From an uncultured virus (IMG/VR IMGVR_UViG_3300037067_014663) (taxonomy: Duplodnaviria; Heunggongvirae; Uroviricota; Caudoviricetes), in IMG/VR virus record IMGVR_UViG_3300037067_014663: DNA of 64,000 nt; one strand, 5' to 3'. A model generated the notes under the pieces. It did no database searches. It saw nothing but the letters and a program-made list of their open reading frames with translations, and had not been told where the DNA came from. Positions 1 through 64,000 of this stretch are shown here, one piece after another. The position numbers and the translations under genes were made by a program. How positions within the stretch are numbered: the first letter of the stretch is position 1; the number at the start of each line of letters is the position of its first letter.

Positions 1-1493
1 GTATCTTTTGCAAGATAATTATCATTTATTTTCCAACCACCGATATAACCCACACCACACCAAAGTCCATATCCTGATAAAGCACCGTATGTTGTATCTG
101 TTATTCCCGTAAGATTTCCTAAACGAACCTTCGTGCAATTTGCAAACGAATATGTAGATACACCACCTAATATATCAATATATGGAGCATTACTATCACT
201 TGCGGTTAAATAAATAGAACCTTGTCGGTCTGTATCTGAAGTACTACCAACACGCACAACGTCATCACCAATTTCAGGGTAATCAGAACCATTTACAACA
301 TGTACTGTAAAATCTTCACTGGTACTACCAATAGCATCAACAACTGCGGAATAATATTTAATTGTCCTTCCAGTCCATTTTTGACAACGAATAATATCCC
401 CAACATCGAATGGTTGTAATAAATTACCATCATCTGTGTCAACAGAACACAAATAATATGTAATTCCAGTAACCCAAGAAGAAACACCAGTTATTTTAGT
501 ACAATCACTAACCCATAAAGCTCCATTAGTTGCTCTAATTTGATTAATAATTAATTCATATACATTCATTGATTTACGAACGTATAAATTATCAACAGTT
601 AAAGTATAATCACCACCGGATAACGTATTTTGCCATCCACTACCAGCAAACCCACTAAAAAAAGATTCGGAGCCGATATTTGCGTGTGTGTAAATATCCC
701 CAGTTGGAACAGCTAAAGTAAATATTCGAGATACTGCCCCACCAAATAAATCTCTGCTTTCAATAACAAAATCCTTCCAAATTCCAGCAGATAACCCACG
801 TGTATATCTAAAACCCCATTGAACTGCATCTTCATATTTCATGTGAAATAGATCAACAACTTCCCCATAACCTAAAACGAGCCCTAATGTTGCTTCACAA
901 GGATTATCCGCAGGCCCGTCAATTGATAAAATTGTGTAACCGTCAGTAACAGCTTCCCCTGCGGTATTCATCATTCTAATAATTCCTTTTTGACCTGTAG
1001 CGTAATCTCGAAAAAATCCTGTAACATCTGTTCCAGAAGACATCCAATTCATTATTGTATAACTTTCACCCCATGCCCCAACGACACCATCCCCTTTTAT
1101 TCCGAGTATTGCATTTGTGTTTGTTGTGTTTATTCCAACTTTTGTCCCATCATTATAAATAGCTGAATTACCAATACTTGTTGCAGATGTTGCTTTTGTA
1201 ATGTAGTTTGTAGTCAATCCTGTAATAATTCCAGTTATTGTTGCCCATGAAGTATCCCCATCGGCATCAGATGTTAAAAATTTTCCCGCCGAAGCTCCGG
1301 TAGGTAATTTCAAAGATGCAATAGAAACTATACCAGAAGTAAATGTAAAATTACCAGTAGCAGAATCCCCTGTTTTTGAAATATAATTACCAATAGTAGA
1401 AACAACACCAGGACCTAAATACGAATTATTAATACCTATGTTTGTTTCATTTCTATTAATATATTTTTCTTCTTTAGAAACTGTTGTACTCAT
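1..1493 (-). CDS. Tail fibre / host-specificity tail protein, running off the left edge of the window
   Basis: Absent from the ORF track because no stop falls in the window. ATG at 1493 gives MSTTVSKEEKY...; later FFSGFAGSGW..LTVDNLYVRKSMNVYELIINQIRATNG and RQGSIYLTASDSNAPYIDI resemble Bacteroidota phage tail proteins. Lies downstream of the tape measure gene. Confidence 0.75.
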   Translation of the reverse strand, partial: MSTTVSKEEKYINRNETNIGINNSYLGPGVVSTIGNYISKTGDSATGNFTFTSGIVSIASLKLPTGASAGKFLTSDADGDTSWATITGIITGLTTNYITKATSATSIGNSAIYNDGTKVGINTTNTNAILGIKGDGVVGAWGESYTIMNWMSSGTDVTGFFRDYATGQKGIIRMMNTAGEAVTDGYTILSIDGPADNPCEATLGLVLGYGEVVDLFHMKYEDAVQWGFRYTRGLSAGIWKDFVIESRDLFGGAVSRIFTLAVPTGDIYTHANIGSESFFSGFAGSGWQNTLSGGDYTLTVDNLYVRKSMNVYELIINQIRATNGALWVSDCTKITGVSSWVTGITYYLCSVDTDDGNLLQPFDVGDIIRCQKWTGRTIKYYSAVVDAIGSTSEDFTVHVVNGSDYPEIGDDVVRVGSTSDTDRQGSIYLTASDSNAPYIDILGGVSTYSFANCTKVRLGNLTGITDTTYGALSGYGLWCGVGYIGGWKINDNYLAKD

Positions 1494-1509
1494 ATTTATT
1501 CATATTTTG

Positions 1510-3438
1510 CTATGTAATTATAATTTCTTCTTGTGTATATTCTTCTGCTACAATATTATAAGTACCATTAACTAAATCCCAAGAATACGTTGTAATAATA
1601 AATGGTGAATTTTCTAAAGATGTGTTTTGTAAATTGCTATCATACAGTAATGCAAATGGTTTTATATATGATTCACACGATATTGTTGCTTCTAAAATTC
1701 GATATGATTTTGAATATTTTGAAAACCGATCCTTTATAAATAAATCAACTAAAGATTGTGTATACGGCAAAGGAAAATTTATTGTATGCCAGTTTATAGA
1801 TTTGCGTAAAGATGTGTCTAATAAATAAAAACCATTACTGTAATTTGTATTATCCAAATCAAATAAATCTAAAGAAATATCTTGTGTCTTTATAAAATTA
1901 GCACTAAGTTCTGTTGTAATTTCGTTATTGATTACTACAGGATCAATTTTTATTGCAATGTCAGATATATAATTTATTTCAAAGTAACCAGTAGTGCCAC
2001 CATTTAAAACATAATACATTGGTAAAATACCTAATATAATTTCAGGGACATATCCTAATTCAAAAGTTAAATCACCGATAGAAATAACTTTATTTATTTC
2101 AAATACCGTTATTGGTGAAGTTAAACTTTCTGTAAACGGGATTTCAAAAATAATATTATGTGTAGAATCATTAGATAATGTTAATTCTAAATAATGTGTG
2201 CTCGTATTTTCAGATAAAAAATAATTAGCATAAGTGCCTGTATTTATTCGCAAAAAGAATCGTGCTTTTAATGAATTAACACCAGTGGCATTAAAAATAG
2301 ATGATTGTTTATATTGTATAGTTAATTCATTTATTTTATTTGATAATGCCGAATTTAATTGTACACCAAATGCACAATATATCCCTTTTAATTCTGGTGT
2401 TGTTGCATCATTACTTGTAAATTTAAAATAATGAGACATACCACGAAAATTATCCCCAACTTCTAAATCAATACAATCTTCATGAATAGTCCATATTCTT
2501 AATACCAATGCACTCGGATATGTGTACGTTGTTGTTGCCATATCTACTGCAAAATTATTAAATACAAGACTGTCAAATAATTTTGTATTTAATTGTAACT
2601 TTAACGTATGTACACCCGAAAAATATTTTAATCTTTGACTTGTATCTATATATTGAAAATCAATACCAGCAGTATATGTTTGTAACAACTCACTTGTTAC
2701 AACACCAACTAAAGAATCATGTGTATAATAAACCCAATCGTGTGTTGTACCAAAATCACCATATCTTTCAATAATCCATTTTTGTCCATACGAATATAAA
2801 AAAGCATTAAATGGTTGTAACATTTTATTTAACGCTGTGTACGTATCATCCCATTCTAATAAATTACTATGAAAAATATCATTCTCAATCCATGTTTGAT
2901 GTAAAAAACTTTCAGAATCAGAAATAGTCATAGTATCCTCAAATAATGTAGAATTAATATACAATGAATATTCCAATCCAGTAGCACCTAATGCACTATG
3001 CACATTAGCCAACATTCTTCTAATTATTCTTTGATTTTCAAAATCAGATAAATAATTATCTTCTAACCTACGTAAATAATTTGTGAATTGCAATGTGATA
3101 ATAGAATAAGGTAAAAATTGTTGTTCATTTATATCACATATTGTAAAACCCTCATAAATAATAACATTATCATATTCAATTACACACTTAAATTGTTGTT
3201 CCAATGACAACAATAAATCATCAAAATAAGTAAAATCATTTGTATTATTTATAATATTAATTTTTACCCCTGTTCCCACAATTGGTGTATTCTCATCTTG
3301 ATAATTAACTTCCATAATTACTGATTGTGTTCGCACATCAATAACAGTACTGGCATACCCATCTTTATAAATTTTTACACTAATTAATTTTTGAAAAAAA
3401 TTATAAAAATTTGATTGATACTTTAATCCGTAAGCCAT
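1510..3438 (-). CDS. Tail tip / baseplate hub-type structural protein
   Basis: 642 aa, directly after the tape measure gene; assignment from synteny. Confidence 0.6.
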   Translation of the reverse strand: MAYGLKYQSNFYNFFQKLISVKIYKDGYASTVIDVRTQSVIMEVNYQDENTPIVGTGVKINIINNTNDFTYFDDLLLSLEQQFKCVIEYDNVIIYEGFTICDINEQQFLPYSIITLQFTNYLRRLEDNYLSDFENQRIIRRMLANVHSALGATGLEYSLYINSTLFEDTMTISDSESFLHQTWIENDIFHSNLLEWDDTYTALNKMLQPFNAFLYSYGQKWIIERYGDFGTTHDWVYYTHDSLVGVVTSELLQTYTAGIDFQYIDTSQRLKYFSGVHTLKLQLNTKLFDSLVFNNFAVDMATTTYTYPSALVLRIWTIHEDCIDLEVGDNFRGMSHYFKFTSNDATTPELKGIYCAFGVQLNSALSNKINELTIQYKQSSIFNATGVNSLKARFFLRINTGTYANYFLSENTSTHYLELTLSNDSTHNIIFEIPFTESLTSPITVFEINKVISIGDLTFELGYVPEIILGILPMYYVLNGGTTGYFEINYISDIAIKIDPVVINNEITTELSANFIKTQDISLDLFDLDNTNYSNGFYLLDTSLRKSINWHTINFPLPYTQSLVDLFIKDRFSKYSKSYRILEATISCESYIKPFALLYDSNLQNTSLENSPFIITTYSWDLVNGTYNIVAEEYTQEEIIIT

Positions 3439-3442
3439 AATT

Positions 3443-6400
3443 TTAATATAAAGAATTTTTATTGTTCCATTTCTTTAATACCCCAACCAATTCATTCTCC
3501 CCAATTTTAAATACAACCTCTCCACTCCAATCAGATTGCCTTTCCATACTATTTAATTTTTGTGGGGGGATTACTTTTTCGCCCGAAGTTAAAAATGCAG
3601 GATACGTATCATTAGGATACCCAGGTGGGACAGTTCCTCCTTCTGCAAATTTAGGAACAACAGCTTTGAATAATGCTGTTGTAGCAGCCGCAGCCGCAGC
3701 ACCCGCTAAAATTGCACCCCACCACGTTTTTGATTTTTTAACTGCATTTGCAACATTCGCTGCAACTGCTTCTGCAATATATGTGGCAATCATTGCTATA
3801 ACAGCTTCCCTTAAAGCATTTACAAATCCATTAATACTCAATATACTTCCTTGAATTGCAGAAGTGTATAAATCTTTCATTTCTTTACTTGCACGGGTGG
3901 CCAATGTTTCCTTTTTTTCAACTTCCATAAGTTGTTGTAAAACTTCAATATATTTTTTTGCTTTTTCTGCATTTGCTACAGCATTCAATGGATCGAGTAA
4001 AGATAAATTATATAATTCCTCTAAAGCAGATTTATAGGATTCAATTTTTGCTTGATTCATATCAAACGCATCTCCCATAAAAGAACTTTTATATGCAATT
4101 AATCCTAATTCTTTTTGTAAATTTTCACCAACTAATGCTGTTTTATATCCTGTTTCATTAAATTTTCCTAAATATTGTTCTGCTGATCGAGATGCAGCAG
4201 CAGAATTCATCATGTTCTTTACAAATTCTGAATTAACTACATTTAAACTTCTTATTTTTACCATCAACATTTGAACATTAGAATTTAATGGTGTTACACC
4301 CTTCTCTCCTAATTTTTCTAATGTGTCCATATATAACTTTGCCTTTTCCTCAGAAGTAGTAAAAGAAGAACCCATCAATTGATTCATTAAAATCATTGAT
4401 TTTTCCTTTTCACGAAACTCATTCATAATCTTACTAATTTCTTTCATTGATTCTGGATCAAAAGTAGGTGATGTTGTTGTTTTATTTTTTGCTGCCTCTT
4501 TTTGAATGGGAACTAATTTTTCGTACGCGTGTAAAATAGCATTAATCTGATCTACTACACCTCCTTTTTCAGCTTTTATTTCAACAAAATCCTCAAAAGC
4601 TTTTCTAAAATCATCAAAACTATATTTTAAATACCCAGTACGTTTTGACATTTTTTCTACATAATCATTCCAAATACCTAACATTACTTCTGTGGTATTT
4701 CCCATTTTATTTGCTATATCTGCTCCTTCAAATAACCTAGTTATAAATTCCCCTAATCTATCACCACCGTATGTTTGTGTAAATCCTGATATAAAATCAG
4801 AAAATGAAGAACCAAATGCCTTTGAAATTGATTCAATTTCTTTTTCTAAAGCTTCTCGGTATGACTTTATAGCAACATTTGCAACCATAGCATTTGTAGC
4901 TTGTTTTTGTGCTTGTTCAATATCTTGCAATGTTGATTTTTCAGTAAGTAAATTCTTTAAATAAGGACCATATCTATCATTAATTATTTTTATGGTGTCT
5001 GCTCGCTGTTGGGTACTAATGTTTGTCTGTTTTAATCTATTAAAAACATCATTTAATTTAAAAATCTCATCACTCAATTGATTATTTACATTTTTTTGAA
5101 TTTTACTAAATGCATCTGTAGTAGAATTCCATTTAGCAAAAGCTGTAATAGCAGCAATAATCCCAACAGCAACTAATCCCCAAATATTTGTACTGAGAAC
5201 TGTACGAAGGTATTTAAACATATTTAATGCAACACCCACAACATTTATTAAATTCCCCATTGTTTTTGCTAAAACACTAATAACAATAGATAAAGGACCG
5301 ATTACAGCTAATAGTCCAGCAGTATAAAGAATTAACTGTCTTTGAACATCATTTAAATTTGTATACCAACTAACCAATCCACGTACAGTGTTACCCATAC
5401 TCTCAAGAATAGGAATAATGTCGCTTTTCATAGACATTCCTAATTCAATTAAACCAACTTTTACATTGGCCATTGCTTGATTGTATTTAAAATCAATTGT
5501 ATTTGTTACAGATTGGAATGCTTTATTCATATCCCCGGAAGATTTATTTACCCTATCAAATAAACCAATATTTTCTTTATATCGATCACCTAACAGAGAC
5601 AAAGCGTGTGTTAATGCCCGAACATTTGGGAAAGCATCACTCATAACAGTAATACCATACTTTTTAGTTAAATCATTAAGAATCCCTAATGTATTTAATA
5701 ATCCTTTTGATTGTAAATTATTCCGAAGAAAATCAAAAGTTATTCCCATACTTTGTAATGATGCTTCTGCTTCCTTTGATGGTTTTAATATTTCAAACAG
5801 AACTTGTCGCAATCCTGTTACTGTTTCATTAACATTCTGTCCAGTTAATGAAACAGCAGCAATGGAAGCGGCAACTTGATCAAAGGAAACACCAAGCAAG
5901 GAAGCAATAGGAATAACATCACCTAATTGGGTTGCATACATTGACGCTTCTCCTTTACCTTCACGAACTGCCGCAGTCAATACATCTAATGCTCGTGTTG
6001 CTGTCAGTCCTGAATTCTTATATGCATTCATAGCAGAAGTAACCAAATCAGCAATTGCTTGGGTTTCCCCTAAACCCGCAGCCGCACCTTTTGCAGATTG
6101 TTTTACAATATCTAATGCTTCTGCCCCTTTAAAGCCTGATGATGTTACAAAATATAAAGCTTCAGCTAATTCCTTCGGTGGTCTGGCAATCTGTGGGGAC
6201 AGAGACAAAATATCCCTGCTCCACTGATTTACCTGATTTTGAGAAACACCAACTAAACCAACAATATGTTGCATTGCAATTTCAAAATCTTTTGCAGACT
6301 TTAAAATAGCTCCTCCGGCCAATGCCATGGGAATAGTTAAATACATAGTAGCAGAACGGCCAAAATTTTGCATCCTTGCCCCTACAGCAGCTAATGATGT

Positions 6401-6631
6401 TTGCAATGAACCCATTGTAGTTTGCAATGAACTTGTTGTAATTTTTGCCGTAGTAGTAGCTGATTTACTTGCAGCAATCATCACCCCATCCAATTTTGAA
6501 TTTAACACAGCAGACTGCGCTTGTATCATATTATTCAAATTGATAATTTCTTTTTTGGCGGAATCCAACCCAAGTGTATTTGCTCCCAAAGAAATATATA
6601 ATGATCCTAAACTAACTCCTTGTGTTACCAT
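3443..6631 (-). CDS. Tape measure protein
   Basis: 1062 aa, Ala/Ser-rich and helical, with a TP901-type core (ELAEALYFVTSSG..EALDIVKQSAKGA), a hydrophobic middle and C-terminal PKFAEGG; follows the tail chaperones. Confidence 0.95.
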   Translation of the reverse strand: MVTQGVSLGSLYISLGANTLGLDSAKKEIINLNNMIQAQSAVLNSKLDGVMIAASKSATTTAKITTSSLQTTMGSLQTSLAAVGARMQNFGRSATMYLTIPMALAGGAILKSAKDFEIAMQHIVGLVGVSQNQVNQWSRDILSLSPQIARPPKELAEALYFVTSSGFKGAEALDIVKQSAKGAAAGLGETQAIADLVTSAMNAYKNSGLTATRALDVLTAAVREGKGEASMYATQLGDVIPIASLLGVSFDQVAASIAAVSLTGQNVNETVTGLRQVLFEILKPSKEAEASLQSMGITFDFLRNNLQSKGLLNTLGILNDLTKKYGITVMSDAFPNVRALTHALSLLGDRYKENIGLFDRVNKSSGDMNKAFQSVTNTIDFKYNQAMANVKVGLIELGMSMKSDIIPILESMGNTVRGLVSWYTNLNDVQRQLILYTAGLLAVIGPLSIVISVLAKTMGNLINVVGVALNMFKYLRTVLSTNIWGLVAVGIIAAITAFAKWNSTTDAFSKIQKNVNNQLSDEIFKLNDVFNRLKQTNISTQQRADTIKIINDRYGPYLKNLLTEKSTLQDIEQAQKQATNAMVANVAIKSYREALEKEIESISKAFGSSFSDFISGFTQTYGGDRLGEFITRLFEGADIANKMGNTTEVMLGIWNDYVEKMSKRTGYLKYSFDDFRKAFEDFVEIKAEKGGVVDQINAILHAYEKLVPIQKEAAKNKTTTSPTFDPESMKEISKIMNEFREKEKSMILMNQLMGSSFTTSEEKAKLYMDTLEKLGEKGVTPLNSNVQMLMVKIRSLNVVNSEFVKNMMNSAAASRSAEQYLGKFNETGYKTALVGENLQKELGLIAYKSSFMGDAFDMNQAKIESYKSALEELYNLSLLDPLNAVANAEKAKKYIEVLQQLMEVEKKETLATRASKEMKDLYTSAIQGSILSINGFVNALREAVIAMIATYIAEAVAANVANAVKKSKTWWGAILAGAAAAAATTALFKAVVPKFAEGGTVPPGYPNDTYPAFLTSGEKVIPPQKLNSMERQSDWSGEVVFKIGENELVGVLKKWNNKNSLY

Positions 6632-6656
6632 TTTTCAATTTTTGCGTTGTTTAAAT

Positions 6657-6693
6657 AAGCAGTTTTGATTTCAAAATTGCTTTTGACTTAGTG
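6657..6693 (-). repeat. Dispersed 37-bp element with 26-bp palindrome, copy 1 (upstream of tape measure gene)
   Basis: Minus strand reads CACTAAGTCAAAAGCAATTTTGAAATCAAAACTGCTT. Confidence 0.9.
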
Positions 6694-6704
6694 CTGCAAC
6701 GATT

Positions 6705-7130
6705 TTAATGTTTTAACAATTTTGGTTTTAAATTTCTCTCTTTTAATAATTTTTCTCGTTTTTCATTTTTTTCAAAATCTTTTGCAATTCCAGCAAAAAT
6801 CTGTTTTATTTCTTCAGAAGATGTTTTCTTAATAATAGGTTTCTTCTCTTCACCATCCCAATCTGGCATAAAATCTAAAGCACTTGTTATAATCGGTTGA
6901 CTTCCTTTTTTACAATACAATGAATTTACAACATTATGTATCAAAGAAATCAATTGTGCCATTTGAAAATCACTTCGCCAAGTCCCTACTGGATCAAGTT
7001 TATCGTATGCTTCCCATTCACTCAGTTGGGCAGAAGTTATCTGATCCAACAATTTATCCGGGTGAACTATTCCAAGTTCTCTGCAAAGCCGGAATTGAAA
7101 TTGCCGTCCGGGTCGGCTTCTAAGTTTTTT
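6705..7130 (-). CDS. Tail assembly chaperone GT extension, reached by -1 frameshift
   Basis: The -1 frame after A AAA AAC (7130-7124) reads LRSRPGRQFQFRLCRELGIVHPDKLLDQITSAQLSEW and continues into ORF 6705..7052. Confidence 0.8.
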   Translation of the reverse strand, partial: KKLRSRPGRQFQFRLCRELGIVHPDKLLDQITSAQLSEWEAYDKLDPVGTWRSDFQMAQLISLIHNVVNSLYCKKGSQPIITSALDFMPDWDGEEKKPIIKKTSSEEIKQIFAGIAKDFEKNEKREKLLKERNLKPKLLKH

Positions 7131-7513
7131 ATTAAAGCCTCTTTATCTTCCGTAGATATTTTATTTAATTCTTGTGCTTTATTAATTATTACTTCCAATT
7201 TTGCAGCACTCATATTTTGTGAAAGCAAAAGATAATCTTTAGCATCCAATAATAATACACCATTTTCATCACAAACAGTTCTTACAGCCAATTTTGCCCG
7301 AAAATCTTCAAGATTCTGCTCATAATCAACTATTTTTCCTTTAATATCCCTTTTTTCTTTTGTAAGTGATCGTTCAAAAACATCTCGTTCACGTCCTGTC
7401 ATTTGTTTTACATAAACAAAAATTTCTTCACCGGATTCATCTTTACCAAGATCAACTTTTACTACTTCAAGTTTCTCTTTTTCCAATAATTTTTTTCTAC
7501 CTAAAAGTCCCAT
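7067..7513 (-). CDS. Tail assembly chaperone (gpG-like)
   Basis: 148 aa between tail tube and tape measure genes, with a slippery heptamer near the 3' end. Confidence 0.85.
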   Translation of the reverse strand: MGLLGRKKLLEKEKLEVVKVDLGKDESGEEIFVYVKQMTGRERDVFERSLTKEKRDIKGKIVDYEQNLEDFRAKLAVRTVCDENGVLLLDAKDYLLLSQNMSAAKLEVIINKAQELNKISTEDKEALIKNLEADPDGNFNSGFAENLE

Positions 7514-7546
7514 TTGATTAATTTTTAAATTGTAAATAATAAATAA

Positions 7547-7563
7547 AACACTTGATTAGTGTT
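7547..7563 (-). terminator. Short hairpin plus U-rich tract after the tail tube gene
   Basis: Minus strand AACACT-AATCA-AGTGTT followed by TTATTTATT; same core as 18956-18972. Confidence 0.5.
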
Positions 7564-7569
7564 ACTTCT

Positions 7570-8004
7570 TTAAGTTAAACCCGAACTTGCGCCTGAATTA
7601 ATAACAGGCTTGCCGGAAATTTTAATAGTCACATCCGAAGTGATTTTATCATCTGTCGGAATAGCCAAACCTAATTCAGTTACAAATCCAACAAACTCAA
7701 TTGTTGTATTTTCTGGATCAGGAAGAACAATTTCGTAATTTTGGAGTGTATCAACTTCAAAATCATCATTCATTAATTCATACGTATCCCTTGTAAAATT
7801 CATTGCAAGAGCAACTGTTCCTGCATCACGAAATCCAGCAATAAATTCTCTGTAACCCCCTGTACTTTGCAAAGATGTTACATCAATTGTGTCTCTACTT
7901 CTACCTGGGCCGGTAACTGTATTTATTTCTGCAATATTCTGCCATTCAGAACTATCCCATCTTCTAAATAATGTACCTACACCACTTACGGCTGTACTTG
8001 CCAT
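7570..8004 (-). CDS. Major tail tube protein
   Basis: SRDTIDVTSLQSTGGYREFIAGFRDAGTV is a typical siphovirus tail tube motif; AGGAGG at 8010-8015. Confidence 0.9.
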   Translation of the reverse strand: MASTAVSGVGTLFRRWDSSEWQNIAEINTVTGPGRSRDTIDVTSLQSTGGYREFIAGFRDAGTVALAMNFTRDTYELMNDDFEVDTLQNYEIVLPDPENTTIEFVGFVTELGLAIPTDDKITSDVTIKISGKPVINSGASSGLT

Positions 8005-8006
8005 TT

Positions 8007-8402
8007 TTACCTCCTTTGTAGATTAAAATTTGTAATAATAATTACATTTTGATTGTCATCCCAAGTTAATAGTGACGGGCCATTAACACATCGAATGACA
8101 GTATATAAAGTCCCATTCCATATTCCTTGTGCCCGGTTGTGGAGTGAGTCAATAATACTCTGAGCTAAATTCATCCCATCTATGTACTTTCTATTTCGCA
8201 CCCGAATCTGAATAGATGGAGAATTATAAAAACTTGCGTTATCTAAAGTTCCTTGAACCGGAAAACCAGGAGTGTCATAAATTGTAACGCAGTTATCCGG
8301 TTTCGGTGGTTCTTTGCCAATATATAGATCATCAGCATAAACCAGTCCTAAAGAACTTTCAGCTTCTAACATATCTTTGATATCATACGACGGAGCGTTC
8401 AT
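8007..8402 (-). CDS. Tail terminator / tail completion protein
   Basis: 131 aa just before the tail tube gene; YIGKEP..PDNCVTIYDTPG and PSIQIRVR motifs. Confidence 0.75.
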   Translation of the reverse strand: MNAPSYDIKDMLEAESSLGLVYADDLYIGKEPPKPDNCVTIYDTPGFPVQGTLDNASFYNSPSIQIRVRNRKYIDGMNLAQSIIDSLHNRAQGIWNGTLYTVIRCVNGPSLLTWDDNQNVIIITNFNLQRR

Positions 8403-8404
8403 AA

Positions 8405-8818
8405 TTATTTTTTAATTTGTGCTGTTGCTTTTATAATGCCTAAAATTACATTCACATTCCTTTTTATTGCAGATTCAAAAAATTTAGGACCAGATCCAGG
8501 TCGGGACCAATTAATTGCATTACCAAGAGAACTTTCCATCATTTCATGCACGTATACTGCATAATTGGCGGAAAACCCCATAATCAATCCAATTGTTTTT
8601 TTCGCACCCTTATAAGGAGTTACAAACCAAGAGGCTCGTAAATTTCCAGTAATGCCTACAGGAATTAATGGCTGTGTATGTTCCATATCTGCTCGAATAT
8701 ATGCAGCACTACCAATTAAACCCTGCATAGTTCTTCCTTCAATATTCCGAATTTCCCTATTTAAGTTTCTCATTACTTCATTAAATCCTTTAATTCGTGT
8801 ATTTGTAGGTTTTCCCAT
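8405..8818 (-). CDS. HK97 gp10-like neck / tail completion protein
   Basis: PVGITGNLRAS, ANYAVYVHE and PKFFESA motifs. Confidence 0.8.
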   Translation of the reverse strand: MGKPTNTRIKGFNEVMRNLNREIRNIEGRTMQGLIGSAAYIRADMEHTQPLIPVGITGNLRASWFVTPYKGAKKTIGLIMGFSANYAVYVHEMMESSLGNAINWSRPGSGPKFFESAIKRNVNVILGIIKATAQIKK

Positions 8819-9237
8819 TATGCATATCCTTTATATCCTAAATAAGCCCTTCTCACAAATTCTGTTGTTGATTTTAATGCAGGAAGTTTATCAAATCGCT
8901 TTATCTCAAAAGCAAAATCAATAACTTTTGGATCTAATATTGCATCCGCACTACTTTCAGCACTATCGTATAATTCATCCAAAGTTCCCAAGTATAACCA
9001 ACCTTGTTCTTCAACATCCTGGGATAAATAAACAACAGCATTACAATATATTGTTTGCCCCATTTTATCCATCACTACACTGTTTAAATCATTACGATCT
9101 TCCCAACGAACACCATTAGGTGGCGCGAGTTCGACCGGATTATAATACGTCATTCCACCCTGACCATCATTTGCCAAAGGAGCCCAATAAACTGCTGTCT
9201 GAATGCAATTACGTTTTATCATTGTTTCAATGCTCAT
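8818..9237 (-). CDS. Head closure protein (putative)
   Basis: 139 aa in the neck position; QTAVYW..DGQGG motif. Confidence 0.65.
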   Translation of the reverse strand: MSIETMIKRNCIQTAVYWAPLANDGQGGMTYYNPVELAPPNGVRWEDRNDLNSVVMDKMGQTIYCNAVVYLSQDVEEQGWLYLGTLDELYDSAESSADAILDPKVIDFAFEIKRFDKLPALKSTTEFVRRAYLGYKGYA

Positions 9238-9239
9238 AA

Positions 9240-9620
9240 TTAATCCTCAAAACTTTTAACTGCATACGTACTCGCTGCCTGTTTACCAATATTTGACATT
9301 TTCCCGGTTGTATCAAGTAAAAGAACCATCTGACCATAAGAAGTCATTTTTAATCCTTCTCCCCATTTGCCTGTGTACTTTACTGTAGCATCCCCCAATT
9401 TTTCTTCACTAGTTTGACGATCTACTGTTGAAGCAACCATGTGTGCCACAAACCATCTTTCAATCTCTTTTAGTGTGTCTGTACCCAATACAGTTTCCCC
9501 TGCAAATACTTCATCGATAATTAAAGTCCCAGAAGTTATAAATGCATTAATAACCGCATCCGTTTTAGTGCAATTATCCATTATTTCTTTTACTTCAGTT
9601 GCCGTTACTCGTGCTGCCAT
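9240..9620 (-). CDS. Head-tail adaptor protein
   Basis: EIERWFVAH..EKLGDATVKY..LKMTSYGQ..LLDTTG motif; first neck gene; AAGGAG upstream. Confidence 0.8.
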   Translation of the reverse strand: MAARVTATEVKEIMDNCTKTDAVINAFITSGTLIIDEVFAGETVLGTDTLKEIERWFVAHMVASTVDRQTSEEKLGDATVKYTGKWGEGLKMTSYGQMVLLLDTTGKMSNIGKQAASTYAVKSFED

Positions 9621-9621
9621 A

Positions 9622-10329
9622 TTATTTGCTCCTTTCTTTCATTTGAGGACTATTCCACAATAATTTTTTTGTAGTAGGAATAATACTATCATTCCATTCT
9701 AATCCCAACCATTTTAACATTTCAACTATTTGACTATAATCACCATCAACCATTCGTTCTGGCCAAATAACTTTACAATTTAATCCAGTTTCAATCATTT
9801 CAACAAATAACTTCTCGTGTTCATGCACCCACCACGCCCAACCTTTTGTAGTACTATCCACACCAAGTAGTTGTTGAATTTTCTTATCTTCAAAAGTATC
9901 CATGTACGCCGTTTTTAAACAACTATGAACAATATCCCCAGTACGTCTACGAACAATTATCCACTTTGCATTCGGAAAAGCGTAATTCCAAACTGGCCAT
10001 AATTGACAAAGTCGATTGCTTTTATACATCCAAAATTGTTCATCTTTTATCTTCACTATTTCTAATTCAATTCGTTTTTGAATTTTATTTTTCCAATTTA
10101 TTGGAATAAGAATCTCTTTTGTGTTTGGTAATGGGTAATGTCCTTTTTTATTTACATTAATATTTCCATAATATTGATTAACAAAACTACTAATAGAATC
10201 GTTTTCCATCATTTCCGAAGTTCTGCCAGTATAAACCCCACAAGATGCAATTATTCTTGCAATAATAGAAGCTCCCGAACGTTGTGCCCCAGTAATAAAA
10301 ATAGGAGAATTAAAAATATCTTGTATCAT
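9622..10329 (-). CDS. Sulfotransferase-family protein
   Basis: N-terminal PAPS-binding loop PIFITGAQRSGAS, and FPNAKWIIVRR..DIVHS. Confidence 0.8.
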   Translation of the reverse strand: MIQDIFNSPIFITGAQRSGASIIARIIASCGVYTGRTSEMMENDSISSFVNQYYGNINVNKKGHYPLPNTKEILIPINWKNKIQKRIELEIVKIKDEQFWMYKSNRLCQLWPVWNYAFPNAKWIIVRRRTGDIVHSCLKTAYMDTFEDKKIQQLLGVDSTTKGWAWWVHEHEKLFVEMIETGLNCKVIWPERMVDGDYSQIVEMLKWLGLEWNDSIIPTTKKLLWNSPQMKERSK

Positions 10330-11624
10330 AAATAACTATTTACTAATTCTTGTCTATATTTTTTTCTCATCTTGGTATCTACTGTACGTATTATCTGCTT
10401 TGGATGTCTACGATAGTATGCTAATGGTTTATCACAATATCCTATTTTAAAGCCATTCATAAGACAACGAAGATTAAATTCAAATTCCTCAAAAGAATAC
10501 ATTTTATTATCTTCATTAAATCCATTCAATTTCTGAAACACTTCCTTCCTATACATTAATGATGCACTGTGTATCTTATTATTTTTTAATAAACTATTTA
10601 ATGTTGGATTTGGTTCGGGTGATTTCCACAATTTTGTCTTTCCTGAACTCTGTTCCAGTTCATACACATCCCCATGAATAAAATCTGCTCCTGTTTTTTC
10701 AAAAGTCTCCAAAGAATCTTTAATGCAATTTGGAGTGAGCATATCATCTTCATGTAAAAACTTAATAAAGTCCCCTTCCACTTGATTTAAGACTTTATTA
10801 AAATTTTGTGGCCAATTACCCTCACCTTGGGAAAGAATTAATTGTACATCATCTGGAACACTATTAATAGCGTCCTGCAACCATCCTCTATTTTCTTTGT
10901 AAGGAATAATCACAGTTACTTTCTTTTTTATTGGTTCTGAAAATTCCTGTGTTGCATATTCCTTAACCCAGTCAATACTCAATGATCCTTCAACAATTCT
11001 AAAAATACGGGGTTTCCCATGAAAACAGATCAAATTTGCATCTGATGGAACAGTCATCAATAATTTCTGATCTTTCGGTTTAAAATCATAAATAGTCCTT
11101 GTTAAATTCTGCCAATATTCATCTGCCTGGATAACTTTACGTAAAAAATTATCCATACGAAACGATGAATAATTTGGATTTTTATTCCAAGCTGCCCATA
11201 CTTTTTTTATCTTTTCGCAATTTGCAGGAAACCAAACAAGTGGTGTGGCCAACCTATTTTTTCCCTGCCAAAAATCTTCAAGTACAACAAATTGGGTAGG
11301 ATCTTTAATTAAATCAAAAATATTCTCTAATGATTGAATAACCGCAGTATCCAAATCAACATAAAGAAACGGACGGTATTGTTCCATTTCTGGACTATAT
11401 AAAGCCATTCTTGACCAAGTCCCAGGATAATTATTAGTTAATGGGATGGCATCAAACCCATTTAATTCATATTTTTCTGTGACCTTATCCCATAAACAAA
11501 TAATTCGTGGTTTGATTTTTGATTTCCACTTTCCCTGAATGTGTCGTACAATTAACTCAACATCTCTAAAAGCAAAATCCCCACCACTACGCAAAACTAA
11601 CACTACAGTTCTTTGATCATTCAT
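10326..11624 (-). CDS. Two-domain glycosyltransferase (GT8-like N-terminus plus GT2 C-terminus)
   Basis: N-domain WSRMALY..LYVDLD..CFHGKPR; C-domain VTVIIPY..FLHEDD..GFNE..EEFEF..YRRH. Confidence 0.85.
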   Translation of the reverse strand: MNDQRTVVLVLRSGGDFAFRDVELIVRHIQGKWKSKIKPRIICLWDKVTEKYELNGFDAIPLTNNYPGTWSRMALYSPEMEQYRPFLYVDLDTAVIQSLENIFDLIKDPTQFVVLEDFWQGKNRLATPLVWFPANCEKIKKVWAAWNKNPNYSSFRMDNFLRKVIQADEYWQNLTRTIYDFKPKDQKLLMTVPSDANLICFHGKPRIFRIVEGSLSIDWVKEYATQEFSEPIKKKVTVIIPYKENRGWLQDAINSVPDDVQLILSQGEGNWPQNFNKVLNQVEGDFIKFLHEDDMLTPNCIKDSLETFEKTGADFIHGDVYELEQSSGKTKLWKSPEPNPTLNSLLKNNKIHSASLMYRKEVFQKLNGFNEDNKMYSFEEFEFNLRCLMNGFKIGYCDKPLAYYRRHPKQIIRTVDTKMRKKYRQELVNSYL

Positions 11625-12309
11625 AACTATTTATTACTTTAATTGTTTTCTCTTTTCTTGTTTCCTGATGCAATTTTGCATTTTTATCATATAATGCCTT
11701 ATGTTCTGGATTTCCCAAATTATATACTTTTGGATGTTGTTGATGGATTACCAAAACATCATCCGCAATTATTTTTTGTAATCCCAATCGGGTAATCCTA
11801 TCAACTAAATCATTATCATCATACCCAACACCCATAGCGTATCGTTCATCAAAACCACCCAATTTCTTCATATTTTCTTTTGTCATTGCAGCACAAAATG
11901 GATAATAAACAGGTTTAAAAATAGAATGGTTATACCAACCAAATCCAATCCCATACGTAGAAATTGAAACATAATTATTTTCAGTTACATTTTTTGCAAC
12001 ATAAGATAAAATATCATGAATATGAATACATTCGGGATTCTGTAGTAAAATAATATCACCATCTGCTTTAGCAATTCCCATATTATTTGGAATTCCCGAA
12101 TTAAAATACCATTTTTCCTCTTTTTTTACTCGAAAAACTTTTAAAAATGGAAAATCAATATCTAAATCATTTATTCTTTCTTCCATATTACTGGCATCAT
12201 CAATAACAATAATTTCATAATCATTATGTGCTGTTCTTGCAATTGATTTAAGAGTTTCAATCAATAATACTCTTCGATTATAATATGCCATCACAATCGA
12301 TATTTTCAT
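11617..12309 (-). CDS. Glycosyltransferase family 2
   Basis: ISIVMAYYNR..IIVIDDAS..GGFDERY..GYDDNDL. Confidence 0.9.
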   Translation of the reverse strand: MKISIVMAYYNRRVLLIETLKSIARTAHNDYEIIVIDDASNMEERINDLDIDFPFLKVFRVKKEEKWYFNSGIPNNMGIAKADGDIILLQNPECIHIHDILSYVAKNVTENNYVSISTYGIGFGWYNHSIFKPVYYPFCAAMTKENMKKLGGFDERYAMGVGYDDNDLVDRITRLGLQKIIADDVLVIHQQHPKVYNLGNPEHKALYDKNAKLHQETRKEKTIKVINSYE

Positions 12310-12887
12310 TCGCTACTATTTATTTCTATCATCATTTTTATAATCACACTATCTAAATTAAAAAAATTACTGCCAAGAACCGTTGGAGGATCATCAACTG
12401 TCCAATTTATTGGAAGATATTCCCGCCAATATTTAAAATAACTGCTAAAGTCCCTTAATCCAGGATCTTTATCCGTCATTAGTTTTATTTCTTTACCAAA
12501 TTTACCTGTTTTTGCAGAATATCCAGTATCATGTATAACAAGATAATCTGATGTATCCTTATATTTATTTATTGCCAACATCCGAACTTCCCAAGTAATA
12601 CTATCAACAAATACAACACCCCAATTTGTATTATCTTCTTTATAAAAATTTAATGTTGATTCAACATCAACTTGTAAAAATGAATGATCTTTTGATTTTA
12701 AAAACGCATATCTATCTAACCATTTTTGATTATGATCTACTGTAATTATTTTTCTTCCTTCGGCTACACTATGAATTAACTGAGTAGAAAAATCACCAGC
12801 ACCCAATTCTAAAATTGGTTTATTCCCACTTATTTTAATTGCTTCTAAAAGCACTTGTTGATGCGATCCTACTCCTACTATATCCAT
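12306..12887 (-). CDS. Class I SAM-dependent methyltransferase-like protein
   Basis: ILELGAGDFST..ITVDH..VFVDS..LVIHD. Confidence 0.7.
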   Translation of the reverse strand: MDIVGVGSHQQVLLEAIKISGNKPILELGAGDFSTQLIHSVAEGRKIITVDHNQKWLDRYAFLKSKDHSFLQVDVESTLNFYKEDNTNWGVVFVDSITWEVRMLAINKYKDTSDYLVIHDTGYSAKTGKFGKEIKLMTDKDPGLRDFSSYFKYWREYLPINWTVDDPPTVLGSNFFNLDSVIIKMMIEINSSE

Positions 12888-12889
12888 AA

Positions 12890-13978
12890 TTACTGCCCCA
12901 TTAATAAACGAATAACTGTATCTGAAACATTCAGTTTAAAATAATCATTATCTATTGACCAAGATTGTTTTATTTCTCCTATAGAATGATATGCTCGTAA
13001 AATATCTTCTTTTTTAGTTCCTGCCAAAATTAACGAACCACATTCCATTAACTCCTGACGCTCTGTCGTATTTCTTAAAACAATACATGGTTTACCAAAT
13101 AGAGAAGTTTCCTCTGGAACTGTGCCGGAATCCGTTAAAATTACTTTTGCATGTTTCTCTAAATAAACAAAATCAAAAAACCCAATCGGATCGGTTAATA
13201 TAACTTTATCAGAAAACTTTATTCCATGTTTTGCAAATTGGTCCTTAGTTCTCGGATGAAATGAATAAATAACCGGAAGATCCTCTGCAATTTCATTTAT
13301 TGCTTCAACAACCTGTTTTGATTTTTCTCTATTATCAACATTTTCTGTTCGATGATACGATAAAAGAGCGTACGGATTTGCAATACCCCTATCCCAAGTA
13401 TACGGCATAATCCCTAATCGCATCAAAATATCACTATCATCAATTTGTTTTTGATAATAACACAGCACTTCCCAAATTGGATTGCCTATTTTAAAAACAA
13501 AATTCTTATGAAATCTTTCATTAATAAGATTCTGTTTACTATTTTCTGTGTATGGTAAATTGTATAATGAACAAGAATCAATAACTTTTCTATTTGTTTC
13601 TTCCGGCACCTCTCCATCGTAACATCTATTTCCAGCTTCCATGTGATAAACAGGAATCCCCTTTTTAGCAGCCAATATTGCAAGTAATCCTGAATTTGTA
13701 TCCCCTAAAACCAAAACCTTATCTGGTTTTTCTTCATCTATTATTTTGTCAAAATGAAGAAAAGCATTTCCTATAAAATCCCCCAAACCATTTGTTTTTG
13801 GAAACATATAATCTGGTGTTCTTATTCCTAAATCTTTTAAAAAAATTGTGCTGAGATTTGGATCAAAATTTTGATTCGTATAAATCGTTATTTGTGTACA
13901 AACAGAATCCAATTTTGTTATTATTCGACTTAATCGAATAATTTCAGGGCGTGTGCCCATCAGTGTTAAAACTTTCAT
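12890..13978 (-). CDS. Non-hydrolysing UDP-N-acetylhexosamine 2-epimerase (WecB / FnlC-Cap5G-like)
   Basis: GTRPEIIRLS, GDTNS, HMEAGNRCYD..PEE.NR, HRTENVD, TDSGTVPEE, LRNTTERQE. Confidence 0.92.
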   Translation of the reverse strand: MKVLTLMGTRPEIIRLSRIITKLDSVCTQITIYTNQNFDPNLSTIFLKDLGIRTPDYMFPKTNGLGDFIGNAFLHFDKIIDEEKPDKVLVLGDTNSGLLAILAAKKGIPVYHMEAGNRCYDGEVPEETNRKVIDSCSLYNLPYTENSKQNLINERFHKNFVFKIGNPIWEVLCYYQKQIDDSDILMRLGIMPYTWDRGIANPYALLSYHRTENVDNREKSKQVVEAINEIAEDLPVIYSFHPRTKDQFAKHGIKFSDKVILTDPIGFFDFVYLEKHAKVILTDSGTVPEETSLFGKPCIVLRNTTERQELMECGSLILAGTKKEDILRAYHSIGEIKQSWSIDNDYFKLNVSDTVIRLLMGQ

Positions 13979-14739
13979 TTTACATAAATTTTATTCGTTT
14001 TTACTTTTATTCTATTTGGAAAACTTATACGTAATGCAGTAAGTAATTGTAAATTTCGTTTATTTGTGTATAATACTGGTTTGTGCCATTGATGAATGCA
14101 AAAAGGAGAATCTATCAAATGCAATTCTAATCCAAGATTTTTAACCCGATCAACAAATTCGTAATCATCATATCCTATACCTATTTCAAATTGCTCATCA
14201 TACCCAGAAAGTATTTCCATATCTTCCGTATTAATTGCAGCACAATATGGAATGAGTGTATAATTTGAAGAATGAGATCCCCAATAAGCATTGCCTACCT
14301 CTTTCGTAGAAAACCAATCCATTCCTTCTTCAATCTTTTTTGTTAACTCAGGACTCCCCATATATGTAGAAAAACTAATGTACGATTTTTCTTCCATATT
14401 AGTAAAAATGTAATTTAAAATATCCCCATTATGATAACATTCTGAACTATTAATTAGTATTGTATCCCCACTAACTTTACTAAATCCTATATTATAAGCA
14501 ATACATGGACCTCTCCACTTTTTATCTTTGCATGATAACACAAATAATTTAATCGGCAAATCTGGAAATAATTTATCAATATCATAAATTTGGTGTTCTT
14601 TACTGCTTCCATCATCTACAATAATTACTTCAATAGAATAATTACTTTTATAACGATTAATTGACTTTAATGTATTTAAAAGTAATTGCCTCCTATTATA
14701 GTAAGGTATCACAATTGATAACAATTTAATTTCTCTCAT
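13975..14739 (-). CDS. Glycosyltransferase family 2
   Basis: SIVIPYYNR..IIVDDGS..GYDEQF..GYDDYEF..HQWH; paralogue of 11617..12309. Confidence 0.9.
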   Translation of the reverse strand: MREIKLLSIVIPYYNRRQLLLNTLKSINRYKSNYSIEVIIVDDGSSKEHQIYDIDKLFPDLPIKLFVLSCKDKKWRGPCIAYNIGFSKVSGDTILINSSECYHNGDILNYIFTNMEEKSYISFSTYMGSPELTKKIEEGMDWFSTKEVGNAYWGSHSSNYTLIPYCAAINTEDMEILSGYDEQFEIGIGYDDYEFVDRVKNLGLELHLIDSPFCIHQWHKPVLYTNKRNLQLLTALRISFPNRIKVKTNKIYVK

Positions 14740-15556
14740 TTAAAATTTTATTTTTCCAGTACTCAAAAGTTAACATTTGCATATTTATAGTTTTTCTATT
14801 TAAAATAAACTCAAATTGATTTTGAAGAAATTCTTCTGTAACTTCCTCCCAATTATTAACAAAACAAATAGGTAAATTTTTATAAAATAAATAATTAGTA
14901 TTTTTTAATAGAATAGGAATACTACACATATACAAAGTTTCCCATACCCGATGCGTATCAATTCCATTACCTTCGGGACAAACAACAAATTTATGTTGAT
15001 ACACATTACAAATATATTTATTAAATTCTATTCCATTTTTACGATCACATTCTGTTGCAGTTACCCAAGGTTTACTATTAAAAAACGCATACGCAGTTTG
15101 TCTTTTATTTTTATTCGTTTTAATATCAAAATTAATATAAACTATATTTTTATAATTTTTTTGTTGTTCAAACACACATTCCATTTGGTCTTTTTTACAT
15201 AACGTTGGAAACCATCTGTCATTTTCTAAACCAATTGGTATTGACTCTATTTTTAAATTCACAACATCAACATTTGTTGTAAACCATTTTTTAACACAAG
15301 AAGGAACTCGAAAAGATTCATCAATATTTACATCGCTATTGTGTGAAATAACAATAATATGACCATTTGTAAACAGTTTTAAAATATCAAATAATTGCTT
15401 AACATACATCGTATGTGTATAAATAATTGAGTTGTTATTTAATTTATGTGCATTAAATGTGTTTGGCAATTTATAATAATCATCACTTGCTACCTCTTTC
15501 GGCGTAAAAACCATATCTGCAATTTCCCAAAATTTTTGCCCCTGAATCCAATCCAT
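14726..15556 (-). CDS. Exostosin (GT47)-like glycosyltransferase
   Basis: SHNSD, IPIGLEN, KFVVCPEGNGIDTHRVWETLYMCSIPI. Confidence 0.7.
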   Translation of the reverse strand: MDWIQGQKFWEIADMVFTPKEVASDDYYKLPNTFNAHKLNNNSIIYTHTMYVKQLFDILKLFTNGHIIVISHNSDVNIDESFRVPSCVKKWFTTNVDVVNLKIESIPIGLENDRWFPTLCKKDQMECVFEQQKNYKNIVYINFDIKTNKNKRQTAYAFFNSKPWVTATECDRKNGIEFNKYICNVYQHKFVVCPEGNGIDTHRVWETLYMCSIPILLKNTNYLFYKNLPICFVNNWEEVTEEFLQNQFEFILNRKTINMQMLTFEYWKNKILNERN

Positions 15557-15557
15557 T

Positions 15558-16337
15558 TTATTTCTTTTTAGTTTTTGACCAACTTACAGCCCAATGATGT
15601 AGAGCATACGAATTTGGTTGTATATATTTATAAGCATCCCCATTTTTTCTTACATTATTTGGAAATGGATAAAAGAAATCCGTAGGAAATGCAACAATTC
15701 CTTTTTTAAATCCCCGAACAATTGCAAAAAAATTCCGGGTAAAAAAGTAAGTGCCTGTTGTATTAAATACATTTTGCCACTTGTTTTCATCTAAATTATT
15801 CCAATGTTGTAACGAATGAACAATTTGTTGTAATATGGGATGTCCCGGAACACTTCCTATTAATCCAATGTACAATTCAACATCAGAAGGATAACCCACA
15901 CCCACAAAAAAATCTAAATACAACAATGGATCAAATGATTTTAAACATTCGAAATCGGTATCCGCATATACCCCACCAAATTGATTTAAGATATGATAAC
16001 GCAAAAAGTCAGATTTCTGTCCCATATTCTTTATTGAATCAAATAATTTTCTATTAGAAATATTAACATCATTAACATTATCATCTGTCCACAATTTATA
16101 TTCCCAATCAGGATTACATTTCTGCCACGTTTCCGTTAATTTTTTAAATTTATCCGGTATTGTACTGCCCAACCAAATCTGATGAATCTTTTTAGGTATT
16201 ACTTTATATTCCTTGTTTTCCGCAAAAACATAATTTTTATCAAAAAGAACACGCAACACTTTCCACTTTGGACTTTGATTATACAATTCCTGATTGAAAT
16301 CATACGATTTCTTAACTAATGAATAAAACAATTCCAT
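15558..16337 (-). CDS. GT32 (OCH1-like, DXD) glycosyltransferase
   Basis: IPKKIHQIWLG..NPDWEYKLWTD..SDFLRY..GGVYADTD..HHWAVSW. Confidence 0.9.
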   Translation of the reverse strand: MELFYSLVKKSYDFNQELYNQSPKWKVLRVLFDKNYVFAENKEYKVIPKKIHQIWLGSTIPDKFKKLTETWQKCNPDWEYKLWTDDNVNDVNISNRKLFDSIKNMGQKSDFLRYHILNQFGGVYADTDFECLKSFDPLLYLDFFVGVGYPSDVELYIGLIGSVPGHPILQQIVHSLQHWNNLDENKWQNVFNTTGTYFFTRNFFAIVRGFKKGIVAFPTDFFYPFPNNVRKNGDAYKYIQPNSYALHHWAVSWSKTKKK

Positions 16338-16338
16338 A

Positions 16339-16959
16339 CTATTTAATTTTTAAATAAAAAGCATCACCCCACCTTTTTGGAGTCATGTGTGTACACTCAC
16401 GACGAAACCCGAAATCTTTAAGATATTCATCTACTTCATGAATTAAACAACAATTTTTGTATAAATGTTCCTCATTTACTTCTGTATAAATATAATCCAT
16501 TTTAGTAATTAATGAACCAAAACTTTTGATAACATTCAATTCTACTCCCTGAACGTCTATATTAAGAAAATTGAAATCTGTTACATTATGTTTACCTATT
16601 TTAAAAAAATCATCCAAACGAATCATTTTGATTTCCTGATCCAGAACATATTTAATATTTGGATGATGAAATGTGTGTGTGCCTAAGTTTAAAATAGAAG
16701 AACTCTGCCCATCATTATTTGAAATATGTAAAATTGTTTTTTCTAAAGTATCATGAACACCCAAATTATATGCAATATGTCCCGATACAATTTCTATTCT
16801 TTTCTGTAATCTATCAAATACTTCTTTATTCGGTTCAAACCAAATCACTTTATTAAACCCCTGTTGAATATACCAATTTCTTTCCTGCCCTTCATGTGCC
16901 CCCACATGAATAACCCCTCTTCTTTCCTTCAAATATTTTGTAAAATTTGTAAATAGCAT
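16339..16959 (-). CDS. FkbM-family methyltransferase
   Basis: IHVGAHEGQE..WFEPN..SSSIL..FLNIDVQGVELNV..TEV..WGDAFY. Confidence 0.9.
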   Translation of the reverse strand: MLFTNFTKYLKERRGVIHVGAHEGQERNWYIQQGFNKVIWFEPNKEVFDRLQKRIEIVSGHIAYNLGVHDTLEKTILHISNNDGQSSSILNLGTHTFHHPNIKYVLDQEIKMIRLDDFFKIGKHNVTDFNFLNIDVQGVELNVIKSFGSLITKMDYIYTEVNEEHLYKNCCLIHEVDEYLKDFGFRRECTHMTPKRWGDAFYLKIK

Positions 16960-16963
16960 ACGT

Positions 16964-17746
16964 TTATAATATTAACCACCCTTCAGGATGTAAAAATTCT
17001 AAACACATTTCGTTTTGTTGTTCCTCGGTTAATCTCCATTCTTTTGGAGCAACCACAATCTTATTTGGATTATCATTCAGCATTGCTGCCCACCAACTAA
17101 AAGTGCTGTTTGCTATTATGTTATGTTTACAAAGTCGCATTAATTCAAAATCTAAATATTCGTTTAAATGAATAAATTGACATTCCCATCCCGTATCATC
17201 TATAAAATTTTTAATGCACCAATCAATATCATCACTAAAAACGAATATATTAGAAGAACTCTCAATTGTATTGTAAATAGCCCAACGATAATAATCTTTT
17301 GTTAGTATATTTATTTTGTCTTTAAAATCACCCCTTCTAACATGGATTGAAATAGATGCTGATTCATTTAAAATGATTTCTTTCCATTCTAAAAATTCCT
17401 TTGTGTAAAATTCTTTTTTCAATTTAAATTCCTCTTTTAAAATAGGCAGGATATGTTTAAAATATCTTGGATCTTGCCAATATCCATGAAAATTGAATGA
17501 TGTTACATTCGTCATATTTGGATTATACTTAACGTATTTCTCCAATATATTTTTCTGTGGAAGAAAATCGCTCGTTTTCACTTTTATATTAAATTTATCC
17601 AAAATATACGGACGATTTGTATTCTTACTACGACCGTACCAATTAATATTAAAACCAACATCTAATCCATTTTCCATCTGTGCCCGACCAAAAGCATACT
17701 GAAACAATTGATTTCCTAATCCACCACACACTTTTACTACATTCAT
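16964..17746 (-). CDS. Alpha-1,2-fucosyltransferase (GT11)
   Basis: GGLGNQLFQYA, GYWQ, SIHVRRGD, FSDDIDWC, IIANSTFSWWAA. Confidence 0.92.
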   Translation of the reverse strand: MNVVKVCGGLGNQLFQYAFGRAQMENGLDVGFNINWYGRSKNTNRPYILDKFNIKVKTSDFLPQKNILEKYVKYNPNMTNVTSFNFHGYWQDPRYFKHILPILKEEFKLKKEFYTKEFLEWKEIILNESASISIHVRRGDFKDKINILTKDYYRWAIYNTIESSSNIFVFSDDIDWCIKNFIDDTGWECQFIHLNEYLDFELMRLCKHNIIANSTFSWWAAMLNDNPNKIVVAPKEWRLTEEQQNEMCLEFLHPEGWLIL

Positions 17747-18438
17747 AATACATCCTTTAAATTAATTTTAGGGAACTCCTTAATTGCTGAATTAGGACAA
17801 ACATTAATAATCTGAATTCCCCTATGTTTAGCATCTTTGTAAATATCAATAAATCCTCGCAAATGTCGCTCAAAAGGCAACCCTTTATTATTTTTTACGG
17901 ATATTGTACTAAATCTATGATATAAATCGTGCCAATGTTGTCTATTTTCGGAATTTAATTCCATATCAAAACCAAGTAAAAATATTCGTTTTGCCCCAGC
18001 ATTTGCAGCAATGCTTATTGCCGCAGCACCACTATTCCCATTCCAAGAAACCATTTTTGGGTTTGGGGATATACCTCTTGGTTTTTTACTATCTTTTGAT
18101 AAATATTTAATCCAATTATGACCCTCAATACTGGGATGACACGTTACTTTTATTCCTACAAATTCAGATAATTTTTTTTGTTGGCTTAAAAAAAAACTAC
18201 TATCACCAAAAAATACAATATCAATCCAATCCCCTATTAAATATGCAACATTTACCCCAATAACATGTTTATCATGAAGAAAAGACATATATGGAGAATA
18301 CACACTCGGTGGGGATTCATTGTATACAACCGATTTAATCACACGATCGGGTATATCAAATTGTTTAGGTAAACTTGGTCCTCCCCCTAAAATCCAAACA
18401 TCCTCTTGATCCCACATTTTTGGAACTTGCCAAATCAT
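17743..18438 (-). CDS. Maf/DUF115-like (GT42-related) transferase
   Basis: ILGGGPSL..IGVN..NSGAAAISIA..GAKRIFLLGFD..IINVCPNSAI. Confidence 0.65.
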   Translation of the reverse strand: MIWQVPKMWDQEDVWILGGGPSLPKQFDIPDRVIKSVVYNESPPSVYSPYMSFLHDKHVIGVNVAYLIGDWIDIVFFGDSSFFLSQQKKLSEFVGIKVTCHPSIEGHNWIKYLSKDSKKPRGISPNPKMVSWNGNSGAAAISIAANAGAKRIFLLGFDMELNSENRQHWHDLYHRFSTISVKNNKGLPFERHLRGFIDIYKDAKHRGIQIINVCPNSAIKEFPKINLKDVL

Positions 18439-18926
18439 CTACTTAAATCTTCAATCAATTTTTTTGCGCTTTCTTCTGAAATTGGAATGCCATTTATCTT
18501 TTTACCTGATTCATTATTAATAACATCAAAACCATCCCCTCTCGAAACTAAATCAAATTCTGCTTTTTTACCTAAAATAGGTGCCGCACTAACCTTTATC
18601 GGAACATCTTCGAGTGGATAAATAGTGTCACGAAAACTTACAGGTATATCAGACCATCTGGCTTTAAATTTTTCACCAGGTTTTATAATCCTTCTACGAC
18701 CCATGTGAAATGATCCACCAGTGTTTTTTAATAAAATTTCTCTTTCTACCCCTGTTTCCGTAATCACTTCAACAACTTTTACAGGTTTTGAAACAACAGT
18801 TTCTTTCTCTGTTGATTTTTCAATCACTTCTTTTAATTTATCTTCATCAAGAACAGGAACTATTTTTTCTTTTTCTACCTTTTTAACCGTTTCTTTTTTC
18901 TCTACTTTTTTTGTTGCTCTTTCCAT
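18435..18926 (-). CDS. Hypothetical protein following the capsid gene (Lys/Glu-rich N-terminus)
   Basis: 163-aa ORF directly after the major capsid gene. Confidence 0.7.
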   Translation of the reverse strand: MERATKKVEKKETVKKVEKEKIVPVLDEDKLKEVIEKSTEKETVVSKPVKVVEVITETGVEREILLKNTGGSFHMGRRRIIKPGEKFKARWSDIPVSFRDTIYPLEDVPIKVSAAPILGKKAEFDLVSRGDGFDVINNESGKKINGIPISEESAKKLIEDLSR

Positions 18927-18955
18927 TACTTTAAATTTATTAAATTAAAAAATAA

Positions 18956-18972
18956 ATCACTTGATTAGTGAT
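18956..18972 (-). terminator. Short hairpin plus U-rich tract after the major capsid gene
   Basis: Minus strand ATCACT-AATCA-AGTGAT followed by TTATTTTTT. Confidence 0.55.
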
Positions 18973-18977
18973 CGGAA

Positions 18978-20093
18978 TTATGCTAAATGAGCTATGCCAC
19001 ATTTGCCATTGTAATCAGAACGAATTTGAGGAACCTGAATAGTCATAACTTTATATTTAGTTAACATATTCCCCTCAACTCCCCACTGAATATTTGTCAA
19101 ACCCATTCCACGAACAAGGCGAACAGTATTCGTTTTCATCTGCACCATAAGAACGTTATCAGTAGTTAAAGTATCGATAACCTTAATTCCTTTAATGTTT
19201 TTTAACTTCAAAATACGTTCTGCAATAGTCAACGTTGTTCCATTCACAGTTGTCGTGTAATCATCATCCAATATTCTTTCATAAGCAGTTGGGATATAGA
19301 GCATATATGGGCCGTATTGATGGGCAGCAACTAAAGCTGCTTTCATATCCTGAACATCCTGTAAAATACCAGCAGCAGTTATTGCTGAATGATCCCAAGG
19401 AATACTTAAAGTTACTTTATTGCGATCTGGAAAACTCAAATAAGAATAAATACTATTTCTACTATCACTCCCCTTTTCACCAAATGAATAAGAAGTATTT
19501 GTAAACAGCAAACTTTCCAATTTCTCATCAACTCTCCTTGCAGCATCCTGTGCATCTATAACTTCTATGGAATTCCCCAAACTACGAGATGATGCTAAAG
19601 TTCTTGCATCTATTTCGTAATCCACAGAAATAATAGGTACTGGTGTATAATGGTAATGAAAATCTGGTTTATCATTCCTTCCACGATTAACACCATCCAT
19701 TGTTATTTGTGCCTCTAATGCATCAGATACAGTATGATGTTCCAAAATTGTAGTACCCATAGCATTTTGAAGATTCCATACAAGACCATTATCAATTAAA
19801 TCTTGCACTCCACCGAGACGTTCACGAGAAACATCAATTATAGCCTCATCCAATTGTTTCCATTCATCCCTACGAAGAGTTGCATTAGTTGTAATTGGAA
19901 CTGACTTATGAATAGCAATACCATTAACATCTGTACCCACACAAACTGTCATGTATTTCCCCCAAACTCCTTGTTTGTTCTTTGCAAAATATGGACGAGC
20001 TAATCCCGGATCGAGGCCTCCATTTGTACCTAAAATATTATTTAAAGCCTGTTGCCCATTAGCTAACATATCCATGTTTACTTGACCTATCAT
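18978..20093 (-). CDS. Major capsid protein (HK97 fold, linocin M18 / encapsulin-like)
   Basis: NATLRRDEWKQLDEAII..RERLGGVQDL, PIISVDYEIDARTLASSR, YGPYMLYIP. Start moved to ATG 20093 because of AGGAGG at 20100-20105. Confidence 0.9.
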   Translation of the reverse strand: MIGQVNMDMLANGQQALNNILGTNGGLDPGLARPYFAKNKQGVWGKYMTVCVGTDVNGIAIHKSVPITTNATLRRDEWKQLDEAIIDVSRERLGGVQDLIDNGLVWNLQNAMGTTILEHHTVSDALEAQITMDGVNRGRNDKPDFHYHYTPVPIISVDYEIDARTLASSRSLGNSIEVIDAQDAARRVDEKLESLLFTNTSYSFGEKGSDSRNSIYSYLSFPDRNKVTLSIPWDHSAITAAGILQDVQDMKAALVAAHQYGPYMLYIPTAYERILDDDYTTTVNGTTLTIAERILKLKNIKGIKVIDTLTTDNVLMVQMKTNTVRLVRGMGLTNIQWGVEGNMLTKYKVMTIQVPQIRSDYNGKCGIAHLA

Positions 20094-20118
20094 TATTTTC
20101 CTCCTTTCTTTTTTTAAA

Positions 20119-20628
20119 TTAAACAACACGAATCAAAATACGTGGATACAACGTTCCTGTAGCAGAAGATTCAGAACCTTCAGCCGCAGAAATATCCAAA
20201 GCTTCAAGAGCAACACCAACAATAGATTTAAACGACAAATCCATACCAGCATCTACTGATTCGTAAGAATTTATAGTATCTAAAGATTTACGCAATTTAC
20301 CATTGCCAGCAGACACTAATTGTGTTCCTATGGTGATGGCTTGGCTGTTATCTTCCAATAAAGCATAAACCTGATCCCCACGACCGGGAATCCAAACCTG
20401 AACTTTATCGTCAGTGGCATACGCATCATCAATTCCTTTACCCTGTTTTTCATCCTCAATAGCAAACATCGGCATAGCAAAAGTTGCTGCGGAAGCGTGT
20501 TTTTTAATAGTTCCAGCAGTTCCACTTTCTTCAACGAGCATTCCCGGAGTAATTGCAGCAGCAGCCTTATACTCTTCAAAAATATCAGAAAAATTCTTAA
20601 CCATTATGGTATTATATGTTTTTGCCAT
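20119..20628 (-). CDS. Head decoration (cement) protein
   Basis: AAAAITPGMLVE..AIEDEKQGKGIDDAYA..LVSAGNGKL; between protease and capsid genes; strong SD. Confidence 0.8.
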   Translation of the reverse strand: MAKTYNTIMVKNFSDIFEEYKAAAAITPGMLVEESGTAGTIKKHASAATFAMPMFAIEDEKQGKGIDDAYATDDKVQVWIPGRGDQVYALLEDNSQAITIGTQLVSAGNGKLRKSLDTINSYESVDAGMDLSFKSIVGVALEALDISAAEGSESSATGTLYPRILIRVV

Positions 20629-22520
20629 TATTTACCTCCTTTCTCTTCTTTATTAACAGCAAACCCAGTAGGTAAAAGAAGCAAGTCTTCATCCTCTTTT
20701 GAATTGTTCAAAATAGAATTACCATTTAAAGACCAATCCATAGAAGTTGTTTCTTCTTTTACTTTAACTGAACTATATACTTTTTCAAGCATTGTTTCAC
20801 TCATATCATTTAATTCCACATCAGTCCAAGTGTCTTTTTCAACATTGTCCTGAATCCCTTTAATTAATTTCTGACGTTTTTCCTTCAACATTTTTTTGCC
20901 AAATTCTAAAGCAGCTTGATCTTCTGCTGAAAGCGTCTGTACTTCTTCCTTTTTTCCAGTATTTACTGCTGGTTCGTCTTTCGGCATAATTGAATTTAAA
21001 AATTCTTCCGATTGAGTCAATAAAAAAGGTCTGTGTTCCTCAGTATATGGTGTTTTATTGCTATTAATAATTGCAACAATCTTTTCCATACATTGACCAC
21101 AGGGTTTTGCTTGATCTGTCATGTTTGTAACCTCCTTGTTTGTTATATTTAAATTACTATTTTTTCTGTGCATACCCCCACTATTGGTACTCACATACTC
21201 TACTTTTTTACGCACTTCAATTGGATCCCCAGTAAAATTGACAACCCCGTCATCATCGATCTGGTAATTCTGTTTGTACAATTTAACTCCTCCTACACGT
21301 AATTTAGATTCGTATACAACATAAGAATCAAACACCTCCCGTAAGAAATGAATAGAATATTGTGTGTCCATGGCATCTATTTTACCTCGAAGGGCATCCA
21401 AACGTTCCATTAATCCAACATCTGCATAATCCACCAAATCATCTGCATACAAACCTACATCTTTTGCAGACCGGAATGCTTGAAATTCTTCATCTCGCAT
21501 ATTATCGGCCAAACTCGAAGCATCTATATTTAATTCCCTCGCCTTAGAAAGAATCTTTCTTCTCGCTGTGGCTTTTTCTTCTGCACTCAATCCTTGTGTT
21601 TGATTGAATCTTGCTAAAGCATTTCTAACATGTGCTGCATCAAATATAGGAAGTTTGCTTTCACTCGGTGGATCTCTTGGTACGGCGTAAAATTCAGAAA
21701 CACTCATTCCTAAGTCATTCCGTTTCTTTTCCATTCCAGTTACTACTGCATTATTATCCATACTTTTACTACCTCCTTTCTTTTTATTTGCACGAATGCC
21801 ACAACCATCCTCCACAGAACAAGCACCTGTCCCACCGGGCAAGAGAGCCAAATGATCCGGTCTGTGATTTCTGGCAATAGCATTGTATTCTTCCCCATTC
21901 CAATCCCCATTAGTATCTAAACGTTCGTCTTCTGTAAATACACCAACAGAAATTTCAATCATTTCATTTCGTTCCAATGATGCTAAAACATCTGGTGAAA
22001 TTTGCCTCAAAGCATCCTCACTTAACCATGCTTCAGATCGCAAACGTGTTCCATCAACAGACGTATTGTATGTTCTACCAACTGTCCTCGTGTCAATAAT
22101 TTTAGGAGAATTTGCAGAAACATAATTTCCTTCTTCATCTTGTGGATGATCAATCACAATTGGAATACCATCCCAAGATCCTGGAAATCTTCCTAAATCC
22201 TCTATTGTATGCAAAAGTGGCCCATGCGATCCTCTATGCACCCCTTCAACCATCATAATAACAGGAACAATAATAAAAGGTTTTCCTTGATGTGTTGTGT
22301 GTCGGATTGTGTAATTTTCATTTGATATTGTTTGAACGATTATACTATTACCCACCACACCGTTTGCCTGACGTATTGCAGAAGAGGCGCATGTTGCATC
22401 TGTACCACCTTTGGAAATACATCGACTTAAAATAGAATTTGCAATAGCAACCCATTGTTCTTCTTGTTTTGAAGTAAGTCCTTTCTTGTGTTTTTTTACA
22501 TCACCTATAGTAAATGGCAT
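20628..22520 (-). CDS. Prohead protease / scaffold (ChaB-like N-terminus, DUF2213-like protease, DUF6582-like insert, scaffold)
   Basis: Protease motifs WDGIPIVIDHP, EISVG, PDHLALLP..GACSVEDGCG; insert KLPIFDAAHVRNALARFNQ; charged helical C-terminus. Confidence 0.85.
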   Translation of the reverse strand: MPFTIGDVKKHKKGLTSKQEEQWVAIANSILSRCISKGGTDATCASSAIRQANGVVGNSIIVQTISNENYTIRHTTHQGKPFIIVPVIMMVEGVHRGSHGPLLHTIEDLGRFPGSWDGIPIVIDHPQDEEGNYVSANSPKIIDTRTVGRTYNTSVDGTRLRSEAWLSEDALRQISPDVLASLERNEMIEISVGVFTEDERLDTNGDWNGEEYNAIARNHRPDHLALLPGGTGACSVEDGCGIRANKKKGGSKSMDNNAVVTGMEKKRNDLGMSVSEFYAVPRDPPSESKLPIFDAAHVRNALARFNQTQGLSAEEKATARRKILSKARELNIDASSLADNMRDEEFQAFRSAKDVGLYADDLVDYADVGLMERLDALRGKIDAMDTQYSIHFLREVFDSYVVYESKLRVGGVKLYKQNYQIDDDGVVNFTGDPIEVRKKVEYVSTNSGGMHRKNSNLNITNKEVTNMTDQAKPCGQCMEKIVAIINSNKTPYTEEHRPFLLTQSEEFLNSIMPKDEPAVNTGKKEEVQTLSAEDQAALEFGKKMLKEKRQKLIKGIQDNVEKDTWTDVELNDMSETMLEKVYSSVKVKEETTSMDWSLNGNSILNNSKEDEDLLLLPTGFAVNKEEKGGK

Positions 22521-22521
22521 T

Positions 22522-22929
22522 TTATTTTCCTCCCCTGGTTGTCATATCGTAATTAAGTCTAATCATTTCTTGTGTAATCCTATATTCATCATCTTTAGCC
22601 TTTTCAAAATCCCTCTGATTTTTATCAATTAATTTAGCTTGTATTTGTTTCATTTGCGCCATAACTAATTGAACAGGCAAAGAAAACTTTTTAGTAATTT
22701 CAAGTTTTAACTTATCATTTTCCTCTTGAAACAATGCCTTAGTCATATATTCTTGTTTAATAACAGCTATTTCCCGACTATTATATATATTATTTGCTTC
22801 AAAACCTAAAAGTAAAGTCAGAATTAAACCAAGTACCCATTTCATCCAAGAAAAATTAGAATTAACCTCCGTGCAAATTTCTTCACGTACTTCTCTTTTA
22901 AAACAATCAATTTGTTCCTGTGTCATCAT
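22522..22929 (-). CDS. Membrane-anchored coiled-coil protein
   Basis: One hydrophobic segment (WMKWVLGLILTLLLGF) followed by a helical region. Confidence 0.6.
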   Translation of the reverse strand: MMTQEQIDCFKREVREEICTEVNSNFSWMKWVLGLILTLLLGFEANNIYNSREIAVIKQEYMTKALFQEENDKLKLEITKKFSLPVQLVMAQMKQIQAKLIDKNQRDFEKAKDDEYRITQEMIRLNYDMTTRGGK

Positions 22930-23132
22930 TTTGAAAGTATTTCTAAATAAGTATTAGTCTTTCTAACTTCCCTTATTAAAGTATCTACCTTCGGGGTTAT
23001 CTTTTTAAGTATAAATGAATTTTGATTATCAACATACGTTTTATCTGCTTTTTTAGATATCAATAGCAAACAAATAACAATTAAAATAAACAAAATTGTA
23101 TGATATACCCAATTACCATCCCAGCCTTTCAT
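22926..23132 (-). CDS. Small single-TM protein
   Basis: 68 aa with TILFILIVICLLLI; overlaps the next start. Confidence 0.6.
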   Translation of the reverse strand: MKGWDGNWVYHTILFILIVICLLLISKKADKTYVDNQNSFILKKITPKVDTLIREVRKTNTYLEILSK

Positions 23133-23140
23133 ATCTTACC

Positions 23141-23530
23141 TTATTTAAACCATTTTGCACATAATTCAATAATTGCTACAATTGTTAACATTGCTCCTTC
23201 TAATAAAACAAAAAATAAACTAAATGTTCTTGAATTTATCTTTTCTTTAAATTTAATAATATCAAGATTAGATAAAGCAGTATTAAAAATAAGAAGACTC
23301 CCAAAAAATATAATTAATGTCCATATTGCCATAGTTGTTAACACATTAAATCGCATTGGAAGAAGGATTATTGCCGTCCCAAAAGGAATCATCCAAATAA
23401 TAATATAATGCACAGTTCGCCAAAAATACTCATAAATAAATGGCTTATCCCCTTTTATAATATACGCCATATAACACCCAACAACAATTAACATAAAAAT
23501 TATCCAACGAGTTAAAATTAAATTATTCAT
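23141..23530 (-). CDS. Four-TM membrane protein
   Basis: 129 aa with four hydrophobic segments. Confidence 0.65.
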   Translation of the reverse strand: MNNLILTRWIIFMLIVVGCYMAYIIKGDKPFIYEYFWRTVHYIIIWMIPFGTAIILLPMRFNVLTTMAIWTLIIFFGSLLIFNTALSNLDIIKFKEKINSRTFSLFFVLLEGAMLTIVAIIELCAKWFK

Positions 23531-23759
23531 AATTCAATCCTTTCTTTTATTTTAGGTATTGGTAAAGGTGGCTCCTCTACTGGTGGATTTCGTTTCATAA
23601 TATATTTATTAAATTAAAAAACTGTTTTGATCAAAATATTAGATCGAGTAATTTTTATTATTTTAAACTTTTCCTGGTTCAACTACAGGATCTGGGGTAT
23701 AATTTATCCAAGGATGAATAACTGGTTCTGGTGATTTTGCATAATAATTTTTCATAATT

Positions 23760-24314
23760 TTAAGTTTTAGATTTATAAATAATTTTATAATTTGGATCGT
23801 ATAATAATTGGAATATATCTACAATATTTGTATCTTTTTCATAATTTTCAGGATTTAGATTCTTTCTACATAATCTTGTTGATTGATAACAGTAAAGAAC
23901 ATGGTCATTTTGTTTATTGAAAGTATTAATTCCTAAGTAAACCAAAATTATCCACCGAATAAAATTTGCAAATTGATAGAGTCTTGAGATTGTAACCAAG
24001 TGCTGACAGTAATTTATGATTTGATTGATTTCAGTAGATGATAACTCTTTTTTTCTTCGCATAATAACAAAATCATCTTTTTCCCAATCGTAATGATTTT
24101 TGAATAACCAAGGTTTATATCCACTATCGATTGAGCCATAAACATAAAGTTCCCCAGCTATCCATATAAATCTTGCAGCATGGGAAAAAAGCAAATCAGT
24201 TTTATATCCTTTCTTTTTTCCCCATTTCTTCATTACAGAACAAATATTTTTACTTAAAAAACTTTTGTCCTTTCTGAATAAATCATCACCGGTTTTTATA
24301 TCTTCTAAATTCAT
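23760..24314 (-). CDS. Permuted papain-like (YiiX/YebB-type NlpC/P60) protein
   Basis: GDDLFR..FSHAA (His first) ..LYCYQ (Cys late). Confidence 0.65.
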   Translation of the reverse strand: MNLEDIKTGDDLFRKDKSFLSKNICSVMKKWGKKKGYKTDLLFSHAARFIWIAGELYVYGSIDSGYKPWLFKNHYDWEKDDFVIMRRKKELSSTEINQIINYCQHLVTISRLYQFANFIRWIILVYLGINTFNKQNDHVLYCYQSTRLCRKNLNPENYEKDTNIVDIFQLLYDPNYKIIYKSKT

Positions 24315-24332
24315 AAATAAGTTTTAATTAAA

Positions 24333-26036
24333 TTATCTTGTTGTTACTGTCCATAATGCCGCAGTGCCAGGAGGAGTAGGTGATCTATATGCTTGTAAAG
24401 CTGCTTTATCAATTATACCTTGACCAGTTGGTGATCCTGAAGATGCAGAACCAGCAATATTAATACTACGAGTTGCCCATATTTTTCCAGTAGAATCTTT
24501 ATTCAACCAAAAATCAGCTAATAATTGATTTACATTTTCACTTGTTAACGTCACAAGTGAGTTAACATATAAATCACTTAAATTAGGAATATTTGTTACA
24601 TTACTATATGACAATGTACTATTTCCTGTAACACCACACCTATATAATTTAGTCAATGCAGCAATATCCCCAGTAAGTGTATTACTACCTGTTATAACTA
24701 AATGGATCACATTTACTAATCCAGCTACTGATCCGTATAAAGTATTTGCTCCAGAAACCATTAACCAAGAATTGGCATAGTTGCCGATATTTGTAATATC
24801 TCCGGTTAATGTCCCTAAAACTCCTTTATTGTATTGCAAGAATACATACGTTAATGGCAATCCTGTTAAATCCCCATAAATGTCTGTATTTACTCCGTAT
24901 GATCTTAAATCTGATAATTTAAGCAGTGTAGTAATATCCCCATAGGCATACCCATTACCAAATAACCGAATGCATGTTAAATGGGAATCATAACCAGTAA
25001 TATTCATTGCAATTGTATTATTGCCACTTATGTAATTTGCAATCATATAAGGAGTGGTTGTTTTATTAAAAATACCCCCTAATATCGCTGCATTTGTACC
25101 AGATGTCCAACCTATAGTCAAACTATTTCCCCATTGTATTAATGAATTATTGCTTAATGTTAAATTAGCTGTTCCAGAAGAGCATCGAACATAAATAATA
25201 TCAGATTTTCCCGTAGTTATATTCCAAGTATTTGATTCATTTAATGTTCCTTCTGAATCTGAATAAAATCTTGCACTACCACTTAATGTTGCTACAGTAG
25301 TCTGTGAAGTTGTTAAATTAATCATAGATACACCAGTACCATTACCAGAAGTTGTTAAAGTAAATGTTACTGGATCACCAGGTTGAACAATAATTTTATA
25401 ACCGTATTTTTGTCGTAATTTGCTAACTAATAGTGTATGCGATAAATAAGCCCCATATATAGTTGGGTGTAAATTATCACCAAAAAAAGTTGAATTTACT
25501 GGATATTGTAATTCTGCAATTGTATCAGTATCCAACAAAAATAAATTATTAACTAAAGACAAATCATTCCTACATAAATTATTAAAAATATTTCTTTCTG
25601 ATTCAAAAATAGCCGATCTTCCTGCATTTGAAGGTGTCATTGTAAAAGTAAATACTTTCCATCCTGTGTTAACTCTTGCTTGTACATAAGATTTTAAAGA
25701 ATTGTATAATGTAGTACCTTGCCCAACAGTATTTATAATATCATTAACTCCTATCCATAATACCAATACATTCTTTTTAGATGTTGTTTCTTCAACTAAA
25801 TAACTGTCAATCGTAGCTGCCCTTGATATAACAGCATCAATACCACAACCACTTACGGAAATATTATGCACAATATTAGGTACATATAATGCGGGGAATA
25901 AATATTCCATAGAAGAATTAGGAATCATGAATGAATGTCCTTCTACAACAACATTTAAATCAGTTATAGCACCACCTTGCATCATCCAATTTCTTACAAT
26001 ACTCATACAGCCACCCCATTTAATATAGAAACCCAC
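24333..26036 (-). CDS. SGNH/GDSL hydrolase fused to a Leu/Gly-rich repeat solenoid
   Basis: VVVEGHSF, NISVSG, WIGVND, DNLHPT..G; C-terminal repeats of the type YGDITTL, TGDITNI, TGDIAAL. Confidence 0.75.
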   Translation of the reverse strand: MGFYIKWGGCMSIVRNWMMQGGAITDLNVVVEGHSFMIPNSSMEYLFPALYVPNIVHNISVSGCGIDAVISRAATIDSYLVEETTSKKNVLVLWIGVNDIINTVGQGTTLYNSLKSYVQARVNTGWKVFTFTMTPSNAGRSAIFESERNIFNNLCRNDLSLVNNLFLLDTDTIAELQYPVNSTFFGDNLHPTIYGAYLSHTLLVSKLRQKYGYKIIVQPGDPVTFTLTTSGNGTGVSMINLTTSQTTVATLSGSARFYSDSEGTLNESNTWNITTGKSDIIYVRCSSGTANLTLSNNSLIQWGNSLTIGWTSGTNAAILGGIFNKTTTPYMIANYISGNNTIAMNITGYDSHLTCIRLFGNGYAYGDITTLLKLSDLRSYGVNTDIYGDLTGLPLTYVFLQYNKGVLGTLTGDITNIGNYANSWLMVSGANTLYGSVAGLVNVIHLVITGSNTLTGDIAALTKLYRCGVTGNSTLSYSNVTNIPNLSDLYVNSLVTLTSENVNQLLADFWLNKDSTGKIWATRSINIAGSASSGSPTGQGIIDKAALQAYRSPTPPGTAALWTVTTR

Positions 26037-26371
26037 ACCTTTCCATTGATATACTCAAATGTCAATAAATTTGCTATTGCCGCAGTACTATCATAAGTAC
26101 CTACTTGGTAATCACACGCCGTCAAAACAGGTGAATGACTACCATCACCAATTAAAACTATTTGAGCTCCGCACCCTTCTATTGGATTACTGGCAATTAT
26201 AAAAATATCATTTGTCGTTAAAGTTTTTCCTGTAATAATCGTTAATTGTCGATTCAAGGCAATTTCTGTAGTCACAGAAACAATATCCCCAGATACTAAA
26301 TTCTTAACGACCACCCCTGCACCGGACATTCGTTCTTTAATAATATCGACTTCCAAAATTTGTTTTGTCAT
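26003..26371 (-). CDS. Hypothetical beta-rich protein, possibly structural
   Basis: 122-aa ORF between MuF and the SGNH gene. Confidence 0.6.
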   Translation of the reverse strand: MTKQILEVDIIKERMSGAGVVVKNLVSGDIVSVTTEIALNRQLTIITGKTLTTNDIFIIASNPIEGCGAQIVLIGDGSHSPVLTACDYQVGTYDSTAAIANLLTFEYINGKVWVSILNGVAV

Positions 26372-26396
26372 AATATATTTAATTTTATATTTATTA

Positions 26397-27383
26397 CTAA
26401 TTTTTGTTCATTATATATTTTACATTTATTGGAATAGCACAACATCGACATTTTGGATGTGCTGGAATCATTTTTTCAATTTGATCTAATGTATAAGGAC
26501 CTCCTTTAGCTAATGCAAAACAACGAGAACATACTTGTTTATCCCCCGCAGTAACAAATTCTGCTTCAACCATAACCCCTTCCACACCCCAATTCCGCAT
26601 TTCCTGTACATTTCCTAAATGGTGTGCTCGGATTACTTCAGTTCTTGCAAGTGTTTCTGCCCGTCTTCTTGCAGGAATAAATCTACCCAATGAATCAACT
26701 AATGATAAATCATCACCAATCACAGAAGTTATCTTTCTTGCAAGTAAAATTGGATTGTCCCCGTCAGCTAATCCTTGTGCAAGAATCCTACTAATTTTAT
26801 TATCCATTTCTACAGTTATTCCTTTTAATTCAGAATATACTCGTGTATACAATAAACCTAACCTTTCTAAATGAAAGGGGGTATTCATTGACACGCCGAT
26901 ACCTCCCGTATCATCTATAGAGGGAACGTTATACCCAGCCTTTCGGAGTTCAGAACGTGCCCGAATGATACCCCTTTTATAACTATCAAAAACATACATA
27001 TTTGTCCAAGCACCATTAATACTTGAACCAACCTGTTGTAAATCCAGAACATCTATTACTCCCTTATTTACCTGTTCCTCTAACCATTTCATAAATTGTG
27101 TTAGTTTTACATCACTTCTGGAAAAAGCAAAAGCACCCTGTCCTGAAGTTTGCATTTGATGCGTCACAAACTGTGGATCATTCATTATTGTAACAGCTTT
27201 ATATTTATCCAAACCAAAACAATCCTCATCAATTACAGTACGTCGAATAATATTTATTAATTCATTGAAACGACTCCGCATATCACGAGCAAACATATTG
27301 CGTAATACAAGCGTGTGCGTAGGATCATAACCTTCCCTGGTTGCTTGTGTTGTAATTAAACTATATGTTTTTGTTTCAATCAT
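26397..27383 (-). CDS. MuF / SPP1 gp7-like head morphogenesis protein
   Basis: RAETLARTEVIRAH..TAGDKQVCSRC..IPAHPKCRC; follows the portal gene. Confidence 0.9.
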   Translation of the reverse strand: MIETKTYSLITTQATREGYDPTHTLVLRNMFARDMRSRFNELINIIRRTVIDEDCFGLDKYKAVTIMNDPQFVTHQMQTSGQGAFAFSRSDVKLTQFMKWLEEQVNKGVIDVLDLQQVGSSINGAWTNMYVFDSYKRGIIRARSELRKAGYNVPSIDDTGGIGVSMNTPFHLERLGLLYTRVYSELKGITVEMDNKISRILAQGLADGDNPILLARKITSVIGDDLSLVDSLGRFIPARRRAETLARTEVIRAHHLGNVQEMRNWGVEGVMVEAEFVTAGDKQVCSRCFALAKGGPYTLDQIEKMIPAHPKCRCCAIPINVKYIMNKN

Positions 27384-28858
27384 ATTACTGATACTTTTAT
27401 ATTATTTACGGGTTTCTTAATTTTAATCTTTACAGGTTTAACCAATGCTTGCTGTTGTGATTGATCTGGTAATTCCGGTTCTTCCAAACTCTTATGTTGT
27501 GCTGTTTCTCTTTCTTCCTCAGTAAATTCAGATTCTACCTGAACTTCCATCTGATCTACTTGATCTTCATCCAAACCAAGAAAAAATTCCCTAAATGCTT
27601 TATGTGGAACAACCAATTCAGTTCCCGGATTTGATAAATAATCTTTAAGTGCAGAAGCTCTATTTCGTCCTATTTCAACCCTTGCTTTCTCACTCATTGA
27701 AAAAAGATCTGACCAACCTAACCGATATTTTCCACTTTTAGGTTGAGGCAATACGCCTAATTCAATACACCTATTTACAAAAGGACGAACAATATGTGGT
27801 TCTGCATGTTCATCACGTCTTATTTTTACATACGTGGACCATTCATCCTGATCCTGTGTACTAGCTAACTCTCCACGCTCACTTCCGGTTAGTATTCTTT
27901 TGGGAATATTTGTAATTGCTGAAATCATTTGAATCTGCGCATTAATATGGGGAATTGGGTCTGCTATTTGTTGTTCTAATGCTTTATAATCAATCCCCTC
28001 ATTAATTAATATTCGGCGTAAATTATGCTCATATTCATTAACCTGATTTAATAAATCCACCTTCATTTCCGGAGTCATCTGAAAATTTTCATCAACTTTA
28101 CCAGAATACCCAGGACGTGCCCCTCTCCAATACATTTCCGCATCACCACCCACAATCTTTTCCAAATCCATCAAACGGTTGTATACAACTTCCAATCTTG
28201 GAGCACCTTCAATTTCTGATTCCAATGGATCGTCTACAATGTGTATAAGTCTGGAATGATGCACTCTTACCGAAAATGAACTTGCTGTTGATGCTTCAGT
28301 TACCATAACAGAATAAATTAAAGGCATACCATACCGGGGATCTTTAGGATTTGTTTCCCATGTTGTAATTATCGCATTTTTTGAACCAAACGGTTTTACA
28401 TACTCCAATTTATATTTTCTTCCTTTCTGAACAGGATTCTCAAAATTTTCTCTAATTTTAACGTCATCTAAACCCAATAACAAAACTCCATAAGTGCCAA
28501 GCCCAGCTAAACGATCTACACGACTAAATCTCGTTTTTAATCCTAATTTTTCACTTAAATCTATCCATGATTTTTCAAACTCTGTCTCATCCTTTTCTTT
28601 CATTTCGTAGACACCTAATGTCCCTTGCCAAGTTGCTTTAACAGGACGGTCAATAACAGCCTTTGCAATATCCTGTCTGGTATACTGTGCTAAATAATCA
28701 TCATACAAAATAGTTCGCGGATAACCTAATGCCTCATATAAATCACGATTTCCATCAAACTGTTGTAAACCCAAACGGGAAGAAAAAGTAGCACGACCTA
28801 TTAATGTGCCTAATAATTCCGTATCCACTTGGATCATTTTTCGTTTTCTTTGCATCAC
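27380..28858 (-). CDS. Portal protein (DUF1073-like)
   Basis: 492 aa between terL and MuF; IAKAVIDRPV..TW, VHHSRLIH, IPKRILTGSERGELAS.QD. Confidence 0.9.
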   Translation of the reverse strand: MMQRKRKMIQVDTELLGTLIGRATFSSRLGLQQFDGNRDLYEALGYPRTILYDDYLAQYTRQDIAKAVIDRPVKATWQGTLGVYEMKEKDETEFEKSWIDLSEKLGLKTRFSRVDRLAGLGTYGVLLLGLDDVKIRENFENPVQKGRKYKLEYVKPFGSKNAIITTWETNPKDPRYGMPLIYSVMVTEASTASSFSVRVHHSRLIHIVDDPLESEIEGAPRLEVVYNRLMDLEKIVGGDAEMYWRGARPGYSGKVDENFQMTPEMKVDLLNQVNEYEHNLRRILINEGIDYKALEQQIADPIPHINAQIQMISAITNIPKRILTGSERGELASTQDQDEWSTYVKIRRDEHAEPHIVRPFVNRCIELGVLPQPKSGKYRLGWSDLFSMSEKARVEIGRNRASALKDYLSNPGTELVVPHKAFREFFLGLDEDQVDQMEVQVESEFTEEERETAQHKSLEEPELPDQSQQQALVKPVKIKIKKPVNNIKVSVI

Positions 28859-28945
28859 TATCTTTTATTTAATGCATACACAAATATTTTATAAGCACCA
28901 GTCAAAACCAATTTCTCCTAATGTTCTACTATTTATTATTTCTTT

Positions 28946-29152
28946 TTAATTTAAAAGTTTTACATTAATTGCTTGCATTCCTTTTTTTCCTTGTTCTATT
29001 TCAAAAGAAACTTTATCGTCTTTTTTAATCCGTATTTTCAATTTTGAAATATGAACAAAATACTCATTCAAAGAAGCATCATCAGTAATAAAACCATACC
29101 CTTTATTTTCATTAAAAAACTTTACTACTCCAGTATTCACTTGTATTTCCAT
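28946..29152 (-). CDS. Cold-shock domain protein
   Basis: GVVKFFNENKGYGFI (RNP1), YFVHIS (RNP2), GKKGMQAINV. Confidence 0.95.
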   Translation of the reverse strand: MEIQVNTGVVKFFNENKGYGFITDDASLNEYFVHISKLKIRIKKDDKVSFEIEQGKKGMQAINVKLLN

Positions 29153-29164
29153 TTTAATTTAAAT

Positions 29165-29374
29165 TTATTTATTAATTAATAATCCACCCTTACTTATTCT
29201 ATTCACATTCGGTTGTCGATTAAATAAACCAGCTTCCTTTTTTCTTTTTAAAATTGTTAATCCAATTTCTTTGGAATCTTCTGCCCAACTTGATTTAATT
29301 TTATTCTGACAAGTTTCATAACTTAATCCATCACCAATCATAAAATCTATTGTATCTTCTAATGTCATACTCAT
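29165..29374 (-). CDS. Hypothetical protein
   Basis: 69-aa co-oriented ORF preceded by a palindrome copy. Confidence 0.55.
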   Translation of the reverse strand: MSMTLEDTIDFMIGDGLSYETCQNKIKSSWAEDSKEIGLTILKRKKEAGLFNRQPNVNRISKGGLLINK

Positions 29375-29400
29375 ATTTTCAATTTTTAAACTATTTTAAA

Positions 29401-29437
29401 AAGCTGTTTTAAAATCAAAATTGCTTTTGACTTAGTG
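29401..29437 (-). repeat. Dispersed 37-bp palindromic element, copy 2
   Basis: Minus strand CACTAAGTCAAAAGCAATTTTGATTTTAAAACAGCTT. Confidence 0.9.
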
Positions 29438-29455
29438 TAAGAACACTTTTACTAT

Positions 29456-29638
29456 TTACAATTCCATTTGGTAAATAATATTTACTGCAAATCCTTCCTC
29501 ATTTACTTCAAATTTCACATCATCTCCAATATCTATTACATCCACTAATCCACTTATGCTGAATCTATACTCATCCACCCCATTATCGTTAAGAATAATT
29601 CCACACTTTCCATCAAAAATTTTTATTACTCCTGTCAT
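29456..29638 (-). CDS. Divergent cold-shock-domain-like protein
   Basis: MTGVIKIFDGKCGII..EYRFSISGL..IGDDVKFEV..AVNI follows the CSD pattern but lacks several RNP aromatic residues. Confidence 0.65.
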   Translation of the reverse strand: MTGVIKIFDGKCGIILNDNGVDEYRFSISGLVDVIDIGDDVKFEVNEEGFAVNIIYQMEL

Positions 29639-31221
29639 TATGTTATCCTCCTTGCAATTCTTTTAGCTACTAAGTGATTAAAAGCCCCACTCCCAGCATC
29701 AATTTGATCCTTGTATTTCCCATACGGGAAAAACCGATATTCTTTTATAAAAGCATCATTCCATACACCCCGTTGTAAAAACACATTTCCATTATTTACC
29801 TGTACAGAATATGGAATAGCTCGTGTTTCTTTATCCCCTGTCGGCCTTTCTGCATAAATAGCAAATCCTGCCAAATTTCTTATAGTCCCTTCTGAACTTT
29901 CTTTGCCACTACTGCCTGGCTCTTGCTCAATCCACACAAATACATTATACCCATCCGCCTCCGCAGTCTCTCTTATTATTCTTTCACGTAAATCGGTACT
30001 CCATTGCCCTCTTTTAACATCCAAAACCAAAAACCTGTTATCAGATAATTTTGCCATTTTAACGCCCGCAGTATAACAACCCTTGCCTTGGGAACCTGCT
30101 TTATCCCAATACCGGAGAACTTGTACCTGACGAACACCTAATGGCAAAGAATCGATTATCTGGAAATGGTCAACATGGAACATGCCTCCACCTGGAGGAA
30201 CAGGATTTTGTCCTATTTGACCAGAAAAACCATATTGGCCCAAATCTGTTTCCAGATCCTTTAATGCTTTCCAAGATAAACGAACAGGGTCCAACAAATC
30301 ATCTACATAATAATCTTTTAATAATTTTCCTTTGTACTCTTCATTTTCAGGTTGTAATTGTTCCCGAAATGTTCTAATCTCTCCGGGCAAACTAATATGT
30401 TTTAAATTTTCTTTCTTTTTATCTAGCAAATGCCCACTTGGATCATCCTGATGTAATCTTTGCATCACAATAATCTTTGTAGATGCTTCTTTATCCGTAG
30501 TACGTGTGGGAAGTGTTTCATCAATCCACCTATTAGCATTTGCCAATTCTTTTTCTGATACGGCTTCGTATGGATTAAGTGGATCATCTATTATTAAAAT
30601 ATCCCCGTGGAACCCTGCCAAAGTACCCCCTACGGAAGTTGAAAACCTATTACCACCAACTTTGATCCTCGGTGCTTGCCCCGCTTTAATAAATTCTTTA
30701 GTAACTACCTTATAATTACTTTTTTGATCTTTGTCCTCCTTAATCTCTACGTCAGGATAAATCAATTTAAACTTATCACTTCGGATTAAATCACGACTAT
30801 ACTCGGCAGCTTCCAAAGATAATGCAGCAGAATATGAAGCTGTAATAAATCTCATCCACGACCATTTGGTCCAACACCAAACCGGAAATGCTATACTACA
30901 TACCAAAGTTTTTGTCATGCCGGGAGGCTCATTGATAATCAAATCATGTTCCTTTGGTAATCTTTTACTAACTTGGTAAGCAATTTGCTCCAATTGACTG
31001 CATAAATACGGAATGTGCCAATTCCCCTGGAATGGTTTTTGAGAAACTTCATTCCAGAAACAACGAAGGAAATTATATAGTGAAGCATCATTTAATTTGC
31101 GCAATGACTGGACAGGATTTTCCAGGGCCATTTTAATAATAGCGTCCCGATCCTCAGAACGGAAAGTTTTGTTTTCCTTTCTTGGATTAATCTTTTTGCT
31201 TATTGTAATTTCCCGCCCCAT
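29638..31221 (-). CDS. terL: Terminase large subunit
   Basis: IINEPPGMTKT (Walker A variant), ILIIDDP, MQRLHQDD, YWDKA, IEQEPGSSGK, KDQIDA. Confidence 0.95.
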   Translation of the reverse strand: MGREITISKKINPRKENKTFRSEDRDAIIKMALENPVQSLRKLNDASLYNFLRCFWNEVSQKPFQGNWHIPYLCSQLEQIAYQVSKRLPKEHDLIINEPPGMTKTLVCSIAFPVWCWTKWSWMRFITASYSAALSLEAAEYSRDLIRSDKFKLIYPDVEIKEDKDQKSNYKVVTKEFIKAGQAPRIKVGGNRFSTSVGGTLAGFHGDILIIDDPLNPYEAVSEKELANANRWIDETLPTRTTDKEASTKIIVMQRLHQDDPSGHLLDKKKENLKHISLPGEIRTFREQLQPENEEYKGKLLKDYYVDDLLDPVRLSWKALKDLETDLGQYGFSGQIGQNPVPPGGGMFHVDHFQIIDSLPLGVRQVQVLRYWDKAGSQGKGCYTAGVKMAKLSDNRFLVLDVKRGQWSTDLRERIIRETAEADGYNVFVWIEQEPGSSGKESSEGTIRNLAGFAIYAERPTGDKETRAIPYSVQVNNGNVFLQRGVWNDAFIKEYRFFPYGKYKDQIDAGSGAFNHLVAKRIARRIT

Positions 31222-31238
31222 TTTTTATGTCTTCAAAG

Positions 31239-31275
31239 AAGCTATTTTGATTTTAAAATTGCTTTTGACTTAGTG
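31239..31275 (-). repeat. Dispersed 37-bp palindromic element, copy 3 (upstream of terL)
   Basis: Minus strand CACTAAGTCAAAAGCAATTTTAAAATCAAAATAGCTT; identical to the 50973 copy. Confidence 0.9.
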
Positions 31276-31376
31276 TACCAACAGTTTCAAGTTTTTCAAC
31301 TTTAAAGTTTATGGTCGAATTTGTATAATAATTCAAAAATATTATCCAATTTGTAACTGTATATTCCCATTTCATC

Positions 31377-31541
31377 TCAATTCATTTTATTTTTAATATT
31401 AAAAAGCCAAAACTCAAAATTATCTTGATATTCTGTAGTATTATCCGGAGACATATTAAAACTATGTTCAATACACCATCCTATATACTCTATTTTGAGA
31501 ATATCAAAAGAAATTGTATATAATAATTTAGCAATATCCAT
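31377..31541 (-). CDS. Small hypothetical protein (54 aa, below the track cut-off)
   Basis: MDIAKLLYTISFDILKIEYIGWCIEHSF...; co-oriented with the operon. Confidence 0.45.
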   Translation of the reverse strand: MDIAKLLYTISFDILKIEYIGWCIEHSFNMSPDNTTEYQDNFEFWLFNIKNKMN

Positions 31542-32478
31542 ATTCTCCTATTTTTCTTTTCATAAAGTATGGTTGTGAATAATATATTTTAATATCTTCT
31601 CTTAATTGAAAAATGAAAGAACCAAGTGTTTTTATTAAATCATCTATAAAATTGGTTTTCTCAAATAATTTTTTATAAAATTTTTTTGGGCCGATGTGTA
31701 TATAAGTATATAGAAAAAGGAGTAGGGTTAAATAAAGAAAATGGAAAATGCTGTTCGGTAAAGAATAAAAAATAGTCCGTATAGTATATATAGAAGAAAT
31801 AAACATACGTATATATGTACGGATAGAAAAATATTTATGTGCATAAGTAATAAAAGAGAAATATCTATGTGTATATATAGGGATGGAAAAAGATCCCCAG
31901 AAAAGGTTTTTTGGAAAAAAATTTTGTCGTAATGAGAGGTCACGTTCACCCCCCCTTTTACTTTTCAAATCCGTCGAATAGGATTGACCTGAAACACTCG
32001 CTATCACTTGATTGCATGCTATTCTCTGCCCTCTTGTCATGCTATTATACACATGAGTTATATCAATACATCTATATAAAGACTGTATAAAATACGCTGT
32101 AGTCCAGTAACCACGTGAAATACTATTTAACATAATATAGATTATGTGACAAATACACGTATAAAGAGTGTGTTTTGTTATGTTTGTTATACTGTACTGT
32201 GTATCAATGTTATGTAACTGTAGAAAATGGTTCTGGAAACGTTTGTGAGTACGTCGGTCACTTTCACAACCCCTTACCCCCCTTTTTGCATCTTTATTCA
32301 TTCTCTTTACTATACTATACGTATATGTTACACTACTATACACTACCCTCTGTACTGTCCTATCCATGCAGGTTGTAAAAGTACTACTAATAACATGTGA
32401 TATATTGATTACTATACTATATATATATATATGTACTAATTGTTTTAATGATCCGTTTATTGTTTCTTTTTTAAACAT
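31528..32478 (-). other. terS-terL spacer with an atypical 316-codon open frame; candidate packaging-site region
   Basis: TA/CA-rich sequence with C-runs; the translation is Tyr/Ile/Thr/Ser-rich and not protein-like. Confidence 0.4.
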
Positions 32479-32484
32479 ACCCTT

Positions 32485-33081
32485 TTAATTCCTTTTTGTT
32501 TTACCCTCTTCTAATTGTTTTAATCCCACGCTAAAAAGAATATCTTGTTCGTTCTGGTTTAATTCATCCAATGGAATGTCTTCAACTTTTCTTAATCCTA
32601 AAATTCCCGTGTGTTTTACTTCGCTTGTATCTGACCAGGTGCCCCTCTGCCTATTGATTAACCAAAATTTTTGTGATACCGGGTTGGGTGGATAATACTT
32701 TTTAACCTTTTTTTCGATTATTTGACCTCTATATATGAATACTTGCGTTTCTTCTTTATAAAATCCTATTGCGTTCGCCCTGGTGCTGTTTACGACTTCT
32801 AAATCTGCTTTTTCTCTTGCCTCTAAAATTGCTTCTTTCCATTCTGGCATGATATCCAGCCAATTATAAAATGTTTTTCTTTCTACGTTTAAATATGAGG
32901 CAATCTGCTCCATTGTAGCTCCTAAGGCATAGTAGTTACATGCTGCCTCTCTCATCCACTCCTCATACTTTGTTTTTGTTCTTATAAGATTGGAATGATT
33001 TTGTATTCTTAACCGTTCAATATCTTTTAATAAAGGTGGGTTCATATCTTTTGGGTGACGTTTTCGTAGCATTTTTTGCAA
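32485..33081 (-). CDS. terS: Terminase small subunit
   Basis: HTH LGATMEQIASYLNVERKTFYNW; ADLEVVNS..AIG; KKYYPPNPVSQKFWLINR. Confidence 0.9.
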   Translation of the reverse strand: MQKMLRKRHPKDMNPPLLKDIERLRIQNHSNLIRTKTKYEEWMREAACNYYALGATMEQIASYLNVERKTFYNWLDIMPEWKEAILEAREKADLEVVNSTRANAIGFYKEETQVFIYRGQIIEKKVKKYYPPNPVSQKFWLINRQRGTWSDTSEVKHTGILGLRKVEDIPLDELNQNEQDILFSVGLKQLEEGKTKRN

Positions 33082-33235
33082 AATTTTGTGAAAAGGTATG
33101 AACTTTGAAATTCAAAGTCAACACATTTTCATTTTATTGTTAATTTTTCTTTACTTATAATGACTTGAGAATAAACAGCAAAGAAATTTATTTTAAACTT
33201 TTTTTAGGTTTTCTAAAAAATAATCTAAAAAAAGC

Positions 33236-33266
33236 TTGCATTTTGCAAATATCTGTTGTATGTTTG
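33236..33266 (+). promoter_or_regulatory. Bacteroidota-type primary-sigma promoter for the early arm
   Basis: TTG (33236-38), 20 nt, TATGTTTG (33259-66) match the -33/-7 consensus. Confidence 0.75.
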
Positions 33267-33578
33267 TATCGGATTTGATTCTGATACTTTTTCGCCTTAG
33301 TCAGATAAAATTGCCCAGGATGGTCTTTGATACTCGAAAACGTTAGGCAAAAGAACAAAAGCGACTGATAAAGAAGCAGATTATAATCAGGGAAGATGTA
33401 TTATCACGTACATACGAGATTATAGATAGTCAATTTAATACATAAAAGAAAATAATATTAGAATATTGAAATAACAGGTAATGCTGATTACTCTTCGATC
33501 ACTTCTAATATTCTTCCCGGCTCAGTTTAGCTGTAAACATTCGATTGTTGGCCGGGATCACATTTAAAACTTAAGATT

Positions 33579-33827
33579 ATGAAAAACTATTATACAACAA
33601 TACAAGGATGTTTCCTTTCTTTCAAATCAAAAGAAGAAGCTGAAAATCTTATCCAAAAAATATCAATTCAATTTAATAAAGAAAAGGATACATGGCTAAT
33701 CAGAATGATAATTTCACAAACTGAGGGTACAATAACAAAAGATTATATAAACGATCTTTTAAGTTTCAACCGGACACAATTAGAATTAATTTTAAATTAT
33801 GCAAAATCAAATAAGCTTTTTTGCTAA
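33579..33827 (+). CDS. Early hypothetical protein
   Basis: First ORF of the right arm, with an AT-rich initiation region. Confidence 0.65.
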   Translation: MKNYYTTIQGCFLSFKSKEEAENLIQKISIQFNKEKDTWLIRMIISQTEGTITKDYINDLLSFNRTQLELILNYAKSNKLFC

Positions 33828-33838
33828 AATCGTTGCAA

Positions 33839-33875
33839 CACTAAGTCAAAAGCTATTTTGATTTCAAAAAAGCTT
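33839..33875 (+). repeat. Dispersed 37-bp palindromic element, copy 4
   Basis: CACTAAGTCAAAAGCTATTTTGATTTCAAAAAAGCTT. Confidence 0.9.
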
Positions 33876-33913
33876 TTTCGTACACTTAATTTATTAACTT
33901 AAAACCATATCTT

Positions 33914-34066
33914 ATGACAACAACACAAAAAATGCTTTTACGTAAAGCACAGATCAATCAGAAATCAAAAAAATCAATGACTTTTGTTATTATCGGAACA
34001 ATCATTGTTTTTGCCCTTGCCTGTATTATGGCTTATAACACATTTGGATTGCAAACACTTTTATAA
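33914..34066 (+). CDS. Small single-TM protein (50 aa)
   Basis: MTTTQKMLLRK..FVIIGTIIVFALACIMAY. Confidence 0.55.
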   Translation: MTTTQKMLLRKAQINQKSKKSMTFVIIGTIIVFALACIMAYNTFGLQTLL

Positions 34067-34074
34067 AATACACC

Positions 34075-34389
34075 ATGAAAACGTGCGTTGAACTTATGAA
34101 AATTGGCATAGGTATTGAACTTCCAGCAAAAGCAGACAATCCAAATTATTGTGTAAACTTTACGAATGCCTCGTTAAATTCTTTTGAACAAAAAATATTT
34201 AAATACGATTACACAAAATTTGGTGTTACTATTAATTCTGTTAATAGTATTAATATTTGCGGTATTATCGGAATTATGTTTAATATTGAAGATCACAACA
34301 TACTAAACATAACAGAATTAAAAAAATTTTTACAAACAAAAGCGAACCAAACAATTAAAATAAAAAACTATGAAAGCAAACCCGAATGA
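34075..34389 (+). CDS. Early hypothetical protein
   Basis: Co-oriented ORF in a tightly packed cluster. Confidence 0.6.
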   Translation: MKTCVELMKIGIGIELPAKADNPNYCVNFTNASLNSFEQKIFKYDYTKFGVTINSVNSINICGIIGIMFNIEDHNILNITELKKFLQTKANQTIKIKNYESKPE

Positions 34390-34624
34390 TAAAATAACAA
34401 TAACATGGCACAAAGACGATGTTATCCAACGTGCTCAGGAAAATCAAAACCTTATAGTAACGGATGAACAAGCCCGTGAAATACTAAAATTAATTGAAAA
34501 AGAATACGACTGCAATTGTGGTATAACTTGGGATACGTTGGACTATTGCACGTCCGAATATTTTGAAGAAAACAACATTAAAATGGAATTTTATGAAAAC
34601 GAATCTGAAAGAATCACTGATTGA
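34370..34624 (+). CDS. Early hypothetical protein
   Basis: ITITWHKDDV..TDEQAREIL..GITWDTL, a recurrent small phage protein pattern. Confidence 0.7.
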   Translation: MKANPNDKITITWHKDDVIQRAQENQNLIVTDEQAREILKLIEKEYDCNCGITWDTLDYCTSEYFEENNIKMEFYENESERITD

Positions 34625-34746
34625 CAAAATACAAAGCATTATACAGTTTAAAAATACAAAGTGCTTAGAATACATGAACGTTGCTCAACTATCTTTTATC
34701 TTAAAAGATTTAGAGTATAACCAGGAATTAAGCAATTAGCACAACA

Positions 34747-34774
34747 CCTCACTATTGAAAAGTAGTGGGGTTTT
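34747..34774 (+). terminator. Intrinsic terminator-like hairpin
   Basis: CCTCACTATT-GAAA-AGTAGTGGGG-TTTT. Confidence 0.65.
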
Positions 34775-34811
34775 CGTAGTAGAAAATAGTATTAACTTAA
34801 AACATATACCA

Positions 34812-35498
34812 ATGGAAACAATAATACAATTAACACCAGAAAAGTTTGAAGAAATCTACACAAATGAACAATTTAGAAATCAAGTTGCTTTCGCTCATGT
34901 TCACACTGATAGTAACAATAATTTTAAATACCGTGCGACCTGTTCTTATCCTGTTAAATATATCGTAACGGATGGGCAAATAGAAAAGGCTAATAAAGAA
35001 TATGAACGTATGAAAAAGATTGTTTTTGAAACACATAAAAATGATCTTTTATTTGTTGGAATGGGGATGACTTATAATGAACGCTATCCTGACGATATTT
35101 GCAACCATAGAATAAGAACGGAATTTTTAAATAGAGAAGGTAAACGTTATTTTGTTGAGTTTGGAACTGGACAAGGCAATCAAATACATTGTGATCATTC
35201 AATAGACTGCGATTTGTTAGACCTGAAAGAAGAAGAAATCACAAAAGTCCGTGAAAAAATGAAAGGTTGTACCGGGTTTGTTTCTATGGAATTAAGAAAA
35301 CAAATGGACGAATCACAAAAACAAAGTTATAACAATTATAAAGGGTTAGAGCGTAAAAGGTTTTCTGAGGTATATTCTAAAACTAACATCTTAAATATTG
35401 TTAATGAAACATTTAACTGTAATTTTAAAGTTATTATCATTGATAATTATAACATCCATTGCGACGACAAACAAATAATATGCATTAGTCCTAAGTAA
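34812..35498 (+). CDS. Early hypothetical protein
   Basis: Long ORF; likely start is ATG 34812 (METIIQL), after the hairpin. Confidence 0.75.
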   Translation: METIIQLTPEKFEEIYTNEQFRNQVAFAHVHTDSNNNFKYRATCSYPVKYIVTDGQIEKANKEYERMKKIVFETHKNDLLFVGMGMTYNERYPDDICNHRIRTEFLNREGKRYFVEFGTGQGNQIHCDHSIDCDLLDLKEEEITKVREKMKGCTGFVSMELRKQMDESQKQSYNNYKGLERKRFSEVYSKTNILNIVNETFNCNFKVIIIDNYNIHCDDKQIICISPK

Positions 35499-35518
35499 TT
35501 AACATTAAATTAAATATT

Positions 35519-35845
35519 ATGAAAACTTATAAAACCGAATGGACAGATAACGACTTTAATAAAATCAACAAGGCAATTCAAAAATACTTTGGCGGTAAAA
35601 CCTTAATAAATCGTAGAAATGAAAATGTTTATTTCCCTGGCAACTTCTATGAGATTGAAAAAATTCTTGGTTTACCCTATACTTCGACTTCTATGTGCCC
35701 TATGATGTCATTGGACTGTAATGTGAATATCTATGCAGATGATTCAAAAAAATATCATTACAGTTACGTTGTTTTAAATGAAGTAAAAGACGTTATTTTA
35801 GTCGCTCGGGATAACGAAGAAAACGAAATTTACTTTAAGGTTTAA
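35519..35845 (+). CDS. Early hypothetical protein
   Basis: 108-aa ORF with an AT-rich start context. Confidence 0.7.
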   Translation: MKTYKTEWTDNDFNKINKAIQKYFGGKTLINRRNENVYFPGNFYEIEKILGLPYTSTSMCPMMSLDCNVNIYADDSKKYHYSYVVLNEVKDVILVARDNEENEIYFKV

Positions 35846-35913
35846 CCAGTCTAAAGTCCATTAAATTGTGATAGCTCCCTTAAACGGGAGTAAACAAACT
35901 TAAACTTACAACA

Positions 35914-36732
35914 ATGAAAACATGGTTACCAATATTTCCAGGATTTTACGGTACTTGGTATGAACCAAACGAAACCGATGAATTTAATTATATTAATGAG
36001 CAAAGAGAATCAATCCATATTGCGCCATTACCTTTTGAAGCTATAAAATGGGATTATGCCGCATACTACAATGAAGTTTCTAAAAATGCCTGTAACTACA
36101 TTGAAAACGTATTAGAAAACTTTGTTACTGCCATTAAATTTGAAGAAATACGTTCTCCAAAGGAATACAATTTTTCAAATGATGCAATAAACATTGAAGT
36201 TGAATTATCTGAAGAAAATATTATTGCAATTAAAACTTTTCTTTTTGATAATATTGAAAACTTCAAAAAGCACATTTCTAAAACTTACACAAGTTACGAC
36301 GGGTTTTTATCTTCTTACAGTAACGACGCAATTGACTGGTTAGACTATATTGACACTAATTTAGAACATAAACACAAATTAGGTTCAATATTACAATTCA
36401 TTTGCTATAAATTAAAAGACAATATCGACGAAATTATGCCCGAATTTACTTTAATGGATGTTTGTTTACAAGCTTCAAATTTTGATGAGTGCACAATATT
36501 TAACTATTGTCCTAACTGTAAGGAATTTTTTGACCCAGCTAACACAAAAGGAAATATTTGCAGTGATTGTTTAGAACAATCTATATTAGACTATAATATT
36601 ATCGTTTGTGCTCATTGCGGCCAAGAAATCACAAATAAATGGGCAAAAAGAGAATTTCAACACAAATTAAAGCATGGTTTTATTAAACCTACTGAAATTT
36701 TTTGTGATTTACACGAATTAATTTTAGCATAA
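35914..36732 (+). CDS. Hypothetical protein with C-terminal Cys-rich (Zn-binding) region
   Basis: PIFPGFY..SPKEYNFSND..TSYDGF; CPNC, CSDC, CAHC. Confidence 0.75.
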   Translation: MKTWLPIFPGFYGTWYEPNETDEFNYINEQRESIHIAPLPFEAIKWDYAAYYNEVSKNACNYIENVLENFVTAIKFEEIRSPKEYNFSNDAINIEVELSEENIIAIKTFLFDNIENFKKHISKTYTSYDGFLSSYSNDAIDWLDYIDTNLEHKHKLGSILQFICYKLKDNIDEIMPEFTLMDVCLQASNFDECTIFNYCPNCKEFFDPANTKGNICSDCLEQSILDYNIIVCAHCGQEITNKWAKREFQHKLKHGFIKPTEIFCDLHELILA

Positions 36733-36750
36733 ATAATAAAACATAGACAA

Positions 36751-36787
36751 CACTAAGCCAAAAGCAGTTTTGGTTTTAAAACTGCTT
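36751..36787 (+). repeat. Dispersed 37-bp palindromic element, copy 5
   Basis: CACTAAGCCAAAAGCAGTTTTGGTTTTAAAACTGCTT. Confidence 0.88.
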
Positions 36788-36818
36788 ACCCGTTACTTTT
36801 AAAAAGGTAACGGGTTTT
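36788..36818 (+). terminator. Intrinsic terminator-like hairpin
   Basis: ACCCGTTACTTTT-AAAAAGGTAACGGGT-TTT. Confidence 0.65.
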
Positions 36819-36853
36819 CATAGTAGAAAATATTAACTAATACATACAATATT

Positions 36854-37120
36854 ATGAAAACAAAAACTATAAATCTATACGAGTTTGATGAACTGTCAAC
36901 AGAAGCGCAAGAAAAAGCTATTTCTGAGCATATTAATTTTGAGATTGCAATAATGACAAATGAAAGTCCTTATTATCATTTAGCTACCGAAATGGAAAAG
37001 ATGAGAACCCCTTGGTTTTTGCCAGAAGTTATTTACGACAAGTGTAAACAGGCAATAATTGAAACAATAAAGGCCAATGAATACACTTTTACCATTGACA
37101 GTAAATTAGAAAACATTTAA
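36854..37120 (+). CDS. Early hypothetical protein
   Basis: LYEFDELSTEAQEKAI..ANEYTFT, a recurrent phage family pattern. Confidence 0.75.
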   Translation: MKTKTINLYEFDELSTEAQEKAISEHINFEIAIMTNESPYYHLATEMEKMRTPWFLPEVIYDKCKQAIIETIKANEYTFTIDSKLENI

Positions 37121-37273
37121 CCTTTAATAACAATATTATGAATAAATTAGCAACAATATTTTTATTAATACTTTTGTTTGTTTTTGTAGTTATGTTACTC
37201 TCATTATTTATATTTCCTATTTTAAATTTTTGGATGTAAATTAAAAATAGTTTGCACATTAAAAGTATTGTGA

Positions 37274-37310
37274 TACTAAGGCAAAAGCAGTTTTGATTTC
37301 AAAATAGCTT
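37274..37310 (+). repeat. Dispersed 37-bp palindromic element, copy 6
   Basis: TACTAAGGCAAAAGCAGTTTTGATTTCAAAATAGCTT. Confidence 0.88.
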
Positions 37311-37375
37311 TTTTTGTACACAAATTATTAAATAAAATATTTCATTGTTGTATAGTTGTTAGTTAGTTGATTTTC

Positions 37376-37408
37376 CCTCGCTACCCGCGACGGGCTGCGA
37401 GGTTTTTT
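37376..37408 (+). terminator. Intrinsic terminator
   Basis: CCTCGC-TA-CCCG-CGA-CGGG-CT-GCGAGG-TTTTTT; a TATCTTTG -7 element follows at 37427-37434. Confidence 0.75.
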
Positions 37409-37459
37409 ATACTTTAATGATATTATTATCTTTGCAAAAATTAATTAAATTCTGATATT

Positions 37460-37678
37460 ATGAAACTGGAAATATTACAAAAATTAAGACAAAGCAAAAG
37501 TATTACCTTATATAAACCTTATATGGATTGTGGAAAATGCTTTTTTAAAATACAGCTAAACAAAACAACTTCTTTTATCTGTTGGCAAAGGTTTGTATCA
37601 AAAGATAAGAAAAATTGGATAAAATTAAACGAATGTTTGTCTTTGAAAGATATTAATTCTATTTTAAGTAAAAACTAA
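37460..37678 (+). CDS. Hypothetical protein
   Basis: 72-aa ORF after a putative promoter. Confidence 0.6.
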   Translation: MKLEILQKLRQSKSITLYKPYMDCGKCFFKIQLNKTTSFICWQRFVSKDKKNWIKLNECLSLKDINSILSKN

Positions 37679-37853
37679 ATACTATGAAAACTATTTATTT
37701 TTTAACGTATAAAAATATTGTTTCCTCTGTTGGCGTATTACCAATATCCGGTTTTGCATTGCCTGAAGCTGATCTAAAATATTTAAAATTTAAAAGATTA
37801 TCCTATTTTGAACTCAAAAGATTAATTGAAAACCCATTTATCAAAAACCAATA

Positions 37854-38246
37854 ATGAAATTACTTGCAAAAGCTTATCCGAACCAATGCTATGAAAATAT
37901 TCAAAGCATTTCAGACATTATTATAGAAGCCCGGTTAACTGACAATAATCAAATTGTTTTTTACGAAACACATTCCAAAAATTTAAATTGGGTTGTGCAG
38001 ATTCAAGAAGAAACTGTAAAAGCTTTGTTTGTTAATTCTGTTATAATAAAAGAACGTCCTTTTCTTTTAAAAGAAAACAAAGACTTCAATATTATTCTTA
38101 ACCGAAACAAAAAACATTACATAGAAGCTTTTGAAAACCTAAAATTAAAAACAAATGCAATCCCCTCGGTACATCGAAAAATCAAAAATTTATCAAAGAA
38201 CGGTATTCAAAACAGCAAAATTAACGGAGTACATAGAAAGCGGTAA
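37854..38246 (+). CDS. Hypothetical protein
   Basis: 130-aa ORF overlapping the helicase start. Confidence 0.55.
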   Translation: MKLLAKAYPNQCYENIQSISDIIIEARLTDNNQIVFYETHSKNLNWVVQIQEETVKALFVNSVIIKERPFLLKENKDFNIILNRNKKHYIEAFENLKLKTNAIPSVHRKIKNLSKNGIQNSKINGVHRKR

Positions 38247-39795
38247 AGGAGCAATATTATTAAAATTCCCTTTTGACAATGAAACGTTAAATTTTGTCCG
38301 TTCTATTAAAGATAGACAATACAACAAAGAAAAAAATTATTGGACTTGTCCGTTATTAAAAGAAACTATTGAAAAATTAAAGTCATTCGGTTTTAAATTG
38401 GATGAACAGTTAGAAGATTATATTTACAAGCCAATCAACCTTTACCCGGATATTAAGCAAATTGAAATTCCTGGGTTAAAAGGAATATTAAGGCCATTTC
38501 AAAACATAGGTGTTGCAATTACTGATAAATTAAATGGTAATGCCTTAATCGCGGATGAACAAGGTCTCGGCAAAACCGTAGAAAGTTTATCCTATTTACA
38601 ATTACATCCTGAACACAGGCCCGTTATTATTGTAGCCCCCTCCTGCGTAAAATTAAAGTGGGCCAAAGAAGCCCACGATTGGTTGGTTAGGGCCAAAGTT
38701 CAGATATTATCAGGAGAAACCCAGGCCAAAATTTACGGAGAGATTGTTATTATCAACTATGATATTTTGCAATATTGGGTCAAAAGCTTGCAAAATTTAA
38801 ACGCAAAGGTATTAATCTGTGATGAATGTCATTTTCTGAAAAACAATTTAGCTAAGCGCACCAAATCGCTAAATAAAATAGCAAGAGGCATTCCACATAT
38901 TATAGGTTTAACCGGAACACCAATTGAAAACAGACCAATCGAAATTTATAATATATGGCATTTAATAGACCCAATTGGTTGCCCGGACTATTTTGATTTT
39001 GGATTAAAATTCTGTGATGGGAAATTTAAAAATAATAAGTGGGATTTCTCTGGAAGTTCAAACGAAAAAGAACTGCACAATAAACTTGTAAGTTCTATAA
39101 TGATCCGTCGGCTTAAAAAAGATGTGTTGCCAGAATTACCGGATAAAATTTATTCTCATGAACCAATTGAACTGAGCAATTTAGAAGAATATAATTTTGC
39201 CCATGAAGATTTTATTAGGTGCGTAACCGGACAAGAAAAAACCAGTATTAAAAAGATTTACAGCAAAATTGAAAATTTAAAACAATTGGCTGTAATGGGA
39301 AAATTAAAACAATCTTTTGATTGGATTGATAATTTTATCGAAACGGATGAAAAACTTGTTATTTACGCTCACCATAAGTTTTTAGTAGATGAACTAATGA
39401 AGCGATATAAAAACATAGCTCGTAAAATAGATGGTTCTGTCTCTGCTATTAAAAGAGAAGAAGCTTCGGAAGAATTTTATAACAACCCAAAAATAAAATT
39501 ATTTATTATCAGTGAAGCTGGCGGGGTTGGTATTAATTTGACCATTGCCAGCCACGTTGCAATATTAGAACTGCCCTGGAATAAATCTGTTTTAGAACAA
39601 ATTATTGATAGGTTGCACCGATTCGGACAATTAAAGTGTGTAAACATTTATTATCTTTTAGCTGCCGGAACAATTGAAGAAAAAATTGCAAACATCATTG
39701 ACAGAAAATATCGAATGACAAGTGCCATTATTGACGGGAAAGCTGTTCCCTCAGAAGATTTATTAACGGAACTAATTAAACAATATTTAAACTAA
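38155..39795 (+). CDS. SNF2-family (SMARCAL1/HARP-like) helicase
   Basis: LIADEQGLGKT, ICDECH, LTGTPIEN, IRRLKKDV, GGVGINLT, QIIDRLHRFGQ; HARP-like N-terminus. Confidence 0.92.
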   Translation: MQSPRYIEKSKIYQRTVFKTAKLTEYIESGKGAILLKFPFDNETLNFVRSIKDRQYNKEKNYWTCPLLKETIEKLKSFGFKLDEQLEDYIYKPINLYPDIKQIEIPGLKGILRPFQNIGVAITDKLNGNALIADEQGLGKTVESLSYLQLHPEHRPVIIVAPSCVKLKWAKEAHDWLVRAKVQILSGETQAKIYGEIVIINYDILQYWVKSLQNLNAKVLICDECHFLKNNLAKRTKSLNKIARGIPHIIGLTGTPIENRPIEIYNIWHLIDPIGCPDYFDFGLKFCDGKFKNNKWDFSGSSNEKELHNKLVSSIMIRRLKKDVLPELPDKIYSHEPIELSNLEEYNFAHEDFIRCVTGQEKTSIKKIYSKIENLKQLAVMGKLKQSFDWIDNFIETDEKLVIYAHHKFLVDELMKRYKNIARKIDGSVSAIKREEASEEFYNNPKIKLFIISEAGGVGINLTIASHVAILELPWNKSVLEQIIDRLHRFGQLKCVNIYYLLAAGTIEEKIANIIDRKYRMTSAIIDGKAVPSEDLLTELIKQYLN

Positions 39796-39801
39796 AATAC
39801 A

Positions 39802-40131
39802 ATGGAAAATAAAATCGATTTTGATAAAGAAATTGAAAAAGCTGCAAAAGAATACACAGATAATTCCCCATTGGGTAAATATAAAAATGATTCTGGAATA
39901 TTTAAATTAAGTTATTTGGGGCAAATTCATGATTTTATTGTAGGAGCTAAATCAGAAGCAACCAAACAATATTGGCAAGAAAATATGTATTCTGAAGAAG
40001 AAGTTAAGAAATTATGCAATAAAGCTTGGAAAGAAGCATTCCAATATGGAGTGAATGGAAATTACAGTCATTCAAAATTAGCTGATTGTAATACTTTTAA
40101 TACATGGTTTACCCAAAACAAGAATAAATAA
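39802..40131 (+). CDS. Hypothetical protein
   Basis: 109 aa with a MYSEEEV motif common in small phage proteins. Confidence 0.7.
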   Translation: MENKIDFDKEIEKAAKEYTDNSPLGKYKNDSGIFKLSYLGQIHDFIVGAKSEATKQYWQENMYSEEEVKKLCNKAWKEAFQYGVNGNYSHSKLADCNTFNTWFTQNKNK

Positions 40132-40234
40132 ATTAAAACCACAATATTATGACCGGATTTATCATTTTACTTACCGTAATTATGGTTTGTATTATTCTAT
40201 CATTTATCCCAAAACAAAAAAATTAATTTTAATT

Positions 40235-40708
40235 ATGCAACAAAAAATAAAATTTGAGGAAAATATTAACCTCATCAGAAAACTTGCATGGTCATTCCAC
40301 AGCACAACCAGAATTGAACTTGATGAACTATTTGCAGAAGCTTCTCTTGCTTATTGTGAAGCTTTGCAGTCCTATAATCCGAAAAGAGGCAAAATAACAA
40401 CCTACCTTTGGATTAGAATATCTGACAGGCTAAAAAATTACATTAAACTGCATAACGAATATTATTCTCCAATTATTTCCTTTGAAGATATTAAAGTTGA
40501 TAGACCAATTTCTTCAAACTTTTTCTTTGAATCACTTAGCAAAGAAGCTGCACAAATTGCTGAAGTAATTTTAGAACATCCTTACAAATTTGTTCCCCTT
40601 ACTAAAAAAGAAGCAAAAGAAAAAGTGTGGAAAACCATGAAAAATAAAGGATGGTCGTGGGATAAAATCATTTGTGGGTTCCACGATTTAAAACTTGCCT
40701 TTAAATAA
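40235..40708 (+). CDS. Sigma-70 region 2-like factor
   Basis: NLIRKLAWSF..ELDELFAEASLAYCEALQSYNPKRGKITTYLWIRI; start probably MQQK. Confidence 0.75.
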   Translation: MQQKIKFEENINLIRKLAWSFHSTTRIELDELFAEASLAYCEALQSYNPKRGKITTYLWIRISDRLKNYIKLHNEYYSPIISFEDIKVDRPISSNFFFESLSKEAAQIAEVILEHPYKFVPLTKKEAKEKVWKTMKNKGWSWDKIICGFHDLKLAFK

Positions 40709-40865
40709 TAAATTTAAACTTTAAAAATACAAACTATGTTAGTACTATTAAAAATATTTATCTGTGTAATACTTTTAATCGGGATAGTTACATTTATTGT
40801 AGCTATTATTGAAGTAATTAAATCCATTAAAGAAGATAAAGAAATATAAATTAAAAACTTATTTT

Positions 40866-41516
40866 ATGAAAAAATCATTCAGAAAACATGAAATCAATTA
40901 CGGTTGCTATAACGAAAAACAGTTTAATCAATTATGGTCGAAAACAAGAAGTATAAACATTTTACAAATTCTTGAAAGTCATCTCATACCTATCAAAGAC
41001 AAACGTTGGTTTGTGTGGAATAATTGCAATTTAACATTAGATCAAAATAAAAAATTGTCTTTAAAATTAGCATGGATTGTTCTACCTATCTACGAAAATA
41101 AATACCCTAAAGACAATCAAGTAAAAGATTGTTTGCAAGCAACAGAAGATTTTTATGCTGGCAAAATATCACTGGATGTTTTAAGAAAAAAAAGAAAGGC
41201 TGCTGCTTATGCTGCTTATGCTGCTTATGCTGCTTATGCTGCTGCTGATGCTGCTGCTTATGCTGCTGCTGATGCTGCTGCTGATGCTGCTGCTTATGCT
41301 GCTGCTGATGCTGCTTATGCTGCTTATGCTGCTGCTTATGCTGCTGCTTATGCTGCTGCTTATGCTGCTGCTGATGCTGCTGCTGATGCTGCTGCTTATG
41401 CTGCTGCTGATGCTGCTGATGCTGCTGATGCTGCTGATGCTGCTGATGCTGCTGATGCCAAACAACCAACATATTCTCAATTAATTCAACAAACATTGAT
41501 CGATTTTGTAAAATAA
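40866..41516 (+). CDS. Hypothetical protein with Ala/Tyr/Asp low-complexity tract
   Basis: Globular N-terminus (VLPIYENKYPKD..CLQA) followed by about 87 codons of AAY/AAD repeats. Confidence 0.8.
   Translation: MKKSFRKHEINYGCYNEKQFNQLWSKTRSINILQILESHLIPIKDKRWFVWNNCNLTLDQNKKLSLKLAWIVLPIYENKYPKDNQVKDCLQATEDFYAGKISLDVLRKKRKAAAYAAYAAYAAYAAADAAAYAAADAAADAAAYAAADAAYAAYAAAYAAAYAAAYAAADAAADAAAYAAADAADAADAADAADAADAKQPTYSQLIQQTLIDFVK
41199..41459 (+). repeat. Trinucleotide-based tandem array of (GCT)n interrupted by TAT/GAT
   Basis: Seen directly in the sequence. Confidence 0.95.
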
Positions 41517-41721
41517 AATATTATGAAGATTGAAACAACCACAAAAAGTGTTGTATTTTTTGCAGAAAATGAAACAGACAACAATCTTTTACTTACTCTT
41601 TTTAAAAACAGTTTTTCAAGTTTAAATAACAAGAAAATAAAAGATTCCTTAGTACAATACTCTTGGAAACCAGACAAACTCAAACTGTCTATCAAAATAT
41701 TAACAAATTAAAACTTACTTT

Positions 41722-42129
41722 ATGAAAAAATTTGAAATTAAAAATTATTTAACTAAACTTAGACAACTGTACTTACGGTACAAATATTACCCAACAACAT
41801 ACGTTCAAATTTGCTGGGACGTTATAAAATACATTAGTACCTGGATAGCAAACTTTTATTTTGTTTTTATCTCCCCTACTTCAAAACCTCGAATATTTAG
41901 AGGTTTTGGTCATTGGTGGCTGGCTGTTAAATACGCAAACAAAAGATATGAATTAACCAAAGTAAACAAACTCTGTGGTGGAAAAAGACATTATGTTCTT
42001 CCTTATGGAAAAGATGCACTGGTTGTTCTTGATCGTGTTGAATTGATTCTTGGCAAAGACAAAGGAATATTTAACAAAAATATGAACATCAGTGAAGTTT
42101 TAAAACATGCTTATTATATAACCAAATAA
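41722..42129 (+). CDS. Hypothetical protein
   Basis: 135-aa co-oriented ORF. Confidence 0.65.
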   Translation: MKKFEIKNYLTKLRQLYLRYKYYPTTYVQICWDVIKYISTWIANFYFVFISPTSKPRIFRGFGHWWLAVKYANKRYELTKVNKLCGGKRHYVLPYGKDALVVLDRVELILGKDKGIFNKNMNISEVLKHAYYITK

Positions 42130-42139
42130 AAATAAAACT

Positions 42140-42391
42140 ATGAAAATACTAAACTTAGGAAATCTGTTTTCAAAAAAATCAAACAAAGAAAAAATAAAAA
42201 TCGAAAACAAAACAAAAACAACAGCAAAACAACAAGAAATTGTAGCACGTTCGCGAAGAAAATATGTTCATGCTTTTGGTGGTTGTATGGATAGCAATCC
42301 ACAAGCAATATTTACACCAAAGCGAACAGGATTTAAAGGCTGGATGAGAAATCCCGGACAAAGTTTGAGGGAACGAAAAAACAGGAATTAA
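42140..42391 (+). CDS. Basic hypothetical protein
   Basis: 83 aa; its stop overlaps the primase start. Confidence 0.6.
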   Translation: MKILNLGNLFSKKSNKEKIKIENKTKTTAKQQEIVARSRRKYVHAFGGCMDSNPQAIFTPKRTGFKGWMRNPGQSLRERKNRN

Positions 42392-43302
42392 TGAATCTTA
42401 TTTCCCTTTTTCAGGACTATGGGGTTGTCTATTATGCCGAAGGTTACAAATATTGCCGTCCCGGATGGATAAATGTTGATTGTCCTTTTTGTACTGCAAC
42501 AAACCATCCGGGACCGCACCTCGGTTTTGAATTAGATAACCCACATTGTTCCTGTTGGGCTTGTGGTTACCACCCGCTCAATTTAGCCATTGCAAAACTT
42601 CTCAATGTAAACGAAAAAGAAGTTCCTGCAATACTTACAAATTATGGTTCTTTACTAAAAGTTTCAACCGATGAAATTGCAGCTAAAATCAAATTAAAAC
42701 CACACAAATTGCCCTCCGGCACAATGCCTTTACAATCTAATCATAGAAAATATTTAGAAGGAAGAAATTTTGATCCTGATGAATTAATAAAAATGTGGGA
42801 ATTGCTTGGAACAGGGCCTATTAGCAAACTTGATAACATTGATTACAATTTTCGTATTATTATTCCTTTCATTTGGAACAAAGAACAGGTTTCTTTTGAC
42901 AGCCGGGATATTACCGGAAAGCAAATGGCTAAATACAAAGCATGCCCTAAAGAACGGGAATTAATACCGCACAAAGAAATATTATTCGGTAGGCCGGATT
43001 TGTGGAAAGAAACCGGAATTATTGTTGAAGGTCCTTTTGATGTTTTCCGGTTTGGGAAATATGCTGCGGCAACTTCAGGGATTGCATTTACACCAAAACA
43101 AGTTAGGGTTATTGCCAAAACATTTAAACGTGTTGGTGTGTGCTTTGATGGACAGGAAAAGCAAGCTTTAGAACAAGCAAATAAACTTGTAGCTGAACTT
43201 AAATTTCGTGGTGTAGATGCATTCAGGATTGATATTATTGGGGACCCTGGGGCTATGGAACAAAAAGAAGCGGATTATATTGTTAAACAAGTAATACATT
43301 AA
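42391..43302 (+). CDS. DNA primase (Zn finger plus TOPRIM)
   Basis: CPFC..H..CSCWACG; RIIIP; IVEGPFD; CFDG; DPG. Confidence 0.88.
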   Translation: MNLISLFQDYGVVYYAEGYKYCRPGWINVDCPFCTATNHPGPHLGFELDNPHCSCWACGYHPLNLAIAKLLNVNEKEVPAILTNYGSLLKVSTDEIAAKIKLKPHKLPSGTMPLQSNHRKYLEGRNFDPDELIKMWELLGTGPISKLDNIDYNFRIIIPFIWNKEQVSFDSRDITGKQMAKYKACPKERELIPHKEILFGRPDLWKETGIIVEGPFDVFRFGKYAAATSGIAFTPKQVRVIAKTFKRVGVCFDGQEKQALEQANKLVAELKFRGVDAFRIDIIGDPGAMEQKEADYIVKQVIH

Positions 43303-43306
43303 AATT

Positions 43307-43816
43307 ATGGGCACTAAAATTTGTACAAAATGTGGTAAGAAAAAAGAATTATCGGAATTTTCATTCTGTTGTAATAGAAACAATTTTAGATCCAAATGTA
43401 AACAATGTTATCAAGAATATAACGAAAGGTATCGTCAAAAAAATAAAGAAAAAATTAAAGAAAAAAATAAAATATACACATTTGAAAATAAAAGAAAAAT
43501 TAAAGAACAAAAGAAAAGATATCGTCAAAAAAATAAAGAAAAAATTAAAAAACAAAGTAAAAAATATTACATTAAAAATAAAGAAAAAATTAAAGAACAA
43601 AATAAAGAACAAAAGAAAAGATATCGTCAAAAAAATAAAGAAAAAATTAAAAAACAAAAGAAAATACGTCATCAAAAAGATAAAGAAAATTTAACATCCG
43701 CATATATTGCAAATATATTCCATACATCAATAAAAAATCTAAAACAATATCCACCAGAATTAATTGAATTAAAACGAATACAATTAAAAGTTGCTCGTGT
43801 AATTAAAAATAAATAA
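43307..43816 (+). CDS. Zn-finger protein with RYRQKNKEKIK repeats
   Basis: KICTKCG..CKQC, three basic repeats, C-terminal PELIELKR. Confidence 0.7.
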   Translation: MGTKICTKCGKKKELSEFSFCCNRNNFRSKCKQCYQEYNERYRQKNKEKIKEKNKIYTFENKRKIKEQKKRYRQKNKEKIKKQSKKYYIKNKEKIKEQNKEQKKRYRQKNKEKIKKQKKIRHQKDKENLTSAYIANIFHTSIKNLKQYPPELIELKRIQLKVARVIKNK

Positions 43817-43840
43817 TTATTTAACTTAAATTTTAAAATT

Positions 43841-44035
43841 ATGAATGTAGTTGATTTAACAAACAAAATGACAAAACTCTTTGAGGACATTGAAAACGAC
43901 AATGTAACGAAAGAAAAAGCAGTAATTTTGAACACAACCGCAAGAACAGCAATTGCTATGCAAAAATCACAAATTGATTATGCAAAAGCAAAAAAACAAA
44001 ACCCAGATTTGCATATTGCATTTATGGAAATGTAA
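43841..44035 (+). CDS. Hypothetical protein
   Basis: 64 aa, followed by the hairpin at 44043-44071. Confidence 0.65.
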   Translation: MNVVDLTNKMTKLFEDIENDNVTKEKAVILNTTARTAIAMQKSQIDYAKAKKQNPDLHIAFMEM

Positions 44036-44042
44036 TTAAACC

Positions 44043-44071
44043 AAAGCCCATCTTATATTGAGGTGGGCTTT
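44043..44071 (+). terminator. Hairpin, possible terminator
   Basis: AAAGCCCATCT-TATATTG-AGGTGGGCTTT. Confidence 0.55.
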
Positions 44072-44332
44072 ACAAACTTTTAAAATTATGGAAAGTTTAG
44101 AACAGATGCACGTAAAAAGGCATTTAGAACCTTTAATTGAGAAATATAAAAAGAGAATAGATAAACTTCAAAAACAATCGGTAGATTATGAAAAAAGAGG
44201 AATGGCAGGTGCTTGTATTTCAATAAATGGAGAAGTGCAAGCTTACAATGCTGCTTTATCCGATTTAAAAAATATATTAACCTACTTAAAAAAACAAGAT
44301 ACACTTTGATTATTAACTAATACATTGAAATT

Positions 44333-44791
44333 ATGAAAAAAATAAAATGGTATTGGAAAAATACAGTAACAAAAGTTATTTTAGTTGCTTTTTGGACAAC
44401 AGTAATGTCTTTTAAACATTTTCCGAGAATGTTTATTCAAAGTTGGTTTCCCAAGTATGAAAAATATTATGGTGAATTTATGGAAATTCCTGCTGAAAAT
44501 ATCAAAAATAAACTAAAATTAAACGTTTTAGAGTCAGATAAAGCATTAACAAATCTATTGTCAATAGATTATCAGTGTAGGATACATTCCACAGCAAGAC
44601 GTAAAAATTTAAAAGTCATTTCGTTTGCTAATGACGGTATTATTGTAGCACCAATCAAAAAACCTTGGTTTGAAATATTTATATGGAAATTATTTTCATT
44701 TAGAATTAAAATATACAAACCAGAAGGAGATGAGTGTTTGACCCTTTCCTTACATTATGGCAATCATTCAGTATACAGTGATTTCTATTAA
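44333..44791 (+). CDS. Hypothetical protein
   Basis: 152-aa ORF. Confidence 0.6.
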   Translation: MKKIKWYWKNTVTKVILVAFWTTVMSFKHFPRMFIQSWFPKYEKYYGEFMEIPAENIKNKLKLNVLESDKALTNLLSIDYQCRIHSTARRKNLKVISFANDGIIVAPIKKPWFEIFIWKLFSFRIKIYKPEGDECLTLSLHYGNHSVYSDFY

Positions 44792-44852
44792 ATTTATATT
44801 CTCTTTTTAACACACACATAATCAAAACAAAAGAAAATAAAACACAAATCAC

Positions 44853-44883
44853 TTGCTTTTTGCTTATCAGGATATTATCTTTG
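44853..44883 (+). promoter_or_regulatory. Bacteroidota-type promoter for the replication operon
   Basis: TTG (44853-55), 20 nt, TATCTTTG (44876-83). Confidence 0.7.
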
Positions 44884-45018
44884 TCTTGTCTAATTGAAAA
44901 TTATTCTATCTCCGCACGGATAGCCAAAGATAAAATTAAAAGACAGAACCTGGTAGGAAGTAATTGTGTGCGGCAATGAAAACTACCGGGTTTTTGTTTT
45001 TACAAAATCAAACAGAGT

Positions 45019-45453
45019 ATGGAAAACTTTTTTCTTCAATACAAAAATCCACTATGGCAAAGAAAACGATTGGAAATAATGAAACGTGATGATTTTGCGT
45101 GTCAATCTTGTGGAGACACCGAAACAACCTTAAATGTACATCATACTTGTCCGTACAGAAAAAACACAAAAATTTGGGAGTATGAAGATCATGAATTGAT
45201 TACGTTATGTGAAAATTGTCATCAAGAAATTTCTGAATACATAGACACATGTAAATTAATTATAACAGATACTTGCAGCAAATCTGTCAGTTTTGCACAA
45301 GAGATGACAGATTTAATCCAAGAAATGGATGCTGTAGATCCAGCAATATTATCATATTTTTCAAATTTGATGAAAGCTGAAAGAAAAAATGGATATAAGA
45401 ATGTCCTTGAATATTGGAGAACAGAAAAAAATAAAAAAACAAATACCATATAA
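45019..45453 (+). CDS. HNH endonuclease-domain protein
   Basis: WQRKRLEIMKRDDFACQSCG..LNVHH..LITLCENCH. Confidence 0.88.
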   Translation: MENFFLQYKNPLWQRKRLEIMKRDDFACQSCGDTETTLNVHHTCPYRKNTKIWEYEDHELITLCENCHQEISEYIDTCKLIITDTCSKSVSFAQEMTDLIQEMDAVDPAILSYFSNLMKAERKNGYKNVLEYWRTEKNKKTNTI

Positions 45454-46480
45454 AATATTAAAAATGAAAAGAAAAAATAATGAAAATTATCAAAAACAAA
45501 TTGAGATTATTTCCATTGAAGCTTTTAAATCAGATGGGTTTTTAATGGTAAATAAGAATTTAATAAAAATTCTTGGAATAATCCCTGCAATTTTATTAAG
45601 TAACTACATTGACAAATACGATTACTTTAGAAGGAAATACTCAAATTATCATCAGTGGTTCTATTTAACACATGAACAATTAATGGAACAATTGGATGTT
45701 AGTGAATTTACAATAAGAAAAGCAAAACAATTTTTAATTAAAAAAAAGATGCTTTTTGCTATTAGAAGAGGGAATCCATCAAAAGAATGGTTCAAGATCA
45801 ATTTCTCTGAAATAACTAAAGAAATAACGAAATTTATTGAGGATAAAAATAAACAACAAAATATTTCAGCCCTATCGAAAAGTGAAGGGCTTGCCCTATC
45901 GAAAAGTGAAGGGCTCTATAATAAGGATACCAAAATAAAAAAACAAGCAAAAAAGAATTTAAAAGAAGAAAGAAACAAAGATTATTTACAATATTCCCAA
46001 AAGCTATCAGAAATAATTCGCACCAATAAAAATTATAAACATACAACATCCCAAATTAAATCTTGGTCTAATGATTTTCGTCGATTGGTTGAAGAAAACG
46101 ATGTTGCGGTAGAAAGAATAGAAAAAGCATTGAATTGGTACGAAAAAAATATTGGTGGCGAATACATTCCAGTTATTGAAAGTGGCAAATCTTTTCGTGA
46201 TAAATTTAGTAAATTAGAATCCGCTATGAAAAGAAAACCATGTAAAAATTATCAACCTGAACTATCCATTGTTGAAAACGGTATCACTTTTAACTTAAAC
46301 CGAAAATGGTTATATGTAAATAAAGAAAAAGGATTCGCCGAATTTCAATTAACCAAAGATCAAATTTTATCAGCAATAGGAAATAAAGAACCACATAAAT
46401 ACCAAGATAACATTCGCTACGACATTTGTCCAGACGGCAGATACCGTCACCCAGATTCTGGTGATTTATATATACCTTAA
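45389..46480 (+). CDS. Replication initiator-like protein (N-terminal winged HTH, internal iterons)
   Basis: WFYLTHEQLMEQLDVSEFTIRKAKQFL..RRGNPSKEWFKIN; C-terminal IESGKSFRDKFSKL; upstream of the helicase. True start may be 45464. Confidence 0.75.
   Translation: MDIRMSLNIGEQKKIKKQIPYKILKMKRKNNENYQKQIEIISIEAFKSDGFLMVNKNLIKILGIIPAILLSNYIDKYDYFRRKYSNYHQWFYLTHEQLMEQLDVSEFTIRKAKQFLIKKKMLFAIRRGNPSKEWFKINFSEITKEITKFIEDKNKQQNISALSKSEGLALSKSEGLYNKDTKIKKQAKKNLKEERNKDYLQYSQKLSEIIRTNKNYKHTTSQIKSWSNDFRRLVEENDVAVERIEKALNWYEKNIGGEYIPVIESGKSFRDKFSKLESAMKRKPCKNYQPELSIVENGITFNLNRKWLYVNKEKGFAEFQLTKDQILSAIGNKEPHKYQDNIRYDICPDGRYRHPDSGDLYIP
45869..45915 (+). repeat. Two 23-bp direct repeats (putative origin iterons)
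   Basis: GCCCTATCGAAAAGTGAAGGGCT at 45869 and 45893, each with an internal GCCCT/AGGGC inverted repeat. Confidence 0.75.
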
Positions 46481-46905
46481 AACTTTAAAAAATGAAAATA
46501 CTACAAATCATTCCAAATGATACTAAAGCAGTTATACACGTTTCTGTTAAAGATGAAGATCAATTACTTGCTTCAAAAGCTAATATACATTTACAAGAAA
46601 TACCTATAATTGCGTGGGGACTTATATCTGAAGAACACAATAAAACTACAGTACAACCTCTTGTAATTTGTGAGAAAGAACTTGTTCCGGTTTCTACAAT
46701 ACTAAAAAATTATGCAATTTATACTTACGTATGATTGAAAGATTATTTCAAATAGATACTGAATATGGTTGTTTTGGTATAACAATAAATGATTCAGCAT
46801 TTGTTAATAAAGTTCCGCCTATTGCAAAATGGATGAAAGGAAAACATATATTGCATATTAAAAATTGGGTAAAAAAGAATAATTACAAAATACAATATAT
46901 TCCTT

Positions 46906-48156
46906 ATGATCGAACGTAGAATCATTATAGCACTCATAACATCGACAGATTTTATCCAGCGAATTTACGATAAGTGGAATGTTCATCTTATCATGTCATC
47001 TTCCGCCCGGTATTTGTCAACGTGGTGTATGGAATTTTACAATGAGTATAAAGTTGCTCCGGGCAAAACTATAGAGGATATTTATTATCAAAAATTAAAA
47101 AAGGGATTGCCAAAAGATCTTGCTGAAGATATTAAAGAAATTTTGCAAGGACTTAGTGAAGAATATGAGAATACCAATTTAAACATGGATTATCTCATCA
47201 CAGAGGCATTAAATTACCTTGAGGAGCAGCATCTATCCAAACACAATGAAGAAGTCAAAGGATTGCTTGAAAATGGGCAAAGAAAGGATGCAGAGAAATT
47301 AATCAAGGATTTCAAGCCTTTGGGAATTGCAAACAGCAAATTAAGTGACTACATACAGACTGTAAACCAAATTAGAAGGAAAAATAAAGCAAAACCGCTA
47401 CTTTTAATGAAGCCATGGTTACGGGCAGGACAAACTACAATAATTTACGGAGGATACGGAACTGGAAAATCGTTATTCACACTAGCGCTTGCGTATGTTT
47501 TAGGTGTAGATGATTATGAAAATTCAAAGTGTGAGATTGCAAAATGGCAAGTGATGAACCCTACGGGATGTTTGTATATTGACGGGGAACTTGGAGAAAT
47601 TGAGGTTGCTGAAAGAATTAAACAATTTGAATGGATTGGGCCACAACCACCGGAACGTAGGTTTAAAGTTTTATCAATACCAGAATATCAATTAGAAACT
47701 GAAGACACTTTTTATTTATCCCAAAGAGAGAACCAGCAGAAAATAATAAAATGGTTGCAGGAGCACCCAACATACGGATTAATTGTTTTGGATAGCATTA
47801 CAACACTATTTGGTTTGATTGACGAAAACAATAATGCAGAATGGAACAACAAAATAAATCCATTTTTGCGTGATTTACGAGCATTAGGTATTGCTAATAT
47901 ACTTTTGCACCATGCGGGAAAGGATAACAAAAAAGGATTGCGTGGAGCATCTGCAATGGGTGCAATGGCACATAATATTTTTAGAATAACAGATCATGAA
48001 AAAAAAGATATTGACAAAGGAGAAGCTTGGTTTATTATTAAAAAAGACAAACAACGTGGTGGTGGTTTTAATTTTAAAACTTTTGCACTGAAGTTTACTC
48101 AAAACCATAATCAAACAGAAACATATTGGGATGAAACAAATATTTGTGAATTTTAA
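46906..48156 (+). CDS. Replicative helicase, SF4 / AAA_25 (RSF1010 RepA-like) ATPase domain
   Basis: GGYGTGKS, LYIDGE, IVLDS, LLHHAGK, RGASA. Confidence 0.85.
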   Translation: MIERRIIIALITSTDFIQRIYDKWNVHLIMSSSARYLSTWCMEFYNEYKVAPGKTIEDIYYQKLKKGLPKDLAEDIKEILQGLSEEYENTNLNMDYLITEALNYLEEQHLSKHNEEVKGLLENGQRKDAEKLIKDFKPLGIANSKLSDYIQTVNQIRRKNKAKPLLLMKPWLRAGQTTIIYGGYGTGKSLFTLALAYVLGVDDYENSKCEIAKWQVMNPTGCLYIDGELGEIEVAERIKQFEWIGPQPPERRFKVLSIPEYQLETEDTFYLSQRENQQKIIKWLQEHPTYGLIVLDSITTLFGLIDENNNAEWNNKINPFLRDLRALGIANILLHHAGKDNKKGLRGASAMGAMAHNIFRITDHEKKDIDKGEAWFIIKKDKQRGGGFNFKTFALKFTQNHNQTETYWDETNICEF

Positions 48157-48167
48157 ATTAAAATTTT

Positions 48168-48416
48168 ATGAATAATATTTCAATTTTAGAAATTGGGTCA
48201 GGGTTAGGGTCAAGGTCCGGGTCAAGGTCAAGGTCAAGGTCAGGATCAGGGTCATGGTCAAGGTCAGGGTCAAGGTCATGGTCAGGGTCAAGGTCAAGGT
48301 CAAGGTCATGGTCAGGATCATGGTCAGGATCAGGGTCATGGTCAAGGTCAAGGTCAAGGTCAGGATCATGGTCAGGATCAGGGTCATGGTCAAGGTCATG
48401 GTCAGGGTTAAAATAA
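48168..48416 (+). CDS. Ser-X (SR/SG/SW) repeat micro-protein, copy A
   Basis: MNNISILEI + (S-R/G/W)n + SGLK, encoded by GGTCAN hexamers. Confidence 0.65.
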   Translation: MNNISILEIGSGLGSRSGSRSRSRSGSGSWSRSGSRSWSGSRSRSRSWSGSWSGSGSWSRSRSRSGSWSGSGSWSRSWSGLK

Positions 48417-48509
48417 AAATTACACTTAAAAATTTAAAAATGATAGAGGATGCTGCTCAATCTAAAAGTATTAAAAGAATAAATTAAAACAATTAAAATT
48501 TTAAATCGT

Positions 48510-48692
48510 ATGAAAAGAGAAATTGGAACAACAAGTAAAGAAGCATGTATTATCCGACCATGTAATTGTAAAAGCGATTTTCAGGATAGAACGTATGGAA
48601 CACAAAATCGGGTTTGGAATCATGCCCCATCAAAAGGAAGTAAACCTAAAAGGTACAGATGTGTAGTTTGTAATGTAGAAAAGGAATTTTGA
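48510..48692 (+). CDS. Small Cys-rich protein
   Basis: CNC..FQDRTYG..RVWN..YRCVVC. Confidence 0.7.
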   Translation: MKREIGTTSKEACIIRPCNCKSDFQDRTYGTQNRVWNHAPSKGSKPKRYRCVVCNVEKEF

Positions 48693-48714
48693 TTCTAAAA
48701 ATTTTTGTATAATA
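48692..48714 (+). promoter_or_regulatory. Putative phage-specific promoter motif, copy 1
   Basis: ATTCTAAAAATTTTTGTATAATA; 22/23 identical to 59594-59616. Confidence 0.55.
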
Positions 48715-48741
48715 ATAAATGTTTAATCTTAAAATTTAATT

Positions 48742-49083
48742 ATGAAAACACTTCAAATTAGTGATGAAACGTATGAATTGATTAAAGATCAGTTAAAAGA
48801 AGAAGAAACTTTGGATATTAATACTTTGCAGGATTTTGTAGGCAAAACGTTTTTCTTCAGAACAGTAACTTACCATATTGTTGGCAAGGTTGTAAAAATA
48901 CTTCCAATGGGAATTTTACAATTGGAAAAAGCCAGTTGGATTGCTGATAGTGGAAGATTTACTCAAGCAATTAAAGAAGGAATTTTAGATGAGGTAGAAC
49001 CAATTGGATCATGGTTCATTAATGTATCTACATGTACTGATTTTGGTATTTGGAATCATTCGCTTGATTTAAAACAGAAATAG
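48742..49083 (+). CDS. Small beta-barrel (Sm/SH3-like) protein
   Basis: FFRTVTYHIVGKV..LEKASWIADSGRF..EVEP; fold is an inference. Confidence 0.65.
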   Translation: MKTLQISDETYELIKDQLKEEETLDINTLQDFVGKTFFFRTVTYHIVGKVVKILPMGILQLEKASWIADSGRFTQAIKEGILDEVEPIGSWFINVSTCTDFGIWNHSLDLKQK

Positions 49084-49084
49084 T

Positions 49085-49291
<207 letters not shown>

Positions 49292-49314
49292 AAATTACAC
49301 TTAAAAATTTAAAA

Positions 49315-50796
49315 ATGATAAAAACAGAACAATTAAAAGATGCATATCAAGAACTTATTAATGTTCTTGAATTGGTTGATGATAATCAAAAGGATATTAT
49401 AATATCAGAAGACATTTCAGATAAAGAATTAATTGAAAAAATTCAGGAAGCCGGTGGGTTTTTAAAGGAAGGTTTGGATAGAAAAGAAAAACTTTCTGTA
49501 TCCCCGGAAACATTATTTGTGTTTAGAGATACTCATGTTGCAGATGAAAATCTTACTGCAATTGTTACTTTACTTACAAAAGTAAAATCAGTTGAAAAGG
49601 AAAAACCGGCAAAAGGAAAAGGAAAAAAACCTGTTGTTCCTCCGGTAAAAGTTATTAAAGAGGGAGAAGATCTGGCAGACATTATTGATGCAGCAAAGAA
49701 TGTAGCAACACTTGTTAAATTAGCAAATGAAAATATCATTTTTCAAGATATTCTTGGTGATTTAAAAAAGTATAAGTTTTTGGATGATCTTAAAGACTTT
49801 ATGTTGGATACATTGGATGAAATTGCTAAAAAGAATATTGAGGAAAGTTCTGGTAATAAAAAAACAGAATTGGAAGGCGTTGTTCCCCTTAACAAAGACA
49901 AAGTAGTGTCGGTAAAAGAAAGTATTAAATTTGAAAATATCTCTACTGGAATTACTTCTGTAAAAGATATTGTTTCAAAATCACCGTTTAATAAATTGTT
50001 TGCAATCAATCCAGATACATTACAAGCAATTACCAACAGTATGGAAGATAATGGATATGATCCTGCTTTTCCTGTTGTTTTGTGGGGGGATATTTTAATT
50101 GATGGAAATACACGTTTACAAGCAGCAATTGAATCCGGTATTAAAGAAATTCCTATGCTCAGAAAAGAATTTGATTCTGAAAAAGATGCATTGGAATATG
50201 CTATCCATAATCAAAGGAACCGGAGAAATATAACTGAAGCTGAAATTTTGCATCGTATAGAACTTTTGGATAAACCGATGTCAAAAAAGGAAGCCGGAAA
50301 GTTAAAAGGCAGCAAGGACGAGAGCAAAAGCAATTTTGAAATCAAAACAGCTTCCGAAAAATCACATGTAAAAACAGCAAAAGTTTTAGGTGTCGGGGCA
50401 TCCAAAGTTTCTGATGCCCGAACGGTTTTAAAGGATAAAAAAGCAAAGAAAGAAGTTGAATCCGGCAAGAAAACAATAAGTAAAGCTGCTAAAGAAGTCC
50501 GTGAAAAGAAATCAGCAGAAAAACCAAATAAAGAAACAAAAGGGAAATTAGAAATGATCCCGGTTATTATTGATACTCTACGTCAATTTAAAGGTAAAAC
50601 AGTAGAAATTGAAGAGATTATTACCAGTTCGTTTGAAACCTTAATGGAAGCAAATGGAGCGAAAGCAACCAATGCAAACAAAGTTGAGGAAGAAGTTCGA
50701 CACACAATTGATGTGTTGGTTGCTTTTGATTGGATTTCTCAAATGCCGGAAGATTCAATTTTAATTAAAGCAGATGAGTATTTTTATGCAAGGTAG
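49315..50796 (+). CDS. ParB N-terminal-domain protein with HTH
   Basis: SMEDNGYD..PVVLW..LIDGNTRLQAA..HNQRNRRNIT..KTAKVLGVGASKV. Real start is ATG 49315; the longer ORF-track start is a repeat artefact. Confidence 0.85.
   Translation: MIKTEQLKDAYQELINVLELVDDNQKDIIISEDISDKELIEKIQEAGGFLKEGLDRKEKLSVSPETLFVFRDTHVADENLTAIVTLLTKVKSVEKEKPAKGKGKKPVVPPVKVIKEGEDLADIIDAAKNVATLVKLANENIIFQDILGDLKKYKFLDDLKDFMLDTLDEIAKKNIEESSGNKKTELEGVVPLNKDKVVSVKESIKFENISTGITSVKDIVSKSPFNKLFAINPDTLQAITNSMEDNGYDPAFPVVLWGDILIDGNTRLQAAIESGIKEIPMLRKEFDSEKDALEYAIHNQRNRRNITEAEILHRIELLDKPMSKKEAGKLKGSKDESKSNFEIKTASEKSHVKTAKVLGVGASKVSDARTVLKDKKAKKEVESGKKTISKAAKEVREKKSAEKPNKETKGKLEMIPVIIDTLRQFKGKTVEIEEIITSSFETLMEANGAKATNANKVEEEVRHTIDVLVAFDWISQMPEDSILIKADEYFYAR
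50325..50353 (+). repeat. Palindromic element, copy 7 (core only), inside the ParB-like gene
   Basis: CAAAAGCAATTTTGAAATCAAAACAGCTT. Confidence 0.85.
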
Positions 50797-50972
50797 GAAA
50801 CTGAAATAAGTATTGGTTTAATTGGTTTGGAGTGAAAGAGAGGAACGAGATGTGGATTGTCTTACTTGTGGTTTATCCCTATGTAGGCGTTAGTTAATGA
50901 CGAGTTCATTTGACTACCATGAAACGTTAGCTTTCACTCCTTTTTATTACTAAAACATCAAAACTGTTGTTA

Positions 50973-51009
50973 CACTAAGTCAAAAGCAATTTTAAAATCA
51001 AAATAGCTT
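50973..51009 (+). repeat. Dispersed 37-bp palindromic element, copy 8 (upstream of UDG-exonuclease)
   Basis: CACTAAGTCAAAAGCAATTTTAAAATCAAAATAGCTT. Confidence 0.9.
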
Positions 51010-51034
51010 CTTTAAATTACTTAAAAAATAAACA

Positions 51035-52291
51035 ATGGCTGGATTTTTCTCATCAGAAGAAACAAAACCAAAAAAGATAAAGGAACGTTCGTGTATTACT
51101 TGTGGTTTGTATAAAGATTGTGTCTCTCCCCGGATGAAACCATACGGTAATTTCAAACTCGGTATTCTGAATATTGCAGAAGGTAGCGGAGAAGTTGAAG
51201 ATTCCAATGGTAAACCATTTCAGGGACGTGCAGGAAAACTTTTACAACGTACCTATAGAAACTTGGGCATTGATTTGTTTGATGACTGTCTAAACATAAA
51301 TGCTGTTTCCTGTCGTCCTATAGATGCTAAAGGAAATAACCGAACTCCCACTAACGAAGAAATAATAACCTGTCGCAGACGAGTTTTAAAAGTAATTGAA
51401 GAATACAAACCAAAGGTAATAATACTTTTAGGGTTTTCTGCCATTTTTAGCGTCATAGGTGAACGATGGAAGAAAGAGATAGGGACTATTACCAAATGGA
51501 GAGGTTGGATGATCCCTGATCAGGATTTTGGTGCCTGGATATGTCCAACGTTTCATCCAAGTTATGTTGAAAGAGCAAAAGAAAAAACTGAAGTTGAAGA
51601 ATTAATCTGGAAACAGGATTTACAACAAGCATTTAATTTAGTTGAGGCCCCTTTTCCAAAATATAAGGAACCGGAAATTGAAGTAATTGAAGATTTGGAT
51701 CTACTTAATTATCAAACAACACATACGGATACATTTGGAAATACAAAATTTAGACACATCCCGGAATTAATTGCGTTTGACTATGAAACTACCGGGTTAA
51801 AACCACATGCAGAAGGACATGAAATCATTTGTTGTAGTGTTGCAGATAGTCCAGATCATGTGTACGTATTCATGATGCCAAAAACATGCAGGGAACGTAG
51901 ACCGTTTATAAATATTCTTTCTAATCCAAATGTTAAGAAAATTGCAAGTAATATGAAATTTGAACACTCTTGGAGTGCTTTTATGTTTAACCAACCAGTA
52001 GAAGGATGGGAATGGGACACTATGATAATGTCTCATATATTAGATAACCGAAGGAGTATCACCGGATTGAAATTTCAAACTTATGTTAATTTTGGTGTGA
52101 TTGATTATGCCAGTGAAATTGCCCCTTACCTTGAAGGGGATAAAAATAATGCAAATTCATTCAATCGGATTAAAGAATTATTGAAAATTCCAGGAGGGAA
52201 GGAGAAGTTGTTAAAATATAATGCATTGGATTCAATATTTGAATATCGATTAATGCTCAGACAACAAACATTATTAAAATTAAATAGTTAA
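51035..52291 (+). CDS. Family-4 uracil-DNA glycosylase plus 3'-5' exonuclease (N-terminal part of an SPO1-type DNA polymerase)
   Basis: CITCGL, IAEGSG..E..GKPFQGRAG, NAVSCRP, TFHPSY; exonuclease motifs FDYETTGL, NMKFE, YNALD. Confidence 0.9.
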   Translation: MAGFFSSEETKPKKIKERSCITCGLYKDCVSPRMKPYGNFKLGILNIAEGSGEVEDSNGKPFQGRAGKLLQRTYRNLGIDLFDDCLNINAVSCRPIDAKGNNRTPTNEEIITCRRRVLKVIEEYKPKVIILLGFSAIFSVIGERWKKEIGTITKWRGWMIPDQDFGAWICPTFHPSYVERAKEKTEVEELIWKQDLQQAFNLVEAPFPKYKEPEIEVIEDLDLLNYQTTHTDTFGNTKFRHIPELIAFDYETTGLKPHAEGHEIICCSVADSPDHVYVFMMPKTCRERRPFINILSNPNVKKIASNMKFEHSWSAFMFNQPVEGWEWDTMIMSHILDNRRSITGLKFQTYVNFGVIDYASEIAPYLEGDKNNANSFNRIKELLKIPGGKEKLLKYNALDSIFEYRLMLRQQTLLKLNS

Positions 52292-52307
52292 CGTTTATAA
52301 CTATAAT

Positions 52308-53291
52308 ATGACAATAGATTTAAGATATGGGGATACAATAGAACAAATGAGATTAATACCTGATAAAAGCATTGACTTTATTTGTTGTGATTTACCTTAT
52401 GGAACTACTGCCTGTGTTTGGGATACAATTATACCATTTGACAAACTTTGGGAACAATATAAACGAATAATAAAGGATAAAGGTGTGATTGTGTTATTTG
52501 GTAGTGAACCATTTGCATCATTATTAAGAACATCTAATTTAGAATGGTATAAATATGATTGGATTTGGGAAAAGAATAACTCTGGAAACTTTCAATTAGT
52601 AAATTACCAACCATTAAAAATTCACGAAACGGTATCAGTATTTTATAATGAAACACCTAATATGGAATTTGCTAATATTATGATTGAAAATATGAAACGA
52701 CTTAATTTAAAACAAATTGATGTTTCAAAATTAGAATTTTCAAGAACAGGTGGAATGACAGGTTGGGTTACAAACAAGATAAATGGTTCTCAATTACCAA
52801 CAGAAAAACAGTGGAGTAAAATATGTCATTTGTTTGGTATTAAAAATAACTACAACAAAATACTTTCAAATGTAAAAAAGATTACGTATAACCTTAAACT
52901 TGATAATACCGAATTAGTTTTATCAAACAAAGGTAAAGCTGGGTCATTAGGACATTTATCAAGTGAAAGTAAAAGAGAAACGTATATTCAAGATAAAACA
53001 GGTTATCCAAAAAGTATATTAAAATACAATAGAGAAAATGGATTACACCCAACACAAAAACCTATTCTATTGATGGAATTTTTGATAAAAACATATTCCA
53101 ATGAATGTGAAACAGTATTAGACAATACAATGGGTAGCTGTTCAACGGGAATTGCTTGTGTAAATACCAATAGAAATTTTATTGGAATAGACAATACAAA
53201 AAAGTATTTTAATATTTCTTTAAATAGAGTGGAAGAAAAAAGAAAAGAAAAAGAATTTACAGTAGTAACTTCATTCGGAGATGGGGTGTAG
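52308..53291 (+). CDS. DNA amino-methyltransferase (beta class) with internal HTH-like insert
   Basis: CDLPYGTT, HPTQKP, VLDNTMGSCSTG. Confidence 0.9.
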   Translation: MTIDLRYGDTIEQMRLIPDKSIDFICCDLPYGTTACVWDTIIPFDKLWEQYKRIIKDKGVIVLFGSEPFASLLRTSNLEWYKYDWIWEKNNSGNFQLVNYQPLKIHETVSVFYNETPNMEFANIMIENMKRLNLKQIDVSKLEFSRTGGMTGWVTNKINGSQLPTEKQWSKICHLFGIKNNYNKILSNVKKITYNLKLDNTELVLSNKGKAGSLGHLSSESKRETYIQDKTGYPKSILKYNRENGLHPTQKPILLMEFLIKTYSNECETVLDNTMGSCSTGIACVNTNRNFIGIDNTKKYFNISLNRVEEKRKEKEFTVVTSFGDGV

Positions 53292-53297
53292 TATTAC

Positions 53298-53392
53298 TGC
53301 TAACGTTGGCAATATGGCATCGAAAGCCAACCCCAACCTACGCTACAACGCATTGCCTTAATTTGGCTTTTGTGCTATATTGCGTGTTAGTG
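53298..53392 (+). repeat. attC-like imperfect inverted repeat 1
   Basis: GCTAAC..GCAATATGGCAT..AAAGCCAA / TTGGCTTT..GTGCTATATTGC..GTTAGTG. Confidence 0.75.
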
Positions 53393-53430
53393 TTTGTTAT
53401 TATTTTTGTAAACAATTTAAAATTAAAAAT

Positions 53431-53646
53431 ATGTGTATAATTTGCTCTGACCCAGACCTTGGACAACAATACCTCAATGCTATTGATAGCGCGAGGTGTC
53501 ATCTAAAAATTGCCGAAGATGCACTTTTTAAATTGGGTAAAAAATATCCAAAAAGTAATTACGATTCATGTCATAAAAAGTTAGTAAAAATCAGAAAGTC
53601 TATTAATGAAGTAGAAGAACGTCGGGAGTCTAATAATAAACACTAA
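53431..53646 (+). CDS. Cassette-borne hypothetical protein
   Basis: MCIICSDPDLG..; ends in AAACACTAA, the reverse complement of the cassette start. Confidence 0.7.
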   Translation: MCIICSDPDLGQQYLNAIDSARCHLKIAEDALFKLGKKYPKSNYDSCHKKLVKIRKSINEVEERRESNNKH

Positions 53647-53667
53647 ACTATCAAAATATAACGACTT

Positions 53668-53982
53668 ATGAACAAAGAACAAAACTCGAATGAACCACAA
53701 AAACAGCAATTAAATATAGCTAGTGTCAGTGGTAGTAGTAATTTAGCGTTGGAGAAAGCACAAGAAATGATGTTGCTTCCAATAAAAGATTTACCTAAAG
53801 AAGCAATAGAATATTTAAAGTTTCTTTCAAGTAAAGTAGGAATGTGCATGGAAGTTTGCTTAACTGCTTATTGCGCATATAATCAAGCTGTTTTAAATAT
53901 GCCATGTGATGATGCTTTATATATTTTACAAGATACAGAGGATGGTCGTAAATGGTTTGTGGCAATGGGTTATTGTCACTAA
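53668..53982 (+). CDS. Cassette-borne hypothetical protein
   Basis: Leader MNKEQNSNEPQKQQLNIASVS; stop lies within CACTAAC. Confidence 0.7.
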   Translation: MNKEQNSNEPQKQQLNIASVSGSSNLALEKAQEMMLLPIKDLPKEAIEYLKFLSSKVGMCMEVCLTAYCAYNQAVLNMPCDDALYILQDTEDGRKWFVAMGYCH

Positions 53983-54017
53983 CAGTGGCATTCGTTGCAG
54001 ATTTAAAAAGATAAATT

Positions 54018-54170
54018 ATGATTGAAAGAACAACACCAGAAAACATTAATAGCCTTATACATGAACCAGCTTATAAAGAACTGCACTGCAAGAAAAAGAA
54101 AATATTTATTGACCCACAACCACCAGAAGACCAAGTTAAAGAATGTGACGGTTTTGAACCTTGCAGTTAA
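54018..54170 (+). CDS. Small hypothetical protein (50 aa)
   Basis: MIERTTPENI..CDGFEPCS; stop lies within GTTAAC. Confidence 0.45.
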   Translation: MIERTTPENINSLIHEPAYKELHCKKKKIFIDPQPPEDQVKECDGFEPCS

Positions 54171-54295
54171 CGGTCACAGATATACGTAGTTTTTTTCTTA
54201 AATTGGAACACAAAAATTAAATAATATGAATACAGAAAATAAAAGCACAGACGTTGGTAACACAGATAAAAAATTACGTATATCTGATGTTAGAG
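54165..54295 (+). repeat. attC-like imperfect inverted repeat 2
   Basis: GTTAAC..CAGATATACGTAGTTTTTT / AAAAAATTACGTATATCTG..GTTAGAG; arms 18/19 complementary. Confidence 0.8.
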
Positions 54296-54459
54296 AACGT
54301 TTATGTCTGGGTAATTTCATAATAAACAGACCTGAAGAATGGGATTTAGAAACTGTAAAATTAGAAATACGAGATTATGACTATGATTCAACATCAATTA
54401 GTATAGAAGACCTTAGATTACTACACACTTACATAGGTGAGATTTTAAATGCACGCTAA
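54226..54459 (+). CDS. Cassette-borne hypothetical protein
   Basis: ATG lies in the loop of repeat 2; stop lies within GCTAAC. Confidence 0.7.
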   Translation: MNTENKSTDVGNTDKKLRISDVRERLCLGNFIINRPEEWDLETVKLEIRDYDYDSTSISIEDLRLLHTYIGEILNAR

Positions 54460-54680
54460 CGGTTTGCATAGCAATCAATATAGGCAATCGGTTTTTATTT
54501 AAAATTTTTACTAAAAACTAAAATAAGATGAATGATAATTTAAAATTCAGAGGCAAATCGTTAGAAAACAATCAATGGGGTTCTTTTCTTAACAGTTTTG
54601 AAAAAACTGAGGAGCGTGGGCAAAAAATTAAATAAAAAAGATTTATTAAGCACTAACCTTGCTACGAAGAAAGGCTATTG

Positions 54681-54798
54681 CACACAACGGTGAGTATAAC
54701 AAACGTTTAACGAACTTTAGATTGAAACAAATAACTTAAATATTAATTACCGACCTTAAAAATAACTACCGACAAATGTTTGTTATACATTATTATAG
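54681..54798 (+). repeat. attC-like imperfect inverted repeat 3
   Basis: CACACAAC..GTATAACAAACGTTT / AAATGTTTGTTATAC..ATTATAG (degenerate right core). Confidence 0.65.
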
Positions 54799-54830
54799 TG
54801 AGTTTTTAAGTGAGGGCAAAACGAAATAAA

Positions 54831-55091
54831 ATGCAGGAAATTAAATTATCAGAAGAAATTGCAATGTTAGAAGAAAAGTACCTAAAAAGTGAAAGAGAGC
54901 TTGGGGAACTTATTGCTACAATGTGGGTAAACTTTGATGGTAAAATAGGTGATAAAGTGTTAACATCTGAAGACAGGCCCAAGCGTGCGAGCCAATTATT
55001 TATTAAAATATGTGAACACTATATAGATAAGATAAAGGAACTAGAAGAAAAGATACCTTCAAGGCCTGTAACAACCGGTGGGTATATGTGA
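54831..55091 (+). CDS. Cassette-borne hypothetical protein
   Basis: MQEIKLSEE..; runs into repeat 4. Confidence 0.65.
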   Translation: MQEIKLSEEIAMLEEKYLKSERELGELIATMWVNFDGKIGDKVLTSEDRPKRASQLFIKICEHYIDKIKELEEKIPSRPVTTGGYM

Positions 55092-55161
55092 TGTGCGCCC
55101 ACTATGAAATTAAATAACAGCACTACACTAACAGGCGCATGGCATATATACCGTGTTATAC
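55069..55161 (+). repeat. attC-like imperfect inverted repeat 4
   Basis: TAACAAC..GGTATATGTGATGTGCGCC / GGCGCATGGCATATATACC..GTTATAC. Confidence 0.7.
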
Positions 55162-55231
55162 GCTTTTAATTTTTATAAAATGGAAAAACCGAAATACAGC
55201 ACGTATTATCATTTGTTTTTTATTACTGATT

Positions 55232-55483
55232 ATGAATACTTACAATAAAAGAACTTGGCTAAATAAAGAAGATTCACCTTCGCTTGGAAGCGTTGTTGCA
55301 TTTGATTGCGATATTAGATATTCAGAAGGAAGTGAAAGAACTATTTTTTTGGCAATATCAGATTGTAATCGTACTGTGAAAATTATTAAAAATACTGAAA
55401 ATATTGAAGAATATATTAATAAATTAAAGTTGTTAAAATCAGAAATTGAATTATTTATAAATCATTTAAACCAAACAAAATGA
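55232..55483 (+). CDS. Hypothetical protein
   Basis: MNTYNKRTWLN..LAISDCNRTV..YINKLKLL. Confidence 0.7.
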   Translation: MNTYNKRTWLNKEDSPSLGSVVAFDCDIRYSEGSERTIFLAISDCNRTVKIIKNTENIEEYINKLKLLKSEIELFINHLNQTK

Positions 55484-55884
55484 TAAAAATATTAAGTATT
55501 AAGGGAATAAAAAAAGGGAACATAGTCACAAGAGTATACCCAGCTAATGGTTATTCCGGTGACAGTTCGTATATTGGAATGAAGATGGAGCTAATTAAAC
55601 TTACTAAAACTGAAATAATTTTAAAGAGCTTAGAAGGTAAAGAAAACGACCAAATATATCTTTCTTTAAAAAATTGGGAGTTTGGATGGGTACAATATAA
55701 ATTGTCTGGCGATGAAAAATATAAAAAATCTAAATATTCCGAACGTAGAGGACAATTGAGAGTTCAATATGTTTATTTAGGGTTTGAATTAGATAAATTA
55801 AGGGGAAGAAATTATCCCGATGACAAGTTTGGCGATTATCTTATGATATGTCGTTATTTAGAAGAATATGGATACAGTTGTTGA
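55480..55884 (+). CDS. Hypothetical protein
   Basis: 134 aa; ATGA-type overlap with the upstream gene. Confidence 0.7.
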   Translation: MIKILSIKGIKKGNIVTRVYPANGYSGDSSYIGMKMELIKLTKTEIILKSLEGKENDQIYLSLKNWEFGWVQYKLSGDEKYKKSKYSERRGQLRVQYVYLGFELDKLRGRNYPDDKFGDYLMICRYLEEYGYSC

Positions 55885-55966
55885 TAAAAATGGCATGTTA
55901 TGTATCTGGCGCATTTTCAGGCACATAGCACGATACGAAGCAAGGTAATCTTATTATTTTTTTAGG

Positions 55967-56260
55967 GTGGGTATTTTTTCTTTAAAATTATTTGTTTATT
56001 ACGAAGTTGGCGGGCGTGGTTCTGGAAAATATAGAAAGTTTCTTGAATCAACAACAGTTTTATTGTTAAAAAACGAGACTATTTTTATTGCTGCAAGAGA
56101 TGAAGAACACGGATTTGATGTCTATTCAGATTTAAAAGCGATGGGGTTAGAAAAATTAACCTTTAAACATGCTTATAGAAAAGAGCCAATGTATTCAAAA
56201 GAACCTGATTTTAAATACATTGAAAAATATGCTGGTACTCGCGTGTGGTTGGTTAAATAG
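55967..56260 (+). CDS. Hypothetical protein, start uncertain
   Basis: GGRGSGK motif; followed by CCACTAAC. Confidence 0.45.
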   Translation: MGIFSLKLFVYYEVGGRGSGKYRKFLESTTVLLLKNETIFIAARDEEHGFDVYSDLKAMGLEKLTFKHAYRKEPMYSKEPDFKYIEKYAGTRVWLVK

Positions 56261-56475
56261 CCACTAACTACTATATATAAAAACTAACCTATAATTATAT
56301 GGAAATCAATAAAAAGCACGATGGAATTTTAAATATTTACATACAAAAACTTAATTATTTTTATTATACCGATAAAACAACCAAAATACATACACATGTT
56401 AGCATGACCCAATTAAACAAAATACAATTACCAATATAAATTTTAGCCTTTTTAGTATTAACTAAAAACGTAAAT

Positions 56476-58458
56476 ATGAAGAAAATAGGGATAGTATTGA
56501 TAATGATTTTATTATCATCAAAATTATTTGCTCCTAATGATGTGCGTTCAACATCAAAAAATTGGAAAATAGAATACAAACAAATAATTAAAGAACAAAC
56601 AAATGTATTATTGATAGAAATAAAATCAATAGAGACTTGGCATGATTCATTAAATTACAAAAAAGGAAACCCATACAAAAAAGTAAATTCAATTGGGGCA
56701 ATGGGTGGTTGGCAACACATGCCAGGAACCCTTCGATGGTTAGGTTATCGTGATTCTACTTTTAAACGTTTTTTGAATAGCAAAGAATTGCAAAAAAAAT
56801 ATGCAATTAAATTATTAATTTCAAATTTGCATCAATTAACAGTAAGAAGTAAGAAATATAATCTAACACCAATAGATTACATTGGAATGCGAATAGACAC
56901 AATTGAAGTTACTTTATCTGGTTTATTGGGGGCTTCATGGATTGCCGGAGTTGGTGGGGTGCAAAGATTGCTTGCAAGAGGACACAATGCTTCGGATGGC
57001 AATATGACAACAAAAGATTATTTATATAAATTCAGAAATATTATGAATATTAATCCAAAAACAAAAGAAGCTTACGAATTGATGCATCAAGGAATTTTGG
57101 CTTTAGCCAGGGCAGAACAACAAGGAATTCGTGTAGATGTTCCATACGTTGAAAGAAAAATGCAATTTTTAACCCGGAGAATTCATCGTTTAGAAGCAGA
57201 TTTTAAAGACACACAATTTTACAAAGATTGGGAAAAAGCAACACCCCCCGGAAAACTGAATATTAATTCTCCCACACAACTTAGTAATTTTCTTTATAAA
57301 GTAAAAGGAATTACACCGCCTAAATTTACTAAAAGCAGCACTGATGAAAATCCAAAGGGGAGTTCAGATAAGGAAACATTAATCCAATTAAATATACCTG
57401 AGCTTAATTTGTTAATTGAACGGGATAAACTAATCCGTTTACGTGATGTTAATTTAGATGGATATATGCGAGAACAGGTAAACGGATATATCCATCCGTT
57501 TTTTAATCTACATCTTGCAAGAACATATAGATCAAGCAGTTCCAATCCAAACTTTCAAAATATACCTATCAGAGACGAAGAGAGTATGCAAATATGTCGG
57601 GGGGCATTATATCCCCGTCCGGGACATCAGCTTTTAGAGATTGATTTCGGATCATTAGAGGTACGTGTTGCAGCATGTTATCATAAGGACCCAACTATGT
57701 TAGAATATATTAACAATCCAAAATCTGACATGCATACAGATATGGCAAAACAAATCTTTATGTTAGATAAATTAGATAAAAGCATTTCTTCACACAACAT
57801 ACTTCGGCAAGCAGCAAAAAATGGATTTGTATTTCCACAGTTTTATGGGGATTATTTTAAAAACTGTGCTGAAAATATGGCTATAACCTGGGGCAAATTA
57901 CCAAAAAGTAGATGGAAACCAGGTCAGGGGATTCAAATAGAGGAAGGTTGCTATTTATCAGATCACTTAATAGCACAAGGAATAAAATCTTTTGATAAGT
58001 TTACAAATCATTTAGAAGATATTGAACATGATTTTTGGAATAATCGTTTTCCTGTGTATGCTCAATGGAAAGAAGATTTTTATGAAGAATATCAAAAACA
58101 AGGTTATGTTGATATGTTTACTGGGTTTCGTTGTAGTGGTGTTATGCGAAAGAATGAAGTTATTAATTCACCAATTCAGGGAGCAGCTTTCCATTGTTTA
58201 TTATTTTCATTTATTGAATTGGATAAGGTACAACATAAACAGGAATGGGATTCAAAATTAATCGGTCAAATACATGATTCTGCAATGATTGATTGTAATC
58301 CTTCCGAACTGCAACATGTGGCTAAAGTAGCAAAAAGGATTACTTGTGAACTTCTTCCAAAAACGTGGGATTGGATTATTGTTCCACTTGATATTGATAT
58401 GGCTGTAAGTTCGGTTGATAAATCGTGGGCAGAAAAAGAAAAATTTAAAATAGGATAA
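56476..58458 (+). CDS. polA: Signal-peptide lysozyme-like domain (56476-57042) fused in frame to a family A DNA polymerase domain (57043-58458)
   Basis: N part: signal peptide, KSIET..VNSIGAMGGWQ..FLNSKELQ..EVTLSGLLGASW. C part: TYRSSSSNPNFQNIP, motif A DFGSLEVR, motif B RQAAKNGFVFPQFYG, NSPIQG, motif C QIHDS. Confidence 0.9.
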   Translation: MKKIGIVLIMILLSSKLFAPNDVRSTSKNWKIEYKQIIKEQTNVLLIEIKSIETWHDSLNYKKGNPYKKVNSIGAMGGWQHMPGTLRWLGYRDSTFKRFLNSKELQKKYAIKLLISNLHQLTVRSKKYNLTPIDYIGMRIDTIEVTLSGLLGASWIAGVGGVQRLLARGHNASDGNMTTKDYLYKFRNIMNINPKTKEAYELMHQGILALARAEQQGIRVDVPYVERKMQFLTRRIHRLEADFKDTQFYKDWEKATPPGKLNINSPTQLSNFLYKVKGITPPKFTKSSTDENPKGSSDKETLIQLNIPELNLLIERDKLIRLRDVNLDGYMREQVNGYIHPFFNLHLARTYRSSSSNPNFQNIPIRDEESMQICRGALYPRPGHQLLEIDFGSLEVRVAACYHKDPTMLEYINNPKSDMHTDMAKQIFMLDKLDKSISSHNILRQAAKNGFVFPQFYGDYFKNCAENMAITWGKLPKSRWKPGQGIQIEEGCYLSDHLIAQGIKSFDKFTNHLEDIEHDFWNNRFPVYAQWKEDFYEEYQKQGYVDMFTGFRCSGVMRKNEVINSPIQGAAFHCLLFSFIELDKVQHKQEWDSKLIGQIHDSAMIDCNPSELQHVAKVAKRITCELLPKTWDWIIVPLDIDMAVSSVDKSWAEKEKFKIG

Positions 58459-58460
58459 TT

Positions 58461-59222
58461 ATGAATGAATTAGTAAAGATTACAGAACAAGATGGACAAC
58501 AATTAGTGTCCGCACGTGAACTACATGAATTTCTTGAAAGTGAAAGACAATTTGGTAATTGGATTCAACAACGAATTGATAAGTATGGGTTCATTGAGAA
58601 TCAGGATTATATTTGCTTTAACAAATTTGTTAAAGCAGAAAAGTATGGTAATAAAACACTGAAAGAATATGCCATTACAATTGATATGGCTAAAGAACTT
58701 GCAATGGTTGAGGGGAATGAAAAAGGAAAACAAGCTCGCAGATATTTCATTGAAATTGAAAAGAAATATAAACAAAATATACTTTCCACACCAATAAACC
58801 AATCATATTTGGATTTGGTAGAAATGATTTTAAAAACTCTGCGGGATCAGGAAATTGCAATGAAGAAATTAGACGCTCGTATAAATCAAATTGAGTTTGT
58901 ACAAAATACAGCACGAAAACAATTAGAATATTTTCCAAAACCAATTGTAAAACCCCGAAATAAAACAGGAAGACAAATTCTTGTGCAATTTGTAAATTCA
59001 ATTGTAAGAAGGGATAATTTATTCCCCAGAAGTGTATGGATCAAATTATATGAAGAATTCTGTTGTCGTTATCGTAAAAATATACGGAGGCGAGCAAATA
59101 ATTTAGGAATTTCTCAACTTGATTGGATTGAACAATTTGATTATATTGATGAATTATACGCGATAGCTGTTGAATTGTTTCAAAATAAATGGGATATTAA
59201 AGTGCATAGAAAGAATCATTAA
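58461..59222 (+). CDS. AntA/AntB-family antirepressor
   Basis: VSARELHEFLES..F.NWI..RI.KYGF.ENQDY..DMAKELAMVE.NEKGKQARRYFI. Confidence 0.92.
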   Translation: MNELVKITEQDGQQLVSARELHEFLESERQFGNWIQQRIDKYGFIENQDYICFNKFVKAEKYGNKTLKEYAITIDMAKELAMVEGNEKGKQARRYFIEIEKKYKQNILSTPINQSYLDLVEMILKTLRDQEIAMKKLDARINQIEFVQNTARKQLEYFPKPIVKPRNKTGRQILVQFVNSIVRRDNLFPRSVWIKLYEEFCCRYRKNIRRRANNLGISQLDWIEQFDYIDELYAIAVELFQNKWDIKVHRKNH

Positions 59223-59237
59223 AAAAGACATTCACTT

Positions 59238-59594
59238 ATGCAATCTAAAACCAAATGCTCAACTCCTTATTGTCGAAATGATCGAGTAAAAGGAAGAACA
59301 AAGTGTTCTAAATGCAATATGCGTTGGCTAAAAGAACACCATCTAGACACATACACTTTTAATATACTTCGGTGTAATGCAAAAAGAAGAGGAAAAATTT
59401 TTAATATAACGCTTAATCAATTTCGTAAATTTTGTAAGGAAACTAATTATCTTGAATTAAAAGGCAAAAATGCAAGTAGTGCTTCAATTGATTGTAAAAT
59501 ACCAGAGAAAGGATATAGTTATGAAAATATGCAGATTTTAACCCTTGCAGAAAATACGATTAAAGAAAACAAAAGAAGGAAATGTCCTTTTTAA
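59238..59594 (+). CDS. Zn-binding, HNH-like endonuclease-related protein
   Basis: CSTPYC..CSKC; NAKRRG; SIDCKIPEKGY..NMQILTLAEN. Confidence 0.6.
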   Translation: MQSKTKCSTPYCRNDRVKGRTKCSKCNMRWLKEHHLDTYTFNILRCNAKRRGKIFNITLNQFRKFCKETNYLELKGKNASSASIDCKIPEKGYSYENMQILTLAENTIKENKRRKCPF

Positions 59595-59616
59595 TTCAAA
59601 AAATTTTTGTATAATA
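59594..59616 (+). promoter_or_regulatory. Putative phage-specific promoter motif, copy 2
   Basis: ATTCAAAAAATTTTTGTATAATA, 30 nt before ATG 59647. Confidence 0.55.
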
Positions 59617-59646
59617 TATTATAACAAATATTAAAATTTAAAGATT

Positions 59647-60270
59647 ATGGAAAAAATGACAATTCACAGAGGACTTGCAGAATTAAAATTAATTGATGCA
59701 AGAATTGAAAAAGGCATTGAAGAAACAACACTCACTGGGGTAAAGCAAAAAGGTAAAAAGGTGAATAATATCATTGAAGAAACCGAATTTACCAATAACG
59801 CACAATCTGGTTTTGACAGTGTTTTATCACTAATTAAACGTAAAAATTTAATCAAATGTGCTATTGTAGAAAAGAATGCAAAAACAAGAGTTGCCATTGG
59901 TGAAAATGAGATGACTATTGCAGATGCTATCAATTTTAAAACTTTAATTAAATATAAAAAACAATTTATTGCTAATTTGCACAAAAAGCATTTGACTGTT
60001 TTAGCTTGCCTTGAAAAAAACAATGCTATTGCAGATCAAAATTTGCAAGCAGTTCTTGTAGCTACATTTGGTAAGGCAGTAAAGACACAGGATACTGATT
60101 TGGAAGCAGTACGTAAGCCATTTATGGATTCTAATGAATGGCATTTGGTAGATCCATTGAAAATAATTGATAAATTAACTGTTTTAGAAAAAGAAGTATT
60201 AACTTTTGAAACTGAAGTTGATGCTGCTTTATCTGAAATAAACGCAGTAACGTTTATTGAATTTGAATAA
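59647..60270 (+). CDS. Long helical-hairpin protein (reminiscent of the DIP1984-like family)
   Basis: MTIHRGLAELKLIDARIEK..EMTIADAI..LVDPL..FETEVDAALSEINAVTFIE; family assignment from memory of the pattern. Confidence 0.7.
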   Translation: MEKMTIHRGLAELKLIDARIEKGIEETTLTGVKQKGKKVNNIIEETEFTNNAQSGFDSVLSLIKRKNLIKCAIVEKNAKTRVAIGENEMTIADAINFKTLIKYKKQFIANLHKKHLTVLACLEKNNAIADQNLQAVLVATFGKAVKTQDTDLEAVRKPFMDSNEWHLVDPLKIIDKLTVLEKEVLTFETEVDAALSEINAVTFIEFE

Positions 60271-60284
60271 TTAAAAAATAAAGT

Positions 60285-60539
60285 GACTAATTGTACGAAA
60301 AACACAAACATAACCTCCCGCTTGAGGATTAGAAAAGCAACCATGTGCTAAATGGATAAAATAAACAACAGAAAAGTTCAAAGATTAAAATTCAAAGCAT
60401 AAAGGTTAAATTTTAAAGTTCTTTATAATTAAAGTTTAAATTACAAAATGTAAAGGTCTTTTAAATCCAGTGAAAAGTTTTATAGGTGGTGGTTATTTGT
60501 CCTCGTGTTTTGTATCTGGCTGTACAATTAGTCCTTTTT
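60285..60539 (+). ncRNA. Putative structured RNA with 7-nt periodic AAA-N4 repeats
   Basis: 12-bp perfect closing stem, nested stems, 11 heptamers and a 3' U-tract (see findings). Confidence 0.7.
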
Positions 60540-60627
60540 AAAATATAGAATTATGGAGTAACGGGTGTCCTTTAACTGGAGAACTCCTTCCAAAAGGAAC
60601 TGTCATTAAACTTAAAGTAAAATAATT

Positions 60628-61149
60628 ATGAGCTACGAAAAAAACATTGAAATCAATTTAAATTATGCAAAAGATGTAGAAATCGATTGTGACCAATTAG
60701 ATTTGGAATTGTTGGAACAGGCAGCATTATTTATGAAATATGGTATGAATGCTGCCAGACAACGAAAATATTTAGATATAGTAAAAGAAAAATTGGATTT
60801 GGTGAAAGCTGAATTGGATCAAAAAATTAGAACATTTCCATCAAATTACAAAATTGACAAAGTTACAGAAGCTGTTGTTAGTTCTACAATTATTCAACAG
60901 GATGAATTTAAAGAAGCAAATAAAGAATATATAGAGGCAAAGTATACACTGGATGTTGCACAAGTTGCTGTTTCCGCAATGAACCAACGCAAAAGCGTTT
61001 TGGAGGATCTCGTTAAACTTCATGGGATGCAATATTTTGCTGGACCAAGAATACCAAGAGATCTCCGTCAAAAGAGAGAAGAACGGGAAGCACAACAAAA
61101 AGAAACAGGAGAAAAAGTAGGTGCATCACTCAAAAGAAAAACCAGATGA
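60628..61149 (+). CDS. UvsY-like recombination mediator (putative)
   Basis: Helical; EQAALFMKY..KVTEAVV..AMNQRKSVL; next to gp32-like and RecA-like genes. Confidence 0.55.
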   Translation: MSYEKNIEINLNYAKDVEIDCDQLDLELLEQAALFMKYGMNAARQRKYLDIVKEKLDLVKAELDQKIRTFPSNYKIDKVTEAVVSSTIIQQDEFKEANKEYIEAKYTLDVAQVAVSAMNQRKSVLEDLVKLHGMQYFAGPRIPRDLRQKREEREAQQKETGEKVGASLKRKTR

Positions 61150-61290
61150 CATATATCTATTGTTTAATACTTGCAATAGTTACAGTTATTTTTGTTTATG
61201 TACTATCAAGAATACAGGCTATTGCATGGTTGCACTCGTTAGAAAAATTTTTAAATAACAAACACAATAATATCTTAAAAACTGAAGAAA

Positions 61291-62649
61291 ATGAGCAAAA
61301 ACAATCAAAGAACAACTAATTTTAGTGATAAAATTAGAAATCAAGTTGATGATCACAAAGCACAGGATAGCAAAAGTTATGGCTATCTTAAACTACCTAA
61401 AGGCATTCAAGTGTATTCCGTAGATATCCCAAAAAAGTTGAATCTGTTAAAAGTTAAATTTGACATCATCCCATATCTTATAAGTGATGCAAAACATATT
61501 GATGCTAAATTAGGTGCAGAAATTGGAGAACCTTGGTGGAGAAGGCCGATTCGGATTCACAAACATATTGGTGTTGATGATGATTCTGTAATTTGTTTAT
61601 CAACTATTGGAAAGAAATGTCCTATTTGTGAATATCAGAAAGAATTAATTGCAAATAAGGCAAGCAAAGAAGATATAAAAGCATTAAATTATTCCAAACG
61701 TAGTATTTACCTTGTTTGGCCGAAGGATGATGGGGACTTTGATGATGAAGTTCATATTTTTGACATTTCTGATTTCTGTTTTTATGATCCACTTATGGTT
61801 GATGCAGAAGAAATGAACGAATACAATTTTCCTTCATTATCTGATGGAAAGACTTTACAAGTTCGGTTTGAAAAAGAAACATTTGCCGGAAATGAATTTC
61901 CAAAAGCAACTCGCATAAGTTTCATAGAAAGAGACGAACAGTATAAAGAATCTATTTTAGAAGAAGTTCCTTGCCTTGATGGGATTTTGAACATCCTTTC
62001 TTATGATGAACTAAATGCAAAATTTCTTGCTATAGGTGATGAAGATACAGAAGAAAAAAGAAAAGTCAAAGATGATGATGAGAAACCTCGTAGCAGGAAA
62101 TCAGTTTTAACAAAAAGCAAAGAAAAAGAAGAACTGGAAATAACTTGGGCACAAATTGATGGTAAATCTAATAGAAGTTTGTGTTCTTTAATTATTCAGG
62201 AAAATATTGATCTTAATCCTGACAAATTTGATGATGATAACGAACTTAAAATAGCTATAGCCGAGAAATTAGGTATTAAAGTTCCTACTGCAAAACCAAA
62301 GAAAGAGGAAGAAGAAACTGAAAAAGTTACCTGGGAATCTCTTACAAAATTGGAAGGACGTAGATTGTCACGTGTTGTCAAAATGAATAATTTAGATATT
62401 ACGATCAGTGATTTTGAAGATGATGATCCCGGACTGCGTGAAGCCATTGCAAAAGAAATGGATATTGAAATTCCTAAAGCAAAAAAAGAAACTGAGGGCA
62501 AAAAAAGAAATAGTAAGGAATCTTCCAAAGAAAATCCATGCCCAAACGGGTTTGTGTATGGAAAGGACAATGATAAATACAATGAATGTGAAGAATGTGT
62601 TGTTTGGAAAGCATGTCTCACTGAGAATGAAAAACTAAAAGGAAAATAA
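61291..62649 (+). CDS. gp32-like single-stranded DNA-binding protein with long acidic C-terminus
   Basis: FDIIPY..IHKHIG..ICLSTIGKKCPICE..DGKTLQVRF. Confidence 0.75.
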   Translation: MSKNNQRTTNFSDKIRNQVDDHKAQDSKSYGYLKLPKGIQVYSVDIPKKLNLLKVKFDIIPYLISDAKHIDAKLGAEIGEPWWRRPIRIHKHIGVDDDSVICLSTIGKKCPICEYQKELIANKASKEDIKALNYSKRSIYLVWPKDDGDFDDEVHIFDISDFCFYDPLMVDAEEMNEYNFPSLSDGKTLQVRFEKETFAGNEFPKATRISFIERDEQYKESILEEVPCLDGILNILSYDELNAKFLAIGDEDTEEKRKVKDDDEKPRSRKSVLTKSKEKEELEITWAQIDGKSNRSLCSLIIQENIDLNPDKFDDDNELKIAIAEKLGIKVPTAKPKKEEEETEKVTWESLTKLEGRRLSRVVKMNNLDITISDFEDDDPGLREAIAKEMDIEIPKAKKETEGKKRNSKESSKENPCPNGFVYGKDNDKYNECEECVVWKACLTENEKLKGK

Positions 62650-63012
62650 ATGGGTATTCTGAAATCATCAAGTGTTATTGATAAAACAGATGCACAAAGA
62701 GTAGTAGGTGTGGTATTACCAGAGAGAATATCCACCTACTTCTCTCTTTTTGTCACTGCAAAAGGATGCACCAAAGCAACGATATTCAGGGAATTAATGC
62801 AAAAGTGGTGGGACCACAAAACGGTTAAAGAACCTGAAAATAAGTTGTTGGAAACCCTGTTTAATAAAATCCAAAAGGAATGGTCTTCTATAAAATTAAA
62901 AGTCCCAGAAAAAAATATTGAGGATTTTCGTTCGGAACTACAACAGGAACTTCAAAAAAAAGGATTGAAAGAAATTCACATAAAGACTATTTTAAATAAA
63001 CTTAAAGAGTAA
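62650..63012 (+). CDS. Hypothetical protein (possible ribbon-helix-helix-like region)
   Basis: 120 aa, translationally coupled on both sides. Confidence 0.6.
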   Translation: MGILKSSSVIDKTDAQRVVGVVLPERISTYFSLFVTAKGCTKATIFRELMQKWWDHKTVKEPENKLLETLFNKIQKEWSSIKLKVPEKNIEDFRSELQQELQKKGLKEIHIKTILNKLKE

Positions 63013-64000
63013 TGGAACGAAAAAATAAAGAACCACTTGCTACACAAATGAAAAAACATGTAAACTCACCAAAAAAGAAAGATGATGATTACGTTCCTTA
63101 TGAAGGTAATTTTAATACAGTAACCAGCACAGGCTCTACTTTAGTTAATTTAGCAATATCTGGAAAACGTATAAGGGGAGGAGGATTGCCCGGAGGCACC
63201 GTAGTTGTGGTTTCTGGTCCATCACAATCAGGAAAAACGGCCTTTCTCAGTGAAATTGCAGGAAACATAAAACAAGGTGGTGGTGAAAATCAATTTCATG
63301 ATCCTGAAGGAAGATTAGATCAAGAATTTGCTCGAATATTTGGAATGGAATTAGATAAAGAAAATTATCATCAACCGGATACCATAACAGGATTATTTGA
63401 GATAGCAAGATTATGGAAACCAAAAAAAACAATTACGACCATTAATGGAATTTTTGGGGATTCATTAGCTGCATTATCTACAAAATTAGAAATGGAAAGT
63501 GAAGATGGGGATAAAATGGGTGGTCGCAGGGCTAAAGAATTTTCAGAACAATTCAGAAAATTTTGCAGACAAATTAAACAATTAAATTATCTTATGGTGT
63601 GTAGCAATCAACTTAGGGAAAATATGGATGGGAATAAATATTCCCCAAAATACACAGAACCAGGAGGACAAGCTTTAAAATTTTATCCCAGCGTACGATT
63701 GCGTTTCGGAGCCCCAAAAAATATTCCAAAAAAGATCACATTTAAGGGAAAAGAAATTGAAAAAATAATTGGTATTGAAACGGAAGTACAAGCAATTAAA
63801 ACAGTTGATGATCCATACAGAAAAGCCCCTTTATTTATAATTTATGGGTACGGCATTGATGACATTCGTGCTAATTTACAGTACATAAAAACATATAAAG
63901 GATTGTCTATTTACACTGTAAATGGAACAAAATTAGATATTTCTATGGAAGAATCAATAAAAATAGTGGAACAAAATAATCTTATTAATGAATTAAAAGA
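63012..64000 (+). CDS. recA: RecA/UvsX-like recombinase, running off the right edge of the window
   Basis: Absent from the ORF track. STGSTLVNLAISG..GGLPGG..SGPSQSGKT, DPEGRLD, DSLAAL, NQLRE, PGGQALKFYPSVRL. Confidence 0.92.
   Translation, partial: MERKNKEPLATQMKKHVNSPKKKDDDYVPYEGNFNTVTSTGSTLVNLAISGKRIRGGGLPGGTVVVVSGPSQSGKTAFLSEIAGNIKQGGGENQFHDPEGRLDQEFARIFGMELDKENYHQPDTITGLFEIARLWKPKKTITTINGIFGDSLAALSTKLEMESEDGDKMGGRRAKEFSEQFRKFCRQIKQLNYLMVCSNQLRENMDGNKYSPKYTEPGGQALKFYPSVRLRFGAPKNIPKKITFKGKEIEKIIGIETEVQAIKTVDDPYRKAPLFIIYGYGIDDIRANLQYIKTYKGLSIYTVNGTKLDISMEESIKIVEQNNLINELK

Follow-up and report, generated by a model that had tools for sequence, protein, structure and literature searches.

Small genes and hairpins of the window

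The window analysed here, a stretch of 64,000 nucleotides, belongs to an uncultured phage of lytic type related to phages of Flavobacteriia, and its array of small genes and hairpins sits between split DNA polymerase genes. The hairpins, the leader modules and the genes behind them are all on the + strand. Hairpin A (53301..53389) is closed by TAAC and GTTA and has no start codon inside, the next ATG lying at 53431; its DNA fold gave z = -2.51 on the + strand and -1.39 on the - strand. Hairpin C is formed by two 19-nt inverted-repeat arms, 95% complementary, on either side of a 72-nt loop (54196..54267), with z = -1.85 for the + strand and -2.34 for the - strand. Its left core TAAC (54168..54171), the putative left border of a mobile unit, includes the TAA stop codon of the ORF at 54018-54170 and is followed by the left arm (54177..54195), an arm kept in 34 of 47 copies of this module type (type 1, see below). 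The A-rich loop, which is conserved as DNA in other phages, holds the 5' leader and, from ATG 54226 on, the first 14 codons of a 77-aa ORF (54226..54459). The right arm (54268..54286) encodes KKLRIS, and the right core GTTA (54289..54292) marks the joint between leader and body, with GTT 54289-54291 as Val22. Across the right arm the ORF runs AAA AAA TTA CGT ATA TCT GAT GTT AGA, or KKLRISDVR; that ATG 54226 lies in the loop of the palindrome and reads through its right arm, as the earlier note stated, can be seen directly in the sequence. No other in-frame ATG is present in the ORF, whose residues 1-22 come from the module and whose remainder is encoded by a cassette body (GTTAGAG...GCTAAC, 54289..54460) with its stop codon inside the 3' TAAC (54457-54460). 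The two ends of this body are complementary at 7/12 positions in the window and at 9-10/10 in four other loci (L007, L008, L009 and L010), and the cassette is apparently nearly intact with a decayed 3' end. An AlphaFold2 model of the 77-aa protein had a mean pLDDT of 55.7, with residues 1-17 below 50, and was too poor for a fold search.

A 104-aa ORF (53668..53982) begins with the leader MNKEQNSNEPQKQQLNIASV, a member of a second family (type 2, QLNIxxV), and continues into its own body. It reads QQLNIASVS, with GTC 53725-53727 as the Val codon, so the earlier note's reading of ATG 53668 across GTCA at 53725 was right; there is no palindrome at this place, the DNA fold of 53640-53740 giving z = -0.04. 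What is left of the module is a loop remnant serving as 5' leader (53640..53667), delimited by comparison with L178, L154, L149, L200 and L202, and a right-arm remnant CAGCAATTAAATATAGCTAGT with the degenerate core GTCA in place of the canonical GTTA (53704..53728). Neither a left arm nor TAAC accompanies the loop remnant, within which the stop of the ORF at 53380-53646 falls. Among 80 type-2 search loci examined, the core form GTCA occurs only in a near-identical contig (L163), and a distant homologue of the 104-aa protein (L098) has its own short N-terminus and no module. With its left arm lost and its core mutated to GTCA, this cassette is apparently immobilised. A paralogous origin of the two window leaders was rejected, their local DNA alignment score (19) being the genomic median and the leaders belonging to two different module families.

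Further along, hairpin D (54457..54563) has a 12-bp stem and a loop ATG (54528) that opens a 35-aa ORF, read xxG TTA, the status of which is uncertain. Hairpin E (54697..54785), with a 15-bp stem, precedes a gene that begins beyond it at 54810 or 54831, and hairpin F (55069..55158) contains several G.T pairs on the + strand. A solo GTTA (55900..55903) forms the right end of a 2.5-kb block (53390-55903). An Rfam search returned no relevant family, and weak miRNA-like matches on hairpin E merely reflect its long stem.

TAAC/GTTA-closed stems account for 6 of 113 pairs in the window (5.3%, four of them within 2 kb), compared with 1.7% for all 4-mers, a modest enrichment; an earlier, stricter anchored scan of the window for stems gave no more than Markov shuffles did. 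When the ends of bodies were tested for complementarity across 53-56 kb, no other cassette exceeded the threshold, and the array of small gene cassettes appears partly decayed. Relatives chosen by their exonuclease genes were dropped as comparators after TAAC/GTTA hairpins proved not to be enriched in their 78 loci (3 of 1510 pairs). The nearest related record (G001) does not span this region, and six loci (L001, L003, L004, L006, L019 and L097), at 99.9% identity to the window, were uninformative. Judged from single sequences, by fold z-scores and stem counts, the evidence is modest; it is the comparison with other phages, where both leaders have their place in widespread module families, that shows more than chance.

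Leader modules and gene bodies in other phages

Searching for exact matches to the right arm of module C returned 47 stretches (type 1) on viral contigs of 4-324 kb, several of which carry two or three copies 670-1060 nt apart. All 47 encode a Met-leader of the form ...DKK-LHISDV and diverge just past GTTA into bodies that fall into 30 unrelated protein clusters. A second pattern search returned 104 stretches, of which 80 were examined; 64 of these carry a Met-leader ending in QLNIxxV (type 2), followed by bodies of 44 unrelated clusters. Right-arm conservation is partly a matter of construction, since both patterns fixed most of that arm. Pairwise identity is 1.0 at GTTA and reaches background (~0.30) from position +5 on, except for (A/C)GT at +9 to +11. 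Read in frame, the conserved right end of the site, TTR NNT ATA NNN NNT GTT A, gives the motif L-x-I-x-x-V. The same leaders head 30 + 44 unrelated bodies, joined in frame at GTTA, which bears out the earlier note in its claim that the repeat supplies start codon and N-terminal leader, and the check that it had proposed, a search for unrelated proteins that share the leader and switch homology at the Val codon, found such proteins with the switch at the GTTA core.

Left arms were scored by local alignment, because the asymmetric spacer had caused an anchored stem score to miss many of them, and were found in 34/47 type-1 and 51/64 type-2 copies. Of the cells in 42 aligned type-2 modules, 94.8% pair, compared with 28-47% once the partner is shifted along; changes on both sides affect four pairs, and two positions have a fixed G.U pair on the + strand. 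Compensatory arm changes were also found in L118, L120 and L009, and the arms covary. By eye, the loops contained no clear Bacteroidota -33/-7 motif, and no T-run followed the stems.

In 29/30 type-1 and 44/44 type-2 clusters the leader frame stays open over 29 codons or more, against 2/30 and 1/30 (type 1) and 4/44 and 0/44 (type 2) for the other two frames. No ATG occurs within the first 12 body codons in 21 of the 30 type-1 and 31 of the 44 type-2 clusters; in 8/30 and 8/44 bodies an ATG follows directly after GTT, and initiation there is possible. Most of these bodies are predicted to lack a start of their own and to be translated as leader-body fusions. The common frame at the crossover that the earlier note had described proved frequent, GTT being read as Val in at least four module types, and not universal, since hairpin D of the window and a second module in L109 read xxG TTA.

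Pairs of loci that share a body and differ in the sequence upstream kept the module in 5 + 16 cases (21 of the 21 informative pairs), and pairs that share the upstream sequence and differ in the body numbered 0. Identity within the pairs begins at the AAC of the left core and ends at the gene's 3' TAAC. The hairpin would thus be the gene's own 5' site and not the 3' site of the cassette upstream, and the cassette does seem to carry its own start, placed inside its putative recombination site. These pairs run counter to the idea that cassette order decides which N-terminus a gene receives; homologues kept their leader whatever lay upstream, the very outcome that the earlier note had named as refuting it. 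In the 77-aa family, homology of L008 to the window begins at 54168, and homology between the window and L009 spans 54288-54461; L008 joins a leader of the window type to a body of the L009 type, the switch falling inside GTTAGA, so that the 77-aa body stands behind two different modules (L008 as against L009 and L010). Exchange at GTTA itself is seen, yet it appears to be rarer than movement of module and body as one. The 77-aa unit lies downstream of an MTase in the window and upstream of the MTase homologue in L009.

The differences between related genomes consist of whole units, and their breakpoints fall at cores. In a contig of a co-occurring relative (X5), 53390-55903 is absent between two GTTA cores, position 53389 being joined to sequence like that from 55904 onward, and the exact match of another contig (X1) is confined to 53301-53389, with unlike sequence beyond. 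Most of the population-level contig joints supported by a short side were disregarded.

Likeness to integrons and the proposed cassette system

As a whole, these observations are best explained, with a probability that we put at about 0.65, by an integron-like system of hairpin-headed cassettes that would be widespread in uncultured phages. Each cassette would comprise a hairpin module of 114-126 nt on the coding strand and, behind it, a gene body. The module would run 5'-[T/C]AAC, short asymmetric spacer, arm of ~20 nt, A-rich loop of ~70 nt, second arm of ~20 nt and T-GTTA-3', and the body would start at GTTA and end with a 3' TAAC of its own. In some of the module families, the loop would contribute ATG and 8-17 codons, to which the right arm and GTT would add ~7. 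A tyrosine recombinase, Xer-like and usually acting in trans, would cut the folded + strand at the 5' AAC, in parallel to the cutting of attC bottom strands by IntI, and a cut at this point would leave the site with the downstream gene. Translation in Bacteroidota needs an unstructured A-rich initiation region, which the module would provide; the leader peptide would be mainly a by-product of the nucleic-acid site and not a functional tag.

Several properties of integrons, among them the sedentary chromosomal ones with their near-identical attC repeats, are present. The cores AAC...GTT are conserved amid free arm sequence in hairpins of 49-126 nt, which like attC sites are imperfect, of similar length and conserved only in those cores, have an asymmetric spacer, fold as single strands and bear features that mark the strand. 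Within a body, the bases that follow GTT are complementary to those ahead of the terminal AAC (mean 9.3/12, compared with 5.0/12 for 1023 cross pairs; the window cassette is weak), just as the ends of integron cassettes are mutually complementary, and the stop codon often lies inside the site (within TAAC in 13/31 cases). Both systems also place conserved sites between ORFs that are unrelated, and both form small-gene arrays. Other properties differ. An attC lying 3' of the cassette ORF and folding on the bottom strand was not found; in the phages the site stands at the 5' side of its gene and on the coding strand, which is the folding strand and carries the wobble pairs, and it travels with the downstream gene. 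It is this position that would allow the site to encode start and leader. Complementarity between the ends of a body extends over 16 nt in the phage cassettes and ~7 in integrons, and the phage system occurs in lytic-type phages. The window yielded no recombinase, with no PF00589 match among its scanned ORFs of at least 90 aa, and PF00589 was matched in one of eight related records, each an incomplete fragment; neither the window nor these eight records contained intI, a tyrosine recombinase with an IntI-specific extra domain. The only linked recombinase seen was a 277-aa Xer-like protein in G008, which follows a run of ~9 such hairpins on the same strand, scored best against Xer models and reached 156.9 bits in two stretches with the integron-integrase model, below its cut-off of 265.

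Clusters of attC sites without an integrase (CALINs) have been described in phages (Qi et al., 2023, PMC9892861). The window MTase is 72% identical at the DNA level to the N6_N4 MTase of the CALIN which that study describes in Polaribacter phage P12002L, and its P12002L_attC1 oligonucleotide corresponds to a compact TAACGG...ATTGTTAGGC hairpin, located at 5075-5123 of L100, which has the same shape as the phage sites described here. In that study it was the sole site of six without a verified IntI1 junction and was predicted by HattCI only; the article treats the sites as ordinary attC and says nothing of N-termini, translation or start codons in them (Qi et al., 2023, PMC9892861). Recombination sites that supply translation initiation signals are known from ORF-11 and ORF-18 of attI1, short attC ORFs and aacA4 fusions, in which, as here, an ORF spans the crossover point, and ~20% of integron cassettes lack their own initiation region, with some proteins gaining foreign N-termini (PMC8876359). 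In class 1 integrons such cases amount to short ORFs for coupling, or to fusions that arose by accident at a single platform site (PMC8876359), whereas in the phages at least 74 unrelated cassette families would regularly be built with an in-frame, site-encoded leader. We found no paper describing such a hairpin-encoded gene start.

PeSLs are reportedly regulatory cassettes of T4-type phages, described as such by Comeau and colleagues in 2014. They resemble the present units in being small, conserved cassettes for expression that contain stem-loops, flank small non-essential genes of hyperplastic phage regions and mediate modular shuffling (Arbiol et al., 2010, PMC2839356). They differ in that they consist of promoter and terminator and are exchanged by homologous recombination (PMC2839356), and they are not known to have an encoded start codon or leader, AAC/GTT cores or body-specific inverted repeats.

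Alternative readings and implications

The hairpins might act mainly in mRNA, their stems being melted by a ribosome that terminates at TAA (coupling) or serving as RNase sites, with spread by homologous recombination as for PeSLs. In favour of this, every wobble pair is G.U-compatible when the sense strand folds, the upstream stop codon lies in the stem base in the 13/31 cases mentioned, attC stems affect translation of the downstream cassette with short attC ORFs relieving the effect (PMC8876359), and PeSLs mediate modular shuffling and mini-circles (PMC2839356). Such a role leaves unexplained the body-specific 12+4-nt terminal inverted repeats, the invariance of AAC/GTT cores amid free arm sequence, the exact borders and the GTTA-to-GTTA deletion variant, and as the main function it is considered unlikely; a role in RNA and one in DNA may be compatible and are not exclusive.

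Equally unlikely, in our estimate, is a further-reaching form of the cassette system, a 'site-first' counterpart of the integron in Bacteroidota phages and their relatives. The folded site would here be a standard gene head, consisting of initiation region, ATG and a tag of 15-22 residues, headless ORFs captured at GTTA would be expressed at once, and the tag itself might be put to use. If true, the tag could serve, for example, in virion packaging or common regulation, and the whole would amount to a natural plug-and-play system for expression and tagging.

Slightly less probable again is a leader that functions as an N-terminal peptide, for example in capsid targeting for injection like the internal proteins of T4, with genes swapped by homologous recombination within the leader DNA and the hairpin being secondary. 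One N-terminus is common to many unrelated small proteins, as it is in the T4 internal proteins, which are diverse with only the targeting sequence conserved (PMC3012670), and the residues encoded by the right arm are nearly invariant in the 77-aa family. Leaders are also kept without a left arm in 13/47 type-1 and 13/64 type-2 copies, so leader-coding DNA can persist without the hairpin. Against selection on a peptide, loop codons show no third-position excess (non-consensus 0.14/0.06/0.13 at positions 1/2/3), leader sequences and ATG positions vary between module subtypes, and elsewhere in these arrays genes are set apart by compact hairpins that have the same ends and no leader. Nor would a peptide signal be expected to produce covarying arms with G.T pairs fixed on one strand, bodies bearing their own terminal inverted repeats, or borders exactly at AAC/TAAC.

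Less probable than any of these is that the module, bounded by terminal inverted repeats (TAAC...GTTA), is a miniature transposable element which inserts before or into genes and happens to read out through its right end. Repeats of ~22 nt, a length of ~120 nt and several copies in each of many genomes would suit it. Against it, target-site duplications are absent, module and body travel together (21 pairs, with 0 for the reverse), the body's 5' pattern GTTA-N5-(A/C)GT with matching 3' ends is unlike random insertion, and in 73/74 clusters the frame continues open into the body.

Under the preferred reading, that of hairpin-headed cassettes moved by site-specific recombination, one element would let a cassette system both capture and express genes: a recombination hairpin that carries the translation start would have even very short, startless ORFs expressed wherever the unit lands. 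The phage joints, which are exact (GTTA, one frame) in 74 independent examples, may bear on how sites and ORFs are joined when integron cassettes form. In annotation, hundreds of small phage proteins would have true N-termini that are shared and encoded by the site, and such proteins should therefore be cut at the GTTA Val before sequence clustering or structure prediction. Since many cassettes of these arrays encode DNA methylases and likely counter-defence functions, the system would also bear on the arms races between phages and their hosts.

Leader genes, hairpins and phage context

The 77-aa ORF of the window starts on the plus strand at ATG 54226, inside the 72-nt loop of a hairpin designated module C, whose 19-nt plus-strand arms (54177-54195 and 54268-54286) are 95% complementary. 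TAA of the left core TAAC (54168-54171, plus strand) is the stop codon of the preceding 50-aa ORF, and GTT of the right core GTTA (54289-54292, plus strand) encodes Val22. The 104-aa ORF, also on the plus strand, starts at ATG 53668 and reads QQLNIASVS across GTCA 53725-53728, around which no fold was found (z = -0.04). By direct reading, the sequence was as the earlier note had described it. Four further imperfect hairpins, long-range and bounded by TAAC and GTTA, are found nearby at 53301-53389 (hairpin A), 54457-54563 (D), 54697-54785 (E) and 55069-55158 (F), every internal mismatch in them being G.T on the plus strand. Single-sequence fold z-scores of the window hairpins were -1.4 to -2.5 and TAAC/GTTA stems were found in 6 of 113 pairs versus 1.7% across all 4-mers; a stricter TAAC/GTTA hairpin scan of the window did not rise above shuffles, and these single-sequence statistics make a modest case. 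At 54580-54660, contigs break in 4/4 metagenome runs and summed word depth is ~7-55x that of the flanks, an excess indicating a short stretch that recurs in numerous other genomes from those samples.

The window (31.5% G+C) is organised as a tailed phage of lytic type, with a glycosyltransferase block and the structural genes (portal, terminase, tail tube, tape measure) on the minus strand. The replication genes, on the plus strand, encode an SNF2 helicase, a sigma factor, an AAA ATPase, a UDG/3'-5' exonuclease ORF, an N6/N4 DNA methyltransferase, a family A polymerase ORF, AntA and RecA. At the DNA level, the closest named matches are to methyltransferase genes from Polaribacter and Flavobacterium phages. 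Both leader genes sit among small ORFs spanning 4 kb, with the exonuclease and methyltransferase genes on one side and the polymerase ORF on the other. The family A DNA polymerase is split into the UDG/3'-5' exonuclease ORF and the polymerase ORF (51035-52291 and 56476-58458), 4 kb apart with the cassette block in between; ~190 N-terminal residues of the latter lie outside the Pfam polymerase match, with a signal-peptide-like stretch at the start. About ten glycosyltransferase, sulfotransferase, FkbM methyltransferase and UDP-GlcNAc 2-epimerase genes (9622-18438, minus strand) are placed within the structural module, between head and tail genes, and suggest virion or host-surface glycan modification. 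A Type-P3 twister ribozyme match (35839-35906, plus strand; 42.6 bits versus an Rfam gathering score of 39.9) lies between the early-region ORFs 35519-35845 and 35914-36732. A ~70-nt repeat, 84-93% identical, precedes the exonuclease ORF (50960-51030, plus strand) and recurs in inverted copies near the terminase region (31220-31287 and 29382-29450, minus strand); the copies might serve as a common promoter or regulatory element.

Common leaders on unrelated bodies

Viral contigs were searched for exact matches to 20 nt of the module C right arm (type-1), yielding 47 stretches on ~40 contigs of 4 to 324 kb. All 47 read in frame from a Met-leader to DKK/NEK-LHISDV and then diverge completely, the bodies (the gene part from GTTA to its own 3' TAAC) forming 30 unrelated clusters. 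The loop upstream of the right arm is also conserved although it lay outside the search pattern, which provides an internal control against chance matches. A leader found 3' of type-1 bodies, MLENENLNEAENPQLNIGAV, resembles that at 53668. For this second family (type-2), a degenerate 22-nt pattern gave 104 stretches, of which 80 were fetched. A Met-leader ending in QLNIxxV was present in 64 of these 80, with 44 unrelated body clusters, the remainder being chance matches or in-frame read-through of longer upstream ORFs. At loci L164/L208, L173/L196/L209, L174/L204/L214/L221, L176 and L160, a long upstream ORF with no Met nearby continues past QLNIxxV into the body that follows, as if two units had been fused in frame at the junction.

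When cluster representatives were anchored on GTTA, pairwise identity was 1.0 at the core and had dropped to a background of ~0.30 by +5, beyond which only (A/C)GT at +9 to +11 stood out. A leader frame free of stops over 29 codons or more was seen in 29/30 type-1 and 44/44 type-2 clusters, compared with 2/30 and 1/30 (type-1) and 4/44 and 0/44 (type-2) for the two other frames. The first 12 body codons lacked an ATG in 21/30 type-1 and 31/44 type-2 clusters, and an ATG directly followed GTT in 8/30 and 8/44, respectively. L-x-I-x-x-V is thus the in-frame translation of the site's conserved right end. The proposal that the site supplies start codon and leader is borne out by the 30 and 44 unrelated bodies standing in open frame behind common leaders, and the suggested check for a homology switch at the Val codon was positive, identity falling from 1.0 at GTTA to background.

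The hairpin module and its downstream gene

Of the copies, 34/47 (type-1) and 51/64 (type-2) retain the left arm. Across 42 distinct aligned type-2 modules, 94.8% of cells pair versus 28-47% with the partner slid, four pairs vary on both sides (13 cells; reached by 0/500 shuffles) and G.U is fixed at two stem positions (40/42 and 42/42). Since the latter would be A.C mismatches on the opposite strand, the coding strand of the module is the one that folds. The shape is kept with other arms in other module types (L009, L118, L120 and the compact hairpins of L102, L116 and L117). The search patterns largely fixed the right arm, so that only free columns and the left arm were counted; these argue that the hairpin is real and selected.

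Variation in the loop-coded codons was 0.14, 0.06 and 0.13 at positions 1, 2 and 3, the ATG position differs among module subtypes, and the AF2 model of the 77-aa protein was poor (pLDDT 55.7, residues 1-17 lowest), which is consistent with a leader under constraint chiefly at the nucleic-acid level, namely A-rich, unstructured and in frame. A tag function of the leader is compatible with the same three lines of data; the T4 capsid targeting sequence (PMC3012670) offers an anchor for such a peptide signal and PeSLs (PMC2839356) for another rival explanation.

Each body carries its own terminal inverted repeat: GTTA and a further 12 nt can pair with the 12 nt ahead of the same body's 3' TAAC (mean 9.3/12, at least 10 in 22/31, versus 5.0/12 for 1023 cross pairs), the recurrent mismatch being plus-strand G.T. 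TAA of this TAAC is the body stop codon in 13/31. Pairwise comparison of loci identified the same body with different upstream sequence in 5 + 16 pairs, with module identities of 0.88 and 0.94 versus backgrounds of 0.82 and 0.80, and none in which the upstream sequence was shared and the body differed. Identity between loci starts at the left-core AAC and ends just past the 3' TAAC, and one contig has two copies of the same module and body, L213 and L223, in different contexts. The mobile unit is AAC-module-GTTA-body-TA and, as the module is kept with its body despite different upstream sequence and the borders fall at AAC and TAAC, the hairpin site belongs to the downstream gene. The earlier note's interpretation therefore holds for the origin of start codon and leader; its further claim, that cassette order decides expression and N-terminus, fails on these pairs, the leader staying with the body whatever the upstream neighbour. 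In public metagenome runs containing this phage, one X1 contig shares with the window just hairpin A (53301-53389, from TAAC to GTTA) before unlike sequence, and in one X5 contig position 53389 is followed by a homologue of the window sequence that begins at 55904, right after a second GTTA (55900-55903). These contigs, each a single one of low depth, show that a co-occurring relative is missing the whole 2.5-kb block between two GTTA cores, both leader genes with it.

Among 29 homologues of the 77-aa protein in the protein collection, K15-R25 (DKKLHISDVRER) is near-invariant and the first 13 residues are variable. Distant homologues at L011, L012 and L016 have no hairpin and start at their own ATG 8-10 codons ahead of the conserved core, those at L009 and L010 carry another leader (...KQCDIHV) from another, also GTTA-ended, hairpin, and L008 combines a window-type leader with an L009-type body, switching within GTTAGA. 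Homology between window and L009 spans exactly 54288-54461, from T-GTTA to TAAC-G. In L008 (477-726) and L007 (2772-3003), insertions have grown the C-type loop to ~230-250 nt, severing the original ATG and giving a new N-terminus, a TM helix and a 45-residue extension, respectively.

The 53668 leader, MNKEQNSNEPQKQQLNIASV, is squarely type-2 (closest: L178, L154, L149, L202, L206). This copy lacks the left arm and TAAC, its core is GTCA, and the stop codon of ORF 53380-53646 falls in its conserved loop sequence; together with family membership, these features mark it as a fossil of a real module. L098 (362-kb contig) holds a homologue of the 104-aa body that has its own short N-terminus and lacks a module. 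A motif resembling TTTTTGTGCGGTGG(G/C)AAA recurs ~25-50 nt past GTTA in cassettes that start on their own (L009 3110-3168; L110, L122 and L125 downstream of GTTA), possibly as a promoter or leader element in these 'self-starting' cassettes.

Relation to integrons

No recombinase was found in the window; of 8 related viral records, each a fragment, one contained PF00589. In the related record G008, a 277-aa ORF directly follows a run of ~nine such hairpins on the same strand; it scores best to Xer-type models and below the integron-integrase cut-off, the latter match being split in two stretches. The layout can be matched to that of an integron by equating the plus strand with the attC bottom strand, which would then be cut at its 5' AAC; in a circular form, the 16 bp of own-end pairing would lengthen the module stem. 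CALINs have been described in phages including P12002L (Qi et al., 2023; PMC9892861); in the available part of that paper, the P12002L attC1 oligo, identical to the compact hairpin at L100 5075-5123, is the only site of six without verified IntI1 junctions, and the terms 'start codon', 'translation' and 'N-termin' have 0 occurrences. The nearest precedents for site-encoded starts, described in a review (PMC8876359), are the attI1 ORF-11 and ORF-18, which span the crossover point, short ORFs in attC, the about 20% of cassettes without an initiation region, and aacA4 fusions. The literature search, whose coverage ended short of bioRxiv preprint supplements, returned no paper describing site-encoded leaders on phage cassettes. 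The system is a variation on integron-like cassette organisation, one for which that search gave no published account.

Follow-up and report, generated by a model that had tools for sequence, protein, structure and literature searches.

What follows the gene for a 207-aa protein in the DNA of an uncultured virus of the Caudoviricetes, and does it form a unit with that gene? The window, as we call the whole stretch of 64,000 nucleotides analysed here (IMG/VR record IMGVR_UViG_3300037067_014663), carries the gene at 59647-60270. A sequence-only reading had proposed that the gene and the element behind it constitute a self-contained, candidate ribonucleoprotein system. Comparison with relatives indicates that 59647-60539 is a two-part phage module, a helical-protein gene followed on the same strand by a non-coding RNA. 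The stop codon of the gene lies 14 nt from the start of the RNA, GACTAATTGTAC, as first described, and 60345-60627 contains no ORF of at least 40 aa. The parts of the module are the following.

59647-60270, + strand: gene for a mostly helical, uncharacterised 207-aa protein, PHROG 1491 (from the ORF list)
60285-60533, + strand: structured RNA, first to last base of the closing stem P1 (sequence, covariation)
60285-60296, + strand: 5′ strand of P1, GACTAATTGTAC, pairing with 60522-60533 (97.1% of cells paired, 43 sequences)
60296-60301, + strand: near-invariant junction C-GAAAA after the P1 5′ strand
60299-60305, + strand: 5′ strand of P2, AAAACAC, pairing with GUGUUUU at 60505-60511
60310-60315, + strand: 5′ strand of P4, AUAACC, pairing with GGUUAU at 60491-60496
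60316-60338, + strand: compact H-type pseudoknot made of S1 and P3 (pairing and covariation)
60316-60318 with 60326-60328, + strand: S1, UCC/GGA, crossing P3 (93.3% paired, 2 of 3 pairs covary)
60320-60323 with 60335-60338, + strand: P3, GCUU/AAGC, crossing S1 (81.5% paired, 4 of 4 pairs covary)
60341-60355, + strand: hairpin H4, CCAU/AUGG with loop GUGCUAA (88.7% paired, 4 of 4 covary)
60356-60372, + strand: variable site, empty in the window (alignments)
60373-60421, + strand: heptamer block A, seven repeats of A-A-R-G-N-U-Y (no indels, 43 sequences)
60421-60434, + strand: linker hairpin CUUU-AUAAUU-AAAG, joining blocks A and B (81.3% paired, no covariation)
60431-60458, + strand: heptamer block B, four repeats (five in distant clades)
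60467-60471, + strand: 5′ strand of Px, CCAGU, pairing with UCUGG at 60515-60519 (89.3% paired, 43 sequences)
60484-60503, + strand: hairpin Py, AGGU 60484-60487/UCCU 60500-60503 (95.3% paired, 4 of 4 covary)
60518-60539, + strand: near-invariant GGCUG from 60518 (G, G, C and G invariant, U nearly so), with the P1 3′ strand and the U-run
60522-60533, + strand: 3′ strand of P1, GTACAATTAGTC, pairing 12 of 12 with GACTAATTGTAC
60535-60539, + strand: U-run (T-run in the DNA) after P1

Covariation in 43 non-redundant, divergent sequences, with 16 close sequences behind the P2 figure, indicates that the element is a real structured RNA. The closing stem, already noted as a perfect 12-pair helix with a U-tract, is kept in relatives with unrelated sequences, 11 of its 12 pairs changing on both sides. 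The mismatches tolerated in P1 are G.U (55 cases, against 6 of A.C), which places the fold on the + strand RNA. P2 is paired in 95.5% of cells with 4 of 7 pairs covarying; in distant clades, for which the MAFFT alignment is poorer, the figure is 65.7%. P4 reaches 96.8% and all six pairs covary. Although the strands are unrelated in sequence, the location of the best helix is shared by most of the 43: 5′ position 27-29, and 36-45 nt from the 3′ end. Thus two of the nested stems first pointed out, AAAACAC/GTGTTTT and ATAACC/GGTTAT, stand, but the third, GGATT/AATCC, does not: its GGA (60326-60328) pairs with UCC (60316-60318) in S1, and its CC (60467-60468) with GG (60518-60519) in Px. A further candidate helix, Pz (AAAC 60306-60309/GUUU 60477-60480), was weak (79.7% paired, one covarying pair) and was set aside.

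Px, a 5-bp helix with three covarying pairs in the 43 sequences, was the only stacked covarying run returned by a blind all-against-all column scan of the 3′ domain, a crude and noisy procedure. It crosses P2 and P4 and so forms a pseudoknot; its 5′ strand lies within an invariant AAAUCC motif. The 3′ strand of P4 sits in the loop of hairpin Py, making another, and the RNA has three crossing pairings altogether. In the full model of 53 pairs, 89.8% of cells are paired, as opposed to 34-47% when the 3′ partners are slid, and 39 of the 53 pairs change on both sides, a score that none of 500 shuffles reached. A model of the 3′ domain, which is 164-180 nt long in 34 of the 43 sequences, scores 139.6 bits at 60368-60535, its only strong match in the window. 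Folding of the single sequence (z = -2.01; 6 of 200 shuffles fold equally well) is by itself modest evidence for structure.

The overall plan is one in which the first and last ~75 nt of the RNA interlock, through P1, P2, P4, H4, Py, the H-type pseudoknot and Px, into a core that holds out a central stretch devoid of supported pairing, the 7 + 4 heptamers in fixed register. The linker hairpin between the blocks is unproven, as its strands pair without covariation. Across the family the RNA measures ~235-490 nt, the window's being ~250 nt. In the window's clade the U-run is likely the 3′ end of the RNA, a T-run following P1 in 16 of the 43 representatives, the window included. A simple terminator scan returned nothing at the element, on account of the long loop (225 nt) enclosed by P1.

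The 7-nt periodicity was borne out as well. Block A and block B are separated by a 9-nt gap; over 60373-60458 the lag-7 identity is 0.56, a value attained by none of 10000 shuffles, and block A is free of indels over its 49 nt in all 43 sequences. Conservation amounts to 100% at A1, 94% at A2 and R3, 75% at G4, 91% at U6 and 78% at Y7. Within block A, no covarying helix emerged from a crude scan. Each heptamer keeps its own column from phage to phage, as predicted for selection rather than slippage, and the alignments indicate that the register is under selection. The count of 11 repeats holds for the window's clade but not throughout, distant clades having 12 and the array being less regular in T5-like phages and in Lactococcus phage PMBT69 (consensus A-U-A-N-U-U-Y); the variation between 11 and 12 means that a ring of fixed size is not implied. 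Reading the array as a standard or quadruplet reading frame failed: stops occur in every frame, TAA in all of them, and frames are not kept between the window and relative L012.

Is the RNA bound to this particular gene? The downstream regions of homologues, where the sequence-only reading had suggested looking for the stems, contain the RNA in 78 of 80 protein-retrieved viral loci, and the other two run off their contigs. At least 11 of 14 P1 pairs follow the gene directly in 75 of the 78 assessable loci, and the three with low P1 scores still have the 3′ domain (123, 108 and 71 bits). The RNA was likewise present in 10 of 10 genome-bin loci and in 8 of 8 sampled phage isolates; in T5 it lies in an unannotated gap of 442 nt, at complement 43146-43490 of NC_005859, which predicts an RNA of ~345 nt. 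It starts 4-47 nt past the stop codon in most of the 43 representatives. The reverse test used 80 loci fetched by the heptamer pattern alone. Of these, 57 contain the 3′ motif, and in 56 cases the protein ORF immediately precedes the RNA in the same orientation; another six loci possess the ORF and were missed by the regular expression for the 3′ motif (4 of 4 tested with the model hold the 3′ domain), bringing the loci with the gene directly upstream to 62 of 80. The linkage spans protein identities down to ~31%, and as flanking genes vary from phage to phage with no other steady neighbour, gene and RNA behave as a unit. By homology, the pair recurs in hundreds of large phages (the gene is present in 695 phage records), among them Bacteroidota-type phages, T5, Vequintavirinae, jumbo Erwinia phages and Firmicutes phages. 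In Bacillus phage KLEB27-3 gene and RNA lie ~1.2 kb apart, with three small annotated ORFs between them, and the one complete genome without the protein (G005) has a truncated RNA, reduced to the 3′ domain and missing the P1 5′ strand and the 5′ core strands. A blastn search of the region against 50,697 phage records gave no match, as the DNA has diverged too far. Scanning viral contigs for exact 20-mers produced one further locus (L005), which was a chance match in a promoter region.

The 207-aa ORF and its helical character were upheld, the AF2 model (pLDDT 87.9) being made of long helices; the promoter-like motif placed ahead of it was not, since it is a 9/12 match at 59595-59622 in a region with nine such sites against 8.8 ± 2.8 in shuffles. 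Residues 1-207 match positions 2-210 of the 211 in the phrog_1491 profile (E 5.3e-57), and the T5 homologue is T5.085. For Lactococcus phages, the alignment covers the N-terminal half of the protein only. PHROG 1491 is labelled "tail fiber protein", probably wrongly, because the neighbourhood of the gene consists of early, replication and tRNA genes and the protein folds as a bundle of helices. Searches with the 207-aa protein yielded no Pfam family, no PADLOC, toxin or defence family, nothing meaningful in NCBIfam, no hit in a sequence profile search of the PDB and nothing below E 1e-3 with Foldseek against the PDB. No Pfam domain occurs in any of the 484 homologues found, and a search for longer or fused forms turned up one 399-aa protein lacking a domain. 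The sole structural neighbour is 3kdq, of unknown function (Z 12.1, rmsd 6.7). Matches in BFVD were uncharacterised phage proteins only, those in the ESM Atlas unnamed clusters only, the nearest named families being DUF6847 (0.87) and DUF7873 (0.84). A four-copy complex prediction scored 0.49, one control 0.39.

In relatives the variable site is filled. A tRNA-like module of circularly permuted order stands there in most close relatives, a true tRNA in others, and both are missing from the window RNA; ARAGORN finds a tRNA-Tyr or tRNA-Gly inside the RNA in L052, L060 and L078. Some modules encode CCA (L016, L019), and those that keep the anticodon arm (L015, L019) have, as we read them, the Leu anticodons GAG and UAG. 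Genes for tRNAs lie within 6 kb in 62 of 80 loci, all on the same strand, and an RtcB or RNA-ligase-like gene adjoins the pair in L014 and L023. The embedded tRNAs, the Y-RNA-like mimics and the usual location in tRNA clusters move the probable role of the module closer to the metabolism of tRNA or RNA.

The RNA, not recognised as a described family at first reading, matched none here. Neither Rfam 15 at gathering scores, applied to the window, nor Pfam, NCBIfam or PADLOC matched the module; over 60200-60650 at E ≤ 10, Rfam gave only a chance-level SprD (15 bits against a gathering score of 100). Our literature searches brought up no description of the RNA. Parts of it may be present in a catalogue of ~10,000 viral structured RNA candidates (PMC10690425); six supplementary files of that paper, searched for five contig ids, contained none of them.

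Bacterial Y RNAs are among the closest known systems. Modules of relatives match YrlA (RF02553), the partner of Ro60/Rsr, at 7 of 8 loci with 27.4-48.2 bits (E 4e-8 to 0.04), all below the gathering score of 69, whereas the window RNA, lacking the module, gives no match at E ≤ 10. In both RNAs the two ends pair to form a closing stem, and a conserved C-G-A-A comes immediately within it; according to Chen 2014 (PMC4201824), YrlA has GNCGAA(N0-1)G near its 5′ end. Relatives also share the order of variable region, T arm, capped acceptor stem and D arm, and in one locus RtcB stands beside the pair. The RNA described here, however, has 2-4 times the length of a Y RNA, three crossing pairings and an array of heptamers that has no equivalent in Y RNAs, and its partner gene specifies the 207-aa helical protein. 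TROVE/Ro60 (PF05731) was found in none of five phage records (T5, Special G and three viral contigs, two of them 100% complete), in a search whose controls matched in two genomes.

Other systems invite comparison. In two-piece tmRNA, as in the relatives, T arm and acceptor 3′ strand precede the acceptor 5′ strand, and there are pseudoknots, but the phage RNA has no tag reading frame and its module has a full D arm. ARAGORN found no tmRNA in window or relatives, nor a tRNA in the window, and RF00023 scored at most 13.6 bits against a gathering score of 47; a "smpB" beside the pair in phage Pyxpy02 had no Pfam support. Type III toxin-antitoxin systems (ToxIN-like) combine an endoribonuclease toxin with an upstream array of ~36-nt antitoxin repeats; here, the repeats are 7 nt long, downstream of the gene and part of a large fold. 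TRAP binds 11 triplet repeats and HutP recognises NAG triplets 7 nt apart. The array resembles their targets in presenting a short core (A-A-R-G) at a fixed 7-nt spacing on a variable single strand, with 11 repeats in the window's clade; it differs in repeat number (11 or 12) and in its setting, a large fold behind the gene instead of a terminator-switching leader. The protein also differs: it is helical, the Pfam search and the AF2 model giving no relationship to TrpBP/TRAP or HutP.

A structured RNA, reciprocal linkage to one gene and a selected register fit a candidate ribonucleoprotein. We give about even odds (0.5) to the reading that the RNA forms a dedicated particle in which the array is a periodic binding platform. 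The RNA would be co-transcribed with the protein gene and, in the window's clade, would end at P1 and the U-run. A search for sequencing runs that contain the stretch listed DNA metagenomes only. The folded core might act as the specific anchor, copies of the neighbour protein (less likely a host factor) lining up on the array, one per 7 nt. By analogy with Y RNAs and Ro60, the optional tRNA-like module could tie the particle to tRNA-handling enzymes during infection. Against this, adjacency could reflect co-transcription only, and the gene and RNA are split by ORFs in KLEB27-3. The protein, furthermore, has no RNA-binding domain known to domain-family searches and a single structural neighbour, itself without assigned function, and the array is irregular in T5-like phages, departs from the consensus in PMBT69 and varies in number.

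Some of these observations would suit an RNA that acts by itself, a possibility we consider real if rather unlikely. Such an "ornate" RNA, of the sort proposed for GOLLD and ROOL, might self-assemble or catalyse, its A-rich heptamers making tertiary or inter-molecular contacts, and the gene would be a co-transcribed passenger or an unrelated partner. GOLLD and ROOL (average length of ROOL, 581 nt), which lie near tRNAs and in prophages according to Weinberg 2017 (PMC5737381), are likewise large and pseudoknotted, of unknown function and found close to tRNA genes in a phage context. The RNA described here also lies in tRNA clusters, tolerates embedded tRNAs, and has a complex fold with invariant nucleotides; its distance from the gene in KLEB27-3 and the persistence of the 3′-domain copy without the protein in G005 point the same way. 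But that copy lacks the 5′ core strands, and the reciprocal linkage is near-absolute down to ~31% identity while all other neighbours vary. The RNA is also smaller than the ROOL average, has an obligatory neighbour gene and periodic heptamers, and shares no Rfam sequence or structure match with GOLLD or ROOL: none in the window, none at gathering scores in 18 loci of relatives and none at E ≤ 1 in eight.

Rather than carrying the phage protein, the array might be a multivalent decoy for a host factor (an A/U-rich single-strand binder, a nuclease or a factor that reads tRNA loops), the protein merely folding or protecting the RNA. Permuted, the heptamer reads N-U-Y-A-A-R-G and resembles the anticodon loop C-U-Y-A-A-A-A of tRNA-Leu(UAA/CAA): when set against phage tRNA-Leu loops, the consensus U and R fall at U33 and R37 and A-A at A35 and A36 of tRNA-Leu(YAA). 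The Leu anticodons of L015 and L019, the siting of the module in tRNA clusters and the finding that in 13 of 80 loci tRNA-Leu(UAA or CAA) leads the tRNAs that follow the RNA agree with this, but many of the 13 are close relatives and the counts are not independent. The resemblance is short, positions 32 and 38 misfit, and the heptamers have no stems and are therefore not loop mimics in a structural sense. The host target is hypothetical and, as hosts include Bacteroidota, Proteobacteria and Firmicutes, would have to be universal. We regard a sponge as improbable.

More speculative still, and in our estimate quite improbable, is a combination of these ideas: a new class of phage ribonucleoprotein built on a multi-pseudoknotted clamp RNA, a distant relative of Y RNAs, that does without Ro60 and captures or diverts a universal host tRNA activity. 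Its 11-12 U-turn-like heptads would resemble the tRNA-Leu anticodon loop and form a ruler coated by the helical protein, one subunit per heptad, with a tRNA mimic often displayed; the target would be a host activity that handles or cleaves tRNAs in the infected cell.

Could the RNA instead serve its own messenger, as an autoregulatory operator or a stabiliser of the protein's mRNA? The operator of phage T4 gene 32 combines a pseudoknot with an unstructured A/U-rich run that is bound cooperatively, and the pseudoknotted core with its single-stranded periodic run resembles such operators; the start of the RNA so close to the stop codon and the U-run end in 16 of 43 representatives would also suit a cis-acting 3′ element. 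The position is 3′ of the gene, however, and not over the ribosome-binding site, and a fold of ~250-490 nt with embedded tRNAs far exceeds what a stabiliser needs. In KLEB27-3 three ORFs intervene and, as tRNAs follow the RNA directly in many clades, tRNA processing would release it from the message. These points make a cis-acting role very doubtful. An element acting as DNA (a replication origin, iterons or a packaging site) or a slippage repeat is strongly disfavoured, for despite the replication genes around it in the window (PolA, RecA/UvsX-like) and the short periodic repeats typical of iterons, the tolerance of G.U and not A.C in P1 singles out one strand as transcribed, long-range pairings and pseudoknots are maintained by covariation, orientation is always that of the gene and the tRNAs, and the heptamers differ from one another yet keep their columns across phages.

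Phage T5 has been studied for more than 60 years; its genome and those of hundreds of sequenced relatives contain this highly structured RNA, which is unannotated, together with a protein gene dedicated to it and likewise uncharacterised. To our knowledge, bacteria and phages have few large conserved RNAs that contain several pseudoknots; earlier examples pointed to unusual biochemistry. We found no described counterpart to heptamers presented in strict period by a core of this kind. The optional Y-RNA-type tRNA mimic ties the RNA to the poorly understood field of Y RNAs and RNA repair, and a phage system in E. coli K-12 offers a test bed for modules of this type. The PHROG 1491 label probably calls for correction, and a covariance model can now be used to annotate the RNA, which occurs as one copy per genome in the four genomes with model matches (T5, AV124, PMBT69 and KLEB27-3).

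The ORF called at 59647-60270 of the window encodes a 207-aa protein. Fourteen bases past its stop lies GACTAATTGTAC (60285-60296), which is fully complementary to GTACAATTAGTC (60522-60533); a T-run (60535-60539) comes after the latter. The enclosed segment carries seven heptamers at 60373-60421 (block A) and, beyond a 9-nt gap, four more at 60431-60458 (block B), and no ORF of at least 40 aa was found within 60345-60627. This is the layout described in the sequence-only reading. Array identity at a 7-base offset is 0.56, a value reached by none of 10000 shuffles. Single-sequence folding differs only modestly from that of shuffles (z = -2.01; 6 of 200 fold equally well), so that the case rests on comparison with relatives. 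A promoter-like motif proposed ahead of the gene did not stand out: 59595-59622 is a 9-of-12 consensus match, and the region has 9 such sites against 8.8 +/- 2.8 in shuffles.

The gene and the RNA form a conserved module, with a pseudoknotted core and a register-constrained array without supported pairing. An alignment of 33 homologues (A3) was used to fetch 80 viral-contig loci, two of which (L024 and L083) run to the contig edge and were excluded from the linkage count. The sequence-only reading had pointed to the region downstream of homologous genes as the place to look for the element; there, directly after the gene, 75 of the 78 assessable loci have a closing stem, with 11-14 pairs among the 14 positions flanking 5′ GAAA(A) and 3′ GGCU. 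In these loci the stem sequences are wholly different between clades and the flanking 5′ GAAA(A) is invariant. The three low scorers (L021, L031 and L048) retain the 3′ domain, from the array to the RNA end, at 123, 108 and 71 bits with a covariance model. In the reverse test, a degenerate pattern of the heptamer register alone returned 80 loci. Fifty-seven have AAAWCC...GGCUG downstream, 56 of them immediately preceded by the protein ORF in the same orientation. In another six the ORF is there, the motif regex failing, and all four of those tested with the model hold the 3′ domain; the other 17, with neither motif nor ORF, look like chance or unrelated repeats.

The RNA is present in 10 of 10 assessable genome-bin loci (Chitinophagaceae, Cytophagales, Saprospiraceae, Tenacibaculum, Saccharibacteria, Ignavibacteria and a Gammaproteobacteria bin; an eleventh, L302, was excluded, having only 31 residues at an edge) and in all eight isolates sampled: T5, Spc35, Clostridium phage D-1873, Erwinia jumbo phage Special G, E. 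coli phage AV124, Lactococcus phage PMBT69, Pseudomonas phage Pyxpy02 and Bacillus phage KLEB27-3. The T5 copy (NC_005859.1, complement 43146-43490; 7147-7491 of locus L205) lies inside the 442-nt gap between T5.085 and T5.084, where the record annotates no RNA feature and only a promoter, at the far end. The stable RNA "rnaX" of the same record (40848-41566) is a different element. In KLEB27-3 (L305, OM634661.1, about 117640-118010, - strand), the only non-adjacent case seen, the RNA is about 1.2 kb downstream of the gene, past three small annotated ORFs, and its 12-bp closing stem is intact. Scanned with the 3′-domain model, T5, AV124, PMBT69 and KLEB27-3 each yield a single copy; Special G, with insertions in its 3′ domain, is missed. 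The genes on either side differ between phages (thymidylate synthase, HNH nucleases, endolysins, methyltransferases, an SSB, RtcB in L014, an RNA-ligase-like gene in L023), so that gene and RNA move together as one unit. A complete genome of 64.6 kb (G005) gives a 3′-domain match of 154.9 bits, yet no protein homologue. Its RNA (L152 1186-1700, - strand, contig IMGVR_UViG_3300027792_000002) keeps the 3′ domain whole and bears two permuted tRNA-like modules, but the closing stem is missing its 5′ strand; it therefore looks like what is left of the module after rearrangement.

A fold of 53 pairs was scored on 16 close sequences (alignment A4).

Helices of the RNA, with cells paired and pairs covarying in A4
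60285-96 / 60522-33, + strand: P1, closing stem; 94.3% paired, 11 of 12 covary
60299-305 / 60505-11, + strand: P2; 95.5% paired, 4 of 7 covary
60310-15 / 60491-96, + strand: P4; 96.8% paired, 6 of 6 covary
60316-18 / 60326-28, + strand: S1; 93.3% paired, 2 of 3 covary
60320-23 / 60335-38, + strand: P3; 81.5% paired, 4 of 4 covary
60341-44 / 60352-55, + strand: H4; 88.7% paired, 4 of 4 covary
60484-87 / 60500-03, + strand: Py; 95.3% paired, 4 of 4 covary
60467-71 / 60515-19, + strand: Px; 77.5% paired, 3 of 5 covary

Overall, 89.8% of cells are paired, against 34-47% with the 3′ partners slid by 1-3 columns, and 39 pairs change on both sides; none of 500 shuffles reaches the observed values. 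In a divergent set of 43 sequences (A5), P1 is 97.1% and Px 89.3% paired, and most members have P4 at an equivalent position but built from unrelated sequences. S1 crosses P3, P4 crosses Py, and Px crosses P2 and P4, which amounts to three pseudoknot pairings. Among the stems originally proposed, P1, AAAACAC/GTGTTTT and ATAACC/GGTTAT are borne out; GGATT/AATCC lacks support because both halves have better-backed pairings elsewhere (in S1 and Px). Pz (AAAC/GUUU) and a small linker hairpin are unproven.

Block A shows no indels across the 43 sequences. Its pooled consensus is A1 (100%), A2 (94%), purine at 3 (94%), G4 (75%), N5, U6 (91%) and pyrimidine at 7 (78%). Distant clades have five repeats in block B, the window's clade four, and the 3′ domain measures 164-180 nt in 34 of the 43. 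T5-like arrays are less regular; that of the Lactococcus phage has another consensus at an unchanged 7-nt period. A blind scan of the 3′ domain for stacked covarying helices returned Px only and none inside the array, which is therefore probably displayed unpaired.

The module is also linked to tRNA clusters and tRNA mimics. The variable site at 60356-60372, empty in the window, holds in most close relatives a circularly permuted tRNA-like module: variable region, T arm and acceptor 3′ strand (sometimes then CCA), followed by a short loop, acceptor 5′ strand, D arm and a stem back into the RNA. Such modules occur in L016 (1907-2031) and L019 (about 1900-2010), both encoding CCA after the acceptor 3′ strand, and also in L007-L023 and L288; an anticodon arm persists in L015 and L019, with the Leu anticodons GAG and UAG. 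If RNase P and a 3′ nuclease processed such a module, the RNA would be nicked into two pieces joined by the core helices. In one gut-phage clade an ordinary tRNA (Tyr, Gly, others) within the RNA replaces the permuted module. tRNA genes, all co-oriented, lie within 6 kb in 62 of 80 loci. In 13 of the 80 (L229-L231, L236-L238, L240-L244, L246 and L279), many of them close relatives, the first one after the RNA is tRNA-Leu(UAA or CAA), about 360-650 nt past the gene's stop; its anticodon loop, CUYAAAA, is similar to the heptamer in the register N-U-Y-A-A-R-G.

Modules from 7 of 8 loci match the Rfam model of YrlA (Y RNA-like) at 27-48 bits (E 4e-8 to 0.04), always under the gathering score of 69. 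The modules of relatives follow the arrangement reported for YrlA, which also carries a GNCGAA motif close to its 5′ end (Chen 2014, PMC4201824). Unlike in YrlA systems, no Ro60/TROVE gene was detected in any of five phage records, the control genomes responding. In the window and its relatives, by the Rfam and ARAGORN models the RNA belongs to none of YrlA, tmRNA, GOLLD and ROOL, in keeping with the initial impression of no described family. Literature searches turned up no description of the RNA, nor did the part covered of a catalogue of candidate viral RNAs. A study of the Kayvirus transcriptome (PMC9241854) reports long RNAs, left unnamed, close to the tRNA genes of phage K. We regard gene and RNA together as a novel type of phage RNA-protein module, akin to Y RNAs at the module level.

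The 207-aa protein has no match in Pfam, NCBIfam or PADLOC, and by Pfam and PADLOC falls outside TRAP, HutP, toxin and defence families. Over its full length it matches phrog_1491 (E 5.3e-57), labelled "tail fiber protein". This structural label is doubtful, since the T5 homologue, T5.085, lies in the early region amid tRNA genes, an exonuclease and RNase H, and the Spc35 context is the same. None of 484 relatives in a large protein collection has a Pfam domain. By tblastn the gene is present in 695 phage records (hosts: Salmonella 282, Escherichia 138, Pseudomonas 58, Bacillus 33, Klebsiella 32, Erwinia 26, Lactococcus 22, Aeromonas 15, plus others). AlphaFold predicts, with confidence (pLDDT 87.9), a fold made up largely of long helices. 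Among structural neighbours only 3kdq, from Corynebacterium and itself of unknown function, is notable (Z 12.1, rmsd 6.7, 151 residues), and BFVD gave nothing beyond uncharacterised phage proteins. Just upstream of the Pyxpy02 homologue, a 74-aa gene (L291 512-736) is labelled "smpB, SsrA-binding protein" in the record; that identity was set aside, Pfam giving no match at E up to 0.01.

With a probability of about 0.5, the RNA would be co-transcribed with the gene, end in the window's clade at P1 plus the U-run (which follows P1 in 16 of 43 representatives) and assemble with the neighbouring protein into a particle in which the array acts as a periodic binding platform. One protein subunit per heptamer would be a weaker proposition still. 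A function of the RNA alone, as proposed for GOLLD and ROOL, appears unlikely. Slightly less likely again is a decoy for a host factor, including a speculative anticodon-loop-like reading of the heptad, for which the likeness of N-U-Y-A-A-R-G to C-U-Y-A-A-A-A of phage tRNA-Leu speaks. That the RNA is a cis-regulatory 3′ element seems improbable. A DNA-level element is scarcely credible given the asymmetry in P1 (55 G.U cells vs 6 A.C), which assigns the structure to the + strand RNA.

Elsewhere in the window, 4182-4292 (- strand) gives a weak 3′-domain match (22.2 bits, E 0.0036), which probably reflects chance similarity of A-rich sequence. Between the module and a RecA/UvsX-like gene, two genes downstream of the RNA, a 452-aa ORF (61291-62649, + strand) combines a C-x2-C motif with a repetitive tail that is acidic and lysine-rich; no family was found in Pfam, NCBIfam or PADLOC, and PHROGs gave only a weak match (phrog_34306). 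Finally, a type-P3 twister ribozyme (RF03154; 42.6 bits vs a gathering score of 39.9, E 1e-5) at 35839-35906 (+ strand) lies in the 68-nt gap between the same-strand ORFs 35519-35845 and 35914-36732.
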